From contig JBAYHQ010000001.1 in assembly GCA_041666065.1 (NCBI GenBank), positions 1 through 50,586 of the forward strand: a stretch of 50,586 bases of DNA, given 5' to 3'. Position numbers and translations under genes: made by a program. This stretch comes from Minisyncoccota bacterium (GTDB taxonomy: Bacteria; Patescibacteriota; Minisyncoccia; Phycocordibacterales; Phycocordibacteraceae). This document shows positions 1-50,586 of the stretch, piece after piece. The notes under the pieces were generated by a model that was given only the letters and a program-made list of their open reading frames with translations, was not told where the DNA came from and did not search any database. Every line of letters starts with the position of its first letter. Within the stretch, counting starts at the first letter, position 1.

Positions 1-1728
1 GCCCGACTTCAATAGGCGGAGTTGGTAGGCGTCGTAGGCTATAGACGCGCCGCCGAGATCGGCGATGTTTTCGCCAAGTGTGAGCTGACCGTTCACCGTA
101 AGACCGTCGGCAACGGTGTAGGCATTGAACTGCTTCACGAGCACGCGCGACTTCTTCTCAAAACGGGCTCGGTCCTGTGTCTGCCACCATGTCTTTCTGT
201 TGCCCTTGCCGTCAAACTTGGAGCCCTGATCGTCAAAGCCGTGGGTAATCTCATGCCCGATGACTGAGCCCATCGCACCATAATTCACCGCGTCGTCTGA
301 GTCGGCAGAGAAGAACGGGGGTTGCAGGATCGCAGCAGGGAAGACGATGTCGTTCAAACCGAAGCTGTAGTACGCGTTGACGGTCTGCGGGCTCATGAAC
401 CATTCCTTGCGGTCTACCGGCTTCTTGAGGCGGCGCATCGCGCGCGAGTGTTCAAAGAGTGATGCGCGTATCGCGTTGCCGAAGTAGTCGTCGGGCAGTA
501 TCTCTAGGCTCGCGTAGCTCTTCCACTTGTCGGGGTAGCCGAGCTTGCGATTGATCGCGTGGAGTTTCTGCAGAGCCTTCTTCTTCGTGGCAGGAGTCAT
601 CCAATCCAAGTGCTTGATCCTGGCGGCGTACGCTTCAAAGAGATCCTCCACCAGTACGACTATCTTCCGCTTCGCTGCAGGGCCGAAGTACTCCTGCACG
701 TAGAGTTTACCGAGGAGCTCGCTCAGATTGCCGTTTACCGACCGGAGCGCTCTGCGCCACGCCGGCTTCATAGTCTGTACTCCCGACAGCACCGTGCCGT
801 AGAAGGCGAAGCTCTGCTTCTCAAACTTCGCTGTCAGGTGGCTTGCGGCGCCGCCCGCCAGATGCCACGTGAGGTAGGTCTTCCAATCCTCAACAGGTTC
901 TTTCGTGAGTAGAGTATTGAGTGCCTTGAAGAACGCTGGCTGCATGACGACAACAGTACGTGTGCCGCCGGCACCGATCGTCTTGAAGAAAGACTTCCAG
1001 TCCACGTGCGGCATAAGCTTCGCAAGCGCCGAGACCTGCATGGGGTGGTAGGTCTTGTCTACGTCCCGCAAATCCTCCTTCGTCATAGACACCTTTGCGA
1101 TGGCGGTTTCTATGCGCATGACTGTTCCGCTCGCACGCTTCGCTTCGGCTGTCGTCTTACCGAGGAGCTCAAAGATCGCCTTCACATGCTTCGCGTACGC
1201 GGTGCGGACGCGTACCGACTCAGCATCGTTTTTCAGGTAGTAATCGCGGTCGGGCATACCGAGCCCGCTCTGGTGCAGGTAGAGCACGTACTTCTCGCTG
1301 TTCTTCATGTCTTGGTCAATCATGACGCCCCATGGGCCGCCGCCTCCGATACGTTCAAACTGCGCGAATGCCGCGACGAGCGAGCGCAGGTCTCGGACCT
1401 TCTCAATGCGTGCGAGCCACGGCGCAAGCGGTTTTGCACCAAGCGCGTTGCGTTGCTTCATGTTGAGTCCTGAAAGGTAGAAGTCGCGTACCTTCTGTTC
1501 GGGGCTGCCGTGCGCAAGGCGTTTCTGCTTCGCGAGTTTGGTCACTATGGCGCGGAGTTTCTTCTCAGTGTCATAACGGAGCATGAGAAATGCGCCCCAG
1601 TGCGACTCGTGCGGAGGGATAGGATTCTTCGCGAGCCACCCTCCGTTTACATGACGATAGAAATCGTCCTGCGGCCGCACCTTCGCATCTATATCGCGCA
1701 CATCAAATCCCCATCCGTTTTTCTTCAT
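1..1728 (-). CDS. M13 family (neprilysin/PepO-like) zinc metallopeptidase, C-terminus cut by window edge
   Basis: This - strand frame runs off the window start, so it is absent from the ORF track. Hand translation from the ATG at 1728 gives MKKNGWGFDVRDIDAKVRPQDDFYRHVNGGW. HEITHGFDDQG (HExxH at 241-255) and GENIADLGG (49-75) are M13 signatures. The + strand ORFs listed here are shadows. Confidence 0.85.
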   Translation of the reverse strand, partial: MKKNGWGFDVRDIDAKVRPQDDFYRHVNGGWLAKNPIPPHESHWGAFLMLRYDTEKKLRAIVTKLAKQKRLAHGSPEQKVRDFYLSGLNMKQRNALGAKPLAPWLARIEKVRDLRSLVAAFAQFERIGGGGPWGVMIDQDMKNSEKYVLYLHQSGLGMPDRDYYLKNDAESVRVRTAYAKHVKAIFELLGKTTAEAKRASGTVMRIETAIAKVSMTKEDLRDVDKTYHPMQVSALAKLMPHVDWKSFFKTIGAGGTRTVVVMQPAFFKALNTLLTKEPVEDWKTYLTWHLAGGAASHLTAKFEKQSFAFYGTVLSGVQTMKPAWRRALRSVNGNLSELLGKLYVQEYFGPAAKRKIVVLVEDLFEAYAARIKHLDWMTPATKKKALQKLHAINRKLGYPDKWKSYASLEILPDDYFGNAIRASLFEHSRAMRRLKKPVDRKEWFMSPQTVNAYYSFGLNDIVFPAAILQPPFFSADSDDAVNYGAMGSVIGHEITHGFDDQGSKFDGKGNRKTWWQTQDRARFEKKSRVLVKQFNAYTVADGLTVNGQLTLGENIADLGGASIAYDAYQLRLLKSG

Positions 1729-1775
1729 GAGGCAATAGTATATGAATCTCTTGTCTCGTGCTATCTTTTTCCCAT

Positions 1776-3665
1776 ATGACTGTATCTGAAGTACGCAGGC
1801 GTTACTTAGATTTCTTCGCGAAGCGCGGGCACGCGATTATCCCCTCCGCGGCTATCGTGCCGGAGAACGACCCGACCACGCTTTTCACCAGCAGCGGTAT
1901 GCAGCCCTTGGTGCCGTATCTGCTTGGTCAGCCGCACCCAGAGGGCGCGCGGCTTGCCGACTCGCAGATGAGCTTCCGCGCCGAAGACATAGAAGAGGTC
2001 GGCGACAACCGCCACACGACATTCTTTGAGATGCTTGGCAACTGGTCGCTTGGCGATTATTTCAAGCAGGAACAGCTCCCGTGGGTGTTTGAGTTCCTCA
2101 CGAGCACGGAAGAGGGTCTCGGCCTCAATCCGCAGAACCTCTACGTGACCGTCTTCGGCGGCGACGAAGAGAGCGGTATGGAGGCCGACAATGAGTCGGT
2201 TGAGATCTGGAAAAAGCTTTTCAGCGAGAAGGGTATGGAGGCGAAATTCGTAGCACTCGGCACCGAGGAGCGGGGCAACGAGCTCGGCATGCAGGGTGGC
2301 CGGATCTTCTCGTTTGGTGCACGAAAGAATTGGTGGAGCCGCGCTGGCGTGCCTACCAAGATGCCTGCGGGAGAGATAGGCGGGCCAGACTCAGAGGTCT
2401 TCTACGACTTCGGCCTGCCGCACAACACCGCCTTCGGCCCTGAGTGTCACCCCAACTGCGACTGCGGGCGCTTCATAGAGATAGGGAACTCGGTCTTCAT
2501 GCAGTTCATCAAGCAGGAGGACGGCACCTTCAAGGAATTGCCGAAGCGCAACGTGGACTTCGGCGGCGGGTTGGAGCGCCTTGCCGGCCCGACTATCGGG
2601 ACTCCTGACATTTTCATGATTGATATTTTTGATGCTGCGCGCATCGTTCTTGAGAAGCGTTCAGGAAAATCCTACAGCGACGCTGCGGCGACGCGCTCGT
2701 TCCGCATCGTTCTGGACCATATGCGCGCGGCTTCCTTCATGCTCGCAAGCGGCATACGCCCCGCGAACTCCGAACAGGGGTACGTGCTCCGCCGTCTTAT
2801 CCGCCGTGCTATCCGCGAAGCGGACAAGCTCGGCATCAGGGAGGCAGTGCTCGCGGAGGTTGCCGAAGGATTCGGCGCGGCATACGCGGGCGCGTATCCG
2901 TTTGTGCAAAACGCTGCACAGACCATTCGCGAAGAGCTAGAGAAAGAAGAGGCGCAATTTAGGAAGACCCTTTCACACGGTATGAAGGAGTTGGAGAAGA
3001 TGGGGAATGATGTGGATGCCTTCATGCTCTTCACTACGTACGGCTTCCCAGTAGAGCTCACCGAGGAAATCGCGAAGGAACGCGGCATCACGCTTGATAT
3101 GGAGGCGGTGAAAGCAAAAATGGAGGAGCATCAGGCGCTCTCACGCGCGGGCGCTGCACAGAAGTTCGCCGGAGGGCTCGCCGATCAGGCCGAGCAGACC
3201 GTGCGCTATCACACGGCGCACCACCTCCTCCTCAAGGCGCTCCAGAAAGTGCTTGGGCCAGACGTGCACCAGCGAGGGAGCAACATCACAAGCGAGCGTC
3301 TGCGTATAGACTTCTCCTACGGAGCCAAGATGACTGACGAACAGAAGGCAGAGGTTGAGAGAATCGTGAACGAGAAGATACAAGAGGAGCTGCCGGTCAC
3401 GCGCTCGGTGATGGATAAGGCGGAGGCAGAGAAGCTTGGCGCGGAGCGCGAGTTCGGCGCGAACTATCCGGAGCAGGTAAGCGTGTACTCGGTAGGACCC
3501 AAAGACGCGACTCAGGAGGACCCGAAGTTTGCCGAAGCATTCTCCATAGAGTTCTGTGGCGGCCCGCACGTGTCCAACACACGCGAGCTTGCAGGCACAT
3601 TTAAGATACTGAAAGAGGAAGCCTCCTCCGCTGGCGTCCGTCGCATTAAGGCAATATTGCAGTAA
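1776..3665 (+). CDS. alaS: alanine--tRNA ligase, short form ending right after the editing domain
   Basis: The N-terminus MTVSEVRRRYLDFFAKRGH and FTSSGM, DNRHTTFFEMLGNWS are class II AlaRS core motifs. Editing-domain motifs HTAHHLL and CGGPHV are present. The start was moved to the ATG at 1776. Confidence 0.9.
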   Translation: MTVSEVRRRYLDFFAKRGHAIIPSAAIVPENDPTTLFTSSGMQPLVPYLLGQPHPEGARLADSQMSFRAEDIEEVGDNRHTTFFEMLGNWSLGDYFKQEQLPWVFEFLTSTEEGLGLNPQNLYVTVFGGDEESGMEADNESVEIWKKLFSEKGMEAKFVALGTEERGNELGMQGGRIFSFGARKNWWSRAGVPTKMPAGEIGGPDSEVFYDFGLPHNTAFGPECHPNCDCGRFIEIGNSVFMQFIKQEDGTFKELPKRNVDFGGGLERLAGPTIGTPDIFMIDIFDAARIVLEKRSGKSYSDAAATRSFRIVLDHMRAASFMLASGIRPANSEQGYVLRRLIRRAIREADKLGIREAVLAEVAEGFGAAYAGAYPFVQNAAQTIREELEKEEAQFRKTLSHGMKELEKMGNDVDAFMLFTTYGFPVELTEEIAKERGITLDMEAVKAKMEEHQALSRAGAAQKFAGGLADQAEQTVRYHTAHHLLLKALQKVLGPDVHQRGSNITSERLRIDFSYGAKMTDEQKAEVERIVNEKIQEELPVTRSVMDKAEAEKLGAEREFGANYPEQVSVYSVGPKDATQEDPKFAEAFSIEFCGGPHVSNTRELAGTFKILKEEASSAGVRRIKAILQ

Positions 3666-3731
3666 GGCTTACTTGTTGTATATTCACAGCGGGGTTCACT
3701 GGCAATTCAATCAGACCAAAGGGGGTTCGAG

Positions 3732-4181
3732 GTGGAAAATATACGAAAAGTCGTAACTGAACACAGCCTTTTCGCCATCATGGCGCAGGCAATGGTGGCG
3801 GGACTTCTCACCGTCCTCAATACCGTCCTCAATCAGGTTCAGGACACAGGGAGGATGCTCGTCATTGTCATGCTAGTCGGCGTCATGGCGCGACTTATGG
3901 TGATGCCACCGCAGAATGAGAAAGACGAAGGCTTCTGGCGCGGTATGATGGTTTTGACACTAGGCTACGTGGCATACCAAACCGCGTATGGTTCAGGCCA
4001 TACGCCGCAAGCCTACTTCTGGGTGGCGACCGTTTTCCTGTGGGGACTGGTCCTTGCGGATGCGTTCAACAAGAGCTTGTGGGTCAAACGGGGGAAAGTC
4101 CCCATACCACTCTTTCTCATCTTGGCGGTGCCGCAACTCGGGCTTGCCGTCGCGACCGCCCACGTCGTGGGGCTTATCTGA
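3732..4181 (+). CDS. hypothetical multi-pass membrane protein
   Basis: The ORF has a GTG start preceded by AAAGGGGG. The product contains about four hydrophobic helices, and I recognise no family motif. Confidence 0.5.
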   Translation: MENIRKVVTEHSLFAIMAQAMVAGLLTVLNTVLNQVQDTGRMLVIVMLVGVMARLMVMPPQNEKDEGFWRGMMVLTLGYVAYQTAYGSGHTPQAYFWVATVFLWGLVLADAFNKSLWVKRGKVPIPLFLILAVPQLGLAVATAHVVGLI

Positions 4182-4203
4182 AAGGAGGGGAGGAATAAAA
4201 GAA

Positions 4204-4250
4204 GGCGCGCGCACTTGTCGTTGGTAGACATGAGCGCGCGTTTTTGCTTT
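4204..4250 (+). terminator. candidate intrinsic terminator
   Basis: A GC-only stem (GCGCGC...GCGCGC) is followed by TTTTTGCTTTT downstream of the 3732-4181 ORF. The loop is large, so the call is tentative. Confidence 0.4.
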
Positions 4251-4272
4251 TGATGATGTTAAAATAAAAAGG

Positions 4273-5331
4273 ATGAGTTTTCTTGAAAACTTTTTTCCTA
4301 CAAAGAAAGTAGCGGAATCGGTCGTGCTGATTGACGTCGGCGAAGAGTCCGTCGCGGGTGCGTATGCTCGGTGCGAACGCGGCAAGACGCCGGTTATCGT
4401 CTACACGCGCAGCGTCCCGATCAGGCGCAGGCAGTTAGAGTCGCTTGATATCGCTATGCTTCGTGCACTCAGGGCGCTTGGAGACCGGTTGGTGCGCGAA
4501 GGCGCGCCTGCGCTCGCTCGTGCCACAGGGAGCGGGGCTATCTCGCGGGTGCTCGTCTCGGTAGACGCGCCGTGGCAGGAGTCCACTATACGCACGGAGC
4601 ACTTTGAGGACAGCGGACCGTTTGTCTGCACCCGCGAGCTTGCGGAGAGGAGGCTGGGAGACATGCGGGAGGCGGTGGGTGAGATGCTAGACATGACGCT
4701 CACCGACCAGAGCATCGTGGGTGCGGTGTTAAACGGCTACGAGACGCGCGAGCCTTATGACAAGAAGGCGAGCCGCGCCTCGCTCACCGTACTCTCCTCG
4801 CTCGTTATCCGAGACATCGCGGAGAGCATCACGACGCTTCTTGAGGGTCTGTATCACACGAAAGACGTGGAGCTCATATCGGGCAGTTCGCTGCGGTATC
4901 AGGTCATGAGCCGACTCTTCCCGCACGAACGCGACGCGCTCATCGTAGACGCGACCGCGAGCTCGCTCACGTCTGTAGGTCTTATGCGCAAGGGCGTGCT
5001 CGCTGCGCTACTGCAAGTGTCGGTGCCCGACGATGTTTCCGGGTGGCTTACTGCGCTGCAAGGAGAGCTCGCGGAGATGTCTAAGCACTATGCGCTACCG
5101 AGTATGGTGTTCCTGCTTGCTCGCGAACCAGCTGCTCCGGAGCTGCGGCGTGCACTTGAGACTGCTCGCCTCGGAGTCTCCCGACCGACGAAGGATACGC
5201 CGAAGATAGTACTGGTGACACGGAGCAATATCGGCGGGGCAGTACGCCACCGAGAGGCGCACGAGGCTGATATTTCCATATTGTTTATGGCGCTCTACCT
5301 CGGACACCGCGGTACGGGCATCTCTCTGTAA
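4273..5331 (+). CDS. hypothetical protein (possible actin-like/PilM-FtsA-like fold, weak)
   Basis: This is a 352-aa ORF. The N-terminal VVLIDVGEESVAGAY resembles the phosphate-1 strand of ASKHA ATPases, with no further motif support. Confidence 0.55.
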   Translation: MSFLENFFPTKKVAESVVLIDVGEESVAGAYARCERGKTPVIVYTRSVPIRRRQLESLDIAMLRALRALGDRLVREGAPALARATGSGAISRVLVSVDAPWQESTIRTEHFEDSGPFVCTRELAERRLGDMREAVGEMLDMTLTDQSIVGAVLNGYETREPYDKKASRASLTVLSSLVIRDIAESITTLLEGLYHTKDVELISGSSLRYQVMSRLFPHERDALIVDATASSLTSVGLMRKGVLAALLQVSVPDDVSGWLTALQGELAEMSKHYALPSMVFLLAREPAAPELRRALETARLGVSRPTKDTPKIVLVTRSNIGGAVRHREAHEADISILFMALYLGHRGTGISL

Positions 5332-5383
5332 TACACACGGGCGCCCACTCGTGCTTGGAGCAGGGGGTGTATACTACCCCCAT

Positions 5384-6592
5384 ATGCGCACCATACAAGA
5401 CATCATGCCGCCGTCCCGTCGGAAAGATACGGAACCAGCTCGTAGCGAGTCAGCACATCACACGCCTTCGCACGGGAGGTCGTCCAAGTTCCCTTACGGG
5501 ACGCTCATTACTATCGTGCTTGTCATCGCTGCCTCGGTCGGGGCGCTCTACTATTTCTCAAGCGCCAAGATAGAGGTTATCCCGAACACGGTCTCTGCCG
5601 CGGTGCAGAACTCGTTTACTGCGAACCAGAGCACCGGCGACCTGCCGTACGAACTTATCACGGCGCAGAAGATAGCCTCGCAAAGCGTCAAGAGCACCGG
5701 CACGAAGACTGTCAGCTCTTCTGCGAGCGGTACTATCACTATCTACAACACGCAGGCGAAGACGCAGAAGCTCATCAACAATACCCGTTTCGCTACCACA
5801 GCGGGGCTTATCTTCCGTATCCACGAGGCGGTTAGCATCCCTGCAGGAAGCTCGGCGAAGCCGGGGAGCGTGACCGCGAAGGTCTACGCAGACAAGGTGG
5901 GCGACACTTACAATGTCGGCCCGACCTCGTTCACTATCCCTGGTTTCGCGGGTACGCCGCAGGCCTCGCAGGTGTACGCGCGCTCCTCTAAGGCCATGAC
6001 TGGCGGAGCATCGGGCACGGTGCCGGTAGTAGACGCGTCTGCCGAGAATCAGGCGCGCACCTCGCTCGCGAACGCACTCGCTCCAGAGCTCTCCGCAAGC
6101 CTTGAAAGCCAGATCCCAGAGGGCTACGTGCTACTCTCCGGAGCGGCTACGACGACTTTCCAAGAACTCGCTTCCGCGCCGTCTGAGACTACCGGCATGG
6201 TAGACGTGAAAGAGCAGGGCACTATCACTGCGGTCGTCTTCCCCAAGACGGCGCTCGCCAAGGCAGTCGCCGCCTCTGTAGCTGGGCTGAGCTACCAAGG
6301 CGAGCCTATGACACTCCTACCGGCGACCAACCTGAAGCTCTCGGCGACGAGTCTCCCTGAGCCTGACGCGAAGTCGTTTGCCTTTACCCTCGCTGGCACA
6401 GCCGCGCTCTCCTACACGATAGATCCTACGCGGATTGCCGCCGCCGTGGCGGGGAAGACTCGTTCCGCAGCAGAAGTTGCACTGACAAATTACCCTGAAG
6501 TCAAGAGGGCGATCATCATCCTGCGGCCGTTCTGGAGGCAGGCTTTCCCTCAGGATCCGTCCACCATAGACATCGTGGTGAGCAATCCCTAG
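5384..6592 (+). CDS. membrane-anchored extracytoplasmic protein, unknown function
   Basis: The ATG at 5384 gives MRTIQDIMPP. A single N-terminal TM helix (LITIVLVIAASVGALYYF) is followed by a long Ser/Thr/Ala-rich beta-type region. Confidence 0.6.
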   Translation: MRTIQDIMPPSRRKDTEPARSESAHHTPSHGRSSKFPYGTLITIVLVIAASVGALYYFSSAKIEVIPNTVSAAVQNSFTANQSTGDLPYELITAQKIASQSVKSTGTKTVSSSASGTITIYNTQAKTQKLINNTRFATTAGLIFRIHEAVSIPAGSSAKPGSVTAKVYADKVGDTYNVGPTSFTIPGFAGTPQASQVYARSSKAMTGGASGTVPVVDASAENQARTSLANALAPELSASLESQIPEGYVLLSGAATTTFQELASAPSETTGMVDVKEQGTITAVVFPKTALAKAVAASVAGLSYQGEPMTLLPATNLKLSATSLPEPDAKSFAFTLAGTAALSYTIDPTRIAAAVAGKTRSAAEVALTNYPEVKRAIIILRPFWRQAFPQDPSTIDIVVSNP

Positions 6593-6599
6593 CATATAT

Positions 6600-6628
6600 T
6601 TGACGGTTTTAGCGACACCTGCTAGATT
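6600..6628 (+). promoter_or_regulatory. sigma70-like promoter for the infA/r-protein operon
   Basis: TTGACG (6600-6605), a 17-nt spacer and TAGATT (6623-6628) lie directly upstream of infA. Confidence 0.5.
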
Positions 6629-6656
6629 ATAGGAGTACCTGCATGGCGATTCATAA

Positions 6657-6896
6657 ATGAGCGAAGGCGAAGATACCAAGACGACGACGGCTGGGTCCGT
6701 CGAAGAAGTATTGCCAAATTCGCTTTTTCGCGTTCGGCTTCCTGCCAAGGAGGACGGGAGTGAGGGAGAACTTATTCTCGCTTACCTCGCAGGGAAAATG
6801 CGTTTGCACCGAATCCGCGTCCTCGTCGGCGATCAGGTAGACATGGTGCTAGACCCGTACGGCGGGCGCGCAAGAATCGTGCGTCGATTAACGTAA
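6657..6896 (+). CDS. infA: translation initiation factor IF-1
   Basis: [14 protein letters not shown]...[37 protein letters not shown] is the S1-like IF-1 fold sequence. Confidence 0.9.
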
Positions 6897-6918
6897 TAAA
6901 CACTTAGAGATATCTACG

Positions 6919-7035
6919 ATGAAAGTCCGTGCCTCCATCAGAGTTCAGCAGACAGGAGACCAGCTCGTACGCCGAGGTGGACGGCTGTATCGTATCAACA
7001 AGAAGAACCCGCGTCGTAAGGCGCGCCAAGGGTAG
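6919..7035 (+). CDS. rpmJ: 50S ribosomal protein L36
   Basis: Too short for the ORF track. Hand translation gives [38 protein letters not shown] (38 aa), in the canonical position between infA and rpsM. Confidence 0.85.
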
Positions 7036-7082
7036 TCAGTATTTTCATAATTCTTAATTCTAAACTCTTAATTCTGAATCAT

Positions 7083-7463
7083 ATGCGTATCGCCGGAGTC
7101 ACCATCCCAGATAACAAGCAGCTCGCGTACTCGCTACCGATCATCTTCGGTATTGGTCCGACGCGCGCGAAAGATATCTTGAAGGCTGCGGGTATTCCGG
7201 AGAACAAGAAGGGGGGCGAGCTTACTGCCGAAGAGGAGCAGAAGATCCGCTCGCTCTCAGAGGCGTACCTCATAGAAGGCGAGCTGCGCCGCGAGATCGG
7301 TCAGAACATCAAGCGTCTGAAGGACATCCGTTCGTATCGCGGCGAGCGCCACTCGCGCGGTCTCCCCGTGCGCGGCCAGCGCACCTCTACGAACTCGCGC
7401 ACGCGTCGCGGGAACGTGCGCAAGACGATGACCTCTGGTCGCCGTACGCTTGAGAAGACGTAA
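7083..7463 (+). CDS. rpsM: 30S ribosomal protein S13
   Basis: MRIAGVTIPDNKQ...RSYRGERHSRGLPVRGQRTSTNSRTRRG is a typical S13 sequence. Confidence 0.95.
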   Translation: MRIAGVTIPDNKQLAYSLPIIFGIGPTRAKDILKAAGIPENKKGGELTAEEEQKIRSLSEAYLIEGELRREIGQNIKRLKDIRSYRGERHSRGLPVRGQRTSTNSRTRRGNVRKTMTSGRRTLEKT

Positions 7464-7486
7464 TCAACTGATCACTTTTATTTACT

Positions 7487-7921
7487 ATGGGAAAGAAACG
7501 AATCATCAAGAAGAGCGGGAAAGGCATGGATCAGGGCCGCAAGGAGCGTGCTCTGGGTAAGGCCACCAAGCGTCACCTGGAGAAGGGCGTGCTTCACATT
7601 GAAGCTACCTTCAACAACACCAAGGCTGTCGTTACCGACGAGAAGGGCAACGCAGTGATCTCCTCTTCGGCTGGCGCGCTCGGTTTCGCCGGTGCTCGCA
7701 AGTCCACACCGTATGCAGCGGCTAAGGTGGGCGAGTTCCTCGGCGAGAAGGGTATCATGATCGGTCTCAAGGAAGCCTCGGTGGTGATCCGCGGTGTCGG
7801 TGCCGGTCGCGAGTCGGTGCTCCGCGCCTTCTCCGGCAAGGGCATACAGATAAAGTCCATTAAGGACGTTACTCCGGTGCCGCACAACGGTCCGCGCCCG
7901 CCGAAGCCTCGTCGCATCTAA
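7487..7921 (+). CDS. rpsK: 30S ribosomal protein S11
   Basis: GVLHIEATFNNT...GARKSTPYAA...IKDVTPVPHNGPRPPKPRRI is a typical S11 sequence. Confidence 0.95.
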   Translation: MGKKRIIKKSGKGMDQGRKERALGKATKRHLEKGVLHIEATFNNTKAVVTDEKGNAVISSSAGALGFAGARKSTPYAAAKVGEFLGEKGIMIGLKEASVVIRGVGAGRESVLRAFSGKGIQIKSIKDVTPVPHNGPRPPKPRRI

Positions 7922-7932
7922 TATTTCCATAT

Positions 7933-8544
7933 ATGAAAACTGGACCACGATACAAAATAGCGAAGCGCCTCGGCGCGACCGTCTTTGAGAAAGCGCAAAC
8001 GCAGAAGTTTGCTATTTCTGCTGAGCGCTCCGCGAAGAACAAGAAGCGCAGCCGCGGGCGCCAAAGCGAGTACGGCAAGCAGATGCTGGAGAAGCAGAAG
8101 GTGCGCGTGACCTACGGCCTCACCGAGAAGCAGTTCCGCAACTACGTGAAGAAGGCCCTTGCCGCCCACTCGTCAAAGCCGTCTGACCGCCTCCACGAGC
8201 TCCTTGAGCTCCGCTTGGACAATGTCATCTGGCGCCTCGGCCTCGTGGCGACGCGTCGCGCCGCTCGCCAGATGGTCTCGCACGGTCACGTTCTGGTGGC
8301 GGGCAAGAAGACGCGTATCCCGTCGTACGCGCTTTCGGTGGGCGACGTGATAAGCGTGCGCGAGGGCTCTAAGGAGCACGGGACGCTCGTCGGGTTCGCA
8401 GACCGCTTCGCGGACCGCAAGCTCCCGTCGTGGCTCTCGTGGAACCCGAAGTCCATGGACGGCAGCGTGCTGGAGCGGCCGACGTCGGCCTCGGCAGACG
8501 TGGCAGGCGACCTCGTGTCGGTGCTCTCGTTCTACACGAGATAA
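7933..8544 (+). CDS. rpsD: 30S ribosomal protein S4
   Basis: PRYKIAKRLG...RLDNVIWRLGLVATRRAARQMVSHGHVLV contains the S4 domain. Confidence 0.95.
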   Translation: MKTGPRYKIAKRLGATVFEKAQTQKFAISAERSAKNKKRSRGRQSEYGKQMLEKQKVRVTYGLTEKQFRNYVKKALAAHSSKPSDRLHELLELRLDNVIWRLGLVATRRAARQMVSHGHVLVAGKKTRIPSYALSVGDVISVREGSKEHGTLVGFADRFADRKLPSWLSWNPKSMDGSVLERPTSASADVAGDLVSVLSFYTR

Positions 8545-8578
8545 TTTTTAGTTATTAATTGGTAATTACGATTGCGTT

Positions 8579-9520
8579 ATGGAATACCACATCACACTTC
8601 CAAGTAAGCCCCGTGTCGTCTCTGAAGAGGGAATGCAGGGCGTTTATGAAATAGATTCGCTGTACCCAGGGTACGGCCACACACTCGGCAACTCGCTTCG
8701 CCGTATCGTGCTCTCCTCGCTCCCAGGGGCGACTGTCACACAGGTCAAGATAGACGGTGTACCACACGAGTTCGCTACCGTGGACGGTGCGCGCGAGACG
8801 GTCATGGAGATTATCCTTAACCTCAAGCGTGTCCACTTCGTGCTGCACGGTGCAGAATCGCAGACCATCTCGCTTTCAGCGAAGGGTTCAGGCGAAGTCA
8901 CCGCAAAGGATTTCAAGCTCCCCAGCCAAGTAGAGATCAAGAATCCGGAACAACACATCGCTGACCTCTCCGGTAAGGCGTCGCTTGAGATTGAGGCTAC
9001 GATTGAGCGCGGACTCGGCTACGTGCCGCGCGAGGCGCTCACCAAGGAGAAGGTAGATATCGGCACGATCGCGCTTGATGCGACCTTCACTCCTATCCGC
9101 CGCGTGAACTACGAGGTGGAGAACATGCGCGTCGGCGACCGTACCGACTTCAACCGCCTGCGCATCCTGATTGAGACCAACGGCACTATCACGCCGCGCG
9201 AAGCGCTGGAGCAGTCTATAGAGACGATGATCCACCAGCTCAAGGCCGTGATCGGCTTCCAAGAGAGCGCACCGGCTGCAAGCGAATCATCTTCCAAGAA
9301 GGAGGAGGGAGCGATTGATGTTGCTAAGGTGAAGATCGCCGACCTAGGGCTCTCGGCACGCATCACAAGCGCGCTTGAAGAGGCGGGCATCAAGAGCGCC
9401 GCGGGTCTCGCACGGAAGACCGCAAGCACGCTCTTGGAGCTTGACGGTATTGGCGAGAAGGCGATTGAGGAGATCTCTGGCGCGCTCGCTGGCCTAGGAC
9501 TCACACTCAAGAGCGAATAA
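8579..9520 (+). CDS. rpoA: DNA-directed RNA polymerase subunit alpha
   Basis: GYGHTLGNSLRRIVLSSLPGA is the N-terminal-domain motif, and the C-terminal helix-hairpin-helix is LSARITSALEEAGIKSAAGL. The gene sits in the alpha-operon position. Confidence 0.95.
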   Translation: MEYHITLPSKPRVVSEEGMQGVYEIDSLYPGYGHTLGNSLRRIVLSSLPGATVTQVKIDGVPHEFATVDGARETVMEIILNLKRVHFVLHGAESQTISLSAKGSGEVTAKDFKLPSQVEIKNPEQHIADLSGKASLEIEATIERGLGYVPREALTKEKVDIGTIALDATFTPIRRVNYEVENMRVGDRTDFNRLRILIETNGTITPREALEQSIETMIHQLKAVIGFQESAPAASESSSKKEEGAIDVAKVKIADLGLSARITSALEEAGIKSAAGLARKTASTLLELDGIGEKAIEEISGALAGLGLTLKSE

Positions 9521-9531
9521 TAACTACTTGT

Positions 9532-9885
9532 ATGGCATTCACTAAAAAAGCACGAACCTTCGGCCGACCGAGCAACCAGCGCAGAGCGCTTATGCGTTCA
9601 CTCGCGCGCTCGCTCGTCCTTGAGGAGCGCATTTCCACCACCGAAGCGAAGGCGAAGAGCCTGCGCCCGTTTGTGGAACGCTTGGTGACCTATGCCAAGA
9701 AAAACACTCTTGCAAGCCGCCGCCTCACTAAGGCGACGCTTGGCGACGACGAGGCGGTGAAGAAGCTCTTTGAGTCTATCGCTCCGCGCTACGCGGAACG
9801 CGCCGGCGGCTACACCCGCGTGGTGAAGCGTACCGTGCGCGGTGCCAACGATGCTCGCAAGCTTGCGTATATCGCTTTTGTGTAA
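9532..9885 (+). CDS. rplQ: 50S ribosomal protein L17
   Basis: RALMRSLARSLVLEERISTTEAKAKSLRPFVERL...GGYTRVVK is a typical L17 sequence. Confidence 0.95.
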   Translation: MAFTKKARTFGRPSNQRRALMRSLARSLVLEERISTTEAKAKSLRPFVERLVTYAKKNTLASRRLTKATLGDDEAVKKLFESIAPRYAERAGGYTRVVKRTVRGANDARKLAYIAFV

Positions 9886-9902
9886 TTAAATAAGCATTCA
9901 CT

Positions 9903-10274
9903 ATGACCAGTAACACTAAGCCAGCCCCAACGACCTACACGATTGACGCAACCGATCGTACGCTCGGCCGCGTCTGCAGCGAAGCTGCGCACGCACTCCT
10001 CGGCAAGCGTTCGGTGCACTTCGCCAAGAATCAGGCGCTGCCGGTGACGGTCACTATAGAGAACGCCAGCAAGCTCCACTTGCCGAGCCGCCGCACGCAG
10101 GGCAAGGTCTACACACACTACACCGGCTACCCAGCGGGTCTGCGCGAAGTGCGCATGGACGTGATGATAGAGAAGAAGGGCATCGCAGACGTGATCAAGA
10201 AGACGGTGGACGGTATGATCCCTCGCAACCGCCTGCGCGCACCCCGCATGAAGAACCTCATCGTAAACATATAA
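9903..10274 (+). CDS. rplM: 50S ribosomal protein L13
   Basis: IDATDRTLGRVCSEAAHALLGK...YTHYTGYPAGLRE...MIPRN is a typical L13 sequence. Confidence 0.9.
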   Translation: MTSNTKPAPTTYTIDATDRTLGRVCSEAAHALLGKRSVHFAKNQALPVTVTIENASKLHLPSRRTQGKVYTHYTGYPAGLREVRMDVMIEKKGIADVIKKTVDGMIPRNRLRAPRMKNLIVNI

Positions 10275-10276
10275 TT

Positions 10277-10675
10277 ATGGCCACTTCCACCTTTACCAAC
10301 GCCGTCGGACGCCGCAAGACCGCTATCGCGACGGTACGCATCACCCCTGCAGCGAAGTCTAGCCTCGTGGTCAACGGCAAGACTGCCAAGGAGTATTTCA
10401 AGACTGACCTCCGCACCAAGGTCGCCGAGGAGGCGCTCACGATAGCCGACAGCGCCGAGCACTACGCAGTCACTGCGCACGTGGAGGGTGGCGGCATCGC
10501 TGGCCAAGCTGATGCGCTCCGCCACGCTATCTCGCGCGCTATCACCAAGGTAGAGCCGAAGACACGCACTGTGCTTAAGGCGGCCGGCCTTATGAAGCGC
10601 GACCCGCGTGCCAAGGAGCGCAAGAAGCCGGGGCTTGTCAAAGCCCGCAAGGCAAAGCAGTGGAGCAAGCGCTAA
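10277..10675 (+). CDS. rpsI: 30S ribosomal protein S9
   Basis: GRRKTAIATVRI...GGGIAGQADALRHAISRAI...RDPRAKERKKPGLVKARKAKQWSKR is a typical S9 sequence. Confidence 0.95.
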   Translation: MATSTFTNAVGRRKTAIATVRITPAAKSSLVVNGKTAKEYFKTDLRTKVAEEALTIADSAEHYAVTAHVEGGGIAGQADALRHAISRAITKVEPKTRTVLKAAGLMKRDPRAKERKKPGLVKARKAKQWSKR

Positions 10676-10684
10676 AGAAACAAG

Positions 10685-10717
10685 AAAACCGCTCGATAAT
10701 CGAGCGGTTTTCTTTTT
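10685..10717 (+). terminator. intrinsic terminator after rpsI
   Basis: A 12-bp perfect stem, AAAACCGCTCGA/TCGAGCGGTTTT, with loop TAA is followed by a T-run. Confidence 0.8.
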
Positions 10718-10830
10718 GTATCCTCGGACTAGCTTTTCGAAGCAAGCATGCTCCGTCACTCGTCCGCGAGTGTCTGGGGGCCAAGCAGTGATCGAAGCGT
10801 CAGCTATCTAATTCTTCCTGATTATAATAA

Positions 10831-10860
10831 TTAGCACCTTCTGTTCTAGGGGTGTATAGT
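10831..10860 (+). promoter_or_regulatory. candidate promoter, possibly giving a leaderless mRNA
   Basis: TTAGCA (10831-10836), an 18-nt spacer and TATAGT (10855-10860) are present. The ATG at 10868 lies 7 nt after the -10 element, and no SD is present. Confidence 0.3.
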
Positions 10861-10867
10861 TTTGGGT

Positions 10868-11803
10868 ATGTTTTTGGAAACAGAACTAGAACCTCTGAAG
10901 AAAATAGCCAACTCAGAGAGTGCGGCTGTTGTAACCTTTATAGCTCCCGATCGATCAATTCGAGTTACCCCTTCTAGCTACAGCTCCACTTCAATATCAA
11001 CAAACGATGTTTACCGTCTAGAAGAGGCACTTGGAGACAGCGCCGTTCCCGATAAGGCCCTACTTCTACTGCACTCACCGGGTGGAAATTTCTCCTCATC
11101 CTACAACATCGCTCGTTTTCTAAGAAAGAGATTCAAGACCTTACATGTGTTTGTTCCTTATGAAGCCGCGAGCGGAGCTACAATTATGTCTTTGGCAGCA
11201 AATGCTATTACCTTGGGCGATCTGGGCTATCTAACTCCTATTGATCCACAGGTGAGATATAAAGGTGAGTGGGTCTCCAGTTATGGCGTTATAGAGAAAG
11301 TTGCAGACATGGAACGTAAATTTAAAAAACTTGTTCCTGATGAGGTTCCGGTGCCATGGCATCAGATGATAGATCGTCTTGATCTTATTCATTATCGGGA
11401 AATGGAGACTCTGAATTATGAAGCACGAAGTTATGCTGAAGACCTTTTAAAATCCGCGGGCTATTCTCCAGAACAGGCCACAGACATTGCATGGAAGTTA
11501 GCTCGCAATATTTATTCTCACGGGCATTGTTTTGATGCCGATGCCTGTACAAAAATGGGTTTAAAACTCGATGCCTCTGCTAAATCACTTGGATATCTTT
11601 CTGAAATGAAAAAGCTAATCCATTTTGCGAATAAGAAAAATACCGAGATACCGTCACACTATATCGATGTAGTCCTTCCGAAAGTCGGCGTAGTAGTTCT
11701 TACGGAGTCAGTAGATGATTCTCTTGAAAGCAAGGCCGAACTTACATCCAAGGTTGTCAGAACTAAGAAATTGAAAAAATCTAAGGGAGTAAGGCGTCGT
11801 TAG
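10868..11803 (+). CDS. Clp-fold serine proteinase of the SDH (serine dehydrogenase proteinase) family
   Basis: LLLHSPGGNFSSSYNIARFLRKRFKTLHVFVPYEAASGATIMSLAANAITLGDLGYLTPIDPQ matches the HTPGG...AxSGGT...PxDPQ pattern of this ClpP/SppA-related family. The gene lies in an AT-rich region. An alternative TTG start is at 10862. Confidence 0.7.
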   Translation: MFLETELEPLKKIANSESAAVVTFIAPDRSIRVTPSSYSSTSISTNDVYRLEEALGDSAVPDKALLLLHSPGGNFSSSYNIARFLRKRFKTLHVFVPYEAASGATIMSLAANAITLGDLGYLTPIDPQVRYKGEWVSSYGVIEKVADMERKFKKLVPDEVPVPWHQMIDRLDLIHYREMETLNYEARSYAEDLLKSAGYSPEQATDIAWKLARNIYSHGHCFDADACTKMGLKLDASAKSLGYLSEMKKLIHFANKKNTEIPSHYIDVVLPKVGVVVLTESVDDSLESKAELTSKVVRTKKLKKSKGVRRR

Positions 11804-11896
11804 TGTTTTTAAGCCCCTGCAAGAGTAATCCTTGATAAAGGACTACATTATACACTTTCGGAGTACCATTCACGACTATTGTGATAGACTAAGAAC

Positions 11897-12043
11897 ATGG
11901 CAATAAGGACCATGAAAAAGGACAGCGACCTAAATGCTCTTTTGGCTCGTTCAGCTGAGAGTGGTAAATTCTTTGAGAAAGAAGGTTTTACTGATTTGAG
12001 TGATGTAATTAAATACGCCATAAAGAGGAGTGAGGCTAATTAA
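11897..12043 (+). CDS. small hypothetical protein (48 aa), possible antitoxin-like partner
   Basis: Hand-translated as MAIRTMKKDSDLNALLARSAESGKFFEKEGFTDLSDVIKYAIKRSEAN. It ends 5 nt before the next ORF, has no clear SD, and is below the ORF-track size cutoff. Confidence 0.3.
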   Translation: MAIRTMKKDSDLNALLARSAESGKFFEKEGFTDLSDVIKYAIKRSEAN

Positions 12044-12048
12044 GAAAT

Positions 12049-12561
12049 ATGATGATTTGGGCGAATATTTTGCGCAGATTAGATGCGGTGAAATGTCTAA
12101 CGAACCATGTTAGAAGCATCAGAGGTCTAAGTACAAAGGAGAAATCTTCATACTACCGCTCCATCTTAATAATTTTATACAGCATCGTTGAAGGTTTAGT
12201 ATATGAAGTCGTAAAGAAAAATACGACTCCCCCTGATCATGTTTTTGAAAAAATATCTGAGTACACGGATCTTCACAGAATCAACTCATCCGTCCTTGCC
12301 ACTACTTGGGATGTTCTTTTATGTCACAAAAAAAAGATCGATAGAAAAATAAATGATGATGGAGCAACATTCGGACGTTACAATCTTTTTTTACAGCATC
12401 AAGGAGTTATAAATTCAAGGCAATATAAGACATTGGATTGGATTAGAGAAGAAAGAAATAAACTCCATATTCAAGGACTTGCGACTCCCGATATTAATTA
12501 TACTGACGCAAAAGTGAAAAGAACATCTAGGGCAATTAGGTTTCTAGTAAGGAAAGTATAG
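12049..12561 (+). CDS. hypothetical protein (170 aa), weak HEPN-like R-x6-H motif
   Basis: The gene is very AT-rich (hand count: 27% GC for 12301-12360). The product is helical, and the motif IREERNKLHIQG is reminiscent of HEPN Rx4-6H. I cannot assign a family. Confidence 0.5.
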   Translation: MMIWANILRRLDAVKCLTNHVRSIRGLSTKEKSSYYRSILIILYSIVEGLVYEVVKKNTTPPDHVFEKISEYTDLHRINSSVLATTWDVLLCHKKKIDRKINDDGATFGRYNLFLQHQGVINSRQYKTLDWIREERNKLHIQGLATPDINYTDAKVKRTSRAIRFLVRKV

Positions 12562-12632
12562 CCACTGGGCTTTACAAGATTGAATCTCGCTCTAACATTG
12601 CACTTCCTACCCAGAGGCGTACCATTCGGCAT

Positions 12633-12866
12633 ATGAAAAAACTTATTGCTGGTGTTGCTCTCGTGTTCTTCCTGTTTGTTTCTGCCGGTTCAGTTGAAGC
12701 GAAGACCGTAAACGTCCGTGGCTACTACAAACCCTCCACTGGTGCATACGTACAGCCCTCGCACCGCACCTCTCCGAACAACACGCGCATGGACAACTAC
12801 TCCACGAGAGGGAACTACAACCCCTACACCGGCAAGGCTGGTCGTGCGAATCCCTACAGATACTAA
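12633..12866 (+). CDS. small secreted Tyr/Asn/Pro-rich protein
   Basis: A classical signal peptide, MKKLIAGVALVFFLFVSAGSVEA, precedes a 54-aa mature part with repeated NPY/GxY motifs (NYNPYTG, ANPYRY). Confidence 0.55.
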   Translation: MKKLIAGVALVFFLFVSAGSVEAKTVNVRGYYKPSTGAYVQPSHRTSPNNTRMDNYSTRGNYNPYTGKAGRANPYRY

Positions 12867-12885
12867 CTGCAGCATTGAGCCCCGC

Positions 12886-12912
12886 TCACTTGGAAGCTTC
12901 GCTTCCAAGTGA
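12886..12912. repeat. hairpin repeat copy 1 (TCACTTGGAAGC-TTC-GCTTCCAAGTGA)
   Basis: A perfect 12-bp inverted repeat lies in the convergent intergenic region, so it is probably also a terminator. Confidence 0.75.
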
Positions 12913-12919
12913 GTCCCAG

Positions 12920-12961
12920 AATATCCTTATGACTGGACGACCGTCCAAAGATAAGGATATT
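12920..12961. repeat. composite hairpin (AATATCCTTAT...ATAAGGATATT with inner TGGACG/CGTCCA)
   Basis: 11-bp outer arms (12920-12930 and 12951-12961) enclose a 6-bp inner pairing. The element sits between hairpin copies 1 and 2. Confidence 0.6.
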
Positions 12962-12988
12962 TCACTTGGAGGCCGAACCTCCAAGTAA
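12962..12988. repeat. hairpin repeat copy 2 (TCACTTGGAGG-CCGAA-CCTCCAAGTAA)
   Basis: It has the same ACTTGG...CCAAGT outer arms as copy 1, with compensatory changes in the inner stem. Confidence 0.65.
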
Positions 12989-13012
12989 CTGAGTGGATGG
13001 GGATAGTCGGCG

Positions 13013-13597
13013 TTATTCTTTGACCTCTTCAACCTCTGGTGGTCGCACCATTCTCATTTCTCTAAATATCGCTCCACTTGGGAAAGTGAGGCCCGATGCC
13101 ACTTCTTCATCTGTAGGCTTGAAGCCGAGGCGCTCATAGAAAGCGATGGCCGGAGCATTATCCCTGTTGACCGTCAGCACCGTGGACAGTGCTGGGTTGA
13201 AGATGGAGCGTGCTTGATTCCACAGATCTGTTCCCACGTGCCGCCCCTGATACGAGGGTAGTACATAGAGCGCCCCAAGCTCGTTTTGTATCGGAGACGT
13301 CATCGCCCATGCATATCCGATGATTTCCCCGTGCTCTTTTGCTACGAATGCCGCTTCGCCGGATTTTTGTTCCTGCAGTTCTGCGGCCGTCCTCTTGAGC
13401 GATTCTGCAGAGAAAGCTTTCTTGAACGAATCAAAATACCACCCGATATCGTTCGGCGTTATGCCGGAACGTTCGTTTACGTATGTATTGAGCCAAGTCT
13501 CACGCTGAACTTCTCGGAGACCCATGGCGTCAGCACCCGTAGCGCGTTCAATACGAATACGAGGAACATGTTCTTCTGCAGGAGTTCCTTCTTTCAT
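13013..13597 (-). CDS. GNAT family N-acetyltransferase
   Basis: LGALYVLPSYQGRHVGTDLWNQA is the acetyl-CoA motif A (Q/RxxGxG/A), and NAPAIAFYERLGFKP is motif B. Confidence 0.85.
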   Translation of the reverse strand: MKEGTPAEEHVPRIRIERATGADAMGLREVQRETWLNTYVNERSGITPNDIGWYFDSFKKAFSAESLKRTAAELQEQKSGEAAFVAKEHGEIIGYAWAMTSPIQNELGALYVLPSYQGRHVGTDLWNQARSIFNPALSTVLTVNRDNAPAIAFYERLGFKPTDEEVASGLTFPSGAIFREMRMVRPPEVEEVKE

Positions 13598-13616
13598 AAA
13601 TCCATTTTACCGCACT

Positions 13617-13642
13617 TACTTGGGAGTTTCGCTTCCAAGTGA
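13617..13642. repeat. hairpin repeat copy 3 (TACTTGGGAG-TTTC-GCTTCCAAGTGA)
   Basis: This third member of the ACTTGG/CCAAGT hairpin family lies just upstream of the GNAT start on the - strand. The stem includes G-U pairs. Confidence 0.6.
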
Positions 13643-13722
13643 GTGGGCTGGACATTTTATGAAATAAGGGTATTATTGCGAGCAGGTTGGTCTTCTTAAA
13701 CTAGACACGAGGAGCAAGTGCG

Positions 13723-14067
13723 ATGGACGCTACACCGGAATCATGGAGTTTCTGTTACAAACATTATAGGACCCACCACAGGTTCTCCGACGGTTCAATC
13801 GCCTGCATCCTCTGCATTGAAGAAACGGTGAGGAAGCGTGAGCCTGAGGCTCTGGCGATGTGGAGAAGCATTTTGGAAGTTCTGCCGCCTCTGGAAATGG
13901 AGGTGCTGCATGCCCACATTGAGATGGGCTCAGTCGTTACCAGCGACAGCGACGAGGCTATCATGCTCAGATTCCTCGCCGCTAAGGCGTTACGGACTAA
14001 GAGCACCGTGGACGAGGTCCTCGCAGAAGCGATAAGGACCCGCTCGGTACGGTGCATACTTCTCTGA
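13723..14067 (+). CDS. hypothetical protein with Cys/His cluster
   Basis: An SD (GAGGAG) lies upstream. The N-terminal CYKHYRTHHRFSDGSIACILC suggests a small zinc-binding module; otherwise the product is helical. Confidence 0.5.
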   Translation: MDATPESWSFCYKHYRTHHRFSDGSIACILCIEETVRKREPEALAMWRSILEVLPPLEMEVLHAHIEMGSVVTSDSDEAIMLRFLAAKALRTKSTVDEVLAEAIRTRSVRCILL

Positions 14068-14111
14068 TTTCAATTTTCTTTTAACCTGTTGTTAACAAGG
14101 AGGAATATCAG

Positions 14112-14363
14112 ATGCAAACCGCAATCGTAGTCTTGGAAGTGCTGTCGGCGACCCTTCTGGTCCTCTCTGTGGTCATGGCGACGGTGATCCTCGTGGCCAA
14201 GCAGTATCAGGGTCTGCCGCACTTCCGCGGTGACAGCGAATGGCAGGGCTGGAAAATCGCCTTCGCCAACTGGCTCGCGGAGCATAGGGCACGGAGGTAT
14301 CTGGAAGGAGTCTTGGCAGCTCTAGCCGCCACAATAGTCGCCCTTTCCTTCCTGACGCACTAG
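14112..14363 (+). CDS. small membrane protein (2 TM)
   Basis: A strong SD (AAGGAGGAATATCAGATG) is present. Two hydrophobic helices flank a basic loop. Confidence 0.6.
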   Translation: MQTAIVVLEVLSATLLVLSVVMATVILVAKQYQGLPHFRGDSEWQGWKIAFANWLAEHRARRYLEGVLAALAATIVALSFLTH

Positions 14364-14474
14364 CATTATCAAGAGCTCGCACAGTGACAGTGTGCGAGCT
14401 TTTTGACATTCATCCCTTTAGCAGTAAGGTACGGGAAGGACGGGACTGTTCCCGATAAGTAGTGGAGGTGCTCC

Positions 14475-14846
14475 ATGTCAGACGACTTCAGAGAACCCGA
14501 TGTATTCAGAAGCAGAGACTGCGGACCCGCGATCCTGTCGCTTGAGACGAGCTTGAAGGACCTTATCGTCGCTCGGAAGCAGCTCTTGCGGAGACACACC
14601 ATCCCAGAGGACCTGCTGAACCGAGGCTTTGGGAAGCGGGCCGCGGAGGTCATTGAGGAGCTGATCCAACTCCTCAACCCCGAACGCTCCGAGAACATCC
14701 GCAAGATGAACGCACAGATGATCTGGGAGGTCTACTGGAGATTGCAGGAAGGGCGAGCAGAAACGCGCTACCCAATCTTCGCGGTGCTCGCCGAGCTCAA
14801 CAGCGACCCGCTGTTCATCTCTGACTTCGCGTATACCAGTTATTGA
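14475..14846 (+). CDS. hypothetical protein
   Basis: An SD (GGAGGTG) lies 5 nt upstream of the ATG. The product is helical and I recognise no family. Confidence 0.5.
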   Translation: MSDDFREPDVFRSRDCGPAILSLETSLKDLIVARKQLLRRHTIPEDLLNRGFGKRAAEVIEELIQLLNPERSENIRKMNAQMIWEVYWRLQEGRAETRYPIFAVLAELNSDPLFISDFAYTSY

Positions 14847-14875
14847 AAGACGCTTTGACCGGCGTCTTCTTTTTG
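14847..14875 (+). terminator. intrinsic terminator closing the accessory island
   Basis: Stem AAGACGC/GCGTCTT with an 8-nt loop is followed by CTTTTT. Confidence 0.7.
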
Positions 14876-14907
14876 ACTCCTCTCACCATTTCGGGCATAG
14901 TGGAGGG

Positions 14908-15456
14908 ATGAAAGAATGGCATGGAGACGATATTGCGCCGGAGGATGTGGTGATTGAGCCAGAGGTGGGCGAAGAGGCTGGCGAGGTGCGGCCTGAAGAT
15001 AAAATCGCGAAGGTCCGCGAAGAGCTCTCTGCCTGCCGCAAAGACAAGCAGGAATACATGGACGGCTGGCAGAGAGCGAAGGCCGACTACGTGAACCTCT
15101 TGAAGCGGTTTGAAACCGAGACCAAGTCGGCGGAGTTGAAAGGCAGGGTGGGCGCTGTGGAGACACTGCTCCCAGCCTTTGACGCGCTTGAGCGCTCTAA
15201 GGAGCATGGAGATTTGCCGGAGGGCTTCACCGCTATCGCCCGCCAGCTAGAGAGCGCCTTCGCTGCGCTCGGCCTCGCAGAGACGGGCAAGGTCGGGGAG
15301 AGGTTTGACCCCGCGTATCACGAAGCCCTAGGGCAAGACGCGGTTGAGTCAGCAGGGGAAGATGATATAATCACAGCAATCCTTGAAAAGGGGTGGCGGG
15401 TGGGCGACACCGTGATACGGCCGGCGAAGGTGCGCGTGGGACACTGGGGCGCATAA
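14908..15456 (+). CDS. grpE: nucleotide exchange factor GrpE
   Basis: A coiled-coil N-terminal part (QRAKADYVNLLKRFE) and C-terminal FDPAYHEALG...GDTVIRPAKVRV are present, and the gene sits immediately upstream of dnaK. Confidence 0.9.
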   Translation: MKEWHGDDIAPEDVVIEPEVGEEAGEVRPEDKIAKVREELSACRKDKQEYMDGWQRAKADYVNLLKRFETETKSAELKGRVGAVETLLPAFDALERSKEHGDLPEGFTAIARQLESAFAALGLAETGKVGERFDPAYHEALGQDAVESAGEDDIITAILEKGWRVGDTVIRPAKVRVGHWGA

Positions 15457-15486
15457 TTGCATTTATACAAGGGCTTTTTGTAGAAT
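15457..15486 (+). promoter_or_regulatory. candidate promoter in front of dnaK
   Basis: TTGCAT (15457-15462), an 18-nt spacer and TAGAAT (15481-15486) are present. Confidence 0.35.
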
Positions 15487-15513
15487 CGTTATACGCGTAA
15501 TAATAATTTCATT

Positions 15514-17415
15514 ATGGCAAAAATTCTCGGTATAGATTTAGGGACAACGAACTCGGCGATGGCTATCGTGGAGGGCGGCGAGCCGCGCGTTCTGGAGAAC
15601 GCCGAGGGTGCACGCACCACACCTAGCATCGTGGCAGTGGGGAAGACCGGTGAGCGCATCGTGGGTACGCTCGCCAAGCGGCAGTCGGTGACCAACCCGC
15701 TCAACACGATCTTCCAGATCAAGCGCTTCATCGGCCACAGCTTTGACGAGCCGGCGGTACAGAAGGACAAGGCCTCTGTCCCGTTTGAGATGCGCAAGAC
15801 CGACAGCGGCAGTATAGAAGTGAAGATGAACGACAAGTGGTATCGCCCAGAAGAGGTTTCGGCGATGATACTCGGCAAGCTCAAGGCCGACGCAGAAACG
15901 AAGCTTGGCGAGAAGATCACCCAAGCGGTTATCACAGTCCCCGCATACTTCAACGACGACCAGCGCAGCGCGACGAAGGCCGCAGGGCAGATCGCCGGTC
16001 TAGAGGTGCTCCGCATCATCAACGAGCCGACGGCCGCGGCACTCGCCTACGGATTTAATAAGAAGAAGGACGAGAAGATAGCGGTCTTTGACTTCGGCGG
16101 CGGCACGTTTGATATCTCCGTACTTGAGGTGGGCGGCGACGTGATAGAGGTCAAGAGTACCGACGGCGACGCGCACTTGGGCGGCAAGGATATAGACCAG
16201 AAGATCATCAACTGGCTCGCCGATGAGTTTAAGAAAGAGAGCGGCATAGACGTGCGCACCGACGCGCTCGCACGCCAGCGCCTAGACGAAGCGGCGGAGA
16301 AAGCGAAGATAGAGCTTTCAAGCGCGATGGAGACAGAAATCAATATCCCGTTCCTCACCTCAGACGCTTCTGGCCCGCGCCATCTGCTTATCAAGATGAC
16401 CCGCGCGAAGCTTGAGGAGCTCTCAAGCGAGTTCATAGAGCGCGCGATCGCTATCACCAAGCGCGCGATGGAAGCCTCGCCCTTTAAGATTGCCGACATC
16501 AACGAGGTGATCCTCGTGGGTGGGCAGACGCGTATGCCGGCGCTCCAAGCGGCGGTGGAGCAGTTCTTCGGCAAGAAGCCGAACATGAGCGTGAACCCAG
16601 ATGAGGTGGTGGCTATCGGTGCGGCTATACAGGCCGGCATATTGCAGGGCGACGTGAAGGATATCCTCCTCGTAGACGTGATCCCGCTCTCGCTCTCCAT
16701 AGAGACCATGGGTGGCGTCGCGACCAAGCTCGTGGAGCGCAATACTGCCATCCCGACCAGCCGTTCGCAGACCTTCTCCACGGCGTCTGACAATCAGGCA
16801 TCGGTAGAGATACATATCACGCAGGGAGAGCGCGCGATGAGCGCCGACAACAAGTCCTTGGGCAAGTTCATGCTGGACGGTATCCCGCCAGCACCGCGCG
16901 GCATGCCGCAAGTGGAAGTCACCTTTGACGTAGACGCAAACGGCATACTGACGGTGAAGGCTAAGGAGAAAACGACCGGCAAGGAGCAGAGCATCCGCAT
17001 TGAAGGTTCAACCGGCCTCTCTAAGGAGGACATAGAAAAGATGCAGAAAGATGCTGAGGCACACGCGGCCGACGACGAGAAGCGCAAGCTGCTCGTGGAG
17101 GCACGCAACATCGCCGACCAAGCGGTCTACGCCGCTGAGAAAGCTATCAAGGACAACGGCGAGAAGGCTGGTGCCGATGTGGTGAAGGAGGTGCAGGACA
17201 AGATAGATGCGCTCAAGGTCGCTCGCGAGAGCGAAGATGTAGACACTATCAAGTCGGCGACCGACGCACTCTCCACGACGCTCTCCAAGATAGGGGAGGC
17301 GATGATGAAGGCCGCGGAGCAGGCTAAAACCGCCGAGGGCGGTTCGCCCGACGCGTCAGGGTCTGATGACGCGTCTAAGGGTCCGACTGACGCCGAGTTT
17401 AAAGAGAAGGAATAG
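15514..17415 (+). CDS. dnaK: molecular chaperone DnaK (Hsp70)
   Basis: GIDLGTTNS, DLGGGTFD and VILVGGQTRMP are Hsp70 signatures, in a full-length 633-aa product. Confidence 0.97.
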   Translation: MAKILGIDLGTTNSAMAIVEGGEPRVLENAEGARTTPSIVAVGKTGERIVGTLAKRQSVTNPLNTIFQIKRFIGHSFDEPAVQKDKASVPFEMRKTDSGSIEVKMNDKWYRPEEVSAMILGKLKADAETKLGEKITQAVITVPAYFNDDQRSATKAAGQIAGLEVLRIINEPTAAALAYGFNKKKDEKIAVFDFGGGTFDISVLEVGGDVIEVKSTDGDAHLGGKDIDQKIINWLADEFKKESGIDVRTDALARQRLDEAAEKAKIELSSAMETEINIPFLTSDASGPRHLLIKMTRAKLEELSSEFIERAIAITKRAMEASPFKIADINEVILVGGQTRMPALQAAVEQFFGKKPNMSVNPDEVVAIGAAIQAGILQGDVKDILLVDVIPLSLSIETMGGVATKLVERNTAIPTSRSQTFSTASDNQASVEIHITQGERAMSADNKSLGKFMLDGIPPAPRGMPQVEVTFDVDANGILTVKAKEKTTGKEQSIRIEGSTGLSKEDIEKMQKDAEAHAADDEKRKLLVEARNIADQAVYAAEKAIKDNGEKAGADVVKEVQDKIDALKVARESEDVDTIKSATDALSTTLSKIGEAMMKAAEQAKTAEGGSPDASGSDDASKGPTDAEFKEKE

Positions 17416-17436
17416 GCTTAGAGCTAAGTAACGCAC

Positions 17437-17467
17437 AGCCCCGTGACGCTTTCAGCGTCACGGGGCT
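17437..17467. terminator. perfect 13-bp hairpin after dnaK (no U-tract)
   Basis: AGCCCCGTGACGC-TTTCA-GCGTCACGGGGCT. It could be a terminator or an RNA-stability element. Confidence 0.5.
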
Positions 17468-17523
17468 TGACGTATTGTGGCATACATAGTATCGTACTCC
17501 TGTTCAACCACAGGAGAAGTATC

Positions 17524-17847
17524 ATGTTCGCTGAAACGCCTCGTTACGAGGACTATATTGACGAAGTTCGCCAGCGCACTGGAGAAGAACGCCGCAAGGT
17601 TCTCACAGTGGCTCGCACCGTTGACGCATCGCGGTCGTGGGGAAACCCCGACCATGGGAAAGTCGTGCCGATCGGACTAAGGTCCGGACTCGCGCACGAC
17701 ATCCGGCATGCGGACTCGCTCTGCGAGTTGGGTGCTTTGTACAAGCAACTCAAAATCACAGCAGCAGTTCCCGATGCGGTGTTGGTGCGCATCATCAAGA
17801 AGATGTTCTGGTTCGCCTGTATGGCGCAACTCGCCAAGGCAGCCTGA
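17524..17847 (+). CDS. hypothetical protein inserted between dnaK and dnaJ
   Basis: The ATG at 17524 is preceded by AGGAGA. The 107-aa product starts MFAETPRYEDYIDEVRQRTGEERRK, and I recognise no family. Confidence 0.5.
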   Translation: MFAETPRYEDYIDEVRQRTGEERRKVLTVARTVDASRSWGNPDHGKVVPIGLRSGLAHDIRHADSLCELGALYKQLKITAAVPDAVLVRIIKKMFWFACMAQLAKAA

Positions 17848-17872
17848 CACCGACCGGCCAGACGGCCAAACC

Positions 17873-17907
17873 GCGGGTGACTAACCATGTCACCCGCACT
17901 CTTTTTT
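17873..17907 (+). terminator. intrinsic terminator
   Basis: GCGGGTGAC-TAACCAT-GTCACCCGC is followed by ACTCTTTTTT. Confidence 0.8.
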
Positions 17908-17943
17908 GCATACAAAATCACAACAGCGTATATTTGAGTACAT

Positions 17944-19029
17944 ATGGCAAAGGATTATTACAACGTGCTCGGCGTAGATAAGAAAGCGACTCAGGACGAT
18001 ATCAAGAAGGCGTTCCGTAAGCTCGCGCACAAATACCACCCCGACAAGGGCGGTACCGACGAGTCTAAGTTCAAGGAGATCACCGAGGCATACTCCGTCC
18101 TTTCCGACGAGAAGAAGCGCCGCGAGTACGACGCGTACGGGCAATCATTCCCCGGCGGTGCACCGCACGGCGGAGGCAACCCGTTCGGCGGATTTGATTT
18201 CTCCCAGTTCCAGCAGGGCTTCGGGCAGGGCGGTGTAGAGTTTGATTTCGGTGACATCTTCGGCGATATGTTCCAAGGTGGACGGGGAGGGCGCGCCCGC
18301 GCGCCACGCGGTCGCGACATCTCCATAGACTTAGAGATCCCGTTCAAGGACGCGGTCTTCGGCACTGACCGCACAGTCCTCATAGGCAAGGTCTCCACCT
18401 GCGATACGTGCAAGGGCAACGGCGCGAAGGCGGGTACGGAACTTGAGACCTGCAAGACCTGCAACGGCACCGGCAGCGTGCACGAGGTGCGCAACACCGT
18501 CTTCGGGCAGATGGCGAGCTCGCGCATGTGCGCTGCGTGCGAGGGGGTAGGCAAAATACCGAAAGAGAAGTGTGCCACCTGCAAGGGTCACGGCGTCCTG
18601 CGCCGCGAAGTGGAGCTGAAGATCGCCATCCCCGCTGGTATAGATAACGGCGAGATGATACGTCTCCCAGAACAAGGTGAGGCGGTGAAGACCGGCACGG
18701 CCGGCGACCTCTACGTGAAGGTGCACGTGAAGCCGCACGCGACCTTCCGTCGTGACGGCTCAAACCTCATCATGCACTTGCCGGTCAAGCTCACGGACGC
18801 GCTGCTCGGCACCGTCGCTTCGGTGGAAACACTGGAAGGGAAGATACTGGAGGTGAAGATACCCGCAATGAAGCGCGCCGAAGAGCTCCTCCGCGTAGCG
18901 GGCAAGGGCATCCCTGAGGGCGGCAGCCGCCGCGGCGATCTCATCATCCGCCTTGAGGTAGCGCTCCCGCACAAGCTCTCCGGCAAAGCGAAGAAAATTG
19001 TGGAAGACTTGAAAACCGAGGGACTCTAA
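17944..19029 (+). CDS. dnaJ: molecular chaperone DnaJ
   Basis: The J-domain has YYNVLGV...HPDK, followed by a G/F-rich linker and four CxxCxGxG repeats ([32 protein letters not shown]). Confidence 0.95.
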
Positions 19030-19040
19030 ACTCTTTGATC

Positions 19041-19859
19041 ATGCTAAATGAATCTTCGCAGCTGGCACAGAAGATTCTAGATATTGCAGATCGAGCTGGC
19101 GCAATCCTATTGAAACATTTCAGAACGATTCAGAAGATAGAGTACAAGCTGGACGAATTCGATCCCGTCACCGCCGCTGACCGAGAATCCGACGACTTTA
19201 TACGAGAACAACTTCACACTTTGTTCCCAGATGATCTTATTCTGTCTGAAGAAAATGACGTCCTTCCTCATGAATATACCAGCAGGGTGTGGATGATTGA
19301 TCCCTTGAACGGGACAAAATCCTTCGTGAAGGGGTCTGATACTTTTGGTGTCGCCATCGGCCTCGTGGAGGGCGGCGTCCCCGTCTTGGGTTGCGTGACT
19401 GTGCCGGCGCAAGGTAGGGGTTTTTATGCCGAGAAGAACAAGGGGGCCTTCGAAAAAGTCGGAGAGGTATTTGAGAGAATGCGCGCATCTTCAACGTCTG
19501 ATATAGAAAAGTCGCGTTTGATTACACGCGAGCCGAGCGGAGAGATTCGTCCTATCGAAGAAAAACTCGACCGGCTGCCTTTTGTGGAAAGAATGGAAGG
19601 AATAAGCGGAGCGAAGGTCTGCATGATAGCAAGAGGGGACGCAGAGGCGCATGTAAATACCAATTTCAGAGCATGTAAATGGGATATTGCGGCGTCTCAA
19701 ATAATACTCGAAGAGGCCGGAGGGGTAGTGACTGACCTAGACGGACAACCGATAGACTACAAGAAAGATTCCGTACACCTCATGAGGAGCTATGTTGCCT
19801 CGGCGAATAGGGAGTTGCATGGGAAGATTATCGAAGAATTGCACAAACTGAATGTCTAA
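19041..19859 (+). CDS. inositol monophosphatase / CysQ (3'(2'),5'-bisphosphate nucleotidase) family protein
   Basis: DPVTAADRESD, LSEEN, WMIDPLNGTKSF and KWDIAASQIILEEAGG are IMPase-fold motifs. The usual DPxDGT motif reads DPLNGT here. Confidence 0.75.
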   Translation: MLNESSQLAQKILDIADRAGAILLKHFRTIQKIEYKLDEFDPVTAADRESDDFIREQLHTLFPDDLILSEENDVLPHEYTSRVWMIDPLNGTKSFVKGSDTFGVAIGLVEGGVPVLGCVTVPAQGRGFYAEKNKGAFEKVGEVFERMRASSTSDIEKSRLITREPSGEIRPIEEKLDRLPFVERMEGISGAKVCMIARGDAEAHVNTNFRACKWDIAASQIILEEAGGVVTDLDGQPIDYKKDSVHLMRSYVASANRELHGKIIEELHKLNV

Positions 19860-20361
19860 CATGATTATCTTACTCGACGGTTCTAAGGGGGCAGGGAAGA
19901 CGACGGTCGGGAAGACCCTCGTGGAACGGCTCAAGGATGCAGTGTTCCTCAGTCTCGACGACGAACGACGCTCGCTCGCCGATCAAGATAGGCCGCGCGC
20001 AGAGCGCAATAAAGAGGCGTTTGAGAATGTGATGGAAAAGGGCAGCAAGTATTTAGATAAAGGTATGAACCTCATCATTGATTGCGGTCTCACCAACGAA
20101 CGTGTTTCGAGGCTAGAGGCGCTTGCCGCAGAGAAAGATTCCAAGATTTATAAATTCTTACTCAAGGCCTCCTACGAAACACAGCTAGACCGTGTGCGCT
20201 CTCGCGACGCATCAAAGGGAAACGCAACAGATGAGGCGCGATTCGCAGAAGTGCACGCCATTGTTCATGCAAAAGATTTCAGCGACTTCACAACTATAGA
20301 GACCGGCGATCTGAGCCCGTCTGAGATTGCAGAGAAAATAGCCGTGTTGATTACACGCTAG
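19852..20361 (+). CDS. P-loop NTPase / small-molecule kinase-like protein
   Basis: The Walker A motif is LLDGSKGAGKTTVGK. At about 165 aa the size and layout resemble NMP/adenylylsulfate/shikimate-type kinases. The start may be the ATG at 19861. Confidence 0.6.
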   Translation: MSNMIILLDGSKGAGKTTVGKTLVERLKDAVFLSLDDERRSLADQDRPRAERNKEAFENVMEKGSKYLDKGMNLIIDCGLTNERVSRLEALAAEKDSKIYKFLLKASYETQLDRVRSRDASKGNATDEARFAEVHAIVHAKDFSDFTTIETGDLSPSEIAEKIAVLITR

Positions 20362-20392
20362 GCTGGTTTCGGCGGGTGTATACTATTCCCAT

Positions 20393-20914
20393 ATGTCCGC
20401 CACCGAAGGTATCGCTCAGGTCAGCACACTCGCGACACAGTATTCGCACACCGTGTGGAACTTCGCGAGCGACTTTCTCATCGTGCTCGTACTGTTCGCG
20501 GTCTTCTTCCTCTTCGCGTGGTACATAGGGCGAGCGACACTCGTCTCGGTATTGCTTGCGCTCTACGCCGCATACGCTATCTACGTAGCCTTCCCGTACG
20601 CGTCGCTCTTGCCCACCGCACCAGCCCTGACCGCGCTTGGCGCAAACATCATCCTGTATGCCGGCATCACGCTTCTTTTCTATATCGTCCTGCGCCGTGT
20701 CGTCGTGTCTGACTTCCTCTACGTCGGCATATTCGGCACGCTCATACTCTCCTTGCTCGGAGCGACCTTCTTGCTTGCGCTTGCGTATCACGTGTTCCCT
20801 GTGGCGGCCGTATACAACTTCACTCCGGCGATAGACGTGCTCTTCGCACCCAAGGCATACTTCTTCTGGTGGTTCTCCGCTCCGGCCATCGGCCTCTTCT
20901 TCCTCGCTCGCTGA
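20393..20914 (+). CDS. hypothetical multi-pass membrane protein
   Basis: The 173-aa product has 4-5 hydrophobic helices and no recognised motif. Confidence 0.55.
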   Translation: MSATEGIAQVSTLATQYSHTVWNFASDFLIVLVLFAVFFLFAWYIGRATLVSVLLALYAAYAIYVAFPYASLLPTAPALTALGANIILYAGITLLFYIVLRRVVVSDFLYVGIFGTLILSLLGATFLLALAYHVFPVAAVYNFTPAIDVLFAPKAYFFWWFSAPAIGLFFLAR

Positions 20915-20917
20915 GTT

Positions 20918-20964
20918 ATTTGGCGGCGAAACCCCCAAGTAACTTGGGGGTTTCGCCGCCAAAT
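20918..20964. repeat. 23-bp perfect palindrome
   Basis: ATTTGGCGGCGAAACCCCCAAGT-A-ACTTGGGGGTTTCGCCGCCAAAT lies between the membrane-protein gene and tyrS. Confidence 0.85.
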
Positions 20965-20985
20965 GCTGTGATATGATTCCCGCAT

Positions 20986-22263
20986 ATGGCATTCTTCTCA
21001 AAGCCGTTCTCAAATATTGCTGATGAGCTTAAGGCGCGCGGGCTCATAGAGCTCTCCTCTGCTTCGCCGGAGGAGATCTTGTCAAAATCGCGCACGGTCT
21101 ACGTCGGCACCGACCCGACCGCCGACTCGCTCCACGTGGGGCATCTCACGTGGCTCTTGCTTATGAAGCGGCTCGGTGACGCAGGTCACAAGCTCGTCTT
21201 CCTCGTGGGCGGCGGCACCGGCATGATCGGCGACCCGAAGGAGAAGGGCGAGCGTCCTATGCTCACAGAGAAGGTTGTCGCCGCGAACACGCGCGCACTG
21301 AAGACGCAGCTGAAACAGATCCTCGGCAACCTCTCGTTCAAGATGGTAGACAACGCCGACTGGCTTCTTGGCGAGAAGCTCATCCCGTTCCTTCGCGACG
21401 TGGGGAAGTACTTCACCGTGAACGATTTGATAAAACGCGAGATTATCAAGAAGCGTCTTGATACGCCAGACGAGAGCATCTCCTACACCGAGTTCACCTA
21501 CGCGCTCCTACAGGGCCTTGATTACTTCACACTCCATCAGAAGTACGGTGTTGACCTACAGATAGGAGGCAGCGACCAATGGACGAACGTCCTCTCTGGC
21601 GTGGACCTCGTCCATAAACGTCTGGGGAAGGAGGTGTACGCACTCGGTTTCCCGCTTACGAGCGACGCCTCCGGCAAGAAATTCGGCAAAAGCGAAGGGA
21701 ATGCGATCTGGCTTGACCCGAAGAAGACCTCGCCCTTTAAGTTCTACCAATTCTGGATCAACCTGCCAGATGCAGGACTTGAGAAGTATCTCCGCGTCTA
21801 CACCTTTCTCCCGCTAAACGAGATAGACGCACTTATGGAGCTGCATACGCGCAATCCTCAAGAGCGCCAAGCACAGGAAACGCTTGCACGACTCGTGACC
21901 GAGATCGTGCACGGCCCTGCAGCCACAGCGCAGTCTGCGGCTGCCTCTGACGCGCTCTTCGGCGATACGCCGTTTAGCGAGCTCTCACGTGAGGCGCGCC
22001 AAGTAGCGCTCGCCGAAGCGCCGTCGGTGATACTTGAGAAGAAAGACCTTGTGGGCGGGCTCTCGTTTGCAGAAGTGCTGGTAACGGGCGGACTCGCCTC
22101 AAGTAAGAGTGACGCGCGTCGCCTGATTGAAGGGAAGGGGATTACGCTCTCCGGCTTCCCGATAACTGATCCAAGCCAAGAGCTCCACGCGGCTTATCTC
22201 TCAGGTGGCTATGCGCTCGTACGTAAGGGCAAGCAGGGCGTCCTCGTGCTTGTTTTGAAATAA
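20986..22263 (+). CDS. tyrS: tyrosine--tRNA ligase
   Basis: HIGH motif (LHVGH), KMSKS-type motif (KFGKS), GGSDQW, and a C-terminal S4-like domain (SKSDARRLIEGKGITL) are present. Confidence 0.93.
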   Translation: MAFFSKPFSNIADELKARGLIELSSASPEEILSKSRTVYVGTDPTADSLHVGHLTWLLLMKRLGDAGHKLVFLVGGGTGMIGDPKEKGERPMLTEKVVAANTRALKTQLKQILGNLSFKMVDNADWLLGEKLIPFLRDVGKYFTVNDLIKREIIKKRLDTPDESISYTEFTYALLQGLDYFTLHQKYGVDLQIGGSDQWTNVLSGVDLVHKRLGKEVYALGFPLTSDASGKKFGKSEGNAIWLDPKKTSPFKFYQFWINLPDAGLEKYLRVYTFLPLNEIDALMELHTRNPQERQAQETLARLVTEIVHGPAATAQSAAASDALFGDTPFSELSREARQVALAEAPSVILEKKDLVGGLSFAEVLVTGGLASSKSDARRLIEGKGITLSGFPITDPSQELHAAYLSGGYALVRKGKQGVLVLVLK

Positions 22264-22265
22264 AC

Positions 22266-22351
22266 TGGTGCGCCGGGAAGGATTCGAACCTTCGTAGGCC
22301 GAAGCCGACAGGTTTACAGCCTGTTGTAATTGACCACTCTACCACCGACGC
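22266..22351 (-). tRNA. tRNA-Tyr (anticodon GTA), CCA encoded
   Basis: The reverse complement folds as a cloverleaf. The acceptor stem is GCGTCGG/CCGGCGC, the anticodon loop is CTGTAAA, there is a long variable arm (bacterial Tyr type), the T-arm is GAAGGTTCGAATCCTTC, and the 3' end is ACCA. Confidence 0.9.
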
Positions 22352-22386
22352 GACCGAACAATTATAACTAATTTTAAGACACAAAG

Positions 22387-22415
22387 CAAAATCCCCGCAC
22401 CGGCGGGGATTTTTT
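22387..22415. terminator. bidirectional intrinsic terminator
   Basis: AAAA-ATCCCCGC-ACCG-GCGGGGAT-TTTTT: the stem has an A-tract and a T-tract on either side. Confidence 0.8.
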
Positions 22416-22435
22416 GTATTGCGGACGAGAGCCGG

Positions 22436-22564
22436 CTAGACCAGCACTAGCGCAGCGAACGCCACTGTCGCCATGATTGCTGCGCCGAAGATGACGATAA
22501 GCAGTATCCCGCTCACTTTGCCGAGGTTCACACTCGGCATACCATCGTTATGCTGATGTACCAT
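22436..22564 (-). CDS. small hydrophobic membrane peptide (42 aa)
   Basis: A strong SD (AAGAGGAGGGTTCACCATG) is present. The product is MVHQHNDGMPSVNLGKVSGILLIVIFGAAIMATVAFAALVLV, and the bidirectional terminator follows the gene. Confidence 0.45.
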   Translation of the reverse strand: MVHQHNDGMPSVNLGKVSGILLIVIFGAAIMATVAFAALVLV

Positions 22565-22654
22565 GGTGAACCCTCCTCTTGCACGGTTGACCGAGCTTCT
22601 GCCCTCAAGGGTACTGTGCTCAGGAGGGTAGTCAACGCATGGTACTGTATAACT

Positions 22655-23713
22655 ATGAACGTCATGGATCTCCTCTATCAGCGCGCGCTTAAGCCCATGC
22701 TCTTCAAGTGCAACCCTGAGACGATGCACGACCTCTTCGTCGCTGTCGGCGAGTTCTCCGGCCGGTTCTGGATACTGCGCAAGCTCTTCGCGCTCATCTA
22801 CAACTATCGCGGTCCCGATATCAGCAAAACGGTTGACGGTATAACCTACCGCACGCCCATCCTGCTCTCAGCAGGCTTTGACCCCGACGGTCAGCTTACG
22901 CGCATTCTCCCCTCACTCTCCTTCGGTGGAGAGGAGATAGGTTCTACCACCGCGCACCCCTGCGCGGGCAACCCGCGGCCGCGTCTCACTCGGCTCATCC
23001 GCAACAAGAGCCTCGTCGTCTACAAAGGTCTGCGCAACAAGGGCGTTGACGCGCTCATCCGCAAACTGAAGCGCACCCCCCGCACGCCCGGCTACGTGCT
23101 CGGTATCTCAATAGCCTTTACCAACGAGCCCGAAGCTTCTACCAGTGTAGAGGCTGGTATCCGTGACTACGCAGAATCGTTCAAGAAGTTGGCTGAAGCG
23201 GGCGTGGGCGACTACTACACCATCAACATCTCATGCCCCAATTCCTATACGGGAGAGACGTTCATAGAGCCGACGCTCTTCGCACGGCTCATGCCGCGTC
23301 TTATGGAAATCCCGCATACCGTGCCGGTGTATATCAAAATGCCTATCAACATACCGTGGGAGCAGTTTGACGCTCTGCTTGATATCGCCGACACGAACGG
23401 GGTGGAGGGGGTCATCATAGGCAATTTGAATAAGAACTACAGCCACCTCAACCACCCCGAAGATGCACCGAAGGAGTTCCGCGGCGGACTCTCCGGCTCG
23501 CCGACCTTCAAGCTCAGTAACGAGCTGATCAGGAAGACACGCGAGGCATATGGCAAGCGCTTCACGATTATCGGCACGGGGGGCATATTCTCCGCAGAGG
23601 ACGCGATGGCGAAGTTTGACGCAGGTGCTGATCTTATCCAGCTCGTCTCTGGCATGATATTTGAAGGGCCAGGGCTTATGCAGAAGATCTGCGAAGCGTA
23701 TGCAAAAAGGTGA
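22655..23713 (+). CDS. pyrD: dihydroorotate dehydrogenase-like flavoenzyme (class-2-like layout, Cys at catalytic-base position)
   Basis: The product can be aligned by eye along E. coli PyrD: RALKPMLFKCNPETMHD, LSAGFDPDG, GNPRPRLTRL, NISCPNS, GGLSGSP, IIGTGGI and QLVSGMIFEGPGL. The start is uncertain (22655 or 22664). Confidence 0.75.
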   Translation: MNVMDLLYQRALKPMLFKCNPETMHDLFVAVGEFSGRFWILRKLFALIYNYRGPDISKTVDGITYRTPILLSAGFDPDGQLTRILPSLSFGGEEIGSTTAHPCAGNPRPRLTRLIRNKSLVVYKGLRNKGVDALIRKLKRTPRTPGYVLGISIAFTNEPEASTSVEAGIRDYAESFKKLAEAGVGDYYTINISCPNSYTGETFIEPTLFARLMPRLMEIPHTVPVYIKMPINIPWEQFDALLDIADTNGVEGVIIGNLNKNYSHLNHPEDAPKEFRGGLSGSPTFKLSNELIRKTREAYGKRFTIIGTGGIFSAEDAMAKFDAGADLIQLVSGMIFEGPGLMQKICEAYAKR

Positions 23714-23751
23714 GCCCTTGTCGGGGCTCGTAAGTGAGCGATAGCTCACGA

Positions 23752-23898
23752 TTATTCGGGATCGGCGACTGTCTGAGCGGGAGCGGGGTACTTCAGATTC
23801 GGAAGCCACCACGCCCACCAAACTGCCGTATTGATGCCGATGAAAACATTCGCAGCGATTGCGGCTTCAATCGCTTTCAACAAAGGGTTCGCATTCAT
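23752..23898 (-). CDS. small hypothetical peptide (48 aa) with Trp-rich hydrophobic segment
   Basis: Hand-translated as MNANPLLKAIEAAIAANVFIGINTAVWWAWWLPNLKYPAPAQTVADPE. A strong SD (GAAAGGAGGG) is present. On the - strand the gene is followed by hairpins and a T-run (23711-23750). Confidence 0.4.
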   Translation of the reverse strand: MNANPLLKAIEAAIAANVFIGINTAVWWAWWLPNLKYPAPAQTVADPE

Positions 23899-23970
23899 AG
23901 CTGATCCCTCCTTTCTACCCCAACGATAGCGCCCTCATAAGGAGCGTCAAGGTGTGGTATCGTACAACAT

Positions 23971-24930
23971 ATGTCTGAAGCAAAACCAGTACTCGTCTCC
24001 GGCGTGAAGCCGACCGGCGACCTGCATATCGGCAACTATTTCGGCGCGATGCGCCAGTTTGTAGAGCTCGTCCAGAGCGGGAAGTACCAGCCCTTCATCT
24101 TCGTGGCCGACTACCACGCACTCAACACTATGCAGGATGCGGAGGAGATGCGGCGCCGTACTCGCGAGCTCGTGATGGCGTACCTCGTTATCGGTCTTGA
24201 TCCGGAAAAGGTGGTCTTCTTCAAACAGTCCGACGTACCCGCACACACCGAGCTCTGTTGGATATTTGACACTATCACCACCATGCCGTACCTCATGCGC
24301 GCTCACGCGTACAAGGACGCTGAGGCGAAGAACAAGGAGATAAGTGTCGGGACCTTCAACTACCCGATGCTCATGGCGGCCGACATCCTGCTCTACGACG
24401 CGGCTATCGTGCCGGTCGGCGCAGACCAGAAACAGCACATAGAATACGCCCGCGACACCGCGGAGAAGTTCCACCGTGTCTACAAGACCGACCTCTTCAC
24501 ACTCCCTGAGCCGTACATCATGCCTGAGGTCGCAGTCGTGCCCGGCACTGACGGCCGCAAGATGAGCAAGAGCTACGGCAACGTCATACCGCTCTTCGCC
24601 TCGCGCGAGGAACTCGTGAAGGCGGTCATGAGCATCGTTACCGACTCCTCTGGCGACCGCCCTGAGAACGTGTACCAGATACACAAGCTCATCCGAAGCG
24701 AGAGTGAACTTACTACCATATATGGTAGTAACGCCGGCAACTACAAAGCGCTTAAGGAACTCCTGATAGAAGACCTGGATACCTACCTCGCGCCCATGCG
24801 TCTGCGGTATGCGGAGCTACGGGCTGACTCTTCTGTTGTGGAGGACGTGCTTGAGAGAGGGAAGCGGGAAGCTCGCGCGATAAGCGAAGCGAAGATGGAG
24901 CACGTGCGAAAAGCGATCGGCGTGGCATAA
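23971..24930 (+). CDS. trpS: tryptophan--tRNA ligase
   Basis: GVKPTGDLHIGNYFGA carries the HIGH motif, along with GADQKQH and the KMSKS motif. The 319-aa size fits TrpRS. Confidence 0.93.
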   Translation: MSEAKPVLVSGVKPTGDLHIGNYFGAMRQFVELVQSGKYQPFIFVADYHALNTMQDAEEMRRRTRELVMAYLVIGLDPEKVVFFKQSDVPAHTELCWIFDTITTMPYLMRAHAYKDAEAKNKEISVGTFNYPMLMAADILLYDAAIVPVGADQKQHIEYARDTAEKFHRVYKTDLFTLPEPYIMPEVAVVPGTDGRKMSKSYGNVIPLFASREELVKAVMSIVTDSSGDRPENVYQIHKLIRSESELTTIYGSNAGNYKALKELLIEDLDTYLAPMRLRYAELRADSSVVEDVLERGKREARAISEAKMEHVRKAIGVA

Positions 24931-25013
24931 GTGATTTGACTTTTACGTAAATAATGATAGCGTCATAGACGGCCCAGATTCTGGGGCAATCAACCTAACC
25001 GAGGAGGATTGAA

Positions 25014-26036
25014 TTGGACATTCCAAACTATTACGCCGACTCAATGGCATTCTTCGGCCTCCAAGGCCGGACGCTCCCGCTCTTCAGCCTCGTCCCGTCA
25101 AAACGGCCGATGCTCTCACTCGCGCATCTTACCAGCGTGCCTCCGTTGAACACCTATATGGAGAGCTTTGACGCAGCATTCGTTGCGCACAACATCTTCC
25201 GTAAACAGGCTCTGGCGAATCGGGGCGTGCACGTAGTGCGCATACAAGACGACCTCAACCGACAAGGCATGGGTCTCGTCTTCGGCATGCAACACGCGCC
25301 GAAACACATGACGTGGCTGCGCATGCAGAAGTTGAGGAGTGCGGACCTGCAGATCATGGCGCTCGCCTACAACGGCCCGACCGAGTACGGCCACGGCTTC
25401 ATGAGCGACGGCGGACTGACCACGTACGGCCGCAAGCTCATAGAGTGGATGGCCGAATGCAACATGATCCTAGACGTCTCCCACGCGAATCATCAGACCG
25501 CGTATGAGGCGCTGGAATTTATCTTGCAGGAAGGTCTGCCGGTGCACCCCATGGCGTCGCACACCGGCTGCTACAGCGTAGCGCCGCATCGCCGCAACCT
25601 GAAAGATGATTCTATCGGGCTGATCGCTGCCCTCAAGGGCTACATCGGCCTGCTGTGCATCACTTTCTTCATCGCGCACAAGGGCGACGACTACTTTGCA
25701 GCCTTCGCTCGTCATGTGGAACACGCGATGCTCATGTCCGGTAGTAGCGGAGCGTATGTCGGGGTCGGGTCCGACTGCAACCACATGGACATGACCATGT
25801 CGGAGGCGTCTGAGCATTATGCGCACATGACCAAGATGCTTACGACGGCGGGCACGCTCGGAGAATACTTTCCCGATCGGCCGCCGGAACTCATCCTTGA
25901 TGGCTCAAAGATGTTCCAAGTCATCCATGAGGCGCTGGGGGGCCTGAAATCTGCACCCTTCCTCCCGCACGTGCTCCACACCTTGCTCGGCGTCAACTTC
26001 AAACGCTTCCTGAACCGTTCTTTACCGCGGAGATAG
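25014..26036 (+). CDS. membrane dipeptidase (peptidase M19) family protein
   Basis: ILDVSHANHQTAYEAL, MASHTGCYSVAPHRRNLKDD and VGVGSDCNHMD match the M19 core. The TTG start lies 7 nt after GAGGAGG. I did not find the N-terminal HxD zinc motif. Confidence 0.6.
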   Translation: MDIPNYYADSMAFFGLQGRTLPLFSLVPSKRPMLSLAHLTSVPPLNTYMESFDAAFVAHNIFRKQALANRGVHVVRIQDDLNRQGMGLVFGMQHAPKHMTWLRMQKLRSADLQIMALAYNGPTEYGHGFMSDGGLTTYGRKLIEWMAECNMILDVSHANHQTAYEALEFILQEGLPVHPMASHTGCYSVAPHRRNLKDDSIGLIAALKGYIGLLCITFFIAHKGDDYFAAFARHVEHAMLMSGSSGAYVGVGSDCNHMDMTMSEASEHYAHMTKMLTTAGTLGEYFPDRPPELILDGSKMFQVIHEALGGLKSAPFLPHVLHTLLGVNFKRFLNRSLPRR

Positions 26037-26055
26037 GAGACTCCGCACCTTCACA

Positions 26056-26080
26056 CCTCGCAACGATTTTTGTTGCGGGG
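26056..26080 (+). terminator. candidate terminator hairpin
   Basis: CCTCGCAAC-GATTTTT-GTTGCGGGG contains one G-U pair and has only a weak T-tract after it. Confidence 0.35.
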
Positions 26081-26100
26081 TGTGCTATTTTATAGGGTAT

Positions 26101-27447
26101 ATGGAACGAACAACCACGGTAATGCTTGGGAGTCACATCGGTAAGACGGTCTCAATCTGCGGCTCGGTAGACGTGCGGCGCGACCACGGGAAACTCATCT
26201 TCCTAGACATCCGTGACCGCTCAGGGGAGGTACAGGTGGTCTGCCTACCCAACCACGAAGGGGCGCTCGCCACGGCACAGGAGCTGAAGCCCGAATGGGT
26301 AGTGAGCATAGAGGGTGTTGTGAACGAACGTCCGGAGAAGATGCGCACCGAAGAGGTGAACGGCAACGTGGAGCTTGAGGCGACCAACATCACCGTGCTT
26401 GCGAAAGCGCAGGAGCTCCCGTTTGAGAAAGATACCGAAGTCAATCTGGATACGTATCTGGACTACCTGCCGCTCACGCTCCGGAGCGAACGTGCGCGTG
26501 CCATATTCCGCGTGCAGGCGGAGATAGCGAACGCGTATCGCGGCTTCCTCGGCATTGAGGGCTTCACCGAGTTCCAAGCGCCGAAGCTTATCGGTGACGA
26601 CGCCGAGGGCGGGGCAAACGTCTTCTCCGTGCCGTATTTCAATGATAAGGTCGCGCACTTGGGCACCTCGCCTCAGTTCTACAAGCAGATCATGGTCGGC
26701 GTACTGGAGCGCGTCTACGCTATCGGCAACGTCTACCGTGCCGAGAAGCACTCCACGACTCGCCACCTGAACGAGTACACCTCTATGGACGCCGAAATGG
26801 GATTCATAGAGAGCCACGAGGACCTGATGGAGCTTGAGACGCGCTTCATGCATGCGCTCATCAAGCAGCTCGGCGAGAACTCCGCGAGCGACTTCAAACT
26901 CCTCGGTGCGACTCTGCCGAAGGCACCGGAGAAATTCCCGCAGATGAAGCTCCGCGAAGCGCTTGAGCTCATCTACAAGGAGACTGGCCGCGACAATCGG
27001 GGCGAGCCCGACCTGGAACCGGAAGATGAGCGATGGCTCTCCGAGTGGGCAGCGAGAGAAAAGGGAAGCGACTTCATATTCGTCACGCACTATCCGGTGT
27101 CTAAGCGCCCCATGTACACGATGGAAGACCCTAACGACCCTGGGTACACCAAGAGCTTTGACCTTCTTTTCCGCGGCGTGGAGATAACGACCGGCGGTCA
27201 GCGTCGCCACGACTACGACAACCTTGTTGCCGGCATCAAGATGAAAGGCCTTGATCCGGAGAAGTTCTCGTACTACCTACAGGCCTTCAAGTACGGTATG
27301 CCGCCGCATGGCGGGTGGGGTATGGGGCTAGAGCGCCTTACCCAGAAGATGCTCGGTCTCGCGAACGTGAAGGAGGCAACACTCTTCCCGCGCGACATCA
27401 ACCGTATAGACACACTCCTTTCCTCAGGCACTTCAAGCGAGGATTAG
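26101..27447 (+). CDS. aspS: aspartate--tRNA ligase, short archaeal/eukaryal-type form
   Basis: An OB-fold N-terminus (GKLIFLDIRDRSGEVQVV) and class II motifs FRVQAEI, RAEKHSTTRHLNEY and GGQRRHD...PPHGGWGMGLERL are present. There is no GAD insertion. Confidence 0.9.
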   Translation: MERTTTVMLGSHIGKTVSICGSVDVRRDHGKLIFLDIRDRSGEVQVVCLPNHEGALATAQELKPEWVVSIEGVVNERPEKMRTEEVNGNVELEATNITVLAKAQELPFEKDTEVNLDTYLDYLPLTLRSERARAIFRVQAEIANAYRGFLGIEGFTEFQAPKLIGDDAEGGANVFSVPYFNDKVAHLGTSPQFYKQIMVGVLERVYAIGNVYRAEKHSTTRHLNEYTSMDAEMGFIESHEDLMELETRFMHALIKQLGENSASDFKLLGATLPKAPEKFPQMKLREALELIYKETGRDNRGEPDLEPEDERWLSEWAAREKGSDFIFVTHYPVSKRPMYTMEDPNDPGYTKSFDLLFRGVEITTGGQRRHDYDNLVAGIKMKGLDPEKFSYYLQAFKYGMPPHGGWGMGLERLTQKMLGLANVKEATLFPRDINRIDTLLSSGTSSED

Positions 27448-27448
27448 C

Positions 27449-28867
27449 ATGAAGATCGTCTCCAAAGGCGGAAATGTAGAGAGTGCACCGAAACGGTACG
27501 TGCGTATACGCATCACCGAAGAGAAGCGGGGTACGAAACGGTTGCTGCGGGAGAACGGCGCTGACACCCTTGAGATCGGCGCGGGGAAATTTGAGGAGCT
27601 AAATCGCCGCACCTTTATCCTCCTGTGCCGCTCTATCATTCGCGCAGCGCGCGCGAATAAATCTCGTTATCTTGCACTACAGTTTGATCGCACGCCAAAG
27701 CTTTTCAAGAACCTGAAGGCGTATACGCGCGAAGACTTCGCACAGCTGACCGCAGAAAACTTTGAGATGGCGAACTTTGATTTCAATCATTTCAAGACGA
27801 AACCGAAAGAGGGTTGGGACAGTGTGGACGAGATATGCGTCTATGGGAAATCCTCCAAGGAGGTTGCACGAGCCGTGCAGAAAGGTCAGGAGATAGGTAG
27901 AGCGGTGAACGCGTGTCGCACGCTCGCGAACACTCCAGGGGGAGATATCACGCCGACGACGCTTGCCAAAGCCGCGAAAGACGCGGTGAAGGGCTTGCCG
28001 GTAAAAGTGACGGTGCTCGGCGAAAAGGAGATGCGCAAGCTTGGCATGGGAGCGCTCCTTGGCGTGGCGAAAGGTTCAAGCGAAGAGGCGACCTTCACCA
28101 TCCTAGAATACAAAGGTAAGGGGAAGGGAAGTCCGATCGTACTCGCTGGCAAAGGGGTGACCTTTGATAGCGGCGGGCTGAACCTGAAGCCCTCAAGCGG
28201 TATCTACGAGATGCACATGGATATGTCGGGTGCAGCGTCGGTTATACATGCGGTGGCGCTCGCCGCTCGGCTCAAACTCCCAACGCCGGTTGTCGGCCTC
28301 CTTCCCTCAGTGGAGAACATGCCGGGGAACAACGCGTACCGTCCGGGGGACATACTGAAATCCCTCTCTGGGAAGACGATTGAGGTGCTCAATACCGACG
28401 CGGAGGGCCGACTTATACTCGCCGACGCGCTTACCTACGCGAAGCGTTTCAAGCCTGCCGTTGTGCTAGACATCGCCACGCTGACCGGTGCAGCGATCTC
28501 GGCGCTCGGTATGCACGCAAGCGCCGTACTCACACGCGATGACGCGCTCGCGGAGAGGATCTTGAGAGACGGCGAAGCATCGGGTGATTATGTGTGGCGT
28601 CTTCCGCTCTGGGACGAGTACGAAGATGGAGTGAAGGGAACCTTCGCCGATATTGCTAACGCCGCACCGAGCGGCTCAGGACGTGGCGGCGGGACGATTG
28701 AGGGTGGTATGTTCCTCTGGCAATTCGCCAAGGAACTCGCATGTCCGTGGGCACATCTGGATATCGCCCCTCGCATGACCACCACGACGGGCGACGAGCT
28801 CGCCAAGGGTGCCGCAGGAGCGCCGGTGCGTCTGCTCCTGCGCTTCATAGAACAATGGAAACCGTAG
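27449..28867 (+). CDS. pepA: leucyl aminopeptidase (M17)
   Basis: The M17 signature NTDAEGRLILADAL is present, plus VTFDSGGLNLKP. Confidence 0.9.
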   Translation: MKIVSKGGNVESAPKRYVRIRITEEKRGTKRLLRENGADTLEIGAGKFEELNRRTFILLCRSIIRAARANKSRYLALQFDRTPKLFKNLKAYTREDFAQLTAENFEMANFDFNHFKTKPKEGWDSVDEICVYGKSSKEVARAVQKGQEIGRAVNACRTLANTPGGDITPTTLAKAAKDAVKGLPVKVTVLGEKEMRKLGMGALLGVAKGSSEEATFTILEYKGKGKGSPIVLAGKGVTFDSGGLNLKPSSGIYEMHMDMSGAASVIHAVALAARLKLPTPVVGLLPSVENMPGNNAYRPGDILKSLSGKTIEVLNTDAEGRLILADALTYAKRFKPAVVLDIATLTGAAISALGMHASAVLTRDDALAERILRDGEASGDYVWRLPLWDEYEDGVKGTFADIANAAPSGSGRGGGTIEGGMFLWQFAKELACPWAHLDIAPRMTTTTGDELAKGAAGAPVRLLLRFIEQWKP

Positions 28868-29598
28868 CACCGCGAACAGGATTTTCCATCACCACTGACT
28901 CCTACCAAGGGCCGTTTGAACTCGTGCTTGACCTCATAGAGGCGCGCAAGCTCCTCGTAAACGACCTCGCGCTCGCGAACATAACAGAAGATTTCATACA
29001 GCACGTGCGTGGCCAAACAACCTTCCCTGTAGAAGAGGCCGCGAACTTCATCCAGATAGCCGCGACACTACTCCTCATCAAGTCCAAGTCGCTCATCCCC
29101 GACCTCACGCTCACCGAAGAAGAGAACGCCGACATAGACGACCTGAAGCGCCGACTTGAGGCGTACGAGAAAGTACGTGAAGCCTCCCGCGAACTTGCGC
29201 GTGTGTTTGGGAAGAAGCTGATGCTTCCCGCAGGATTCCGTGCACCCGAACCGTTCTTCGCTCCTTCGCGCGACCTCACACAAGAGGCGCTCGCCGAGGC
29301 ACTCGCACGGGTGCTTGCCGCACGCGAGGCGGTAGAGGAGCTCCCCGAAGCGCGGGTGAAGCCACTCATCTCAATAGAAGAAGTGATGGACGACCTCGCG
29401 CGGCGCGTACAGAGCGCGATGACGCTCTCCTTTAGAGATTTCGCCGGCGACAAGAAGGAGAAGGTGGAGGTCATCGTCTCCTTCCTCGCGCTTCTTGAAC
29501 TCGTGAAGCAGGGTGCGGTCGCCGCCGAGCAGCACGAGCAGCACGGCGATATCCGCATCAGCCACACTGCCTCTGCCACTATCCCGCGATACGGGTGA
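28855..29598 (+). CDS. scpA: segregation and condensation protein A
   Basis: YQGPFELVLDLIEARKLLVNDLALANITEDF is the ScpA N-terminal motif. The ATG at 28855 overlaps the end of pepA. Confidence 0.85.
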   Translation: METVAPRTGFSITTDSYQGPFELVLDLIEARKLLVNDLALANITEDFIQHVRGQTTFPVEEAANFIQIAATLLLIKSKSLIPDLTLTEEENADIDDLKRRLEAYEKVREASRELARVFGKKLMLPAGFRAPEPFFAPSRDLTQEALAEALARVLAAREAVEELPEARVKPLISIEEVMDDLARRVQSAMTLSFRDFAGDKKEKVEVIVSFLALLELVKQGAVAAEQHEQHGDIRISHTASATIPRYG

Positions 29599-29599
29599 T

Positions 29600-30832
29600 A
29601 TGCTTACGCGCATGAACACCACCAAAGGTTTTGTTGTCCCCCTCTTCCTTATCATCATCGCGGTTCTGCTTGCCGGTGGCGGTGCATACGTGTACACACA
29701 AACGAAACAGGGGAGCGAGCCCGTTGCAACAACTTCCGATGCGCCACAAACCCAGAACCTAAAGACGTACGTAAGCACCGCATACGGGATCAGCTTCACC
29801 TACCCAGCGACATGGACAGTGTCTGACTCCGGAGATGGGCCGGTGCTTACCCCCGCCGCAGATAGCGGGGAACACGCTATTACCTTCCGCGTTTCTTCCG
29901 TACCCAAGGGAGCGACACTCAATATCAATTGCCCTTCAGCCGGAAATGAAGCCGTAAACTCTCTCGTAGATAGCTTCCACAGTGTAGCGTGCGAAAACCT
30001 AGAGACCCAGAGCGGAGTACCGTATACGAAACTGATTACCGCCGAACAGTCAACCGCGCAGTCATACCGAGGGCGCATACTGTCCATCTACTTTCTAGCA
30101 CCAGAACAGTCCGTGACCTTGCGCACCCTTATGGACGTAGGAGAAACGATGCCCGAAACACTGTTTGCCGTGGTGCAGTCGTTTGCCTTCAACACGCCGA
30201 CGCTTCCAGCCATAGTAGCCCCTGCCCCCAAGGAGAACGAGACGACGCCACCCACCCCGATTTCCGGCGACACGAACAACTGGAAGACCTATCGTAGTGA
30301 CCTCTACCATTTCAGCTTCCAGTATCCAGACGGGTGGAATGTCAGAAAAACTTCTTCCGTGCTACTCGCAGATCGCTTTCTACTAGAGTCAGAGGGCGGT
30401 GAGGCGATCACGGTTTCTCCTCGGCAGCACTTCTCTAAGATAATGCTCTCGTCACGCAACGGGGACATCCTCTCCTATGACAGTTTGCAAGATGCGTGGA
30501 TGCCAGAGACAAGCTCTACCGTAATTCAGAACAGTCAGCTCAAAAATCATTTCATAACATTGCCGGCAGCTATCTATGGCGCGACGTGGGACATTTATTC
30601 TTATGACGCCCAGAATCGCCAATTCACCTCGGTAGACGGCACGCAGATACAACCCTTGTATTACACCGCCTCAGGATATCCGGTATACGAGTTTGACCGA
30701 CAAAACGGCGACACTACCACCTTTTATTTCATTGTCCCGCTTCCGAACGGAAGTGCGGTCTACGTGTATTACTTCGGCGGCACGGTGTTGTCCGGCTTAG
30801 AGAAAGTGGTCAAGACAATCGCGGCGATCTAG
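29600..30832 (+). CDS. membrane-anchored/secreted hypothetical protein
   Basis: The ATG lies 1 nt after the scpA stop. An N-terminal TM helix (FVVPLFLIIIAVLLAGGGAYVY) is followed by two similar beta-rich halves (F[TS]F.YP..W.V). Confidence 0.6.
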   Translation: MLTRMNTTKGFVVPLFLIIIAVLLAGGGAYVYTQTKQGSEPVATTSDAPQTQNLKTYVSTAYGISFTYPATWTVSDSGDGPVLTPAADSGEHAITFRVSSVPKGATLNINCPSAGNEAVNSLVDSFHSVACENLETQSGVPYTKLITAEQSTAQSYRGRILSIYFLAPEQSVTLRTLMDVGETMPETLFAVVQSFAFNTPTLPAIVAPAPKENETTPPTPISGDTNNWKTYRSDLYHFSFQYPDGWNVRKTSSVLLADRFLLESEGGEAITVSPRQHFSKIMLSSRNGDILSYDSLQDAWMPETSSTVIQNSQLKNHFITLPAAIYGATWDIYSYDAQNRQFTSVDGTQIQPLYYTASGYPVYEFDRQNGDTTTFYFIVPLPNGSAVYVYYFGGTVLSGLEKVVKTIAAI

Positions 30833-30891
30833 CCGAGCATCCCCAAGAGTGTGCATTGCCCTCAAGAGGGCAGGCGGCTACAATAGAGGCA

Positions 30892-31449
30892 ATGCTTACG
30901 CCTCCTGCCGCCATTGAAGCCGTCTTGTTCTCAGCCGGTGAACCGCTTTCCAAAAAACAGTTGGCAACACTACTCGGTATCAAACCACCGGAGCTTGCCG
31001 TGGCGCTCACAGCTCTTGGAGACCAGCTCGCAGGTCGCGGCTTGTCAGTCATAGAGACGGAAGACGAGGTGGAGCTCCGCACAAGCGCTGACGCTGCGGG
31101 CATCGTAAAGAAGCTCCGCGAGACCGAGCTCACGCGCGACCTAGGGAAGGGAAGTCTAGAGACGCTCGCGGTCATCGCGTACCAAAGTAGCGCGACACGG
31201 AGTGAGATAGACTGGGTGCGCGGCGTTAACTCCTCAGCGTCGCTCCGCACTCTGCTCATGCGCGGGCTCATAGACGGGAAAGATGATCCGGCCGACAAGC
31301 GCCGCGTCCGTTACAACCTCACGACCGAAGCACTCGCGCACCTCGGTGTGCAGAACCTTCGCGATTTGCCGCGCGCAGAAGAGCTTCGTGCTGGGACACA
31401 AGCTGTCATGGAGGAGAAAGCCGCGGCAGACTCCGCACTAAGCGAATAG
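30892..31449 (+). CDS. scpB: segregation and condensation protein B
   Basis: IEAVLFSAGEPLSKKQLA and the winged-helix repeat ETLAVIAYQSSATRSEIDWVRGV are present. Confidence 0.85.
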   Translation: MLTPPAAIEAVLFSAGEPLSKKQLATLLGIKPPELAVALTALGDQLAGRGLSVIETEDEVELRTSADAAGIVKKLRETELTRDLGKGSLETLAVIAYQSSATRSEIDWVRGVNSSASLRTLLMRGLIDGKDDPADKRRVRYNLTTEALAHLGVQNLRDLPRAEELRAGTQAVMEEKAAADSALSE

Positions 31450-31453
31450 CACT

Positions 31454-32401
31454 ATGGATTCCGCTGAACTACAGAAGCTCGCCGCGCATACTCGCTCCAC
31501 CAGAGAAGCGGGCACGGCGCTTCTTCTCGCTTCGGGCATACTCGCCCTGTTCCTTTTCATACCGCACTCGTACGGGGAACGGCCGCAAGACACAGCGACT
31601 GTCGCTTCGCCCGCTGCACCTGACGCATTTGCAAAGATCGCTCCTGATGCGAAGGCGGCGATTGTCTACGATGTAGTGACCGGCGAAACGCTCTATGCGA
31701 AAAACGCCGACGCCCAACTCCCGCTTGCTTCGCTGACGAAGCTGCTTACTGTCTATGCGGCATTGTCTACACTCTCGCCGGACACGCCGGTGACCGTGCC
31801 CGAAGCGGCGACGAAGCTTGAGGCGCCGCGCGCCTTCAATGTGGGACAAACATTTTCTCTCGCCGATCTCGCACGGCTCACGCTTACCGCCTCTTTAAAC
31901 GACGGTGCGGCGGCGATCGCACTCGCTACTGCCGAGCGGCAAGGTGAGACCGAGAGCGCGATGCTCGCAAGCGCTGCCGCAGGATTGGGACTCTCGCAAA
32001 CCTACGCTATAAACGGGAGCGGTCTTGATGTGAGCAAGACCGTTTCGGGAGGCTATGGTTCAGCACGCGATCTCGCGCGCCTCGCAGGCGCGCTCGCGTC
32101 TCGCGCACCAGCCATCGCCGAGGCGACTACGGTCGGCTACACCGAAGCGGTCTCTCTCGGCGGTACGCACTTCAGGGTGAAGAATACCGACCCTATCGTC
32201 GGCACGATACCGCGCCTCCTCCTCTCCAAGACCGGCTTCACCGATCTTGCGGGTGGCAACCTCGCCATCGTCTTTGACGCTGGTATCCAGCACCCGATAG
32301 CTATCGTTGTGCTCGGCTCGTCTAAGGACGCTCGGTTCACCGACAGTGCGGCGCTTGTGGCGGGCACCCTCGCGCACTTCGCCGGAGTAGCTTCGCTATG
32401 A
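31454..32401 (+). CDS. D-alanyl-D-alanine carboxypeptidase (S11, PBP5-like)
   Basis: SxxK (ASLTK), SxN (SLND) and KTG (KTGFT) motifs occur in the right order after an N-terminal TM helix. Confidence 0.85.
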   Translation: MDSAELQKLAAHTRSTREAGTALLLASGILALFLFIPHSYGERPQDTATVASPAAPDAFAKIAPDAKAAIVYDVVTGETLYAKNADAQLPLASLTKLLTVYAALSTLSPDTPVTVPEAATKLEAPRAFNVGQTFSLADLARLTLTASLNDGAAAIALATAERQGETESAMLASAAAGLGLSQTYAINGSGLDVSKTVSGGYGSARDLARLAGALASRAPAIAEATTVGYTEAVSLGGTHFRVKNTDPIVGTIPRLLLSKTGFTDLAGGNLAIVFDAGIQHPIAIVVLGSSKDARFTDSAALVAGTLAHFAGVASL

Positions 32402-33474
32402 TCGTCTCGGACATCATCAAGGTCTTCATCCCCGCGACTGCGTCATTCGCCGTCGGCATACTCTTCGCACCGCTCCTCACGCACTACCTCTTCAAATACC
32501 GCGTGTGGAAAAAGACGGAAGGGAAGACCGCACTTGACGGCACGCCCGCTGTAGAGTTCGCGCGGCTTCGTGCCACAGCACACGCAGGCACCGAGACGAG
32601 GACGCCGCGCATGGGCGGCATACTCATCTGGATGAGCGTGACGATAGTCACTGTCGGTATCTGGTGTCTCGCCCGCCTCGTCCCGATGCCCCTCTTCCAG
32701 AAGTTAGACTTCCTCAGTCGCAGTCAGACGTGGATTCCTCTTTTCGCCTTGCTCGCCGGCGCGTTCATGGGCTTCGTCAACGACCTGCTTGATATCCGCC
32801 CGTCGGGTGAACGCGGCGTAGGGCTCCGCACGCGACTCCTGTTCGTCTCGCTCGTATCGGCGTTTATCGGGTGGTGGTTCTACGCGAAGCTCGGCGTAGA
32901 CGCGATCGGCATCCCTGGAGACGGCACGCTTACCATCGGTGCGCTCATCATCCCTCTTTTCGTACTTATTACCCTTGCGCTGTATGCGGGCGGCGTCATT
33001 GACGGTATAGACGGACTCGCCGGCGGTGTCTTCAGCACTGCGTTCATGGCGTACGCCGGCATCGCGTATTTCCAAAATCAGATAAACTTGGCGGCCTTCT
33101 CCGCGACCCTCACCGGCGCCATCCTCGCCTTCCTTTGGTTCAACATCCCGCCCGCGCGTTTCTGGATGACCGAGACCGGCACGATGGGTCTTACCATGAC
33201 ACTCGCCGTCATCGCCTTCATGACCGACACGCCGGGAAGCGGCTACGGTGTCGCAGCGCTTCCTATCATCGCGTTCCCGCTCGTCGTTACTGTGCTTTCA
33301 AACATCGTGCAGGTCGTTTCAAAGAAGTTCTTCGGTAGGAAGGTCTTCCGCATCGCGCCTCTGCATCATCACTTTGAGGCGATTGGGTGGCCATCATACA
33401 AGGTCACCATGCGCTATTGGATCATCTCTATCGTCTGCGCGATCATGGGCATGACACTCGCTCTTCTCAAATAG
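32398..33474 (+). CDS. mraY: phospho-N-acetylmuramoyl-pentapeptide-transferase
   Basis: The product is polytopic. TPRMGG, NDLLD, DGIDGLAGG and APLHHHFE motifs are present, and the start overlaps the dac gene (ATGA). Confidence 0.93.
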   Translation: MIVSDIIKVFIPATASFAVGILFAPLLTHYLFKYRVWKKTEGKTALDGTPAVEFARLRATAHAGTETRTPRMGGILIWMSVTIVTVGIWCLARLVPMPLFQKLDFLSRSQTWIPLFALLAGAFMGFVNDLLDIRPSGERGVGLRTRLLFVSLVSAFIGWWFYAKLGVDAIGIPGDGTLTIGALIIPLFVLITLALYAGGVIDGIDGLAGGVFSTAFMAYAGIAYFQNQINLAAFSATLTGAILAFLWFNIPPARFWMTETGTMGLTMTLAVIAFMTDTPGSGYGVAALPIIAFPLVVTVLSNIVQVVSKKFFGRKVFRIAPLHHHFEAIGWPSYKVTMRYWIISIVCAIMGMTLALLK

Positions 33475-33476
33475 GT

Positions 33477-34574
33477 ATGAGAGCTTCTCGCGGCGATCGG
33501 GTATTCATGATGCTCGTGATTACGCTCGCGCTTGCGGGCCTCGCGATCTTCTCTTCGGCGACACTCGGACTCCTCGCGCGCGAGAGCAGCTCGGTCTCAA
33601 AGGACATCCTTCTCCAGACAGGCTTCGGGTTCGGCTTCGGCTTCTTAGCGTTCTTCCTCGCGCGCATCGTACCGCTCCTGCAGGTAAAGCGCTTCGCGCC
33701 GTATCTCTACGTGCTCTCACTCCTCTTCACGCTTCTCGTCTTCGTACCGGGCATCGGTTTCCATGCGGGCGGTGCAACACGCTGGATCAACCTCGGCTTT
33801 ACCACCGTCCAGCCGGCGGAATTCCTGAAAATAGGCTTCGTGCTCGTGCTTGCGTGGTGGCTAGCCCCAAGGGCGCGCCAGCTCGCAGACCCGAAGAAAG
33901 GCCTCATACCGTTCGTTCTCCTGCTTGCCGTACCCGCCGCGATCCTGCTCGCCCAGCCGAACACCTCTACCGTCATGCTCCTCGCCGCGACCGGCACAGT
34001 TATGTATTTCGTCGCAGGGGCACCATGGCGAGACTTCGGCTTCATTGTGGTAGGCGTCATCATCGCACTCACCGCTGTGGTTATCGCACGTCCGTATGTG
34101 CTTGAACGTATGAAGACCTTCATACATCCCTCGGCGAACTCTCTTGGGAGCGGCTACCAGATCCAACAAGCTCTTATCGCCGTGGGAAGCGGCGGGATTA
34201 TCGGCCGCGGATTTGGACAGAGCATAGAGAAGTTTAATTATCTGCCCGAACCGGACGGCGACTCGGTCTTCGCAGTCTTCGCCGAGGAAACCGGATTCGT
34301 CGGCGCAATACTGCTCATACTGCTCTTCGTCGGACTCTCTGCTCGCGGCATCGTAATAGCGGGGAACTCAACGGACCTCTTTGGAGGACTCGTGGCACTC
34401 GGCTTCTCCTTTTTGATCATCTTCCAAGCATTCATCAACATAAGCGCTATGCTCGGCATCGTGCCTCTCACCGGCCTGCCACTCCCGTTTATCTCGCACG
34501 GCGGCACCGCGCTCGCTGCGACACTCCTCATGTGCGGCCTCGTCCTCAACGTCGCCGCCCACCGTAGGGCCTAG
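33477..34574 (+). CDS. ftsW: SEDS family peptidoglycan polymerase FtsW/RodA
   Basis: QPAEFLKI, GSGYQIQQALIAVGSGG, LPEPDGDSVFAV and PLTGLPLPFISHGGT are SEDS motifs. Confidence 0.9.
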   Translation: MRASRGDRVFMMLVITLALAGLAIFSSATLGLLARESSSVSKDILLQTGFGFGFGFLAFFLARIVPLLQVKRFAPYLYVLSLLFTLLVFVPGIGFHAGGATRWINLGFTTVQPAEFLKIGFVLVLAWWLAPRARQLADPKKGLIPFVLLLAVPAAILLAQPNTSTVMLLAATGTVMYFVAGAPWRDFGFIVVGVIIALTAVVIARPYVLERMKTFIHPSANSLGSGYQIQQALIAVGSGGIIGRGFGQSIEKFNYLPEPDGDSVFAVFAEETGFVGAILLILLFVGLSARGIVIAGNSTDLFGGLVALGFSFLIIFQAFINISAMLGIVPLTGLPLPFISHGGTALAATLLMCGLVLNVAAHRRA

Positions 34575-34602
34575 GGAAAAGCTATACTGTATACTGTCCT
34601 GT

Positions 34603-35742
34603 ATGAAAATCGCATTTACCGGCGGCGGCAGTGGCGGGCATTTCTACCCGATTATCGCCATAGCCGAGGCGATACAGGACCTCGTGCGCGAGAAACATCT
34701 CATAGAGCCTTCGCTCCACTATCTCGCGCCAAAACCGTTTGACGAGAAAGCGCTTTTTGAAAACGGCATAGAGTACATCTACGTCCCCGCAGGGAAGATG
34801 CGTCGCTACGCCTCCTTCAAGAACGTGACCGACACGTTCGTCACCGCTATCGGCATCGTCTCCGCGATCGCCGTGCTCTTCCGTCTGTATCCCGACGTGC
34901 TCGTGAGTAAGGGCGGGTACGCAAGCGTGCCCAACGTGCTCGCGGCGTGGCTGCTCCGCATACCGATCCTCATCCACGAGTCCGACGCGAAGCCAGGGCG
35001 CGCCAACCTGCTTGCAGCGAGATTTGCCGACCGTATCGCCATATCGTTTGATAGTGCGGCAGAATATTTCCCCAAGAACGTCCGCGGCAAGATCGTGCGC
35101 ACCGGTGTGCCGATCAGGAAGGCACTCATGCGTGTGGAAGCCGAAGGTGCGCGGCAGTATCTCTCGCTTGAGAGTGGTGTGCCGACCATTTTCATACTCG
35201 GCGGTTCGCAAGGTGCGGTCCGGATAAACGAGACGGTGCTTTCGGCGCTACCTGAGCTCGTGTCGTTCGCCAACATTATCCACCAGACCGGCCACACGAA
35301 CATCAAAGATGTAGAGGCCGTGAGCAAGGTGGTGCTCGCGAAGAACCCGAACGCGTCTCGCTATCACCCCATGCAGTACTTAGACCAAGTGTCTATGCAG
35401 CGCGCGGCGAGCGTCGCTGACCTCGTCATCTCCCGCGCAGGTTCAAACAGCATCGCAGAGATAGGTTTGTGGAAGAAGCCTGCCATCCTCATACCGATCC
35501 CCGAAGTCGTGAGCCACGACCAGAGCATGAACGCTCGCGCTTACGCGCACACCGGAGCCGCGACCGTGCTGGAGGAGGCTAATCTCACGCCACACATCTT
35601 CGTCGCCGAGATACAGCGCATCCTGAACGATCCTGAGCTGGGGAAGCGCATGGCTGCGACGGCCGAAGGATTTACCGACCCCGACGCCGCTCGCATACTG
35701 GCAAACGAGGCCCTTACGATCGCTGTCTCTCACGAATCATGA
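34603..35742 (+). CDS. murG: UDP-N-acetylglucosamine--N-acetylmuramyl-(pentapeptide) pyrophosphoryl-undecaprenol GlcNAc transferase
   Basis: GGGSGGHFYP, ILGGSQGA and SRAGSNSIAEI are MurG GT28 motifs. Confidence 0.92.
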   Translation: MKIAFTGGGSGGHFYPIIAIAEAIQDLVREKHLIEPSLHYLAPKPFDEKALFENGIEYIYVPAGKMRRYASFKNVTDTFVTAIGIVSAIAVLFRLYPDVLVSKGGYASVPNVLAAWLLRIPILIHESDAKPGRANLLAARFADRIAISFDSAAEYFPKNVRGKIVRTGVPIRKALMRVEAEGARQYLSLESGVPTIFILGGSQGAVRINETVLSALPELVSFANIIHQTGHTNIKDVEAVSKVVLAKNPNASRYHPMQYLDQVSMQRAASVADLVISRAGSNSIAEIGLWKKPAILIPIPEVVSHDQSMNARAYAHTGAATVLEEANLTPHIFVAEIQRILNDPELGKRMAATAEGFTDPDAARILANEALTIAVSHES

Positions 35743-37073
35743 GCGTCGTTACCCGCATTCCTCCAAGCCCGACCGGCCGTCTCCATATCGGCACGGCGCG
35801 TACTGCGCTCTTTAATTTCCTCTTTGCTCGGCACAACGGTGGCACGATAGTGTTCCGCAGTGAGGACACCGACCGTGCACGCAGTACGAAGGAGCACGAG
35901 GAGGAAATACTTGAGGGCCTTACGTGGCTCGGTATCTCGTGGGACTCCTTCTCGCGACAGAGCGAACGCGGCGAGCGCTACCGCGAACTTCTGGAACAAA
36001 TCATCAAGGAGGACAAGGCCTATATCTCTACCGAGCCAAGCAGGGAAGACGCTACGCGGACCGTTGACGTCGTGCGTCTTCGCAATCCGGGGACGACCGT
36101 CACGTTCGCCGATCTGGTGCGCGGCGATATCACCTTTGATACTGCCGAGCTTGGCGACTTCGTCATCGCACGCTCCATAAACGATGCGCTGTATCATTTT
36201 GCCGTCGTCGCGGACGACATGGACGCAGGCGTGACCCACGTGATCCGCGGCGAGGACCACATCTCCAACACGCCGCGGCAGATCCTCATACAGGAAGCGC
36301 TTGGTGCGCCGCGCCCCGCGTACGTACACTTGCCGCTCATCCTTGACGAGAAGCGCGCGAAACTCTCCAAGCGAAGCGGTACTGCCGTAAGCGTGTCTGA
36401 TTATCGTGACGAAGGGTTTCTGCCAGAAGCGCTCGTGAACTATCTCGCGCTTCTCGGCTGGAGCCCGCGAGACGACCGCGAGGATTTCTCTATGGCCGAA
36501 CTTATTGAGGCCTTCACGCTTGAAGGCGTACAGAAGAGCGGTGCTGCATGGAGCCGCGAGAAGCTCCTCTCGGTAAACCAGCACTGGATGCGCAAACTGT
36601 CTACGAGCGACTTCGTCACCCGCGGGAATCTCTCTGCACCCAACACGGAGAAACTCAGCAAGATCGTCCCGCTTCTTCAGGAGCGCGCACAGACCTTTGC
36701 AGAGGCGCGAGGGATGCTTACTGGCGAGCTGGCGTGTCTCTTTGAAGCGCCGAATCCTGCACGCGAGCGCCTGACTGCCAAGGAGCTTCCTGACCGCCCC
36801 AACATGACCAAAACGGCTCTAGAAAGCCTCTCTGCGGCCCTAGAAGCCCTGCCTGAGGGCGTTTCAGCCGAGGAGGTAAAGCGCAGCCTTATGCCGCTCG
36901 CCGATGCCGAGGAGGCGAGCGGGAAAGGTGGTCGGGGGGCGGTCCTCTGGCCCTTGCGCTACGCACTCTCTGGAGCTGACCGTTCGCCAGACCCGTTCAC
37001 ACTTATTTCTATACTCGGCAAAGAGGAGTCTATCGCGCGCGTGCAGAGAGCTATTGCTATACTGAACAAATGA
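35739..37073 (+). CDS. gltX: glutamate--tRNA ligase
   Basis: RIPPSPTGRLHIGTARTALFN carries the HIGH motif, along with HVIRGEDHISNTPRQ and KLSKR (KMSKS-type). The start overlaps murG (ATGA). Confidence 0.92.
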   Translation: MSVVTRIPPSPTGRLHIGTARTALFNFLFARHNGGTIVFRSEDTDRARSTKEHEEEILEGLTWLGISWDSFSRQSERGERYRELLEQIIKEDKAYISTEPSREDATRTVDVVRLRNPGTTVTFADLVRGDITFDTAELGDFVIARSINDALYHFAVVADDMDAGVTHVIRGEDHISNTPRQILIQEALGAPRPAYVHLPLILDEKRAKLSKRSGTAVSVSDYRDEGFLPEALVNYLALLGWSPRDDREDFSMAELIEAFTLEGVQKSGAAWSREKLLSVNQHWMRKLSTSDFVTRGNLSAPNTEKLSKIVPLLQERAQTFAEARGMLTGELACLFEAPNPARERLTAKELPDRPNMTKTALESLSAALEALPEGVSAEEVKRSLMPLADAEEASGKGGRGAVLWPLRYALSGADRSPDPFTLISILGKEESIARVQRAIAILNK

Positions 37074-38410
37074 AGCGTCTTGGGGTCTGTCTCTTTTTCC
37101 TCATAGCCGCCGCGGGCGGCACGCTCGTGAACCCCAGTCAGGTATACGCTGACGCAGAAGCAGATCTGCAAGCGCAGATTGATACGAACAACAAGCAAGT
37201 GGAGGCGCTCCGCGCCGAGATAGCCGCGTATCAGAAGGAGCTTGATGCTGTCGGTGCGAAGAAGAGCACGCTGCAATCCGCCATCAACGCACTGACGCTC
37301 TCGCAGAAACAGCTTGCGACGCAGATCAAGGTGACTGAGAGCAGAATCGCTTCGGCAAATTTGCGCATACGCCAACTCTCGCTCTCTATCGGCGATAAGG
37401 AGGCCTCTATCACGGTGAGTCAGAACGCTATCGCGAAACAGATGCGAAGCGTGACCGAGAACGAGGGTAAGCCGCTCATCGTGCGCCTCATCTCCTCCGA
37501 CTCGCTCGGCGAAGCGTGGCAGGAGACCGACCGAGCCATAGAGTTCAACGACGCGCTCTCTGCAAACATACGTGAGCTCCGTGCGGTCCGCGCCGCACTC
37601 GGTGCTGATCGCGACAAGGTGACCGCCGCTAAGGCAGACCTGCTCGCACTCCAGAAAGACCTAAAGCTCCAGAAGCGCTCGGTTGACGCAAGCAAGGCGG
37701 CGCAGACCCAGCTCCTCGCACAGACCAAGAATCAGGAGGCGAACTATCAGAAGCTCATCGCGCAGAAACAGGCGGCAGAGAAATCGTTTGAGCAAGAGCT
37801 TATCAACCTGCAAGGCCAGCTGAACCTCGTCGTGCACCCTAACCTCCTGCCGAAAGTCGGTTCCGGTGTGCTCGCATGGCCCTTTAGCGATGCGTTCATG
37901 TTCAACTGCACCCAACGGAAGAAAGTATTCGGCAATCTCTTCTGCGTCTCTCAATACTTCGGCAACACCGCCTTCTCAACTGCCAATTCGCAGATATATA
38001 ACGGCCACGGACACAACGCTATAGACATCGCTGCGCCTATCGGCACCCCCGTCTATGCGGCTCTCGGCGGGACAGTACTCGCGACAGGGAACACCGACCT
38101 CGTCCGTGGCTGCTACTCCTTCGGCAAGTGGGTCATGGTCACCCACAGCAACGGTCTCTCTACGCTCTACTCCCACCTCTCCGAGATAGACGTCGCGAAG
38201 GGGCAGTGGGTAGGCGCGAAGCAGCTCGTGGGCCTCTCTGGCATGACCGGCTACGCCACCGGCCCGCACCTCCACTTCGGCGTGTACGCGACCGAGGGTA
38301 CGCAGATCATGACGCTGAAGCAGTTCCGCAGCACGAACACCTCCTGTGCGAACGCGACGATGCCGGTCGCGACCCTCACCGCGTACCTTAACCCCCTTTC
38401 GTACCTCTAA
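37070..38410 (+). CDS. M23 family (LytM/EnvC-like) peptidoglycan endopeptidase with coiled-coil N-terminus
   Basis: A signal/TM segment and a long coiled coil precede HNAIDIAAPIGTPVYA and GPHLHFGVY (HxxxD / HxH). Confidence 0.88.
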   Translation: MKRLGVCLFFLIAAAGGTLVNPSQVYADAEADLQAQIDTNNKQVEALRAEIAAYQKELDAVGAKKSTLQSAINALTLSQKQLATQIKVTESRIASANLRIRQLSLSIGDKEASITVSQNAIAKQMRSVTENEGKPLIVRLISSDSLGEAWQETDRAIEFNDALSANIRELRAVRAALGADRDKVTAAKADLLALQKDLKLQKRSVDASKAAQTQLLAQTKNQEANYQKLIAQKQAAEKSFEQELINLQGQLNLVVHPNLLPKVGSGVLAWPFSDAFMFNCTQRKKVFGNLFCVSQYFGNTAFSTANSQIYNGHGHNAIDIAAPIGTPVYAALGGTVLATGNTDLVRGCYSFGKWVMVTHSNGLSTLYSHLSEIDVAKGQWVGAKQLVGLSGMTGYATGPHLHFGVYATEGTQIMTLKQFRSTNTSCANATMPVATLTAYLNPLSYL

Positions 38411-38428
38411 TGGTATAATCCGGCGACA

Positions 38429-39370
38429 ATGGATTTCATCAAGGAATTCGGTCAGCTCGGCAAGCACGACGCCGCTATAGCGGGCGGGAAGGGTGCTTCG
38501 CTCGGCGAAATGACGCAGGCGGGGATCCCTGTGCCCCCAGGGTTCGTCATCCTCTCCGGCGCTTTTGAACATTTCCTTGAAGAGACCGGCCTACATGCCG
38601 AGATTGACGCGACCCTGCACACCGTCTCTCCAAGCGAGATGCACACCGTGGAGCATGCTTCGGAGAAGATACAGGCGCTCATACTCGGCGCGAAGATGCC
38701 GGAGGACATCGCGACTGAAATACAGAAGCTCTTCGCGAAGTTAGATGCCGAGTATGTAGCGGTACGCTCAAGCGCGACTGCCGAGGACTCCGCGAGCGCC
38801 GCGTGGGCGGGTCAACTGGACAGTTTCCTCAACACGACCGACGACACGCTCCTCACGAACGTGCAGCGTTGCTGGGCCTCGCTCTTCACCCCGCGCGCTA
38901 TCTTCTACCGATTTGAGAAAGAGCTCCATACGCAGAAGATCTCGGTCGCGGTGGTGGTGCAGAAGATGGTGCAGAGCGAGGTTTCCGGCATCGCCTTCTC
39001 GGTGCATCCGGTGACCGAGGACTACAACCAGCTCATCATTGAAGCGGGCTTCGGCCTCGGCGAGGCTATCGTCTCCGGCTCGGTCACGCCTGACAGCTAC
39101 GTGGTGGAGAAAGAGCCGCGGCGTATCATAGACAAGAACGTCACGTACCAGAGCCGCGCGCTCTGGCGCGCGGAGAACGGCGGCAACGAGTGGCGTGCTC
39201 TCTCCGAGACAGAGGGCACGAAGCCCGCACTCTCCGACGAGCAGGCGCTTGAGCTCTCCGAGATTATCCTGCGCATTGAACGCCACTACGGCTTCCCATG
39301 CGACATTGAGTGGGCGTACGAGGCGGGGACATTTTTCATCACCCAGTCTCGCCCGATCACCACGCTTGCT
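38429..39370 (+). other. domain: PPDK_N-type ATP-grasp nucleotide-binding domain (only copy in the operon)
   Basis: The domain runs from the start to FITQSRPITT, with the canonical PEP synthase / PPDK / rifampin phosphotransferase N-terminal motifs. Confidence 0.8.
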
Positions 39371-42300
39371 CCGCTCGCGGTAAAAGATGAAGCTGAGTTT
39401 ATCTCCCCAGAGCTCGCGCGTTTTCCACGACAGGATTACGAATTCGTAGGCCGGTGGAAAAGCGATTTGTTCACCGGATATTTTTGGAATTATTGGTTTA
39501 GGAAGGAGATGCTCAAGAAACTCGATTTCTCCGTACCTTTTTCGGGTTCGCTCGGATTGAAAGGCGGCAACACTTTTTATCACAAGCAGGTTGTGCAGTG
39601 GGGTTCGGATGAGATGCAGCGAATGCTTGCGGACCACTTAGAGACGCGTTCAAAGAGATTCAGAGACAGTGCCGAAAAAGATTTTGCAGAACTTCTGAAA
39701 AAGGCTGACTCCTTCGCGGAGAGTATGCCAGACCAAAACAATTTCAAGCAAGTCGTTGATGCGTATCAGGACTTCATGCTGTATTTCCTTACGGCCAATC
39801 TTATAAGCCCTCACTTTGATCCGCTGATTGCTGAGAAAGCAGTTGAGGAAGGCGTGCCCGCCGAAGACGTCGTCAGTCTGATCCCGAAATTCCCTGCACA
39901 GATTGAGACTCAGCATGCGGATGCGAGAAGGCTACTCGGTCTTCTGAAGAAGAAATCACTTGACGCATTACTCGGCGTTGATACAGAGAAACTCGTTATT
40001 GCGATTAACACAGATAAAGAGCTCAAGGGTGAATTTGAAAAACATCTGAAAGAGTTCGGCTGGCTGGAACTGTTGAACTTCGTAGGGGCGCCTCTTTCGC
40101 TGGAACGTCTTTTAGGCCAATTGAAAACGGCGTCGGGGGCAGAACAGGCGCACGAGCACGCCGCTCACGCGTACAAACTCTCCGATGAATTCAAGCACCT
40201 GCTCAAGACTGCGGCAGACATAGGTTTCGTACGTCAAGCGGCGGCTGAGACTTCCTCTATATTCCACTACAAGCTCATCTCGTATCTTGAGAAAACTGCG
40301 CAGGCGCTTGGTCTCACGTATCGGGAAATGCTTAACCTCGTCCCTCCTGAAATTGTCCAAGGATTGAGCGGTGCGAAATCGCACGAGGAACTGAAACGAA
40401 CTGCTGAGAAGAGGGCGGGATATAACTGGCTCGTGTACGGAGATATCGCGACAGAGAGCCTCATTGTCATAGACGAGAAAGAGGATGTGGAGAAGATGTG
40501 CTCGCTCATGATCCCCACTGCAGATGAAGGCGCTGATACGCTCGGCGGACAGATCGGGAACAAGGGGAAGGTGCAGGGGAGGGTAAGTGTGATCATGGCG
40601 TCCGACGATTTTCACAAGTTTGTAGAAGGGAATGTGCTCGTCACGACCATGACGACGCCCGACTTCGTCATCCTGATGCAGAAGTCGGTCGCGATTGTGA
40701 CCGACATCGGCGGCATGCTCTCCCACGCCTCCATCGTCTCGCGCGAGCTAGGGAAGCCCTGTGTCATCGGTACGAAGTTCGCCACGCAAGTCCTCCGCGA
40801 CGGTGACCTTGTGGAGGTAGACGCTGACAGCGGGGTGGTGCGCATATTGGAGCGCACAGGGTCGAGCCCTGCTGTGCTCGTCGACCCAGATAAGGAATTG
40901 CTCATTATGAGAGACCGGCCGTCAATGTTGTCTCCTGTGTACTGGAATCAAGTCCTTCAGATTAGCGATGAAGTAAAAGAGATATACGGTGATGTTCTAA
41001 GTACCGAATACACGACTCATTCAAACGGGAGAATGAGCTCGGTAATGATAAAGAATGAATGGAATAGGGTTGGGGATTTCATAGCAAACAAAATAGTAGA
41101 TAGTGAAGAATACTTTAAGAAAATTGTGCGGAAGACGGAAGAATCTAAAAAGCACATTCAGTCTTTTTTAAAAGAAATAGCTGAAGAGAATTTAGAGAAT
41201 CTTAACTTTGACGAGCTGACTAAAAAAGTCGAGACGATTAGGGACCTGTTTTTTGAATACGATGCTGCCAGTGTGTTCGCTTGGTTTGTCGCTGGAGATC
41301 AAATTAAACAGAAGATTGATTCAATTCTCAAGTTATCAAAAGAAGATTTGGATATACTCTCTCTTCCCAAAGAAAGAACCTTTGCCTCTCAAATGGAGCA
41401 AGAGGTTTTAGAGGTGGCTGTTGCTACTTCAAAAGATATTGAAAAAGAAGCTGAGAAGTTAGAAAAACGATTCTATTGGATTCTTTTTGGTTATGACGGT
41501 CCAACGGTGTGTGATAAAAATTATTTCATTGAGCAGATACAGATGCATCGAAAAGAAATGTCTGAGACAAGAAAAAGACTTGCTGAAATCAAGAGTACTG
41601 AAAATGATATTAGAGACAAAAGAGAAATAATTATAAAAAGGGAGAGCTTCACAGAAGCCGACGAACGTCTCATAGATATTTTGCGCCGCATTACTACTTG
41701 GACCGACGAAAGAAAGATGTTGGATTTCCAACTCTTCTACCATCACAATAGAGTCCTGACTTCTATAGGCTCAATGTTTGGAGCCTCTATTACGCAGATG
41801 AAGTATCTTTTCACCCACGAATTAAGAGGCCTTAAGGAAAAACACAAAGAGCTACTGATTGAAGCCGATAAGCGTATACAGAATGATTTTATTGTCATAA
41901 GTCATGGGGACACCTTAAGGATAGCCTCCGATGAGGAGAAGGCTCTCTTCAAGAAAGTGATAGATGCCCAACTCAAACATACCGAGGTAAAAGGCAACGT
42001 GGCTAGTGCCGGCCCCCAGAAGACATATCGTGCTGTAGCGAGAGTATTGCTGTCTCCAGCCGAGTGCTCAAAGGTCAAGGGTGGAGAAATAATGGTGGCA
42101 ACAATGACTACGCCGGACTATGTTCCTGCCATGAGAAATGCTCTTGGTTTCATAACTGATGAGGGTGGAGTCACGTGTCATGCTGCTATTGTTGGGCGCG
42201 AAATGAATAAACCATGCATTATAGGGACCAAGGTAGCCACCAAAATCCTAAAGGATGGCGATTTCGTGGAGATGGACGTTAATAACGGTGTGGTGCGTAT

Positions 42301-43414
42301 ATTGGAGCGGACAGGGGATGCGGCGATAAAGAAAAGTCTGGTGTGGAATCCTCAAGCGGCGAATAGCACTGTCATCGAGCAGATAGAAAGCACTGATTGG
42401 CGTCAGGACTGGTCAGACGTATACAGCACCATTGAGGCGTCCTTAGACATAGATTCGTATTTCGGCGTATTTGAGAAAGTCTGTGGGACAAGCTTCTCCA
42501 GCATAATGCTTATCTTTGACGGGGACACGACGGTCTGCTGGAGCCCCACTAACGAGTCTGAGGAGCTTGGGACGCATCTGGTACAGAAAATGCTTGATCC
42601 TGTATTCCTCAAGCAGTGGGTCGCCGCATACAAGTCTCACGCTGACACTCTTACTGAGTTCGTTAAGTTGCCGTTTGACGAGTTTCTCAAACGTCTCCCT
42701 GAATATAAAGAGAGGTACCCTTACCTCGCCCCGCACGTCATCGGTACGAAAATAGCTTTTAATCTATTGCCGATGGGGCACGAGGATGTCGCTGCGGAGC
42801 TTGAGGCGGCGCGTCGGTACACCGAGATGTTCTACAAGAATTCCACGCACGTCATGAACGAGTTGTGCGCGCACATCGCGAAAGAGAAGGGATACAGTTT
42901 GAAATCGATACGTGCCTTGTCGGTAGATGAGCTCTGTGAGTACGGTCAGACTGGCGTGCTTCCTGAGGAGAGTGTGTTGGAGGCACGGTCTGCTATAAAG
43001 GGCATCTATCTAGAGAAGGGGCGGCAGCATACGCTATCTGCCGACGATGTCTCCGACATACAGAAATCATGGCAGACGAGCGTGGAAGGCGACACTTTGA
43101 AAGGTGCGAGTGCTTATCCGGGCATCGTAAGGGGCGTATGCCGTGTGGTCATAGACTATCGTACTGCATCAGTAGATGACGGGGAGGTGCTTGTAGCGAC
43201 CATGACCGACCCGCGATTTGTTCCGTTCATGAAGAAGGCGGCGGCCATAGTGACTGATGGCGGTGGTATGCTCTCGCACGCGGCCATCGTCGCGCGCGAA
43301 CTCAAAGTGCCGTGCGTCGTGGGGACGAAGCTCGCGACACAAGTCCTCCATGACGGCGACCTCGTGGAGGTAGACGCTGACAGCGGGGTGGTGCGCATTC
43401 TGGAAAAAAAATAA
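38429..43414 (+). CDS. 1661-aa tri-modular PpsA/RPH-like phosphotransferase: PPDK_N ATP-grasp domain + three (helical domain + phosphohistidine swivel) modules, no PEP/pyruvate TIM barrel
   Basis: The N-terminus has GGKGASLGEM, VAVRSSATAEDSASAAWAGQLDSFLN and FITQSRPIT (PPDK_N). Three swivel domains carry TTMTTPDF..IVTDIGGMLSHASIVSRELGKPCV, ATMTTPDY..ITDEGGVTCHAAIVGREMNKPCI and ATMTDPRF..IVTDGGGMLSHAAIVARELKVPCV. Confidence 0.85.
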   Translation: MDFIKEFGQLGKHDAAIAGGKGASLGEMTQAGIPVPPGFVILSGAFEHFLEETGLHAEIDATLHTVSPSEMHTVEHASEKIQALILGAKMPEDIATEIQKLFAKLDAEYVAVRSSATAEDSASAAWAGQLDSFLNTTDDTLLTNVQRCWASLFTPRAIFYRFEKELHTQKISVAVVVQKMVQSEVSGIAFSVHPVTEDYNQLIIEAGFGLGEAIVSGSVTPDSYVVEKEPRRIIDKNVTYQSRALWRAENGGNEWRALSETEGTKPALSDEQALELSEIILRIERHYGFPCDIEWAYEAGTFFITQSRPITTLAPLAVKDEAEFISPELARFPRQDYEFVGRWKSDLFTGYFWNYWFRKEMLKKLDFSVPFSGSLGLKGGNTFYHKQVVQWGSDEMQRMLADHLETRSKRFRDSAEKDFAELLKKADSFAESMPDQNNFKQVVDAYQDFMLYFLTANLISPHFDPLIAEKAVEEGVPAEDVVSLIPKFPAQIETQHADARRLLGLLKKKSLDALLGVDTEKLVIAINTDKELKGEFEKHLKEFGWLELLNFVGAPLSLERLLGQLKTASGAEQAHEHAAHAYKLSDEFKHLLKTAADIGFVRQAAAETSSIFHYKLISYLEKTAQALGLTYREMLNLVPPEIVQGLSGAKSHEELKRTAEKRAGYNWLVYGDIATESLIVIDEKEDVEKMCSLMIPTADEGADTLGGQIGNKGKVQGRVSVIMASDDFHKFVEGNVLVTTMTTPDFVILMQKSVAIVTDIGGMLSHASIVSRELGKPCVIGTKFATQVLRDGDLVEVDADSGVVRILERTGSSPAVLVDPDKELLIMRDRPSMLSPVYWNQVLQISDEVKEIYGDVLSTEYTTHSNGRMSSVMIKNEWNRVGDFIANKIVDSEEYFKKIVRKTEESKKHIQSFLKEIAEENLENLNFDELTKKVETIRDLFFEYDAASVFAWFVAGDQIKQKIDSILKLSKEDLDILSLPKERTFASQMEQEVLEVAVATSKDIEKEAEKLEKRFYWILFGYDGPTVCDKNYFIEQIQMHRKEMSETRKRLAEIKSTENDIRDKREIIIKRESFTEADERLIDILRRITTWTDERKMLDFQLFYHHNRVLTSIGSMFGASITQMKYLFTHELRGLKEKHKELLIEADKRIQNDFIVISHGDTLRIASDEEKALFKKVIDAQLKHTEVKGNVASAGPQKTYRAVARVLLSPAECSKVKGGEIMVATMTTPDYVPAMRNALGFITDEGGVTCHAAIVGREMNKPCIIGTKVATKILKDGDFVEMDVNNGVVRILERTGDAAIKKSLVWNPQAANSTVIEQIESTDWRQDWSDVYSTIEASLDIDSYFGVFEKVCGTSFSSIMLIFDGDTTVCWSPTNESEELGTHLVQKMLDPVFLKQWVAAYKSHADTLTEFVKLPFDEFLKRLPEYKERYPYLAPHVIGTKIAFNLLPMGHEDVAAELEAARRYTEMFYKNSTHVMNELCAHIAKEKGYSLKSIRALSVDELCEYGQTGVLPEESVLEARSAIKGIYLEKGRQHTLSADDVSDIQKSWQTSVEGDTLKGASAYPGIVRGVCRVVIDYRTASVDDGEVLVATMTDPRFVPFMKKAAAIVTDGGGMLSHAAIVARELKVPCVVGTKLATQVLHDGDLVEVDADSGVVRILEKK
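40541..40861 (+). other. domain: swivel (PEP-utilizers mobile) domain 1, His codon 40724-40726
   Basis: LGGQIGNKGKVQGRVSVI...GGMLSHASIV...DGDLVEVDADSGVVRILERTG. Confidence 0.85.
41987..42316 (+). other. domain: swivel domain 2, His codon 42179-42181
   Basis: VKGNVASAGPQKTYRAVARVL...GGVTCHAAIV...DGDFVEMDVNNGVVRILERTG, encoded in AT-rich DNA. Confidence 0.85.
43097..43411 (+). other. domain: swivel domain 3, His codon 43277-43279
   Basis: LKGASAYPGIVRGVCRVV...GGMLSHAAIV...DGDLVEVDADSGVVRILEKK. Confidence 0.85.
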
Positions 43415-44701
43415 ATGGAAAAACTCTCTTGGCTTTCTTCAAAAGAAGGTGCTGATGTGCGTACTATCATCACTCACTTCTGGGACACGCTCTCCACTAA
43501 AGCGTATCCAGTAACTAAGGGTACGATGCGCGTCCCTATCTCTCTTGAGCCTTTCACTCTCTCGCGCGAAGAATATGAGAACCTTAATAAAAATCTGCTT
43601 CTGGTTATTTCGGCGGCACGGAAACTTGCCGAACACTATTTTACCGACCAAGACTTGCAGACGATATTTAGCCTCAATGCAGCCGAAGTTGGTTTGATTG
43701 AAGCCTCAAAGGACGAACCGTTTGTGGGAATCGTGAGAGCCGACCTCTTCTATGGCGCTCAACCGAAGTTGGTGGAACTTAACACCGATTTCCCCGATGG
43801 GTTCTTCATGCATGATGTGACCGCGCAGACTATTCAAGATCTCCTGCCGGCACACTACGAGACTAACTCAAACGCCGCGCTATTTCAGAGACTGCTTGAA
43901 TCAGCAGGAGTTAGTAAGCAAGACCATATTTTCATTGGCTATGATAAAGGCAGGAAGTTCATAGACGAATTCGCCCTAACGCAACGTACGCTAGAAGGGC
44001 AGGGGTGGAAGCGTGTAAGTTACGGCGCTATTGAAGATTTGGAATATCGAGATGGTGTCTTTTATTGGAACGATGAACCGGTACAAGTCATCCGGCGTGG
44101 CGTGGAGACTTCAAAAATGCGCGCGAATACAGAACTCTTGGCGAATATCACGCGGGCACAGCGAGATTCTGGACTTAAGGTAATCAACAACTTCAAGATG
44201 CGCCTGCTTGGGCACAAGTCCCTTCTGGCGGCACTCTGGGACACGCGATTTGAAAAATATATGAGCGACGAGGAACTCGGAGCGGTTAAGTCTCTCGTCC
44301 CCGAAACATTGAAGTTGGAAACGGCAGGTTTGGAGAAAATATCCATAGAAAAAGATGGGTGGGTACTAAAGCCCTCCGACCTTACTGAGGGCGAAGGTGT
44401 CGTCATAGGCTCTGCATGCAGCGCCACCGAGTGGTCGGCGAGTATTGAAGAAGCACTCAAGAATCCGCGAGCGTGGCTTCTGCAACGCAAGGCAGATATT
44501 CCTAAAGACACGTTCTCCCTGTTCAACGCTGAGACCGGCGAGACCCACTCGTCGGAGATGAGCTACGATCTAGATCCGCATATCGTCCTGTTTAGAGACC
44601 ACGCCGAAATGGGCAATATGCTCGTGCGATTCTCCCCGTCGGAGATACTGAACGTCATGAAAGGCGGCGGTTTAACCTACGCTTTCGTAGGAGTAGAATA
44701 A
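43415..44701 (+). CDS. ATP-grasp ligase of the glutathionylspermidine-synthase-like / circularly permuted type-2 ATP-grasp group
   Basis: VGIVRADLFYGAQPKLVELNTDFPDG resembles the R-x-D...K-L-x-E-x-N-x-D-x-P signature of GspS-like amidoligases. GWVLKPSDLTEGEGVVIG is an ATP-grasp strand-loop motif. The ATG directly follows the TAA of the giant ORF, in the same frame. Confidence 0.6.
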   Translation: MEKLSWLSSKEGADVRTIITHFWDTLSTKAYPVTKGTMRVPISLEPFTLSREEYENLNKNLLLVISAARKLAEHYFTDQDLQTIFSLNAAEVGLIEASKDEPFVGIVRADLFYGAQPKLVELNTDFPDGFFMHDVTAQTIQDLLPAHYETNSNAALFQRLLESAGVSKQDHIFIGYDKGRKFIDEFALTQRTLEGQGWKRVSYGAIEDLEYRDGVFYWNDEPVQVIRRGVETSKMRANTELLANITRAQRDSGLKVINNFKMRLLGHKSLLAALWDTRFEKYMSDEELGAVKSLVPETLKLETAGLEKISIEKDGWVLKPSDLTEGEGVVIGSACSATEWSASIEEALKNPRAWLLQRKADIPKDTFSLFNAETGETHSSEMSYDLDPHIVLFRDHAEMGNMLVRFSPSEILNVMKGGGLTYAFVGVE

Positions 44702-44707
44702 ACATCT

Positions 44708-45835
44708 ATGGCTGACAAAGAGATTCTTTCTGTTGATTGGCAGCTCTGGATACAGCGGAAAGGGCTAGATATCTTCAGCGTCAGCCTATTCCATATAGAA
44801 GAAGAGGGGCTTCTGCGCGCTGTCATCGGTGGCGGCACTTCAAAGCAGCTCTGTGTCTGCGAGGGCGATGATTATCTGTTTATTCGCTCAACAAGCGACT
44901 TTGCGCAGATGTATAACGACATCGCGGCGTTCATCCGTAAGCAGCCCCTCGGATATTTTGAGAAAGTATTTGAGAAAGCTCGCACGATGCCTGAGGTGAC
45001 CCGCGATCTCATCAAGCGAGTTTCTGGCTATTCCGACACTGAAGTGGTAGAGAACTTCCAAAACATCACTGACGATATCATGGCCGTCATTCTCTATAAC
45101 ACCTCTATTCCGTATTTCTTGCTGTCAACGCTGGAGACGCACGCTGATATACCGCCGGCTCACTATGACCTTCTCATGCGAGAGTCTGAGAAATTGCGCG
45201 CGACATCGCTCTTCCATGACCTCATGACCTCTGTGTACGGGAGGATATTTGATGTGTTATCGCGCCGTTTCGGAGTGGAGAGGGCCCATGCCTCATTCCT
45301 CTCGGTAGAAGAAATGGCCGACATGGTAAACGGGAAAGCCGCCGCGCCAAGCGCGAATGAGCTCGTCGCACGAGAGAAGTGTGTCGTGTGGATGGACAAA
45401 ACGCAGAACAGGACGCTCTTCTCCTACGACGAAGGGCTTCGCGAAGAAATAAAAGAACGGGTGTGGAATCAGCTTAAGCCAAGAGTGGACGCTAGTGGAG
45501 CATCGCTGCTGAAAGGGAATACCGCCTTCGGCGGCAAGGTGTCGGGGGCTGTGAAGATCGTCACCTCTGCCGCCACCATGGCCAAGATGGCCAGAGGAGA
45601 CATCCTCGTCGCCCACACTACGAACCCAAGCTTGATGCAGGCTATCTCGCTCGCAGGTGCAATAGTGACCGATGAGGGCGGTATCGGCTGTCATGCCGCT
45701 ATCGTCGCCCGCGAGCTGAAAGTACCGTGCATCATCGGGACACGAATCGCGACTCAAGTCCTCCACGACGGCGATATGGTTGAGGTAGATGCCAACAACG
45801 GAGTGGTTAGGATAATAAAGGGAATTGTTACATAA
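44708..45835 (+). CDS. stand-alone module: about 267-aa helical domain + C-terminal phosphohistidine swivel domain
   Basis: The C-terminus reads LLKGNTAFGGKVSGAVKIV...AHTTNPSLM...IVTDEGGIGCHAAIVARELKVPCIIGT...DGDMVEVDANNGVVRII. The swivel spans about 45509-45826 and the His codon is 45692-45694. Confidence 0.8.
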   Translation: MADKEILSVDWQLWIQRKGLDIFSVSLFHIEEEGLLRAVIGGGTSKQLCVCEGDDYLFIRSTSDFAQMYNDIAAFIRKQPLGYFEKVFEKARTMPEVTRDLIKRVSGYSDTEVVENFQNITDDIMAVILYNTSIPYFLLSTLETHADIPPAHYDLLMRESEKLRATSLFHDLMTSVYGRIFDVLSRRFGVERAHASFLSVEEMADMVNGKAAAPSANELVAREKCVVWMDKTQNRTLFSYDEGLREEIKERVWNQLKPRVDASGASLLKGNTAFGGKVSGAVKIVTSAATMAKMARGDILVAHTTNPSLMQAISLAGAIVTDEGGIGCHAAIVARELKVPCIIGTRIATQVLHDGDMVEVDANNGVVRIIKGIVT

Positions 45836-46662
45836 TGAGGAGCATGGGAAAATTTGAGAAATTGGCATCTGCCGGATACTTAGATAAAACTCGCGAACAA
45901 AGCGCCCGTAGGAGCATAAGTTCTGAGGAGTACCAAGATTTGGAAAAGAAGATGTCTTCGCGTCTTACCGACCAACCATGGGAGAAAGAGGGGAGTATGA
46001 GATTCTCTATTAAAGGGGAGGGCGAAGACGCTCTCCCCACCTCATTTTCTATAGAATACGACTCAGAGAGCACCCCTGAGTTAGAAAAATATCGCCACCA
46101 AATACGCGGATGGACGCCGGATGACGACATGGACGACATGGTGACCATAAATATGGGTACGTTTAGGAGGATTAAGGACTTAAGGATTGAGCATGCCGGA
46201 AATAAATTTGATATGCGAGCGGCAGTTAGGAATCTGGACGTTTATACCTACATCGGGAACGAACCTCGCAAGCAAGTCATAATCAAAGGCCAACATGGTG
46301 TGTATGGTCTTCGTTCTCGCCACGCAGAGATTATCTTCACTACATTTGACCCGACCTCTATCTTCGGACTTATGGTATTACTCCATGAAATAGGGCATGA
46401 AGTAAAAGAGTCAGCCTACACAATAAAAGAGAGCGGCTTTAAGAAGCAAAGCGGCGCAAAGATTGAAAATGGTGAGGCTACGACTGTCGCCGAAAAAGTA
46501 AGCCTGATTGAAAACGAAAGATCAGCTGATGCTTTCGCATTACACACACTGTACCGCCTGATGGGCAAAAATGTTGATATGACCAAGATAAATAAAATAT
46601 TCCATTCTGGGCAGTCTGGAGCTCAGGGGAGACTAAAGTGGAGTCCTGATGCAAAGCTGTGA
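45835..46662 (+). CDS. hypothetical HExxH protein (putative zinc-dependent hydrolase/peptidase)
   Basis: LLHEIGHEV (HEIGH at 46384-46398) is followed by ENERSADAF, which could supply a Glu ligand. GC is lower (hand count 43% for 46141-46200). The start overlaps the previous stop (TAATG). Confidence 0.5.
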   Translation: MRSMGKFEKLASAGYLDKTREQSARRSISSEEYQDLEKKMSSRLTDQPWEKEGSMRFSIKGEGEDALPTSFSIEYDSESTPELEKYRHQIRGWTPDDDMDDMVTINMGTFRRIKDLRIEHAGNKFDMRAAVRNLDVYTYIGNEPRKQVIIKGQHGVYGLRSRHAEIIFTTFDPTSIFGLMVLLHEIGHEVKESAYTIKESGFKKQSGAKIENGEATTVAEKVSLIENERSADAFALHTLYRLMGKNVDMTKINKIFHSGQSGAQGRLKWSPDAKL

Positions 46663-46684
46663 TGGCAAACTAGTTAAGTAATGT

Positions 46685-47704
46685 ATGGAGAAAATCGTAT
46701 TGCAGAAGAATTACTCGCGAGACTTCACGCTCATATTGGAACAGTTGTGGGTGGGCGCTTTCAAGCGGAACATCAAAGCCGAGTACGGTTTTGAAACGCC
46801 CTATCCACCATACGTGGTGCTACATGTGACAGACGAAAATCTGGAGATATGGGAGCACGAGAAGGCTATTGGCTCTTTTCAAGATTGGCTACTGGAGAAG
46901 AATACTGTGAGCACCGATTTCCTGCGGCAGATAGTACGCGAGTACGAAGACTTGATGGCGGTAATAGAGGGCCACTGGAAGAGGGGCGGCACGAAAGATC
47001 TTGAGACTATCGCGGAGTATCTAGCAGCCTCGGAAAAAGCGGTAACACTCTTCTGTATCTGGTACTACTCGTGTATAGACGAACGGACGCCGGAGACGGC
47101 GCAAGCGATCGCTCGTCCGCTCCGCGAGAAGGACGAGTTCTTCGCGAAGAACGACAAGCACATCAAGGACTGTGTCGTGGCTCTCGGTGGGAAGCGGGAA
47201 CTGGCAAATCTTATCCTGCTCTCAGAATTCCCGAACATTCCGAGTGAGGAGACGCTCCGAGCCCGCACGAGTGGCGTCGTGGTCGTAGACGCCGACGAGG
47301 TATTCTTCTCTCCGCTTCCACAGTTCGCTGCGGAGCACCCAGAATACGTATTTGAAGATTTACAGCCGATCACCGAGACTCCCAAAGAGCTTTCAGGAAG
47401 TATCGCCTACAAGGGCTCGGTCACGGGGAGGGTACGGGTTGTGAAGAACGTGCGCGCGATGGATGGCGTCCACGATGGCGACATCATCGTGTCGCCCATG
47501 ACCACACCAGATTTCATAGCGGCGATGCGGAGAGCGGCAGCATTTGTGACCGATGAAGGCGGCATTATGTGCCACGCTGCCATCGTCGCGCGGGAGATGA
47601 AGAAGCCCTGCATCACGGGTACAAAGTTCGCCACGCAAGTCCTCCGCGACGGCGATCTTGTGGAGGTGGATGCCGATAGGGGAGTCGTACGGATATTGAA
47701 ATAG
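46685..47704 (+). CDS. stand-alone module: about 235-aa helical domain + C-terminal swivel domain
   Basis: The C-terminus reads LSGSIAYKGSVTGRVRVV...SPMTTPDFI...FVTDEGGIMCHAAIVAREMKKPCITGT...DGDLVEVDADRGVVRIL. The His codon is 47573-47575. Confidence 0.8.
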   Translation: MEKIVLQKNYSRDFTLILEQLWVGAFKRNIKAEYGFETPYPPYVVLHVTDENLEIWEHEKAIGSFQDWLLEKNTVSTDFLRQIVREYEDLMAVIEGHWKRGGTKDLETIAEYLAASEKAVTLFCIWYYSCIDERTPETAQAIARPLREKDEFFAKNDKHIKDCVVALGGKRELANLILLSEFPNIPSEETLRARTSGVVVVDADEVFFSPLPQFAAEHPEYVFEDLQPITETPKELSGSIAYKGSVTGRVRVVKNVRAMDGVHDGDIIVSPMTTPDFIAAMRRAAAFVTDEGGIMCHAAIVAREMKKPCITGTKFATQVLRDGDLVEVDADRGVVRILK

Positions 47705-47706
47705 GT

Positions 47707-48750
47707 ATGGACAAGGCCCCACGAAGTCTTGATTTGTTCGGGTACAGAGACTTCACGCTGGCGACGGCCCAGATAGGGACTGAGGCCGAGTCGCTCGGAC
47801 TGTATCTTGGTGACTTCAAACTCGCGCAGCCGTATTTCGTAGTGGAGAGGAGAGAAGGGAAGTCAGGGTACTTCATTGATACTGCGCAAGTGAATCGGCA
47901 GAAAGAAATTATTCTGGAGAAAATCGAAGCTGATAAAGGCTTTGTAGACACGCTCATAGACACCTCGGCGGGATATTACGACGAGCTTGAGTCGGCGCTC
48001 ACGGAAGGACGGCCGCTCTCGCGAGCTGAGTTCTCAGGTCTCGTAGAGCCCTTCATTAACGCATGGAGCTGGATGGCAGGGTGGTGGTGGGCGACAGAGG
48101 CGATGGAGGAGAGGAATCTACACCCTGAACTGGTGGAGAAAATAATGGTCTTCAGAAGAAAGACCGAAAAAATCATCCCGCAAATTGACCACCTCACCCG
48201 CGTGACCGCAGAGACTCTTTACCCAGAAATCACGGAGTACGCAGATGCACTTACAGTAGAAGAAATAATAAACGGGAAGATACCTTCGGAGAGCGAATTG
48301 CGGGAAAGGATGCACCACCATCTCGTCGTGAACAACAAGGTCTTTACCGGCGAGGAGATAGACAAGGTTCTGAGCGACATGGGAATAATCCTGACCGTGC
48401 CAGAAGTGACTCATTTCAAAGCGGCGGACGGTACGCTCACAGGACAGACAGCTTACAAGGGGAAGTACACCGGCAAGGTATCTATCGTGTTTACCAGAGA
48501 AGATGCGGGCGATTTCAAAGCAGGCGACGTGCTCGTAGCGAGCTCCACGACGCCCGACTTCATACACGCTATCAAGAAGGCGGGCGCTATGGTCGCCGAC
48601 GAAGGTGGTATCATCTCGCACGCAGCCATCACAAGCCGCGAACTGAAAATCCCGTGCATCATCGGCACAAAAATAGCGACTCAAGTCCTCCGTAATGGAG
48701 ATGTTGTTGAAGTGGACGCAGACAATGGTATCGTTAGGATACTTTCATAA
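47707..48750 (+). CDS. stand-alone module: about 243-aa helical domain + C-terminal swivel domain
   Basis: The C-terminus reads LTGQTAYKGKYTGKVSIV...ASSTTPDFI...MVADEGGIISHAAITSRELKIPCIIGT...NGDVVEVDADNGIVRIL. The His codon is 48619-48621. Confidence 0.8.
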   Translation: MDKAPRSLDLFGYRDFTLATAQIGTEAESLGLYLGDFKLAQPYFVVERREGKSGYFIDTAQVNRQKEIILEKIEADKGFVDTLIDTSAGYYDELESALTEGRPLSRAEFSGLVEPFINAWSWMAGWWWATEAMEERNLHPELVEKIMVFRRKTEKIIPQIDHLTRVTAETLYPEITEYADALTVEEIINGKIPSESELRERMHHHLVVNNKVFTGEEIDKVLSDMGIILTVPEVTHFKAADGTLTGQTAYKGKYTGKVSIVFTREDAGDFKAGDVLVASSTTPDFIHAIKKAGAMVADEGGIISHAAITSRELKIPCIIGTKIATQVLRNGDVVEVDADNGIVRILS

Positions 48751-48751
48751 C

Positions 48752-49108
48752 ATGTACACCATACGGATTATTGAAGGGGAAATAACCAAGCCAGAGCTTC
48801 GCCGTATGGCCGAAGAGATATTTGGCGACATGGTGAAAGGTACGGCTGATATTACAAAAGATACGATGGCGCTCGGAGGCGAGATGCACATAGACAGTAA
48901 CCAACTACTGCTCGACACGGGTTCGGAGCAACAGAATGTCTGGGGTTTTAACATTTATCCAGATCAGCCAGTAGAGAGCTGGATAGAATACAATTCCTTG
49001 GTTAACATAAAACCGGTTTTGGGGAATAGGTCACCAGATATTCTAGATGCCAGTGTCAGAGAAAAAATAAAAGACATCGTCCTAAAACACGTCTCGTTAC
49101 ATGAATAA
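48752..49108 (+). CDS. DUF5674-like small protein
   Basis: MYTIRIIEGEITKPELRRMAEEIFGDMVKGTADITKDTMALGGEMHIDSNQLLLDTGSEQQNVWGFNIYP...NIKPVLGNRS matches my recollection of the DUF5674 pattern (FGDMVKAVVDI...ELHAD...LWGINLYP). The family name needs HMM confirmation. Confidence 0.55.
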   Translation: MYTIRIIEGEITKPELRRMAEEIFGDMVKGTADITKDTMALGGEMHIDSNQLLLDTGSEQQNVWGFNIYPDQPVESWIEYNSLVNIKPVLGNRSPDILDASVREKIKDIVLKHVSLHE

Positions 49109-49430
49109 TATACACACCGAGACAATCAACACTCGATGGAGTCAGTTCACACTGGCGCAACAGATGGCTAGCGTGGCAAGCGAGTTCGCCAGACTCTCTT
49201 CTTGGTGCGCGAAAGGGAACGAGACCCTTGCAAAGAGTTCGGCCGCGAGGACTATAGACCTCGTAGACGCAATGCTGCGTGATAGCCGATGGAAGGGCCG
49301 AGAACTTGAGTTCAGGAATCTCAAGGTGGCGGTTGAGTCTATGGTCGCGCCGGAACATTTTGGAACAGTTGGTGGGGAGGCGGTACAGCGTAGCCTCGCG
49401 CCTTTTTTCGCCCTCGCAGCCCTATCGTAA
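49101..49430 (+). CDS. small helical hypothetical protein
   Basis: The 109-aa ORF overlaps the previous gene by 8 nt and the next by 1 nt (TAATG). I recognise no family. Confidence 0.5.
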   Translation: MNNIHTETINTRWSQFTLAQQMASVASEFARLSSWCAKGNETLAKSSAARTIDLVDAMLRDSRWKGRELEFRNLKVAVESMVAPEHFGTVGGEAVQRSLAPFFALAALS

Positions 49431-50586
49431 TGGCATATAAACTCATAGAGAAGTTCAAGAAGATCATCGGGAGCGACCCTGTCGTGGTTATCCACGCCTC
49501 TATCTCGCCCCTCTTTATGAATGTCGCATGGAGTCGCGGCGAACACCCGATACCCTCGCTCTCCTTAGTGAGAGGCCGCGACAATTACATCTCTTTCAAC
49601 GAGAGGCGTTACTTCGCGCTCGCGACGGATATGTTTCGTCGGTATTACGAAGGGAAGGTAAGTATTGAAGAACTTGAAGACAGGTACCGCGAATACGAGA
49701 GGCATGCCCAAGAGATGTACGACGAAGTGACCCGCACAGACCTCGGAGCACTATCAGACGATGAGCTGAAGGCGTATATGGACAGGATTGACGGTCTCTA
49801 CACCGAGCTTCTAGACACCATTTATATAGAGACCATAGACTACGACAAGATACTTTCCGTCATCGGTGCTGAACACCAACAAGAACTGGATAAGGTATGG
49901 GAGAAGGCGACACAGCCGACCTTCGTGTCTTTTGAGGGACGGTACCTGCGCAACATGACCGATCTTGTGTCCTCAGGTCAGGAGGACACTGTCCGAGAGG
50001 CACGGTTTATGTTTACCGACTATTCATGGACAAAAAGTAGTGATGAGATCATAGCCGCTCTTGCTGCAGTACGAGACAGCTTAGACGAAAAGAGACGAGA
50101 AGTAGAACGGCTCTATGCTGAAGCCAGGGCCAAGGAAGAGGTGTTCTCGGCGTGGGAGGACACGCTCAGCCCTCGTGCGCGGCGTATCGCAGCCTATACG
50201 CAGATGGTGATGTGGATGCGCGATGCGAGGAAAGACCCTATCGCGCAGATGCTCGCGGTGCTCGTAGAAATCGCGACTATCATGACCAAGCGCGCCGACA
50301 TAGAGCTCCGCCACGCTCCATTTATCCAATTCCACGAGTGCGTGAAGGGCGTGGAGCACCTCAAGCAGATGAAAGCGCATATTGAGGCGCGAGAGGAGGG
50401 GAGCGTCTATCTCGCGCACCCTGACAAGACGTACGAGATAGAGCATCGCGATTTTGAAGAAGCCTTGGCCGAGTTCAACGAATGGACGATGCCGCAGGCA
50501 CACGAGTCGTCCGAACTCCGAGGTCAGATCGCCTGTCGTGGTCAAGTGCGCGGCATCGTACGGGTAGTATCTGACCCCCATGACGA
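49430..50586 (+). CDS. stand-alone module (partial, runs off window): at least 362-aa helical domain + start of a swivel domain
   Basis: It is not in the ORF track because it is open-ended. Hand translation gives MAYKLIEKFKKIIGSDPVVVIHASISPLF...VMWMRDARKDPIAQM...ELRGQIACRGQVRGIVRVVSDPHD with no stop. The last 24 aa match the N-terminal strand of the other swivel domains. Confidence 0.75.
   Translation, partial: MAYKLIEKFKKIIGSDPVVVIHASISPLFMNVAWSRGEHPIPSLSLVRGRDNYISFNERRYFALATDMFRRYYEGKVSIEELEDRYREYERHAQEMYDEVTRTDLGALSDDELKAYMDRIDGLYTELLDTIYIETIDYDKILSVIGAEHQQELDKVWEKATQPTFVSFEGRYLRNMTDLVSSGQEDTVREARFMFTDYSWTKSSDEIIAALAAVRDSLDEKRREVERLYAEARAKEEVFSAWEDTLSPRARRIAAYTQMVMWMRDARKDPIAQMLAVLVEIATIMTKRADIELRHAPFIQFHECVKGVEHLKQMKAHIEAREEGSVYLAHPDKTYEIEHRDFEEALAEFNEWTMPQAHESSELRGQIACRGQVRGIVRVVSDPHD

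Follow-up and report, generated by a model that had tools for sequence, protein, structure and literature searches.

What can a single ATP-grasp domain do for a whole series of phosphohistidine swivel domains encoded around it? The question is raised by positions 38429–50586 of the window, the 50,586-nt stretch of DNA that was analysed and which is part of a 325-kb contig. The host organism of the locus is a tiny symbiotic bacterium.

Gene organization

ORF calling delimits nine ORFs on the + strand of this interval rather than the ten genes of the preliminary description. The tenth would be either the co-directional M23 peptidase gene found 18 nt upstream or the module gene located past the window edge. 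The order of genes, all on the + strand, is G1661 (38429–43414), L428 (43415–44701), S375 (44708–45835), M275 (45835–46662), S339 (46685–47704), S347 (47707–48750), D118 (48752–49108), U109 (49101–49430) and S469, which starts at 49430 and is cut by the window edge at 50586. They are spaced by 0, +6, −1, +22, +2, +1, −8 and −1 nt, which agrees with the junctions of −8 to +22 nt reported before.

The 1661-aa product G1661 features an amino terminal PPDK_N domain followed by three repeats of an acceptor (pre-swivel) domain and a swivel. S375, S339 and S347 are stand-alone modules in which an acceptor domain (residues 1–268, 1–236 and 1–244, respectively) precedes a single swivel; the S375 and S347 acceptors belong to clusters C5 and C1. 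The S347 gene has identical copies on three independent assemblies. S469 is a stand-alone module of the long type whose swivel merely begins inside the window. The gene is complete in the source contig, and the full protein (469 aa), whose PEP-utilizers domain lies at residues 390–460 (E 5e-26), is encoded at loci L001 and L002. On a public contig it is directly followed, outside the window, by an eighth module gene coding at least 293 aa and ending in the start of a swivel at its carboxyl terminus. The modules at the locus are at least eight, three fused in G1661 and five separate (four in the window and one beyond).

The charger domain

The PPDK_N ATP-grasp domain, or charger, covers G1661 residues 1–322 (38429–39394, +), the match to Pfam PF01326 extending from residue 17 to 320 (E 2.7e-96). 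Searched against the PDB, its sequence matches PEP synthase and rifampin phosphotransferase (RPH), in each case in the ATP-grasp domain. Its GC3 (0.77) is like that of host genes. A six-frame HMM scan of the entire 50.6-kb window detected this PPDK_N copy and no second one, and a Pfam check revealed no PEP-utilizers_C (PEP/pyruvate TIM barrel) in any product at E ≤ 0.01; both results uphold the earlier reading of a single charger without a barrel.

Both PPDK and PEP synthase can also run backwards, and the Patescibacteria (CPR) and DPANN archaea are fermentative organisms with few ATP-generating routes. The system could conceivably run in reverse, host phosphocompounds loading the swivels to make ATP from AMP and Pi, like PPDK in some anaerobes, and one charger common to many donor modules would fit such a scheme. 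It is nevertheless extremely improbable: the PEP-binding barrel is absent, ordinary phosphate esters have a group-transfer potential below that of PEP, the donors would be wasted by the adjacent phosphatases of related loci (see below), and all characterised TIM-barrel-less relatives that we know of run in the ATP-consuming direction.

The swivel domains

Pfam identifies three PEP-utilizers domains in G1661 and one in each of S375, S339, S347 (carboxyl terminal, E 5e-26 to 8e-23) and S469, which accounts for the seven swivel copies seen initially. Those of G1661, supported by Pfam, HMM and motif, are swivel 1 (residues 706–810; 40544–40858, +), swivel 2 (residues 1191–1295; 41999–42313, +) and swivel 3 (residues 1558–1661; 43100–43411, +). 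Their predicted phospho-acceptor residues are His766, His1251 and His1617 (codons 40724, 42179 and 43277), while those of the stand-alone modules are His329 in S375 (codon 45692), His297 in S339 (47573), His305 in S347 (48619) and His424 in S469. The first six codons are exactly the ones predicted from the DNA, and the His of the GG..[SC]HA motif is kept in 7/7 swivels. Since the swivels are 41–61% identical to each other in protein sequence and 62–75% in DNA sequence over 212 nt, their repetition is not due to chance.

The acceptor domains

Two size classes of pre-swivel domains, as had been proposed, are delimited by measured lengths of 363–383 versus 236–268 aa. The long class comprises acceptor domains 1 (G1661 residues 323–705; 39395–40543, +) and 2 (residues 811–1190; 40859–41998, +), both of cluster C0, and the S469 domain (383, 380 and 363 aa, respectively). 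The short class includes acceptor domain 3 (residues 1296–1557; 42314–43099, +), of cluster C3, and the domains of S375, S339 and S347 (262, 268, 236 and 244 aa). The GC3 of acceptor domain 2 is 0.41, far below its neighbours. The W[TM][DR][EA]RK motif thought to be common to the long domains holds for module 2 (WTDERK), but the S469 version is one residue longer (WMRDARK) and module 1 has VRQAAAE where its cluster relatives carry W.DERK-type motifs (alignment of 80 sequences, module 2 left out).

The acceptor domains are 19–28% identical to each other. Comparison of their profiles with hhalign gives probabilities mostly of 90–99.7% between acceptor types, some pairs being weak (7–65%), and cluster C3 is linked to C0, C1, C2 and C5 at 97–99%. 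Because profile-profile comparison connects the types in this way, the pre-swivel domains appear to be members of one divergent superfamily, in keeping with the kinship first suspected.

A search of the PDB with the acceptor domain sequence profile gave no match, and likeness to known folds comes from structure models. The AF2 model of S339 (pLDDT 92.9) has RPH-Lm as its best Foldseek matches, with E 7e-11 over 268–277 columns of which the swivel contributes only ~103. For acceptor domain 1 modelled alone (pLDDT 92.1) the six best matches are all RPH-Lm (360–418 columns, probability 0.99–1.0, query TM 0.41–0.50, E 3e-3 to 9e-2), a moderate match at ~12% identity, and the next one has a probability of 0.15. 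Structural matches to EIN are poor (rmsd ~20 Å, target TM ~0.3). Among the structure matches, the modelled acceptor domains resemble solely the rifampin-binding domain of RPH. RPH, whose mechanism has been described (PMC4844700), has this acceptor fold and the lack of a TIM barrel in common with the locus, which differs from it by its many modules.

Distribution in CPR and DPANN

A census was made of 82 loci from CPR and DPANN archaea. Wherever the beginning of the system is preserved, exactly one gene bears PPDK_N, and this gene carries from 0 to 7 detected swivels. Among the 120 closest homologues of G1661, HMM searches found 2, 3, 4 and 5 swivels in 32, 56, 23 and 10, respectively. The extremes of architecture are a stand-alone PPDK_N of 313–330 aa accompanied by free modules and a 3181-aa protein with seven swivels. 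The 197 modules, of which free ones were gathered and counted solely beside a PPDK_N gene, represent 77 types, and duplicates of a type within the same locus number only 8. Many free modules of ~470 aa were found by an exhaustive profile search. Each type occurs charger-fused, downstream-fused and free; for example, the S375 type is fused in P0037 and the S339 type in P0002, P0007 and P0013.

PPDK_N is 62–86% identical across these bacterial and archaeal loci. Such a conserved charger, together with conserved swivels and variable acceptors, fits a docking interface shared by all modules, a putative hub signature. The loci where PPDK_N stands alone imply that charging in trans would be obligatory there. 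HpeHI, CreHI and PpsAB are characterised two-component dikinases that act in trans; they are 1:1 pairs, whereas here one charger faces at least eight modules. In HpeHI the ATP-grasp subunit is HpeI, while HpeH has RIF-binding-like and swivel domains; the two do not associate stably, a transient complex was inferred by the authors, and the His mutant is inactive (PMC12167813).

HpeH alone transfers phosphate from 4-phosphoacetophenone to acetovanillone (PMC12167813), and the stand-alone modules lack an ATP-binding domain (Pfam). They might then work independently of the charger, as phosphotransferases that use their own His to pass phosphate from one small molecule to another or to take it from PEP-like donors, leaving PPDK_N to serve just the three modules fused to it. 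This is quite unlikely, however, as the same module types are charger-fused in other genomes, loci that combine a stand-alone PPDK_N with only free modules need trans charging to make sense, and the swivels are far better conserved than the acceptors, as for a shared docking partner.

Neighbouring genes

Four genes of the interval encode neither charger nor modules. L428 is a probable GSP-synthetase-like or circularly permuted ATP-grasp amide ligase; its Pfam matches are below cut-off, and a profile search links it to Cp1B (9CJN, E 3e-5), an ATP-grasp ligase that forms amides. M275 (GC 0.45) is an orphan with a HEIGHE (HExxH) motif, no Pfam or NCBIfam match and itself as sole database match. 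D118 is a DUF5674 protein (Pfam PF18924, E 9e-33), and the 109-aa U109 has no Pfam or NCBIfam family match. Since the other 80 related loci contain no homologue of any of the four, these genes appear to be passengers, not conserved partners.

It had been suggested that the modules feed L428, and they could in principle activate substrates for this ligase and the HExxH protein in a small biosynthetic or peptide-modification pathway. L428 lies between G1661 and S375 with gaps of 0–6 nt, a relative of it is found beside dikinase genes in Kaiserbacteria (L088), and PigC-type relatives activate a substrate for condensation. That synteny is however the only one in a family of 46 CPR/DPANN members, of which others (L089, L090) are solitary with no dikinase nearby. 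Kaiserbacteria and archaeal batteries, moreover, have none of the four genes. Together with the absence from the related loci, this makes the pathway very improbable, and the suggestion is not supported.

The recurrent neighbours of the system are phosphatases (His_Phos_1, LMW-PTP). LMWPc is present in 12 loci, 28–89 nt from the core in 11/12, and a His_Phos_1+FGase fusion in 13 loci, 0–45 nt from the core; 40/82 loci have a phosphatase-family gene within 5 kb of it. None is visible in the 50.6-kb window. Note that SixA, a His_Phos_1 member, dephosphorylates phosphohistidine, and that two archaeal modules bear MerR/HTH_17 DNA-binding domains. These modules and the core-adjacent phosphatases fit a regulatory phosphorelay and a metabolic kinase equally well. 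By analogy with PTS/PTS-Ntr and SixA, the helical pre-swivel domains would sense ligands or bind partners, the phospho-state of each charged module would control some downstream process, for instance transcription or enzyme activity, and dedicated phosphohistidine phosphatases would reset them. As a whole such a relay is a possible but unlikely reading. Apart from poor matches to EIN, the pre-swivel fold resembles nothing but the small-molecule-binding domain of RPH, the 77 module types with their fast-evolving pockets resemble substrate diversification, and the surroundings of the surveyed loci show no recurring HPr-like or receiver partner. Every characterised TIM-barrel-less relative that we know of has a small molecule as the target of its phosphorylation or activation.

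Proposed mechanism and role

The locus probably encodes a multi-headed dikinase of the RPH type, devoid of a TIM barrel, in which one charger serves many acceptor modules. This proposal of the preliminary description gains support from the structure matches to RPH, the 82-locus survey, the loci with a stand-alone PPDK_N and the two-component precedent (PMC12167813). ATP would be bound by the ATP-grasp domain and its beta-phosphate passed to the His of a module's swivel. Fused modules would receive it in cis, free ones in trans through transient docking as in HpeHI, CreHI and PpsAB. The charged swivel would turn back to its own acceptor domain, predicted to be RIF-binding-domain-like and different in each module of the locus, where a module-specific substrate would be phosphorylated. 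The net reaction would be ATP + X + H2O → AMP + Pi + X-P. We infer that free modules are charged in trans, that the reaction runs in this direction and that the acceptors are small molecules.

The favoured role, which is the weakest step of the proposal, is that several host- or environment-derived compounds would be phosphorylated for their capture or inactivation. In related loci the adjacent phosphatases may dephosphorylate these compounds or return the phospho-swivels to their uncharged state.

Multi-swivel homologues number hundreds in databases, where they are annotated as PEP synthase or rifampicin phosphotransferase. The initial statement that no such system had been described stands for the multi-module form, on which no paper was found in the literature, but not for its 1:1 trans-acting versions HpeHI, CreHI and PpsAB, which were already known. 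The large family to which the locus belongs appears to be related to the kinase that inactivates rifampin, but with many heads, and it is common among ultra-small bacteria and archaea.

Gene content of the locus

The locus occupies ~12 kb of the window. It starts at position 38429, extends to the end of the window and comprises nine tightly packed ORFs on the + strand, whose spacing ranges from -8 to +22 nt. The preliminary description had counted ten genes in this interval; its observation of tight spacing is retained while the number of ORFs is nine. The first gene (G1661, 38429–43414) codes a giant protein of 1661 aa that starts with a PPDK_N ATP-grasp domain, the charger (residues 17–320, E 2.7e-96 to Pfam PF01326), and carries three modules, each composed of an acceptor (pre-swivel) domain and a phosphohistidine swivel of the PEP-utilizers Pfam family. 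It is followed, all on the + strand, by genes coding the ATP-grasp ligase-like L428 (43415–44701), the stand-alone module S375 (44708–45835), the HExxH protein M275 (45835–46662), the stand-alone modules S339 (46685–47704) and S347 (47707–48750), D118 (48752–49108), whose Pfam match is DUF5674, the 109-aa ORF U109 (49101–49430), and the stand-alone module S469 (49430 onwards), whose gene is cut by the window edge. S375, S339 and S347 each have one C-terminal swivel according to Pfam. The DUF5674 gene (48695–49108) has two candidate starts: from ATG 48695 it would share 56 nt with S347, and ATG 48752 is located 1 nt past the S347 stop. Its product is 118, 127 or 137 aa long depending on the gene caller.

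The catalytic His is kept in all seven swivels within a GG..[ST/C]HAA motif (Pfam and motif search), and the motif check finds its codons exactly where the preliminary description had placed them. Two further claims of that description are borne out: no product of the locus has a match to PEP-utilizers_C, the TIM barrel, at E <= 0.01 in Pfam, and a six-frame HMM scan of the 50.6-kb window detects no other PPDK_N. The same scan reveals no swivels in the window beyond those of the locus. The window lies close to the end of a 325-kb metagenomic contig (JGI 3300037810). Two other assemblies have identical genes, and they provide the complete S469, a protein of 469 aa with a swivel and His424, followed by an eighth gene whose cut end is the start of another swivel. 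The organism consequently has no fewer than eight modules to one PPDK_N: three lie in cis with it and five or more in trans. That the repeated swivels are an artefact of assembly was rejected, the DNA copies being only 62–75% identical and three independent assemblies agreeing. Decay of paralogues was also rejected, as no His motif is damaged and conservation of the module types extends across phyla.

The genes upstream are housekeeping genes (coding MraY, FtsW, MurG, GluRS, an M23 peptidase, aminoacyl-tRNA synthetases and DnaK/DnaJ), and the nearest relatives are Candidatus Kaiserbacteria and Paceibacterota. Scans for promoters and terminators gave nothing above chance, antisense ORFs have no family matches, and PADLOC found no match to defense systems. 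Note that a low-GC island is found elsewhere in the window (10500–13600; GC 35–50% against ~57% elsewhere). It codes an SDH-type ClpP-like serine protease (10862–11803), a GNAT acetyltransferase (13013–13597, minus strand) and two ORFs without family matches, and may be acquired DNA.

Acceptor domains

Global identity is 19–28% among the pre-swivel domains versus 41–61% among the swivels, and pairwise BLASTP among the former gives a best E of only 0.02. Their homology is visible with family profiles but not by pairwise BLASTP. Clustering of 374 pre-swivel segments out of 120 best homologues separates two long types, one of ~380 aa comprising modules 1 and 2 and one of ~370 aa with S469, and a short type of ~240 aa (S339 and S347); module 3, S375 and the eighth gene each have a type of their own. 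In profile–profile comparison the cluster profiles are interlinked, mostly at 90–99.7% probability, with the short forms matching the long ones at both ends. Judged by these links and alignments, the pre-swivel domains make up a single divergent superfamily with two size classes, which the first reading of the sequence had guessed.

The AlphaFold2 models of S339 and of acceptor domain 1 alone have pLDDT values of 92.9 and 92.1, respectively. The top Foldseek matches of S339 in the PDB are to the rifampin phosphotransferase (RPH) of Listeria (E 7e-11, 268–277 columns), the swivel accounting for only ~103 of these columns. Acceptor domain 1 modeled without swivel has RPH-Lm, the Listeria enzyme, as its top six matches (probability 0.99–1.0, query TM 0.41–0.50, 360–418 aligned columns), the seventh match having a probability of 0.15. 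The models show a predicted RIF-binding-domain fold in the acceptor domain with distant similarity: identity to RPH is ~12% and the structural match is moderate. The kinship with the rifampin-binding domain considered in the preliminary description is found by fold, with RPH-Lm on top, and not by sequence profile; the profile of acceptor domain 1 had no RPH match among PDB sequences, fold comparison alone being successful. A basic/acidic helix motif, in the forms W.DERK and Y.RQ.GAE, is conserved ~100 residues ahead of the swivel. The catalytic Arg666-Glu667-Lys670 of RPH lie at a similar distance from its swivel (PMC4844700), and we infer that the two motifs may be equivalent.

Relationship to known swivel dikinases

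RPH-Lm (PDB 5FBS, 5FBT, 5FBU and 5HV1; PMC4844700) is the best structural match to the locus and the sole one for the acceptor domain in Foldseek. Both combine an ATP-grasp domain, a helical acceptor-binding domain and a C-terminal His swivel, and both lack a TIM barrel. The PPDK_N domain aligns to the RPH ATP-grasp over residues 3–318 (E 1e-86, PDB sequence search). In RPH each ATP-grasp is paired with a single acceptor domain and a single swivel; the charger of the locus faces three such pairs in cis and five or more in trans. A rifampin resistance gene was rejected: the equivalog cut-offs of the RPH NCBIfam models NF041857 and NF000283 are far out of reach (465 bits versus 999 and 340 versus 1700, respectively) and the architecture is different. 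No evidence points to rifamycin as substrate.

The two-component systems HpeHI, CreHI and phenylphosphate synthase PpsAB (PMC12167813) share with the locus separate RIF-binding-like plus swivel proteins, upon which their ATP-grasp acts in trans. Their activity is His-dependent, and the authors infer a transient rather than a stable complex (PMC12167813). S375, S339, S347, S469 and the eighth gene likewise code an acceptor domain plus swivel without an ATP-binding domain. HpeHI, CreHI and PpsAB are nevertheless 1:1 gene pairs of free-living bacteria with H subunits of ~600 aa, engaged in aromatic catabolism, while the charger of the locus faces at least eight different modules of 340–470 aa, three of which form a single protein with it. 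Matches to the NCBIfam PRK08296 models are confined to the swivel.

The prodiginine-condensing enzymes PigC, HapC and RedH resemble G1661 in having PPDK_N, a central substrate domain and a C-terminal swivel without a TIM barrel. They differ in being single-module proteins whose activation is coupled to condensation, no condensation partner being conserved at the locus, and their NCBIfam models score 438–469 bits with the giant against cut-offs of 1300–1350. PTS Enzyme I and glucan water dikinase (GWD) also use a swivel phosphohistidine domain to carry phosphate between remote sites, and GWD is, like the locus, a dikinase of several domains whose substrate-binding modules are not a PEP barrel. 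Enzyme I is charged by PEP via its TIM barrel and phosphorylates HPr, and GWD has one swivel plus carbohydrate-binding modules; unlike the locus, neither has several swivels per charger. The swivel region alone matches PTS Enzyme I, and no HPr-like gene recurs in the neighborhoods of related loci.

PEP synthase and PPDK have in common with the locus the ATP-grasp, the swivel and the His motif. Their swivel is central and they carry a TIM barrel, whereas in the locus the swivel lies on the C-terminal side of a helical domain and the PEP/pyruvate barrel is missing; the absence of this barrel rules out a true PEP synthase or PPDK. G1661 does exceed the cut-off of the PEP synthase model NF005057 (641.5 bits versus 598), because the scores of PPDK_N and of the three swivels are summed. 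This is a repeat artefact: the best stretch covers profile positions 5–339 of 798 and nothing matches the C-terminal half of the model. TIGR01418 gives 605.5 bits, below its cut-off of 739.75. The NF005057 pass is likely a source of systematic misannotation. Source databases label the family either PEP synthase/PPDK or rifampicin phosphotransferase, and rph genes were reported in CPR by a resistome survey (PMC8651080). The locus, which would work like RPH and the two-component dikinases, shares their domain features, departs from their 1:1 stoichiometry and stays below the curated RPH and PigC cut-offs.

Distribution and modular organization in CPR bacteria and DPANN archaea

At E <= 1e-10, the search for G1661 homologues yielded 2558 proteins. 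The best 120 of these 2558 are from Patescibacteria and DPANN archaea, measure 975–2707 aa, and have precomputed Pfam lists composed of PPDK_N, PEP-utilizers and a few marginal Epimerase_2 or AcnX-type swivel matches, without a TIM barrel. Two, three, four and five swivels per protein are found in 32, 56, 23 and 10 cases, respectively, among these best homologues. An exhaustive profile search identified 1084 clusters (50% identity) carrying the long-type domain, most of which are free modules of ~470 aa.

Related loci were sought with the PPDK_N domain across GTDB species representatives, giving 147 relatives. The best 80 of these 147 are 62–86% identical and span Paceibacterota, Kaiser-, Moran- and Uhrbacteria, Nanoarchaeia and Woesearchaeota, including also records labeled Saccharibacteria, Microgenomates and Peribacteria (taxon labels as in the database records). 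The survey of gene neighborhoods in related genomes extends the rule of a single charger accompanied by fused or free modules: wherever the start of the system is retained, there is exactly one PPDK_N-bearing gene per locus. Architectures form a continuum from a stand-alone PPDK_N of 313–330 aa with free modules, through RPH-like single units and single units with five or six free modules, to giants, the longest of which has 3181 aa and seven swivels. A stand-alone PPDK_N is found in ~20 related CPR/DPANN loci, usually beside at least one free module on the contig. Fine clustering distributes 197 modules over 77 types with only 8 within-locus duplicates, and every module type is found attached to the charger, in a downstream fusion, and as a free protein. 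With eight modules the window locus is at the top of the distribution, module counts being lower bounds since MAG contigs are often truncated.

The PPDK_N region (38429–39394) is 68–72% identical to that of DPANN archaea (L040, L051, L062 and L066). Universal proteins are usually far less identical between two domains of life, and this excess points to transfer between domains together with strong constraint on PPDK_N. GC3 is mosaic along the giant gene: 0.77 in PPDK_N, 0.56, 0.41 and 0.63 in modules 1, 2 and 3, and 0.81, 0.48 and 0.65 in the respective swivels, the adjacent housekeeping genes having 0.68–0.76. Module 2 and its swivel resemble a cassette taken from a lower-GC donor. In another CPR genome (L006:3821–6716) a solitary four-swivel giant is adjoined by a serine recombinase and by a reverse transcriptase fused to trypsin, which hints that some of these dikinase genes are located in mobile regions.

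Neighboring genes and the regulatory alternative

The genes interspersed with the modules are not conserved partners. L428 is probably a distant GSP-synthetase-like ATP-grasp ligase: its Pfam matches are under cut-off and its profile matches the amide ligase Cp1B (E 3e-5). Its family has 46 members in CPR/DPANN. It is syntenic in one Kaiserbacteria relative only (order M23, L428, giant, S339-like, LMWPc) and stands alone in two genomes. M275 (45835–46662, 275 aa, GC 0.45) has a metallopeptidase-like HEIGHE (HExxH) motif and no homologue but itself among 5.8 billion clustered proteins. Neither the L428 nor the M275 sequence alone retrieves anything from the PDB. The early suggestion that the modules feed the co-encoded ligase is not supported, since L428, D118 and U109 are absent in the other 80 loci and M275 has no homologue.

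Phosphatases, in turn, are recurrent direct neighbors of dikinase genes in related loci. LMW-PTP is found in 12 loci, in 11 of them at 28–89 nt, and a fusion of His_Phos_1 to FGase (N-formylglutamate-amidohydrolase) in 13 loci, 0–45 nt off and in most cases co-oriented. Further His_Phos_1-like genes also recur near the core. Examples are L013:12427–14397, L029:16943–17539, L053:9203–9874 and L088:10560–11099. A phosphatase-family gene lies within 5 kb in 40 of 82 loci, a count without random-locus control, and gaps are often 0–90 nt. Such adjacency is hard to attribute to chance. No phosphatase is visible in the window, whose contig stops just after the modules. The phosphatases may hydrolyze the products or reset the phospho-swivels. 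An archaeon (GCA_043810775.1, L007:20774–24255) codes two proteins of 553 and 575 aa composed of MerR/HTH_17, an acceptor domain and a swivel, suggesting that some modules may be transcription factors or controlled by phosphorylation. Phosphatase neighbors and these MerR/HTH-fused modules keep alive the main rival explanation, according to which the system is a regulatory phosphorelay rather than a metabolic kinase.

Proposed mechanism and significance

The architecture, the predicted fold and the comparative pattern are observed, and the characterized two-component homologues offer a mechanism for the proposed metabolic kinase. In HpeHI, CreHI and PpsAB the ATP-grasp subunit probably docks transiently on the RIF-binding-like plus swivel subunit, whose swivel His is loaded and then phosphorylates the substrate (PMC12167813). 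By the classical Rosetta-stone argument, the fusion/fission pattern indicates that free modules would work with the PPDK_N protein, and from this pattern we infer charging in trans, which loci with a stand-alone PPDK_N would require. In this most likely reading, a hub-and-spoke dikinase, the single ATP-grasp of the charger would load the swivels of all modules. The net reaction would be ATP + X(i) + H2O -> AMP + Pi + X(i)-P, with a different X(i) for each of the eight modules; we presume that it runs in this direction and that the X(i) are small molecules. Non-redundancy of module types argues for different specificities rather than gene dosage, and the conservation of swivels and charger next to fast-evolving pockets is the pattern expected when many swivels dock one ATP site.

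A broader, speculative extension, to which we give rather little credence, is that hub-and-spoke phosphorylation is common to CPR and DPANN via inter-domain transfer. One highly conserved charger would serve a changeable set of up to eight or more modules, swapped like cassettes and readily joined or separated. Each module would phosphorylate a different host-derived metabolite or toxin, and the adjoining His_Phos_1 or LMW-PTP phosphatases would close a capture-and-release or detoxify-and-reset cycle.

In the literature outside subscription journals, no paper was found on multi-swivel dikinases or on this CPR/DPANN family. To our knowledge, characterized swivel dikinases have one ATP-binding domain, one swivel and one acceptor site each. 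If one charger does serve three fused modules plus five free ones, and as many as seven fused ones in relatives, this would be a new multi-substrate kinase design, and it raises the question of how several swivels are scheduled at one ATP site. The phosphatase-linked family is among the few large ones shared at 62–86% identity by ultra-small bacteria and archaea. Hub-and-spoke phosphorylation, if true, would be an unrecognized metabolic strategy of ultra-small symbionts, and the identity of the substrates could reveal what these symbionts take from their hosts or defend against in them.

Follow-up and report, generated by a model that had tools for sequence, protein, structure and literature searches.

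The window analysed here is a 50,586-nt stretch of a Minisyncoccota bacterium contig. Towards its end lies an ATG-initiated open reading frame of 1661 aa with zero internal stops, whose translation is identical to NCBI MFA6502673.1. This gene heads an operon of about 12.4 kb in which four modules lacking an ATP-grasp lie downstream of it, giving seven modules per ATP-grasp. Each module pairs an acceptor domain, termed X, with a histidine-bearing swivel. The features, all on the forward strand, are as follows.

38429..43414 (+): whole ORF, ATP-grasp followed by three modules of X acceptor domain and His swivel (Pfam; second assembly)
38429..39388 (+): ATP-grasp nucleotide-binding domain, aa 1-320, the sole one in the window (PPDK_N; RPH-Lm alignment; tblastn)
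39389..40546 (+): X1, long-class acceptor domain, aa 321-706 (hhalign to X2 family; R/K602, E607 conserved)
40547..40858 (+): swivel 1, aa 707-810, His766 at 40724-40726 (Pfam, motif)
40859..42004 (+): X2, long-class acceptor domain, aa 811-1192, compositionally foreign, GC3 0.42 (AF2, Foldseek)
42005..42313 (+): swivel 2, aa 1193-1295, His1251 at 42179-42181 (Pfam, motif)
42314..43102 (+): X3, short-class acceptor domain, aa 1296-1558 (AF2, Foldseek; R1462/E1466 invariant)
43103..43411 (+): swivel 3, aa 1559-1661, His1617 at 43277-43279 (Pfam, motif)
43415..44701 (+): 428-aa protein with a weak, sub-threshold resemblance to ATP-grasp ligases (GSP_synth / CP_ATPgrasp_2), not conserved as a partner
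44708..45835 (+): module 4, a stand-alone protein of 375 aa with short-class X and swivel, His329 (profile chain, motif)
45835..46662 (+): 275-aa protein with a HEIGHE motif, no family match, not a conserved partner
46685..47704 (+): stand-alone module 5, 339 aa, short-class X and swivel, His297
47707..48750 (+): stand-alone module 6, 347 aa, short-class X and swivel, His305
48695..49430 (+): a pair of small genes, one for DUF5674 (137/118 aa), the other an ORF of 109 aa
49430..50586 (+): module 7, 469 aa, long-class X and swivel, cut by the window end and complete on a JGI contig

In the 1661-aa protein, Pfam detects PPDK_N (PF01326; E 2.7e-96) over aa 17-320 and, in three separate stretches, PEP-utilizers (summed E 2.8e-75), and a full GGxxxHA(A/S)I motif surrounds each of His766, His1251 and His1617 (codons 40724-6, 42179-81 and 43277-9). 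These checks bear out an earlier note on this DNA, which had described a single uninterrupted ORF with one ATP-grasp and three intact swivels; it had missed the four further modules downstream. The shorter signature T/SxxGGxxxH, including the carrier His, is kept in all six complete swivels of the window and in module 7. The intervening domains measure 386 aa (321-706), 382 aa (811-1192) and 263 aa (1296-1558), close to the approximately 390, 375 and 260 aa estimated before, and the AlphaFold models, built for modules 2 and 3, are mainly helical with small beta elements, in agreement with their description as helical. The ATP-grasp aligns with residues 4-319 of RPH-Lm with its catalytic residues conserved (K21=K22, R113=R117, S132=T136, E294=E297); its best PDB sequence matches are the archaeal PEP synthases 8A8E and 9DAE, and tblastn detects no second ATP-grasp copy in the window. 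The chain is an ATP-grasp followed by three units of acceptor domain and His carrier, of RPH type: the order ATP-grasp, substrate-binding domain, His swivel is present, with the unit after the ATP-grasp repeated three times.

Such a chain could in principle be an assembly or annotation artefact, in which separate paralogous genes were joined or collapsed, or stops were lost through sequencing error. The composition of module 2 is very unlike that of its neighbours (GC3 0.42-0.48 versus 0.65-0.81 in the flanking conserved domains S1 and S3), and swivels S1 and S3 share an exact DNA repeat of 35 nt, the longest between any two swivels; both would suit this explanation. However, a separate JGI contig (Ga0376277_0000251, 325,206 bp) overlaps the window by 22,158 bp with 5 mismatches and contains the same intact 1661-aa ORF, so the gene holds up in a second assembly. 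The junctions around module 2 have at most 11 nt in common with the other swivels, as does every swivel pair with S2, and the fusion point of the modules coincides with the N-terminus of stand-alone homologues. Moreover, the same fused architecture occurs in hundreds of independent proteins. All 120 of the closest database relatives combine one N-terminal full-length ATP-grasp with 2-5 swivels, two of them carrying an extra short partial ATP-grasp match (internal in P0104). The worry, raised earlier, that the ORF is chimeric or a collapse of paralogs falls away on the second assembly and these relatives, and an artefact is barely credible.

The 428-aa protein, the HEIGH protein, DUF5674 and the 109-aa ORF, interspersed among the modules, are absent from loci L002-L006 and were accordingly rejected as conserved partners. 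They have no NCBIfam, PDB or PADLOC match, and anti-phage defence was set aside on zero PADLOC matches among the operon proteins. Neighbour genes vary from one locus to the next and point to no consistent pathway. At some related loci, although not here, His_Phos_1, HAD, NUDIX, HD, PNPOx and PfkB genes recur, from which no substrate is deduced. The modules themselves have recognisable counterparts elsewhere; the X domain of module 5, for example, is 58% identical to that of the third, fused module of P0114.

Searches of the X domains against Pfam and PDB sequences return noise only, with no match at all for X1, and none of the X domains has a sequence match to the N-terminal two thirds of the RIF-binding domain of RPH. 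The fold is reached through models and profiles. Specifically, for the AF2 model of X2 with S2 (pLDDT 89, pTM 0.86), RPH-Lm is the sole PDB structure that Foldseek aligns beyond the swivel (E 4.6e-15, TMq 0.54, ~580 columns), and for X3 with S3 (pLDDT 90.6) the top six matches are all RPH-Lm (E 8e-14, ~280 columns, partial coverage). Identity between X and the RIF-binding domain is 17-24% in structure-based alignment. Profile-profile comparison links the six X domains analysed in a chain, at probabilities of 97-99.8% (98.7% for X1 against the X2 family in hhalign); X2 and X3 are tied to the RIF-binding fold through Foldseek, and X1 and X4-X6 through the profile-profile chain only. The short-class X domains, at ~240-270 aa, cover just part of the RIF-binding domain.

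Conserved residues may extend this correspondence to the catalytic block. The module 2 profile aligns to RPH 617-866 and places WTDERK (aa 1091-1096) over RPH Y665-R666-E667-Y-P-K670, where R666 and E667 are essential for the second phosphotransfer by mutagenesis and K670 is implicated structurally (PMC4844700). The X2 subfamily has an invariant D/R/K at the block aligned to the RPH Arg-Glu...Lys, and in the other five subfamilies analysed the Arg is invariant or near-invariant (R/K in X1), in most of them accompanied by a conserved acidic residue: R/K602 and E607 are conserved in 35 relatives of X1, and R1462 and E1466 are invariant in 26 relatives of X3. In the short-class X domains the match of the conserved Arg to RPH R666 is alignment-dependent, and hhalign favours a different register. 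Every one of the six X subfamilies conserves a basic residue at this spacing, 155-159 aa ahead of the His, the spacing in module 7 being read from its own sequence alone. Judged by sequence profiles, the six X domains form one divergent superfamily and, with the structural models added, are divergent homologues of the RPH substrate-binding domain rather than linkers.

The evolution of the modules shows pairing within each unit. Among 149 pairs of orthologous X domains, identity is 74% for the swivel that follows versus 56% for the one that precedes (138/149, p = 9e-24); each X domain co-evolves with the swivel that comes after it. Concerted evolution of the swivels within a locus to suit a shared ATP-grasp was considered and rejected: the nearest swivel lies within the same protein for just 5 of 373 modules, and the window swivels are 42-62% identical among themselves versus 68-81% to orthologous swivels elsewhere. 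Each window module has its closest relatives at different positions within other proteins, or among free-standing X-swivel proteins. Module order is not conserved between relatives, modules also occur as stand-alone proteins adjoining a stand-alone ATP-grasp, and the 373 sampled modules comprise well over 100 sequence types, the same type being found twice in one protein only rarely (3 observed versus 9.1 +/- 2.8 expected).

These patterns bear on two readings in which the additional modules would not act as separate acceptor units. The first holds that module 1 alone is catalytic and that modules 2 and 3 are regulatory or vestigial, serving as sensors or decoys. Swivel-like domains without catalytic function, or with a regulatory one, do exist: Bacillus-type pyruvate kinase has a PEP-utiliser-like C-terminal domain, VadK is a PPDK-derived regulator, and 2e28 and 3t05 are among the structure matches. 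This reading is nevertheless quite unlikely, as the His and the complete motif are intact in every swivel, all X subfamilies keep conserved polar residues at the RPH catalytic block (in a register that depends on the alignment), and the modules have been kept over wide divergence with fewer type duplicates than expected.

The second is a phosphorelay, in which ATP would charge swivel 1 only and phosphate would then move down the chain from one His to the next until it reached a final acceptor. Three carriers in a single chain invite the idea, and multi-step His relays are known in the PTS. HpeH alone, moreover, shifts phosphate between two substrates through its own His (PMC12167813). Against a relay, every swivel is accompanied by a co-evolving acceptor domain of its own that bears a conserved basic motif, relatives differ in the order of their modules, the same modules are also encoded separately or next to an ATP-grasp that stands alone, and no precedent for swivel-to-swivel transfer was found. 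A His-to-His relay is therefore disfavoured and very improbable. Of the two possibilities offered in the earlier note, a shared ATP site serving carriers with their own acceptors gains from RPH homology, the pairing across the 149 X pairs and the stand-alone modules, and the relay loses ground to the shuffled order and the separate genes.

The architecture is widespread. The best 150 representatives in a 1.84-billion-protein library all have at least 2 swivels, and up to 6, and at least 150 clusters at 50% identity contain proteins with two or more; a whole-protein search of genome contigs gave one weak locus. As far as source names show, the family belongs mainly to CPR bacteria and DPANN archaea. 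A search for multi-swivel proteins in the literature found no paper, within a limited coverage in which absence is not proof. This is apparently a large family of ultra-small bacteria and archaea, with 2 to 6 units per member, that has not been described before; given its abundance in metagenomic protein sets, the multi-swivel architecture is unusual in the literature rather than in nature.

Related loci range from entirely separate genes to fusions of 5-6 modules. In the window and at L002, L008, L009 and L010, modules lacking an ATP-grasp come after a gene that has one; at L011 the system is fully split, a 316-aa PPDK_N-only gene lying directly upstream of modules of 478 and 482 aa; and the archaeal locus L013 has five modules with no ATP-grasp within 18.7 kb. 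This last locus would fit a reading in which the modules are independent enzymes using a donor other than the linked ATP-grasp, such as PEP or another phospho-metabolite, and are fused for co-expression only; the transfer by HpeH alone of phosphate from a phospho-product to another substrate (PMC12167813) is likewise compatible with it. The presence of exactly one full-length ATP-grasp in 120/120 top relatives (with the extra partial match in two), the PPDK_N gene kept directly upstream of the modules in the split operon L011, and the absence of the PEP-binding domain PF02896 argue against this alternative, which is unlikely.

Collectively, the evidence favours, with a probability of about 70%, a multi-module small-molecule dikinase of the RPH type in which one ATP site charges seven His carriers, each with its own acceptor. 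The single N-terminal ATP-grasp would bind ATP and phosphorylate the His of a mobile swivel; the charged swivel would dock on the X domain immediately preceding it in the chain and pass the phosphate to the bound substrate, yielding, by analogy, AMP, Pi and phospho-substrate. The fused modules could be charged in cis or in trans. For modules 4-7, trans charging would be necessary because they are encoded by genes separate from the ATP-grasp, and would proceed as in HpeHI, CreHI and PpsAB. The single ATP-grasp probably charges every His, each X probably binds a small molecule of its own, and the reaction stoichiometry is probably as proposed. The substrates might, speculatively, be diverse hydroxyl-bearing metabolites or xenobiotics, phosphorylated for scavenging and trapping or for detoxification in genome-reduced symbionts.

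A broader proposal, which we advance tentatively and at somewhat less than even odds, is that Patescibacteria and DPANN archaea possess a hub-and-spoke platform, with one ATP-grasp acting as charger for an expandable set of horizontally exchanged cassettes, each an acceptor with a private His carrier, fused or split. If so, a cell with a tiny genome could phosphorylate many scavenged metabolites or toxic compounds via one energy-coupling domain, an ATP-driven counterpart of the PTS in logic. The size of the family, its confined distribution and the length of the operon suggest that it is an important, currently unannotated part of symbiont physiology. To our knowledge, all swivel-domain enzymes characterised so far (PEPS, PPDK, enzyme I, RPH, HpeHI) have one ATP/PEP site, one carrier and one acceptor site, and the earlier note's rule of a single swivel per chain holds for the characterised RPH, PEPS, PPDK, EI and HpeH. 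One ATP site feeding several carrier-acceptor pairs would be a new organisation of swivel-domain chemistry, raising the questions of how carriers compete for the ATP site, whether they act in cis or in trans and how tethered swivels travel between sites, given that an internal swivel is held at both ends and another lies 1300 residues from the single ATP site.

Among known systems, PEP synthase (PpsA) and pyruvate phosphate dikinase have an ATP-grasp and a swivel clearly homologous to those described here. Their acceptor domain follows the swivel, whereas here it precedes it: after every swivel of the 1661-aa protein comes another X domain or the stop codon, and Pfam detects no PEP/pyruvate-binding TIM-barrel domain (PF02896) in the protein at E <= 0.01. 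The NCBIfam PEP-synthase model NF005057 scores 641.5 against a cut-off of 598, exceeded only by summing four stretches, since the three swivels add up; TIGR01418 stays below its cut-off (605.5 versus 739.75). Multi-swivel proteins are named "phosphoenolpyruvate synthase/PPDK" in databases, and such naming and threshold passing can lead metabolic reconstructions of these organisms to infer gluconeogenesis wrongly.

The likeness to the PTS, with enzyme I, HPr and enzymes II, is one of analogy, a single energy-coupling entry feeding phosphate through phospho-His to many substrate-specific acceptors. The swivel fold is common to both, and only the swivel region matches enzyme I models and structures; neither the HPr-binding helical subdomain nor the C-terminal PEP-binding domain of enzyme I was found in the 1661-aa protein. 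In contrast to the PTS, the proposed donor is ATP rather than PEP, HPr, EIIA and EIIB are absent, and each substrate site has its own carrier copy.

The closest correspondence is with RPH and the two-component dikinases. RPH-Lm (PDB 5FBS/5FBT/5HV1; PMC4844700) shares the domain order and is the only solved structure with a substrate-binding domain matching X2 and X3, but RPH is a monomer with one module per chain, whereas the present chain has three and its operon seven. The 1661-aa protein is not a rifamycin enzyme, given its RPH score of 465 against a cut-off of 999 (NF041857); the second rifamycin model, NF000283, gives 340 against 1700. In HpeHI, CreHI and PpsAB, the ATP-grasp and the RPH-like substrate domain with its swivel reside on separate polypeptides acting in trans, HpeI providing the former and HpeH the latter (PMC12167813). 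Modules 4-7 and the split locus L011 share this organisation, a likeness of domain and gene layout, and the 1661-aa protein corresponds to its fused state. Those systems comprise one ATP-grasp protein and one acceptor protein of ~70 kDa, act on phenolic substrates and occur in free-living Actinomycetota and Pseudomonadota, whereas here one ATP-grasp accompanies up to seven smaller, very divergent acceptor modules in Patescibacteria and DPANN archaea. The system is of the RPH and two-component small-molecule dikinase kind, with several modules per ATP-grasp.

The 1661-aa protein (MFA6502673.1) is encoded on the plus strand by an ORF of 4986 nt (38429–43414) that is uninterrupted, as the earlier note had read it; it has an ATG start and one stop codon, at its end. 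Pfam places one PPDK_N ATP-grasp domain at aa 17–320 (E 2.7e-96) and detects the PEP-utilizers mobile domain in three non-contiguous regions. The three swivel histidines previously proposed, His766, His1251 and His1617, hold up, each lying within a complete carrier motif (GGMLSH766ASI, GGVTCH1251AAI and GGMLSH1617AAI, respectively). The inter-swivel segments measure 386, 382 and 263 aa. Below, the acceptor domains are termed X1–X3, the swivels S1–S3, and an X with its following swivel a module. The architecture, one ATP-grasp with three carrier–acceptor units, is solidly established.

The window is the whole of a 50,586-bp contig from a Patescibacteria/CPR MAG, which carries the name Candidatus Paceibacterota bacterium and is placed by NCBI in the phylum Minisyncoccota. 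The independent-assembly check proposed earlier is provided by JGI contig Ga0376277_0000251 (325,206 bp), which overlaps the window over 22,158 bp with 5 mismatches and encodes the identical 1661-aa product without interruption. Swivel regions share only short exact DNA repeats: 35 nt for S1/S3, 29 nt for S1/S5 (S5 being the swivel of the separate module 5), at most 16 nt for the remaining pairs and at most 11 nt between S2 and any other swivel region. An assembly artefact is ruled out by the second assembly, by these short repeats and by the like architecture of many unrelated assemblies. S1 (40547–40858) and S3 (43103–43411) share 77% DNA identity over 230 nt, including the 35-nt exact run, and their final 18 residues, DGDLVEVDADSGVVRILE, are common to both; the C-terminal peptide GVVRILERTG is common to S1 and S2.

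Among the 120 best database relatives, every protein has one full-length ATP-grasp, N-terminal except in the relative P0104, together with two (32 proteins), three (55), four (23) or five (10) swivels. When 1.84 billion representatives clustered at 50% identity were searched with a swivel profile, the 150 best matches all carried at least two swivels, with a maximum of six.

Beyond the 1661-aa ORF, the operon runs on along the plus strand, its genes overlapping slightly or lying 0–22 nt apart.

Genes of the operon, in order
38429–43414, plus strand: 1661-aa protein, ATP-grasp and modules 1–3
43415–44701, plus strand: 428 aa, weakly ATP-grasp-ligase-like
Plus strand: module 4, 375 aa
45835–46662, plus strand: 275 aa, HEIGHE (zinc-metalloprotease-like) motif
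Plus strand: module 5, 339 aa
Plus strand: module 6, 347 aa
Plus strand: DUF5674 protein
Plus strand: 109-aa ORF
Plus strand: module 7, 469 aa, truncated at the edge of the window but whole in the JGI assembly

In total, seven His carriers and one PPDK_N domain occupy about 12.4 kb, and tblastn found no second ATP-grasp in the window. The 428-aa protein starts with an ATG at 43415, directly after the stop of the large ORF (43412–43414), and resembles, below threshold, ligases of the glutathionylspermidine-synthase type and of the circularly permuted ATP-grasp type. The HEIGHE protein has no family match in Pfam, NCBIfam or PADLOC and was not found in the other loci examined. This operon logic, an ATP-grasp gene followed by separate modules, recurs in other loci.

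Related loci in other assemblies
L002, Kaiserbacteria: two fused and four separate modules
L008, positions 1–16331 (JGI Ga0645779_00060, 901-kb contig): 1619 aa (3 swivels) and 2300 aa (4 swivels), each followed by a separate module
L009, 126-kb contig (ENA metagenome): 2021-aa protein with 814-, 474- and 433-aa modules
L010, Woesearchaeota: 1756-aa protein with a 513-aa module
L011/L012, fully split: PPDK_N-only gene (316 aa) followed by modules of 478 aa (X2-type) and 482 aa

The two multi-swivel genes of L008 lie about 5 kb apart, separated by an rve-type integrase, an HD protein and a His_Phos_1 gene; downstream follow AlaRS, S13, S11, S4, RpoA and L17, and AlaRS, S4 and RpoA are identified near the window start too. 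Five stand-alone X+swivel genes occur on an archaeal contig encoding Topo VI and RIO1 (L013, 7296–16797), interleaved with Fic, methyltransferase and an unknown gene; no ATP-grasp lies within the 18.7 kb examined there.

The X domains, which are the helical domains of the earlier note, have no sequence match of their own in Pfam, NCBIfam or PDB. The 373 inter-swivel domains taken from relatives fall into two length classes (about 220–300 and 340–420 aa), form 111–206 subfamilies depending on the threshold, and place 312 members in one BLAST single-linkage cluster. Mutual similarity of the six X domains analysed (X1–X3 and those of modules 4–6) is not detectable by BLAST, but profile–profile comparison links them as a chain, with probabilities of 98.7% (X1/X2), 97.2% (X2/X3), 98.3% (X3/X4), 97.9% (X3/X6) and 99.8% (X5/X6). 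When a confident AlphaFold2 model of module 2 (aa 811–1295, 21-sequence alignment; pLDDT 89.1, pTM 0.86) was compared with the PDB, only the six structures of RPH-Lm, a rifampin phosphotransferase, aligned beyond the swivel (TMq 0.54 and E 4.6e-15 across about 580 columns); every other match was limited to the swivel (TMq about 0.2). For the short-class module 3 (pLDDT 90.6, pTM 0.85), the six best matches are likewise RPH-Lm (E 8e-14), covering the RIF-binding domain only partly, since about 280 columns align.

The module 2 profile aligns with RPH-Lm residues 617–866, which places WTDERK (aa 1091–1096), invariant in the X2 subfamily, on RPH Y665-R666-E667-Y-P-K670. In RPH, R666 and E667 are essential for the second phosphotransfer by mutagenesis, K670 belongs to the same hydrogen-bond network, and the R666-E667-K670 block is kept even in distant clades of other specificity (PMC4844700). 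Each of the six X subfamilies analysed has an invariant or near-invariant basic residue 155–159 residues ahead of its own His, followed in most by an acid 3–5 residues later.

Conserved residues per subfamily, as count over members compared
X1: R or K 31/35, E 34/35
X2: D 13/13, R 12/13, K 13/13
X3: R 26/26, E 26/26
X4: R 5/5
X5: R 32/32, D 30/32
X6: R 17/17

For the short-class X domains, equivalence of this residue to the RPH block is suggestive, because it varies with the alignment used and hhalign favours a different register.

The evolutionary unit is an X plus the swivel after it. In stand-alone relatives the X precedes the swivel, and across 149 orthologous X pairs from different proteins the following swivels average 74% identity versus 56% for the preceding ones, with the following swivel more similar in 138 pairs (Wilcoxon p = 9e-24). 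For four of six window modules, the closest swivel and the closest X in the data set belong to the same module. Swivels within the locus share only 42–62% identity and are thus not homogenised; the S1/S3 likeness contrasts with this and could reflect a local duplication or gene-conversion tract. Each X subfamily occupies differing module positions among proteins, in some cases as separate genes: stand-alone module 5 and the fused third module of the relative P0114 share 58% identity, and about 20 of 27 further X2 relatives are full-length stand-alone X+S proteins of 466–494 aa. Two X domains of one subfamily were observed within a protein 3 times, fewer than the 9.1 ± 2.8 cases that chance would give.

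Module 2 (40859–42313) has a GC of 0.39 in X2 and 0.49 in S2, and a GC3 of 0.42 and 0.48; GC3 is 0.68–0.76 in flanking housekeeping genes and 0.68–0.81 when these are taken together with the ATP-grasp and S1. The module looks like a cassette from a low-GC donor, inserted exactly between S1 and X3. Elsewhere, GC falls to 0.47–0.49 at 10000–14000 (window mean 0.55); this stretch, whose genes include a ClpP-like SDH-type serine protease, a minus-strand GNAT acetyltransferase and ORFs with no family match, may be another acquired island. A single tRNA-Tyr(GTA) (22266–22351) stands on the minus strand among genes that nearly all run on the plus strand.

In the ATP-grasp, the residues with which RPH carries out its first partial reaction are retained: K21, R113, S132 (Thr in RPH) and E294. 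In the two-component RPH relatives HpeHI, CreHI and PpsAB, an ATP-grasp protein can charge a swivel His that sits, with its substrate domain, on another polypeptide (PMC12167813). In the most economical reading, the single ATP-grasp would phosphorylate every swivel His in turn, and each charged swivel would return to its own X domain and deliver its phosphate to the ligand in that domain. This was one of the two alternatives in the earlier note; the other, a His-to-His relay along the chain, needs ordered swivel-to-swivel contacts and fits poorly, because module order is shuffled and modules are also encoded as separate genes. The fused modules may be charged in cis or between molecules. Linkers from a swivel to the next X are short; in the module models, low confidence is confined to about the first 4–7 residues each.

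A wide range of small ligands is suggested by how diverse the X domains are, by module exchange between lineages and by the foreign base composition of module 2. Metabolite scavenging or trapping by genome-reduced symbionts and detoxification as in RPH are putative roles that fit equally well; defence-system models gave no match. Phosphatase-type genes (His_Phos_1, HAD, NUDIX, HD) lie near several related loci, with none in the window operon, and His_Phos_1 genes recur beside L002 (three copies), L004, L008 and L011. The histidine-phosphatase superfamily includes the phospho-histidine phosphatase SixA, and such enzymes could reset the carriers or act on the products.

Full-text literature searches found no description of a repeated carrier–acceptor unit behind one ATP site. 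JGI names the 1661-aa protein PEP synthase/PPDK, and it scores 641.5 bits against the NCBIfam PEP-synthase equivalog NF005057 (cut-off 598); only the summed scores of one ATP-grasp and three swivels carry it past this cut-off. PEP synthase identity is rejected because the protein lacks a PF02896 domain, and metabolic reconstructions of CPR/DPANN genomes risk systematic mis-annotation. Rifamycin phosphotransferase identity is likewise rejected (NCBIfam score 465, cut-off 999). The protein belongs to the same superfamily as RPH and the two-component dikinases, and would probably work in a like mode.

What the first reader, a model, noticed from the sequence alone, without database searches (positions are those of the whole stretch)
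40900..42750. Sharp compositional mosaic inside the giant ORF: module 2 is encoded by AT-rich DNA
**Seen in sequence.** My hand counts of 60-nt lines give 63% GC at 40741-40800, at the end of swivel 1. They give 33% at both 41041-41100 and 41101-41160. By eye, the AT-rich character persists through swivel 2 (41987-42316) and GC returns to a high level around 42.75 kb. The reading frame is maintained throughout.

**Inference.** A complete [helical domain + swivel] cassette from a low-GC donor was inserted in frame between modules 1 and 3. That means the modules behave as transferable cassettes. The HExxH gene (45835-46662, 43% GC in 46141-46200) shows the same foreign signature.
Basis: partly seen in the sequence, partly recalled or inferred. 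Interest (0 to 1): 0.62.

Follow-up and report, generated by a model that had tools for sequence, protein, structure and literature searches.

The report
Foreign AT-rich cassette inside a giant kinase gene
A 1.4-kb AT-rich block inside a 1661-residue multi-module kinase gene of a tiny groundwater bacterium is a real, in-frame, repeat-flanked insertion of one "substrate-binding plus phospho-carrier" cassette whose composition and nearest relatives point to a lower-GC donor, so these enzymes appear to gain specificities by swapping whole modules.

Summary
The 900-nt window 40951-41850 has 37% GC in a 56.1% GC genome (SD 3.4), which ties for the lowest in the genome.

GC3 segmentation splits the ORF into five pieces that follow domain borders:
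- ATP-grasp, 0.79
- helical 1, 0.55
- swivel 1, 0.81
- module-2 block (40886-42223), 0.41
- remainder, 0.64

The right-hand break lies near 42.2-42.3 kb, inside swivel 2, not at 42.75 kb.

The block is not an assembly artefact. Two groundwater runs and an independent 325-kb contig carry it at flat depth.

- The nearest relative of the ORF (P0164, syntenic locus) runs ATP-grasp, module 1, module 3. One alignment gap falls exactly opposite window residues 810-1299.
- A 27-nt direct repeat encoding VVRILERTG (25/27 identical) flanks the 1455-nt unit.
- Module-2 codon usage anticorrelates with the host genome (r = -0.24; null 0.76). Its GC1/GC2 match a homologue from a 44% GC contig.
- It is sister to standalone genes, one from a 35% GC contig, and no module-2 type occurs in 40 related genomes.

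No donor above 65% identity was found. The HExxH gene shares the foreign signature.

The parts
38429..39364 (+). PPDK_N ATP-grasp domain of the giant ORF (aa 1-312); GC3 0.79, codon usage typical of the host
   Evidence: Pfam PF01326 E = 2.7e-96; GC3 segment; RSCU r = 0.77 with the host genome; 83% aa identity to P0164
39365..40537 (+). Helical (RIF-binding-like) domain of module 1; GC3 0.55
   Evidence: GC3 segment; module-1-type homologues follow the ATP-grasp domain in P0164, P0169 and G003; 54-60% identity to P0194
40538..40861 (+). Swivel 1, the phosphohistidine carrier (TDIGGMLSH, His766); GC3 0.81
   Evidence: Pfam PF00391; GC3 segment
40835..40861 (+). Left copy of the 27-nt direct repeat (encodes VVRILERTG) that bounds the inserted unit
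   Evidence: Two matches in the window, none expected by chance; 25/27 identical to the right copy
40862..40894 (+). GC-rich 11-codon linker (SSPAVLVDPDK) between swivel 1 and the start of homology to standalone module-2-type genes
   Evidence: Sequence; P0001 homology begins at LLIMRDRPS
40895..42289 (+). AT-rich module-2 cassette: RIF-binding-like helical domain 2 plus the body of swivel 2 (TDEGGVTCH, His1251). For the 40886-42223 block, GC is 0.40 and GC3 is 0.41.
   Evidence: composition; codon usage r = -0.24 with host; homologues and trees; model pLDDT 93.4, best PDB match RPH-Lm
42290..42316 (+). Right copy of the 27-nt direct repeat (VVRILERTG)
   Evidence: nucleotide identity between swivel 1 and swivel 2 rises from about 50% in the body to 25/30 in the last alignment window, which overlaps this repeat
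42317..43414 (+). Module 3 (helical 3 plus swivel 3, His1617); GC3 0.64. Corresponds to the second module of P0164.
43364..43398 (+). 35-nt word at the 3' end of swivel 3, exactly identical to 40811-40845 at the 3' end of swivel 1
   Evidence: it is also the branch point of the k=31 unitigs in both sequencing runs
45835..46662 (+). HExxH gene with non-host composition; part of a gene block absent from the syntenic P0164 locus
   Evidence: GC 0.453, GC3 0.48; RSCU r = -0.10 with host and +0.41 with a 33% GC contig; absent from 24 congeners; not present in L024

Best explanation
The giant ORF encodes a rifampin-phosphotransferase-like dikinase: one ATP-grasp domain followed by three modules, each made of a helical substrate-binding domain and a swivel phosphohistidine domain.

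The AT-rich block is module 2. I conclude it was acquired laterally as a module-2-type cassette of a kind that elsewhere exists as a standalone gene of about 478 aa. It was inserted in frame between module 1 and module 3 by recombination at the conserved 3' end of a swivel-coding segment, which left a 27-nt direct repeat (VVRILERTG) on both sides. Its composition is that of a gene equilibrated in a genome of roughly 40-45% GC, with little amelioration since.

Shown:
- the compositional breaks
- that the block is physically real
- the empty-site architecture in the nearest relative
- the flanking repeat
- the discordant phylogenetic affinities
- the RPH-like fold

Inferred:
- the direction of the event (gain here rather than loss elsewhere)
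- the recombination mechanism
- the functional consequence, namely that the insertion adds a further substrate specificity to a phosphoryl relay in which one ATP-grasp domain charges several swivel histidines in cis, and charges the standalone modules in trans, as in two-component dikinases
For: Composition:
- 37% GC against a genome mean of 56.1% (SD 3.4).
- GC3 0.81 to 0.41 to 0.64, with breaks on domain borders that are stable over penalties; Fisher p = 4e-15 and 4e-11.
- GC1, GC2 and FYMINK/GARP amino-acid usage shift too.
- RSCU correlation with the host is -0.24 (null windows 0.76, SD 0.10, minimum 0.04) but +0.27 to +0.50 with CPR contigs of 33-44% GC.
- GC1/GC2 of 0.478/0.321 equal those of the P0003 homologue (0.479/0.322) from a 44% GC contig.

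The block is physically real:
- One X1 unitig spans 40816-42887.
- X2, a different study and year, carries 40965-42442 with no differences.
- Depth is flat in both runs.
- An independent 325-kb JGI contig is 99.977% identical over 22,158 nt.

Empty site:
- P0164 (ATP-grasp 83% identical; about 200 nt of upstream sequence before the ORF start also align at 74.8% nucleotide identity) aligns colinearly with the window ORF, with one gap opposite residues 810-1299.
- With module 2 removed in silico, identity is 53.9% over 1142 columns.
- The P0164 junction 'ILKRAE-DGGLKK..TDWHSDW' matches the window's 'ILERTG-DAAIKK..TDWRQDW'.
- Flanking repeat at 40835-40861 and 42290-42316.

Affinities:
- 132 full-length module-2-type homologues exist. 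Module 2 is sister to P0001 + P0018 (100/96 under LG+C20).
- P0001 lies on a 35% GC contig as a standalone gene after a standalone PPDK_N gene.
- The AU test rejects grouping with P0128 (p = 0.002), although the ATP-grasp of P0128 is 74% identical to the window's.
- No full-length module-2 type was found in 24 congeners or 16 same-order genomes.

Not a family-wide habit: the multi-module ORFs of G018, G003, P0128 and P0164 are each compositionally uniform.

Function:
- The module-2 model has pLDDT 93.4 and its best PDB matches are RPH-Lm 5FBT/5HV1 (E = 5e-14, TMq 0.55-0.57).
- All 23 invariant family residues, including the swivel His, are present.
- Two-component RPH-like dikinases work in trans (PMC12167813).
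Against: - No donor or near-identical relative was found. The best match is 49% aa identity over the full length and 65% over the C-terminal 275 aa, and there is no nucleotide-level match in relatives. Recency rests on composition alone.
- The empty-site comparator is only 54% identical, so loss in its lineage is not formally excluded.
- P0128 and an archaeal protein (P0122) also place a module-2-type module directly after a first swivel. That adjacency has therefore arisen more than once or is old.
- Helical 1, which is shared with relatives, also has low GC3 (0.55). The ATP-grasp domain and swivel 1 are unusually high (top 1-2%). So not all of the heterogeneity is explained by one insertion.
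- There are no mobility genes in the operon.
- The left junction runs through a 35-nt exact repeat, and only k=31 unitigs, not raw reads, could be inspected.
Confidence: 0.74

Rival explanations
1. Module 2 is ancestral at this position. P0164's lineage lost it, and the mosaic reflects uneven GC enrichment within the gene. For example, GC-biased gene conversion or stronger codon selection in the conserved ATP-grasp and swivel segments could raise their GC, while the divergent helical domains stayed AT-rich.
For: - Swivels tend to have slightly higher GC3 than their helical partners in 8 of 11 modules of this genome, and also in G002.
- The ATP-grasp domain and swivel 1 are above the genome norm.
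- Helical 1, shared with relatives, is also low at 0.55.
- Exact words of 29-35 nt shared by swivel 3' ends suggest gene conversion among swivels.
- P0128 and P0122 also have a module-2 type in second position.
Against: - In module 2 the swivel is low as well (0.46), unlike most other modules.
- GC1, GC2 and amino-acid usage are shifted to the values of homologues from 35-44% GC genomes. Enrichment at synonymous sites would not produce that.
- Codon usage is anticorrelated with the host.
- No module-2 type occurs in 40 relatives.
- The tree and AU test separate module 2 from P0128, whereas the ATP-grasp domains are close.
- A direct repeat flanks the unit.
Confidence: 0.14
2. Metagenome assembly chimera: the AT-rich block belongs to a co-occurring low-GC organism and was joined in through conserved swivel k-mers.
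For: - The left junction lies in a 35-nt repeat that is a branch node of the k=31 graph.
- Many AT-rich swivel-bearing contigs of other organisms co-occur in the same runs at higher depth.
Against: - One unitig runs from within swivel 1's 3' end (40816) through the whole block into module 3 (42887).
- Depth is the same on both sides in two runs from different studies and years: 6.5/7.0/7.7 in X1 and 8.2/7.5/7.8 in X2.
- An independent assembly gives a 325-kb contig with the identical gene.
- The reading frame and all conserved family residues are intact.
- The alternative path through the repeat would leave module 2 plus module 3 as an orphan circle.
Confidence: 0.03
3. The AT-richness is functional and selected in place, for example as an internal promoter, for translational pausing between modules, or to lower expression of downstream modules. 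On this view it is not a trace of history.
For: The block sits in the middle of a very long ORF. AT-rich DNA readily yields promoter-like sites. This was not tested beyond composition.
Against: - Relatives' multi-module ORFs show no such internal AT-rich block.
- The shift extends over 1.3 kb and over all codon positions and amino-acid usage.
- The block coincides exactly with a separable homology unit that is absent from the nearest relative.
Confidence: 0.04

Closest known systems
Rifampin phosphotransferase (RPH; PDB 5FBT, 5HV1) and the wider RPH/PRK06241 family of small-molecule dikinases
   Same: - ATP-grasp PPDK_N domain.
- Helical substrate-binding domain followed by a C-terminal swivel His domain with the T-x-x-G-G-x-x-x-H motif.
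- The module-2 model superposes on the RIF-binding plus swivel part of RPH-Lm (E = 5e-14, TMq 0.55-0.57).
- The likely chemistry is ATP to His to small-molecule acceptor (PMC4844700, PMC12167813).
   Different: - RPH has one substrate domain and one swivel in about 860 aa. Here three modules are fused behind one ATP-grasp domain, and at least four more modules are separate genes.
- Identity of the helical domain to RPH is only 17-19%.
- NCBIfam RPH models score far below their cut-offs (465 against 999).
- The substrate is unknown.
Two-component dikinases HpeHI, CreHI and phenylphosphate synthase PpsAB
   Same: The ATP-grasp protein is separate from a [substrate-binding + swivel] protein, and phosphotransfer works in trans (PMC12167813). 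This matches the standalone modules in this operon and the split layout around P0001.
   Different: - Those systems pair one ATP-grasp protein with one acceptor protein and act on phenolics.
- Here many divergent acceptor modules share one ATP-grasp domain.
- Membership by sequence was not tested.
Mosaic genes built by module-level lateral exchange (for example NRPS/PKS module swaps, mosaic penicillin-binding protein genes, polymorphic-toxin C-terminal cassette replacement); comparison from general knowledge
   Same: An in-frame foreign segment with donor-like composition, bounded by conserved sequence that can serve as a recombination substrate. Module order is shuffled between relatives.
   Different: - The exchanged unit is a complete acceptor module of a phosphoryl relay, that is, substrate domain plus its own phospho-carrier.
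- The hosts are ultrasmall-genome bacteria and, for the family, DPANN archaea.
- I found no description of this in the searched literature.
PEP synthase / pyruvate phosphate dikinase
   Same: The ATP-grasp and swivel domains are homologous. The genome also has a genuine 807-aa PEP-synthase-like gene on C13. The giant ORF even exceeds the NCBIfam NF005057 cut-off (641.5 against 598), because one ATP-grasp stretch and three swivel stretches add up.
   Different: There is no PEP/pyruvate-binding TIM-barrel domain; Pfam finds only PF01326 and PF00391. Automatic names such as 'phosphoenolpyruvate synthase' are therefore misleading.

Membership tests
RPH-type small-molecule dikinase (PRK06241 / RIF_Ptrans_rph) | N-terminal PPDK_N ATP-grasp domain | tested here: met
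   PF01326 E = 2.7e-96, aa 17-320; PDB RPH chains E = 3e-82 over aa 3-319
RPH-type small-molecule dikinase (PRK06241 / RIF_Ptrans_rph) | Swivel phosphohistidine domain with the conserved T/S-x-x-G-G-x-x-x-H motif | tested here: met
   Three PF00391 stretches; motifs at aa 758, 1243 and 1609; His invariant in the 55-sequence alignment
RPH-type small-molecule dikinase (PRK06241 / RIF_Ptrans_rph) | RIF-binding-like helical substrate domain between the ATP-grasp and swivel domains | tested here: met
   The module-2 AlphaFold model (pLDDT 93.4) matches RPH-Lm 5FBT/5HV1 best, E = 5e-14, TMq 0.55-0.57. Only module 2 was modelled.
RPH-type small-molecule dikinase (PRK06241 / RIF_Ptrans_rph) | Three-domain, single-acceptor architecture and a score above the curated family cut-off | tested here: not met
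   1661 aa with three acceptor modules; NF041857 scores 465 bits against a cut-off of 999; NF004878 scores 523 against 945
RPH-type small-molecule dikinase (PRK06241 / RIF_Ptrans_rph) | ATP-dependent phosphorylation of rifamycins | not testable with these tools
   This needs an enzyme assay. Identity of 17-19% in the substrate domain gives no basis for predicting the substrate.
PEP synthase / PPDK | C-terminal PEP/pyruvate-binding TIM-barrel domain (PF02896) | tested here: not met
   No PF02896 match in the giant ORF or in any operon gene
Laterally acquired gene segment | Base composition and codon usage unlike the host genome | tested here: met
   Lowest 446-codon GC3 window in the genome; RSCU r = -0.24 against a null of 0.76 ± 0.10
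Laterally acquired gene segment | Patchy distribution: absent from close relatives, and an empty site in the orthologous locus | tested here: met
   No full-length module-2 type in 40 relatives. The syntenic P0164/L024 locus has module 1 directly followed by a module-3 type.
Laterally acquired gene segment | Phylogeny discordant with the neighbouring segments of the same gene | tested here: met
   Module 2 is sister to P0001 + P0018 (100/96). The AU test rejects grouping with P0128 (p = 0.002; the group was chosen after seeing the tree). The ATP-grasp domain is closest to P0164 and P0128.
Laterally acquired gene segment | Identified donor or near-identical foreign copy | tested here: not met
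   Best match 49% over the full length and 65% over the C-terminal half; no nucleotide-level hit in relatives
Laterally acquired gene segment | Junction signature (flanking direct repeats) or mobility genes | tested here: inconclusive
   A 27-nt direct repeat flanks the unit, but it also encodes a conserved swivel end. There is no integrase or transposase in the operon. A serine recombinase lies next to the P0001 array in another organism.

The most novel reading that the evidence does not exclude
The [substrate-binding + swivel] modules may form a horizontally shuffled 'specificity cassette' pool shared among ultrasmall symbionts, meaning CPR bacteria and DPANN archaea. The conserved 3' ends of the swivel-coding segments would act as built-in recombination sites, so one ATP-grasp 'charger' can be re-equipped with new acceptor modules by plug-in insertion, fusion and fission. 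That would be a combinatorial way to diversify a phosphotransfer repertoire in genomes too small to evolve it by duplication. Module 2 would then be one caught-in-the-act event.
Probability: 0.3. Interest if true: 0.78.

Novelty: new variant of a known kind. Interest (0 to 1): 0.58.

Why it matters
- **Scale in a tiny genome.** This 669-kb genome carries at least 13 swivel domains but only two ATP-grasp domains. The work shows at nucleotide resolution how such an array grows. A whole acceptor module entered an existing ORF in frame, next to a conserved segment that recurs at every module boundary.
- **A testable evolutionary model.** The result suggests that RPH-like dikinases, a family that includes antibiotic-inactivating enzymes, acquire new substrate specificities by module exchange. 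It also points to gene flow among co-occurring groundwater CPR, and possibly DPANN.
- **Annotation.** These proteins are auto-named 'PEP synthase' although they lack the PEP-binding domain.
- **Genome-scan methods.** Intragenic GC3 segmentation that coincides with domain borders is a cheap pointer to module-level transfer.

Tried and rejected
- **Family-wide AT bias.** I considered that helical domains are always AT-rich and swivels GC-rich. This is rejected as the main cause: the multi-module ORFs of G018 (3114 aa), G003 (1997 aa), P0128 and P0164 are each compositionally uniform. Only a mild trend of swivel above helical exists.
- **Assembly chimera.** Rejected on unitig continuity, equal depth in two runs and an independent 325-kb contig.
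- **Recent exchange with sampled relatives.** A blastn search of the whole ORF against 40 relatives found at most 76% identity, and only in the ATP-grasp and swivel segments. Nothing was found in the helical domains.
- **Scan of genome contigs with the module-2 protein.** It found only two irrelevant swivel hits, because a single-protein query reaches close relatives only.
- **Search for an empty-site allele in JGI metagenome contigs.** I used an in-silico join of the two flanks and got 0 hits. The occupied junction, which is known to exist in a JGI contig, also gave 0 hits.
- **C19 as the continuation of C1.** Rejected. The 420 nt beyond the window end in L021 match C19 only at 77%, which is a paralogous swivel.
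- **P0194's neighbourhood.** P0194 is 60% identical to module 1, but its DNA could not be fetched, so the type of its downstream 462-aa module is unknown.
- **Literature.** Searches found no paper on multi-swivel RPH-like arrays in CPR or DPANN. One resistome survey lists rph-like hits in CPR (PMC8651080).

Full report
**Setting**

The window is contig C1 of an assembly of 668,790 bp in 42 contigs, with 56.1% GC and an estimated completeness of 97.75%. Sequencing runs that hold the locus are groundwater metagenomes. The genome size, the 0.4-1.0 Mb sizes of its relatives and the names attached to homologues (Nealsonbacteria, Komeilibacteria, Moraniibacteria, Paceibacterota) point to a CPR/Patescibacteria bacterium. 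This is an inference; no taxon name was available.

Upstream of the finding lie ordinary core genes: AsnS/AspS-type and GltX tRNA synthetases, an M17 peptidase, FtsW, MurG and an M23 peptidase.

**The gene**

One ORF, 38429-43414 (1661 aa), encodes a PPDK_N ATP-grasp domain (aa 17-320, E = 2.7e-96) and three PEP-utilizers 'swivel' domains. Each swivel is preceded by a helical domain of 260-400 aa. Downstream genes encode:
- a GSP-synthase-like ATP-grasp protein
- three standalone [helical + swivel] proteins
- an HExxH protein
- a DUF5674 protein
- a further module that runs off the contig

The genome holds 13 detectable swivel domains but only two PPDK_N domains. One of those two belongs to an ordinary 807-aa PEP-synthase-like gene.

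Yes. Across the genome, 900-nt windows have mean GC 0.561 and SD 0.034. The window 40951-41850 has 0.37, equal-lowest among 4226 windows.

In frame, GC3 drops from about 0.8 to 0.28-0.44 over codons 850-1075. GC1, GC2 and amino-acid usage shift as well: FYMINK rises to 0.30-0.43 and GARP falls to 0.08-0.20.

A maximum-likelihood segmentation of GC3 gives the same five segments at three penalties:

| Codons | Domain | Window coordinates | GC3 |
|---|---|---|---|
| 1-312 | ATP-grasp | 38429-39364 | 0.79 |
| 313-703 | helical 1 | 39365-40537 | 0.55 |
| 704-819 | swivel 1 | 40538-40885 | 0.81 |
| 820-1265 | helical 2 plus most of swivel 2 | 40886-42223 | 0.41 |
| 1266-1661 | end of swivel 2 plus module 3 | 42224-43411 | 0.64 |

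Adjacent contrasts are highly significant (Fisher p from 4e-15 to 3e-7).

Genome-wide, gene GC3 has mean 0.655 and SD 0.072. Against that background the module-2 block is lower than every 446-codon window sampled from the genome's ORFs, helical 1 is in the bottom 3.5%, and the ATP-grasp domain and swivel 1 are in the top 1-2%.

The gene is a patchwork, not one island in a uniform background.

**Is it an artefact?**

Logan unitigs of two runs, X1 (2018) and X2 (2022, a different study), carry the block with no differences. One X1 unitig runs from 40816, inside the 3' end of swivel 1, to 42887 in module 3. Depth is flat across the junctions, at 6.5-7.9 in X1 and 7.5-8.2 in X2.

The only ambiguity is a 35-nt exact repeat, 40811-40845 = 43364-43398, which forms a branch node at k = 31. 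The alternative path through it would leave module 2 plus module 3 as an orphan circle.

An independent JGI assembly has the same gene on a 325-kb contig, 99.977% identical over 22,158 nt. I rate the chimera explanation at about 3%.

**What the block is**

A model of aa 812-1296, built with 54 homologues, has mean pLDDT 93.4. Its best PDB matches are the RIF-binding plus swivel part of rifampin phosphotransferase from Listeria monocytogenes (5FBT and 5HV1; E = 5e-14, TMq 0.55-0.57). So a 'module' is the acceptor half of an RPH-like dikinase. All invariant residues of the family, including the swivel histidine (His1251), are present.

The block belongs to a recognisable subfamily, which I call the module-2 type. 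It has 132 full-length homologues in the searches, in three forms:
- most often a standalone protein of about 478 aa
- an approximately 795-aa protein fused directly to an ATP-grasp domain
- part of a multi-module protein, including some labelled Nanoarchaeota or 'archaeon'

**Where module 2 comes from**

Five lines of evidence agree.

1. **Codon usage.** The RSCU correlation of the block with the rest of the genome is -0.24. Host windows of the same length give 0.76 ± 0.10, with a minimum of 0.04. The block correlates positively (0.27-0.50) with contigs of 33-44% GC that carry its nearest homologues.

2. **Codon-position composition.** Its GC1/GC2 (0.478/0.321) equal those of the P0003 homologue from a 44% GC contig (0.479/0.322). 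Its GC3 (0.41) lies between the homologues from 44% GC (0.30) and 43% GC (0.47) contigs. The ATP-grasp domain of the same ORF is at 0.61/0.42/0.79. The block looks like a gene equilibrated at roughly 40-45% GC.

3. **Distribution.** No full-length module-2 type exists in 24 same-genus and 16 same-order genomes. The best match there is 34% identity over the C-terminal half.

4. **Phylogeny.** Module 2 sits in a database clade with 100/99 support, far from the genome's own modules. It is sister to P0001 + P0018, with SH-aLRT 99 in a 81-row LG+G4 tree and 100/96 under LG+C20+F+G4. P0001 is a standalone gene on a 35% GC contig. There it follows a standalone PPDK_N gene and lies near a serine recombinase and a ParE-like toxin gene.
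   An AU test rejects joining module 2 to P0128 + P0026 (p = 0.002; the group was chosen after seeing the tree). Yet the ATP-grasp of P0128 is 74% identical to the window's, while the ATP-grasp protein next to P0001 is 67% identical. Neighbouring parts of the ORF therefore have different affinities.

5. **An empty site.** P0164 (1498 aa) is the closest relative of the ORF. Its ATP-grasp domain is 83% identical, and its aa 1-794 match window aa 1-809 at 56%. About 200 nt upstream of the ORF start (38231-38428) also align at 74.8% nucleotide identity, and its next gene is the 64%-identical counterpart of the window's 49430 gene.
   In a global alignment, one long gap falls opposite window residues 810-1299. 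With module 2 removed in silico, the two proteins are colinear, at 53.9% identity over 1142 columns. The junctions correspond:
   - P0164: '...VVRILKRAE-DGGLKK...TDWHSDW'
   - window: '...VVRILERTG-DAAIKK...TDWRQDW'

**Junction anatomy**

The unit 40862-42316 is 1455 nt, or 485 codons. It is bounded by two copies of a 27-nt sequence encoding VVRILERTG, at 40835-40861 and 42290-42316. The copies are 25/27 identical, with no matches expected by chance.

Nucleotide identity between swivel 1 and swivel 2 is 43-55% through the body and rises to 25/30 in the last alignment window, which overlaps the repeat.

After the left copy comes a GC-rich 11-codon linker. The AT-rich sequence then starts where homology to the N-terminus of standalone module-2-type proteins begins.

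This pattern is what a single crossover in the conserved swivel 3' end would leave, or an equivalent microhomology-guided join. That mechanism is an inference.

Other multi-module proteins reuse the same linker at their internal junctions. P0125, for example, has 'ILKKANGSPCDIELAKE..' three times, which suggests repeated accretion at this point.

**Cassette behaviour in relatives**

I classified the helical domains of relatives against the window's modules. This gave the following orders:
- P0164: ATP-grasp, module 1, module 3, 46685-type, then a separate 49430-type gene
- P0150: ATP-grasp, module 3, 46685-type, 47707-type
- G003: ATP-grasp, module 1, 47707-type, C11-type, then one unclassified module
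- G018: seven modules in yet another order
- P0128: ATP-grasp, 49430-type, module 2
- P0171: ATP-grasp, 46685-type, one unclassified module, module 1

The window's operon is colinear with P0164's backbone plus three extra blocks:
- module 2
- ligase + 44708 module + HExxH
- 47707 module + DUF5674 + 109-aa ORF

The extra genes tend to have lower GC3 (0.41-0.62) than most backbone parts (0.55-0.81).

The HExxH gene has GC3 0.48 and RSCU r = -0.10 with the host. It has no counterpart in 24 congeners.

A second whole-cassette outlier exists on contig C19 at 10340-11854, with GC3 0.45 in the helical domain and 0.44 in the swivel.

**What remains unexplained or weak**

- No donor was found. The best identity is 49% over the full length and 65% over the C-terminal 275 aa, the latter to P0193 on a 33% GC contig.
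- The comparator for the empty site is distant.
- Helical 1, which relatives share in the same position, also has low GC3. The ATP-grasp domain and swivel 1 are unusually GC3-rich. Some additional process, such as gene conversion among conserved segments or further replacements, must contribute to the patchwork.
- A module-2 type directly after a first swivel also occurs in P0128 and in an archaeal protein.
- X2 contains strain 'bubbles' in other parts of the operon. One example is two alleles of 42413-42608 that differ at 15 sites. None were seen in module 2. This shows that short-tract recombination is active in the operon, but it does not date the insertion.

**How it most likely works**

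This part is inferred from the RPH and two-component dikinase literature (PMC4844700; PMC12167813):
1. The ATP-grasp domain binds ATP.
2. A swivel histidine is phosphorylated.
3. The swivel carries the phosphoryl group to a small-molecule acceptor held by its own helical domain.

With three fused modules and several standalone ones, a single ATP-grasp domain would charge several carriers in cis and in trans. Inserting module 2 would then add one more acceptor specificity without disturbing the others. The substrates are unknown.

**Verdict**

The interpretation, an in-frame insertion of a laterally acquired [helical + swivel] cassette with modules behaving as transferable units, is supported at about 0.74 confidence.

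The phenomenon is a new variant of a known kind, namely mosaic genes built by module-level lateral exchange, in an apparently undescribed multi-acceptor RPH-like system of ultrasmall prokaryotes (literature searches).

Noticed in passing
window 10862-12558: This is a second low-GC island, at 37-42% GC with GC3 0.32-0.36, the lowest-GC3 genes in the genome. It encodes an SDH-type ClpP-like serine protease (PF01972, E = 1.4e-12) and a small protein with a weak HEPN RiboL-PSP match. It looks like an acquired accessory or defence-like pair.
   Followed up: partly
G000 contig C19:10340-11854 (minus strand): Another standalone [helical + swivel] module is low in GC in both of its domains (GC3 0.45 and 0.44, FYMINK 0.30). 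It may be a second foreign cassette in the same genome. Contig C19 carries five swivel domains in tandem.
   Followed up: partly
window 38429-39364 and 40538-40885: The ATP-grasp domain and swivel 1 have GC3 0.79-0.81, in the top 1-2% of the genome and higher than typical core genes (0.655 ± 0.072). In the alignment shown, the swivel-1 region looks far more similar to P0194 than the helical domain does (54%). This is unexplained. Gene conversion or replacement from a GC-richer relative is possible.
   Followed up: partly
window 40811-40845 and 43364-43398: A 35-nt exact repeat lies at the 3' ends of swivels 1 and 3, within segments that are otherwise 74% identical. Swivel 1 and the swivel at 47471-47704 share 29 of 30 positions in one alignment window. 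Both assemblies break or branch at these words.
   Followed up: yes
window 42413-42608, 43057-43175, 43603-43718 (run X2): Strain-level 'bubbles' appear in run X2: short tracts with 7-10% divergence between identical flanks in module 3 and the ligase gene. One example is two 196-nt unitigs at depth 11.2 and 3.7 that differ at 15 sites. This suggests short-tract recombination in the natural population. None were seen in module 2.
   Followed up: partly
P0122, P0126, P0152, P0173 (database proteins): Multi-module proteins of the same family are labelled Nanoarchaeota, Woesearchaeota, Micrarchaeota or 'archaeon'. The ATP-grasp domain of the Woesearchaeota-labelled protein (P0152) is 71% identical to the window's, and that of the Nanoarchaeota-labelled one (P0122) is 63% identical. 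The family appears to be shared between CPR bacteria and DPANN archaea.
   Followed up: partly
L011:12898-13776, L024:6183-6752: A histidine-phosphatase-family gene (weak His_Phos_1 match) lies next to the module arrays in two unrelated contigs. In L011 a serine recombinase and a ParE/YafQ-like toxin gene follow it.
   Followed up: no
window 38429-43411 (annotation): The giant ORF passes the NCBIfam 'phosphoenolpyruvate synthase' equivalog cut-off (NF005057, 641.5 against 598 bits) only because one ATP-grasp stretch and three swivel stretches add up. It has no PEP-binding domain, so automatic naming will be wrong.
   Followed up: yes
window 50429-50586 and L021:22000-22578: Both this assembly and the 325-kb JGI contig end within or just after the swivel of the 469-aa module gene. 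The genome therefore has at least one more swivel than the 13 detected, and the array is an assembly breakpoint. Contig C19 is not the direct continuation.
   Followed up: yes

Follow-up and report, generated by a model that had tools for sequence, protein, structure and literature searches.

An ATP-grasp amide ligase and a putative M78-like metalloprotease as probable optional cargo of a modular phosphohistidine kinase operon in a CPR bacterium

Two genes embedded in a phosphohistidine swivel operon of a CPR bacterium, coding for proteins of 428 and 275 amino acids, are probably real enzymes of known kinds that travel as optional cargo in a variable modular-kinase island, and not as a fixed pair of ligase and hydrolase; we give this reading a slightly better than even chance. 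Judging by its predicted structure, the 428-aa protein is a carboxylate-amine ligase and belongs, among the ATP-grasp enzymes, to the circularly permuted clade of glutathione synthetase and GspS-like proteins. The 275-aa protein, from its motifs and from profile comparison, is a putative divergent zinc metalloprotease similar to Peptidase_M78 (ImmA/IrrE). The tie of the ligase to swivel clusters is facultative, and the gene of the HExxH protein is compositionally foreign.

Organization of the operon

The window, that is the whole stretch of 50,586 nucleotides analyzed here, belongs to a tiny groundwater CPR bacterium with a genome of ~0.67 Mb (97.75% complete), in which we found 13 phosphohistidine swivel domains together with accessory enzymes. 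The features of the operon are listed in Table 1. In the giant gene preceding the ligase a single PPDK_N ATP-grasp domain is combined with three cassettes of a helical domain and a phosphohistidine swivel, an NCBIfam PRK06241/RPH-like architecture. The last cassette N-domain of the window is cut by the contig end, and the rest of the operon is most likely on contig C19, where five more swivel domains are found, one of them cut at the end of that contig. The genes flanking our two candidates match the NCBIfam models of rifampin phosphotransferase and PRK06241-type kinases (ATP-grasp, substrate domain and swivel) in the swivel and in a portion of the domain before it, although in the window one PPDK_N domain serves many cassettes. 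To our knowledge, neither an ATP-grasp amide ligase nor an M78-like gene has been described among the genes of any member of this family. Searches with PADLOC and PHROGs gave no match for the ligase, the HExxH protein, the DUF5674 protein or p109.

Table 1. Position of the genes and motifs of the operon in the window
Feature	Position	Strand	Remarks
Giant gene, 1661 aa	38429..43414	+	Pfam PPDK_N 2.7e-96, PEP-utilizers x3
Ligase ORF, 428 aa	43415..44701	+	
Ligase R108-x-D110 ... E121-x-N123-x-D125-x-P127-D128-G129	43736..43801	+	Predicted Mg2+/acyl-phosphate site
Ligase K319-P-x(4)-E325-G326 ... G332 loop	44369..44410	+	Predicted ATP-phosphate/Mg2+ loop
Ligase C-terminal R405-F ... N413 ... G417-G418-G419 ... 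Y422	44627..44680	+	Invariant in 30 homologues
Stand-alone swivel cassette, 375 aa, between ligase and HExxH genes	44708..45835	+	PEP-utilizers 6.3e-23
HExxH ORF, 275 aa	45835..46662	+	
H184-E185-I-G-H188	46384..46398	+	Putative zinc-binding/catalytic motif; H, E, H invariant in 26 sequences
E228-R229-S-A-D232	46516..46530	+	E228, putative third zinc ligand
Two swivel cassettes (339 aa, 347 aa), downstream of HExxH gene	46685..48750	+	PEP-utilizers 5e-26, 7.7e-23
DUF5674 protein, 109-aa helical protein (p109), N-domain of a further cassette	48752..50584	+	DUF5674 1.4e-32

The genes are packed very tightly. There is no nucleotide between the TAA of the giant gene and the ATG of the ligase, 6 nt separate the ligase stop from the ATG of the 375-aa swivel gene, the TAA of the latter overlaps the ATG of the HExxH gene (TAATG, -1 nt), and 22 nt separate the HExxH stop from the 339-aa swivel gene. 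No intergenic terminator-like sites were found on the + strand of the operon. The initial annotation had described both ORFs with two motifs in each and a tight coupling to swivel genes on either side, and all of these hold: ORFs and motifs are where it placed them, and the flanking genes have Pfam PEP-utilizers matches. Junctions as tight as the first three (0, 6 and -1 nt) would also fit an obligatory co-function, which counts against the optional-cargo reading.

The ATP-grasp ligase

The AlphaFold model of the 428-aa protein had a pLDDT of 92.3 and a pTM of 0.91. A Foldseek search of the PDB with this model retrieved glutathione and homoglutathione synthetases, Cp1B, 3n6x, YgiC/YjfC and GspS (E about 1e-17 to 1e-12, TMq 0.60-0.76), with 48 chains of the glutathione-synthetase/GspS-like clade at E <= 6e-8. 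The Pfam scores of the protein were under the gathering cut-offs, both for GSP_synth (PF03738; 21.8 bits, cut-off 29.3) and for CP_ATPgrasp_2 (PF14403; 19.1 bits, cut-off 32), and some of its homologues have weak precomputed hits to the same two families. Pfam detected no extra domain within the 428 aa, a single-sequence search of the PDB gave nothing significant, and in hhalign the ligase profile had no significant match to E. coli Gss. Taken together, the Foldseek matches, the sub-threshold Pfam hits and the conserved catalytic motifs described below indicate the predicted identity of the ligase, and agree with the GspS-like ATP-grasp amidoligase that had been proposed from the sequence.

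We have compared these motifs in an alignment of 30 homologues that were 37-68% identical to the window protein. In RADLFYGAQPKLVELNTDFPDG (residues 108-129), R108, E121, N123, D125, P127, D128 and G129 were invariant and D110 was conserved in at least 90%; the stretch aligns with SRLDL...PKLLENNADTP of E. coli YgiC. In VLKPSDLTEGEGVVIG (residues 317-332), K319, E325, G326 and G332 were invariant, and the loop aligns with YILKPIRSGKGDGIVFG of Cp1B (PDB 9cjn, profile E 2.1e-5). The Gly-rich C-terminal motif, also invariant, has a weak match to RVALREGSLVVNSSQGGG of PDB 3n6x (CP_ATPgrasp_2). We take the E-x-N and K-P...E-G-G Mg/ATP motifs to be the counterparts of E144/N146 and K364/E368 of human glutathione synthetase. 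By analogy with related folds, E121, N123, E325 and K319 would hold the ATP and Mg2+ that activate a carboxylate as acyl-phosphate, and an amine (amino acid, peptide or polyamine) would then attack it to form an amide.

The best fold matches were the eukaryotic-type glutathione and homoglutathione synthetases (PDB 2hgs, 3kal, 5oes, 1m0w; E about 1e-17, TMq 0.70-0.76), which have the circularly permuted ATP-grasp topology in common with the ligase, although the identity is only 12-15% and their length ~470 aa against 428. Searching this genome, 97.75% complete, for gamma-glutamylcysteine ligase of either type (PF04107, PF04262) gave no match, so the usual substrate of these synthetases would be missing, glutathione chemistry is unlikely and a glutathione synthetase/GspS function was rejected for this protein.

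The only PDB sequence found by the profile of the ligase family was Cp1B (E 2.1e-5), also among the top fold matches (E 6e-17, TMq 0.72). Cp1B is the ATP-grasp ligase of the fungal E-64 pathway, joining epoxysuccinate and an amino acid (PMC12568646). Like the window protein it is a stand-alone small-molecule amide ligase; it differs in being fungal, in belonging to a defined biosynthetic gene cluster and in having 14% identity to our ligase, and there are no epoxysuccinate pathway genes here. Fold matches were also found to the peptide-spermidine ligases YgiC/YjfC of E. coli (PDB 7uk8, 7uk6) and GspS (2io7), with E 1e-13 to 1e-11, and to the CP_ATPgrasp_2 protein 3n6x, with E 2e-16. YgiC has the R-x-D...E-x-N-x-D-x-P motif in common with the ligase, whereas the CHAP amidase domain of GspS is absent from the window protein and the partner genes of all of these enzymes are different.

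Distribution of the ligase and its link to swivel clusters

The ligase family is rare and is found in CPR bacteria and DPANN archaea. There were 46 clusters of homologues among 5.8 billion proteins and 13 loci among 185,579 species genomes, while none of 400 other genomes of the class carried it. It would be a rare accessory that has spread horizontally.

In 5 of the 15 informative loci (the window, L001, L008, L051 and L052) the ligase adjoins a multi-swivel kinase cluster. These five ligases fall in two separate and well-supported clades of the ligase tree, and the order and orientation of the genes vary, with four different arrangements. As a background, 7 of 400 genomes had four or more swivel domains and 14 had three or more. 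Such clusters being present in only 2-4% of genomes, a chance adjacency is very unlikely. The small number of loci behind these neighborhood counts, and the relatedness of some of them, weigh against the optional-cargo reading. Besides, the remaining ten loci have no swivel genes, four multi-swivel relatives have neither the ligase nor the HExxH family, and no cassette type is common to the five linked clusters, all of which makes the tie facultative. For the last reason the search for a specific cassette partner was dropped. No neighbors other than swivel genes were conserved. The composition of the ligase gene is that of the neighboring swivel genes in L001, L008 and L051, and in the window it is like the island and unlike the backbone.

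The HExxH protein

The motifs of the 275-aa protein are LLHEIGHEV (residues 182-190) and ENERSAD (residues 226-232). Its family has about 28 distant homologues, which were recovered by exhaustive search; a word-indexed search with the protein found only itself, and a second one with the family profile found one relative. Among 26 aligned members, with 23-30% identity to the window protein, just seven columns are invariant, and they include H184, E185, H188 and E228. R229 is conserved in at least 90% and D232 is not conserved (D/S/T). The model (pLDDT 88, pTM 0.88) has a mixed alpha/beta fold, with the HExxH on a predicted helix (176-192) and E228 on another (218-246).

We have compared the family with M78 peptidases by hhalign, obtaining a Prob of 93% (E 3e-7) with one true M78 protein and of 84% (E 7e-6) with 15 CPR M78 proteins. 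The alignment includes the HExxH helix and the strands before it, as well as the helix with the Glu, and E228 is paired with the E of 'E.EAN.FA' in M78. In terms of Peptidase_M78 (Pfam PF06114; IrrE, PDB 3dte), it is HE[IL]GH and the downstream Glu in 'E..A..FA' that align. The window protein differs in the spacer between HExxH and Glu, which is ~40 residues long with an extra helix, and in its N-terminal half (~110 residues), which is family-specific. Every member of the family was under the Pfam M78 threshold (best E 0.0023), four of them giving weak hits, and for the 275-aa protein no Pfam or NCBIfam family reached threshold. The single-sequence search of the PDB gave nothing significant. 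Foldseek found no match for the model (best E 0.86 in the PDB and 0.30 in BFVD), with IrrE (3dte) at rank 48 (E 5.6, not significant). The protease assignment is based on the profile comparison and the motifs. That the HExxH lies in a catalytic helical context, as first suggested, is plausible given its position in a helix, the invariant Glu in a later helix and the profile homology to Peptidase_M78.

The protein might instead not be a hydrolase at all, the HExxH-E being a structural metal site or the whole protein an inactive regulator or adaptor with a new fold. A confident model matching neither a zincin nor any other fold in the PDB or BFVD, and the lack of a family at threshold, would fit this, whereas the invariance of the catalytic Glu of the HExxH, and not just of the two His, and an M78 alignment that includes the strands and both helices argue against it; we think it quite unlikely. 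A decayed cassette N-domain was also considered and rejected, as the protein has no similarity to cassettes and its model is mixed alpha/beta.

ImmA/IrrE are site-specific proteases that usually cut an HTH repressor. No HTH repressor gene (Xre/ImmR/DdrO-type) is located beside the HExxH gene, both neighbors being swivel cassette genes, and in this it departs from ImmA/IrrE. None of the 13 other loci has a homologue near swivel or ligase genes, and in no genome do a homologue and a multi-swivel cluster appear together. The family has no conserved neighbor except for DUF5674 and p109 near the homologue of L043. An M78 gene beside DUF5674 and p109 in L067 was judged coincidental, since nine other genomes with both M78 and DUF5674 keep them in different places. 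The HExxH gene has a GC of 45.3% and a GC3 of 47.8%, compared with 59-60% and 68-78% for the housekeeping genes on its flanks, and may have entered the operon recently and independently.

Alternative explanations

The initial annotation proposed that phosphorylation, ligation and hydrolysis converge on a common substrate, that is, that one metabolite, peptide or carrier protein is processed successively by swivel kinases, ATP-grasp ligase and HExxH hydrolase. There is a precedent in the LysW system, in which ATP-grasp ligation, a kinase step and final release by a metallopeptidase take place on one carrier-bound substrate. The single strand, the coupled junctions without terminators and the presence of the ligase beside swivel clusters in five loci of two clades speak for such a pathway. 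So does L051, where an M20 amidohydrolase gene comes after the ligase within the swivel cluster and these two, with a second M20 and an OTCase-like gene, lie between two swivel arrays; this second ligase-metallohydrolase pairing also stands against the optional-cargo reading. However, two thirds of the ligase loci have no swivel genes, the clusters of four relatives do without both genes, no partner cassette is conserved and the HExxH family is unlinked to swivel and ligase genes in all 13 other loci or genomes. Moreover, the HExxH gene of the window and one M20 gene of L051 (M20a) are both compositionally foreign to their loci, and the HExxH protein resembles site-specific proteases (M78) and not small-molecule amidases. 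Co-occurrence with swivel genes elsewhere was seen for the ligase in part of its loci and not for the HExxH family; a single pathway is only partly supported and seems unlikely. A hydrolase reversing the product of the ligase, also suggested initially, is at odds with the nearest family, and cleavage of a protein or peptide target would be the more likely activity.

At the other extreme, the stretch from the M23 peptidase gene to HhH-GPD could be an insertion hot spot, with neither gene functionally tied to the kinases. Its composition is mosaic and relatives carry different content there (in L001 nothing but the ligase, a giant gene with three cassettes and LMWPc), and ligase homologues also appear in other variable or defence-like regions, such as that of L065 with GmrSD, a DNA methylase and an SLFN-type helicase. 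Against unrelated passengers are the recurrence of the ligase beside swivel clusters in two clades and four arrangements, too rare a background for chance adjacency, and the agreement in composition between ligase and swivel genes in three loci, so that we find this improbable too. A bolder proposal would make the ligase family a dedicated optional module of CPR multi-cassette phosphohistidine kinase systems. The ligase would build or re-join a small molecule with an amide link; particular cassettes would phosphorylate this molecule, and its breakdown would fall to embedded metallohydrolases (M78-like here, M20 in L051) and to enzymes of the histidine phosphatase family, the whole being an undescribed conjugate-phosphorylate-hydrolyse toolkit for host-derived or toxic metabolites. 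We regard this as speculative and give it little probability.

Significance

Under the optional-cargo reading that we prefer, the tie of the ligase to multi-swivel (RPH-like) clusters would be real and facultative, and its substrates would probably be of the same class as those phosphorylated by some cassettes, small and amino-acid- or peptide-like. So far, the recurrence of the ligase beside these clusters is the one hint from genome comparison that amino-acid- or peptide-like carboxylates are handled by some cassettes. For substrate screening the family offers a target that is rare, clean and well folded. The HExxH family would add a divergent branch, with a new N-terminal domain, to the ImmA/IrrE proteases, and seeing its gene as a one-off insertion keeps a tidy and unsupported three-step pathway out of the annotation. 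Once the true accessories of the kinase clusters are known, the search for the substrates of these clusters is narrowed.

Organization of the operon

Downstream of gltX and an M23 peptidase gene, the window contains a single tightly packed run of genes on the + strand, listed in the table with domains assigned by Pfam and NCBIfam. The junctions from the giant gene to the HExxH gene are 0 nt, 6 nt and then a one-base overlap (TAATG), and no terminator-like intergenic site was found on the + strand of the operon. The giant gene and the ligase gene share a reading frame, interrupted only by a single TAA that follows an A8 run (43404-43417). In the closest relative, a Kaiserbacteria locus (L001, 68% identity), the order is gltX-M23-ligase-giant gene, swapped with respect to the window; a read-through fusion is therefore not a conserved feature. 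Two relatives (G418:C24 and G092:C15) each have a single open frame, of 3114 aa with at least seven swivel domains and of 3188 aa with at least five. Therefore, multi-cassette giant proteins grow far beyond the 1661 aa of the window.

Genes of the operon in the window
Feature	Positions	Strand
1661-aa protein (giant gene), one PPDK_N ATP-grasp domain and three PEP-utilizers swivel domains	38429-43414	+
428-aa ORF (ligase)	43415-44701	+
375-aa swivel protein	44708-45835	+
275-aa ORF (HExxH)	45835-46662	+
339-aa swivel protein	46685-47704	+
347-aa swivel protein	47707-48750	+
DUF5674 protein	48752-49108	+
109-aa protein	49101-49430	+
Further cassette, cut by the contig end	49430-50584	+

The genome has 669 kb and 13 PEP-utilizers swivel domains. 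Another of its contigs, C19 (L017, 10337-16013), has a further five swivel domains as well as two His_Phos_1 genes, and ends inside a swivel domain. Beyond these genes come HhH-GPD and LOG, the genes that also border the island of L001, which is shorter. Very probably C19 continues the operon of the window, resuming its cut last gene. If so, a single locus would have about 11 cassettes, with the two His_Phos_1 genes and then HhH-GPD/LOG behind them. In another genome, G287, a swivel gene likewise directly precedes the DUF5674 gene and the 109-aa gene (window 48752-49430; L066 815-3115), and in G256 the pair is located 1.2 kb from an HExxH-family gene (L043 7833-10426). DUF5674 was present in 97 of 400 genomes of the class.

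A predicted ligase of the circularly permuted ATP-grasp clade

The 428-aa protein gave no match in NCBIfam or in a single-sequence PDB search, and its Pfam matches were below threshold (GSP_synth, 21.8 bits for a cut-off of 29.3; CP_ATPgrasp_2, 19.1 bits for a cut-off of 32). We found 46 homologues of similar length, all of them in CPR bacteria (Kaiserbacteria, Paceibacterota, Parcubacteria, Saccharibacteria) or DPANN archaea. The structural model built on 30 of them was confident (pLDDT 92.3, pTM 0.91), and Foldseek placed it in the circularly permuted ATP-grasp clade. The matches were the glutathione and homoglutathione synthetases of plants, human and yeast (E about 1e-17, TMq 0.70-0.76), Cp1B (E 6e-17, TMq 0.72), the CP_ATPgrasp_2 protein 3n6x (E 2e-16, TMq 0.60), YgiC/YjfC (E about 1e-13, TMq 0.60-0.66) and GspS (E about 1e-12, TMq about 0.65), whereas classical ATP-grasp enzymes such as LysX matched far more weakly (E about 1e-5). 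Cp1B couples epoxysuccinate to an amino acid, and for its authors, too, the structural neighbours were homoglutathione synthetase and the peptide-spermidine ligases YgiC/YjfC (PMC12568646).

The invariant columns of the family include R108, E121, N123, D125, P127-D128-G129, K268, K319, E325, G326, R405, N413 and G417-G419, with D110 kept in at least 90% of the sequences. By comparison with human glutathione synthetase and E. coli GspS, these conserved residues are predicted to bind Mg2+/ATP and to form the acyl-phosphate site. In hhalign the R-x-D...E-x-N-x-D-x-P stretch pairs with the same motif of E. coli YgiC; the family profile aligned through its K-P...E-G-x-G stretch to Cp1B (E 2.1e-5) and, weakly, through its C-terminal R...GGG stretch to 3n6x. 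From sequence and model together, the 428-aa protein is predicted with high confidence to be an active ATP-dependent carboxylate-amine ligase. Neither family of gamma-glutamylcysteine ligase had a match in the genome of the window (97.75% complete), a CHAP amidase domain is missing from the protein, and therefore we discarded a canonical glutathione or glutathionylspermidine synthetase. A polyamine acceptor is possible, in view of one weak Spermine_synth match.

Association of the ligase with multi-swivel clusters

We have analyzed the 15 informative loci of the ligase family. A multi-swivel cluster directly adjoins the ligase in five of them, the window and L001 included. In L008 the ligase is oriented divergently to five swivel genes, a PPDK_N gene that stands alone and His_Phos_1 genes. 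In L051 an array of six swivel genes and one of five enclose the ligase, which is itself followed by an M20 amidohydrolase, an OTCase-like gene and another M20 gene, and in L052 the ligase precedes an LMWPc-like gene and seven PEP-utilizers ORFs, with one His_Phos_1 gene interspersed. The ligase has the composition of its swivel neighbours in L001, L008 and L051; the M20 gene after the ligase of L051 is compositionally foreign (51% GC versus 35% for the locus). Both L051 M20 amidohydrolases carry an HACGHD or HGCGHD motif (10001-15037).

The five swivel-linked ligases fall into two separate, well-supported clades of the ligase tree. Among 400 other genomes of the class, at least four swivel domains were found in seven and at least three in 14; the ligase was found in none. 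Since one locus in three shows the adjacency, spread over two lineages and several arrangements, and multi-swivel genomes are rare in the sample, it is far above chance, with the caveat that the loci are few and partly related. Swivel genes were absent within 7-10 kb of the ligase in the other 10 loci. The link of the ligase with the kinase clusters is thus real but facultative, and optional in both directions, because the ligase was missing from four multi-swivel relatives, whose swivel domains number 4, 4, 8 and 12, and the five linked clusters had no cassette type in common.

The ligase homologue P0020 belongs to a defence-like island (L065 6349-20404) that also carries GmrSD, a DNA methylase, a MutH-like gene, an SLFN-type helicase and MazG-like genes. 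A 276-aa RIO-like kinase comes after the ligase homologue of a DPANN archaeon (L002 11402-12232; Pfam RIO1 E 0.0011; HSDPHLDN motif), and the ligase of L008 has a convergent neighbour with weak similarity to kinases.

The accessory genes that multi-swivel clusters regularly carry encode phosphatases, of the His_Phos_1 (RHG motif), HAD-like, LMWPc and HD types, and the genome of the window follows this pattern. Genes of the histidine phosphatase superfamily are the most regular non-kinase genes, whether the ligase is present or not (L008, L052, L059-L063, L017). Their location inside the clusters suggests a phosphorylation-dephosphorylation cycle. Ligases and metallohydrolases are occasional extras.

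The HExxH protein

The 275-aa protein found nothing in Pfam, NCBIfam, the PDB sequence search or a word-indexed homologue search. An exhaustive search retrieved 28 relatives, 250-315 aa long and 26-35% identical (E down to 2e-23). In a 26-sequence alignment, invariance is limited to seven columns, four of them being H184, E185, H188 and E228; R229 is nearly invariant and D232 of the ENERSAD motif is not conserved. In a confident model (pLDDT 88, pTM 0.88) the HExxH lies in a helix (176-192) that follows a beta-sheet, and E228 in helix 218-246. Foldseek against PDB and BFVD gave no significant match, with IrrE only at rank 48 (E 5.6).

Four members of the family matched Pfam Peptidase_M78 weakly (best E 0.0023), and a weak genome match of the family profile was a true M78 protein (Pfam 3.7e-26). 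The hhalign comparison with this single protein (Prob 93%, E 3e-7) spans the strands ahead of the HExxH and the HExxH helix. Against 15 true CPR M78 proteins (Prob 84%, E 7e-6, 106 columns), HExxH falls on HExxH and E228 on the Glu of the 'E.EAN.FA' motif. Given these profile alignments, the 275-aa protein is best read as a divergent ImmA/IrrE-like putative zinc metalloprotease with a longer spacer and an N-terminal domain of its own. Known ImmA/IrrE members are site-specific proteases that cut repressor proteins; in the window no HTH gene is adjacent to the HExxH gene.

One pathway or independent genes

The initial annotation, whose four quoted motifs were all found where it had placed them, was right in kind about both enzymes. 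The ATP-grasp amidoligase agrees with the Foldseek matches, the conserved motifs and the hhalign pairing with YgiC, and the HExxH hydrolase with the invariant H184, E185, H188 and E228, their helical placement in the model and the M78 alignments. Its further proposal, that phosphorylation, ligation and hydrolysis may act on a common substrate in one pathway, was only partly supported: the ligase is tied facultatively to kinase clusters, but the HExxH family was near no swivel or ligase gene in the other loci examined. Co-occurrence with swivel genes was seen in five of 15 loci for the former and in none of 13 other loci for the latter (12 from other genomes plus that of the homologue P0064). 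The HExxH family was absent from the multi-swivel relatives, and the 13 genomes with an HExxH homologue did not overlap at all with the 14 that have at least three swivel domains. No neighbour was conserved across the HExxH-family loci.

Base composition was about 59-60% GC (GC3 68-78%) in the flanking housekeeping genes, 52-55% in the cassettes, 49.5% in the ligase and 45.3% (GC3 47.8%) in the HExxH gene. The HExxH gene has the look of an ImmA/IrrE-like protease gene that was inserted recently and independently. It seems improbable that the ligase, the embedded hydrolases and the phosphatases would constitute a genuine, if optional, module of a novel system for handling small molecules.
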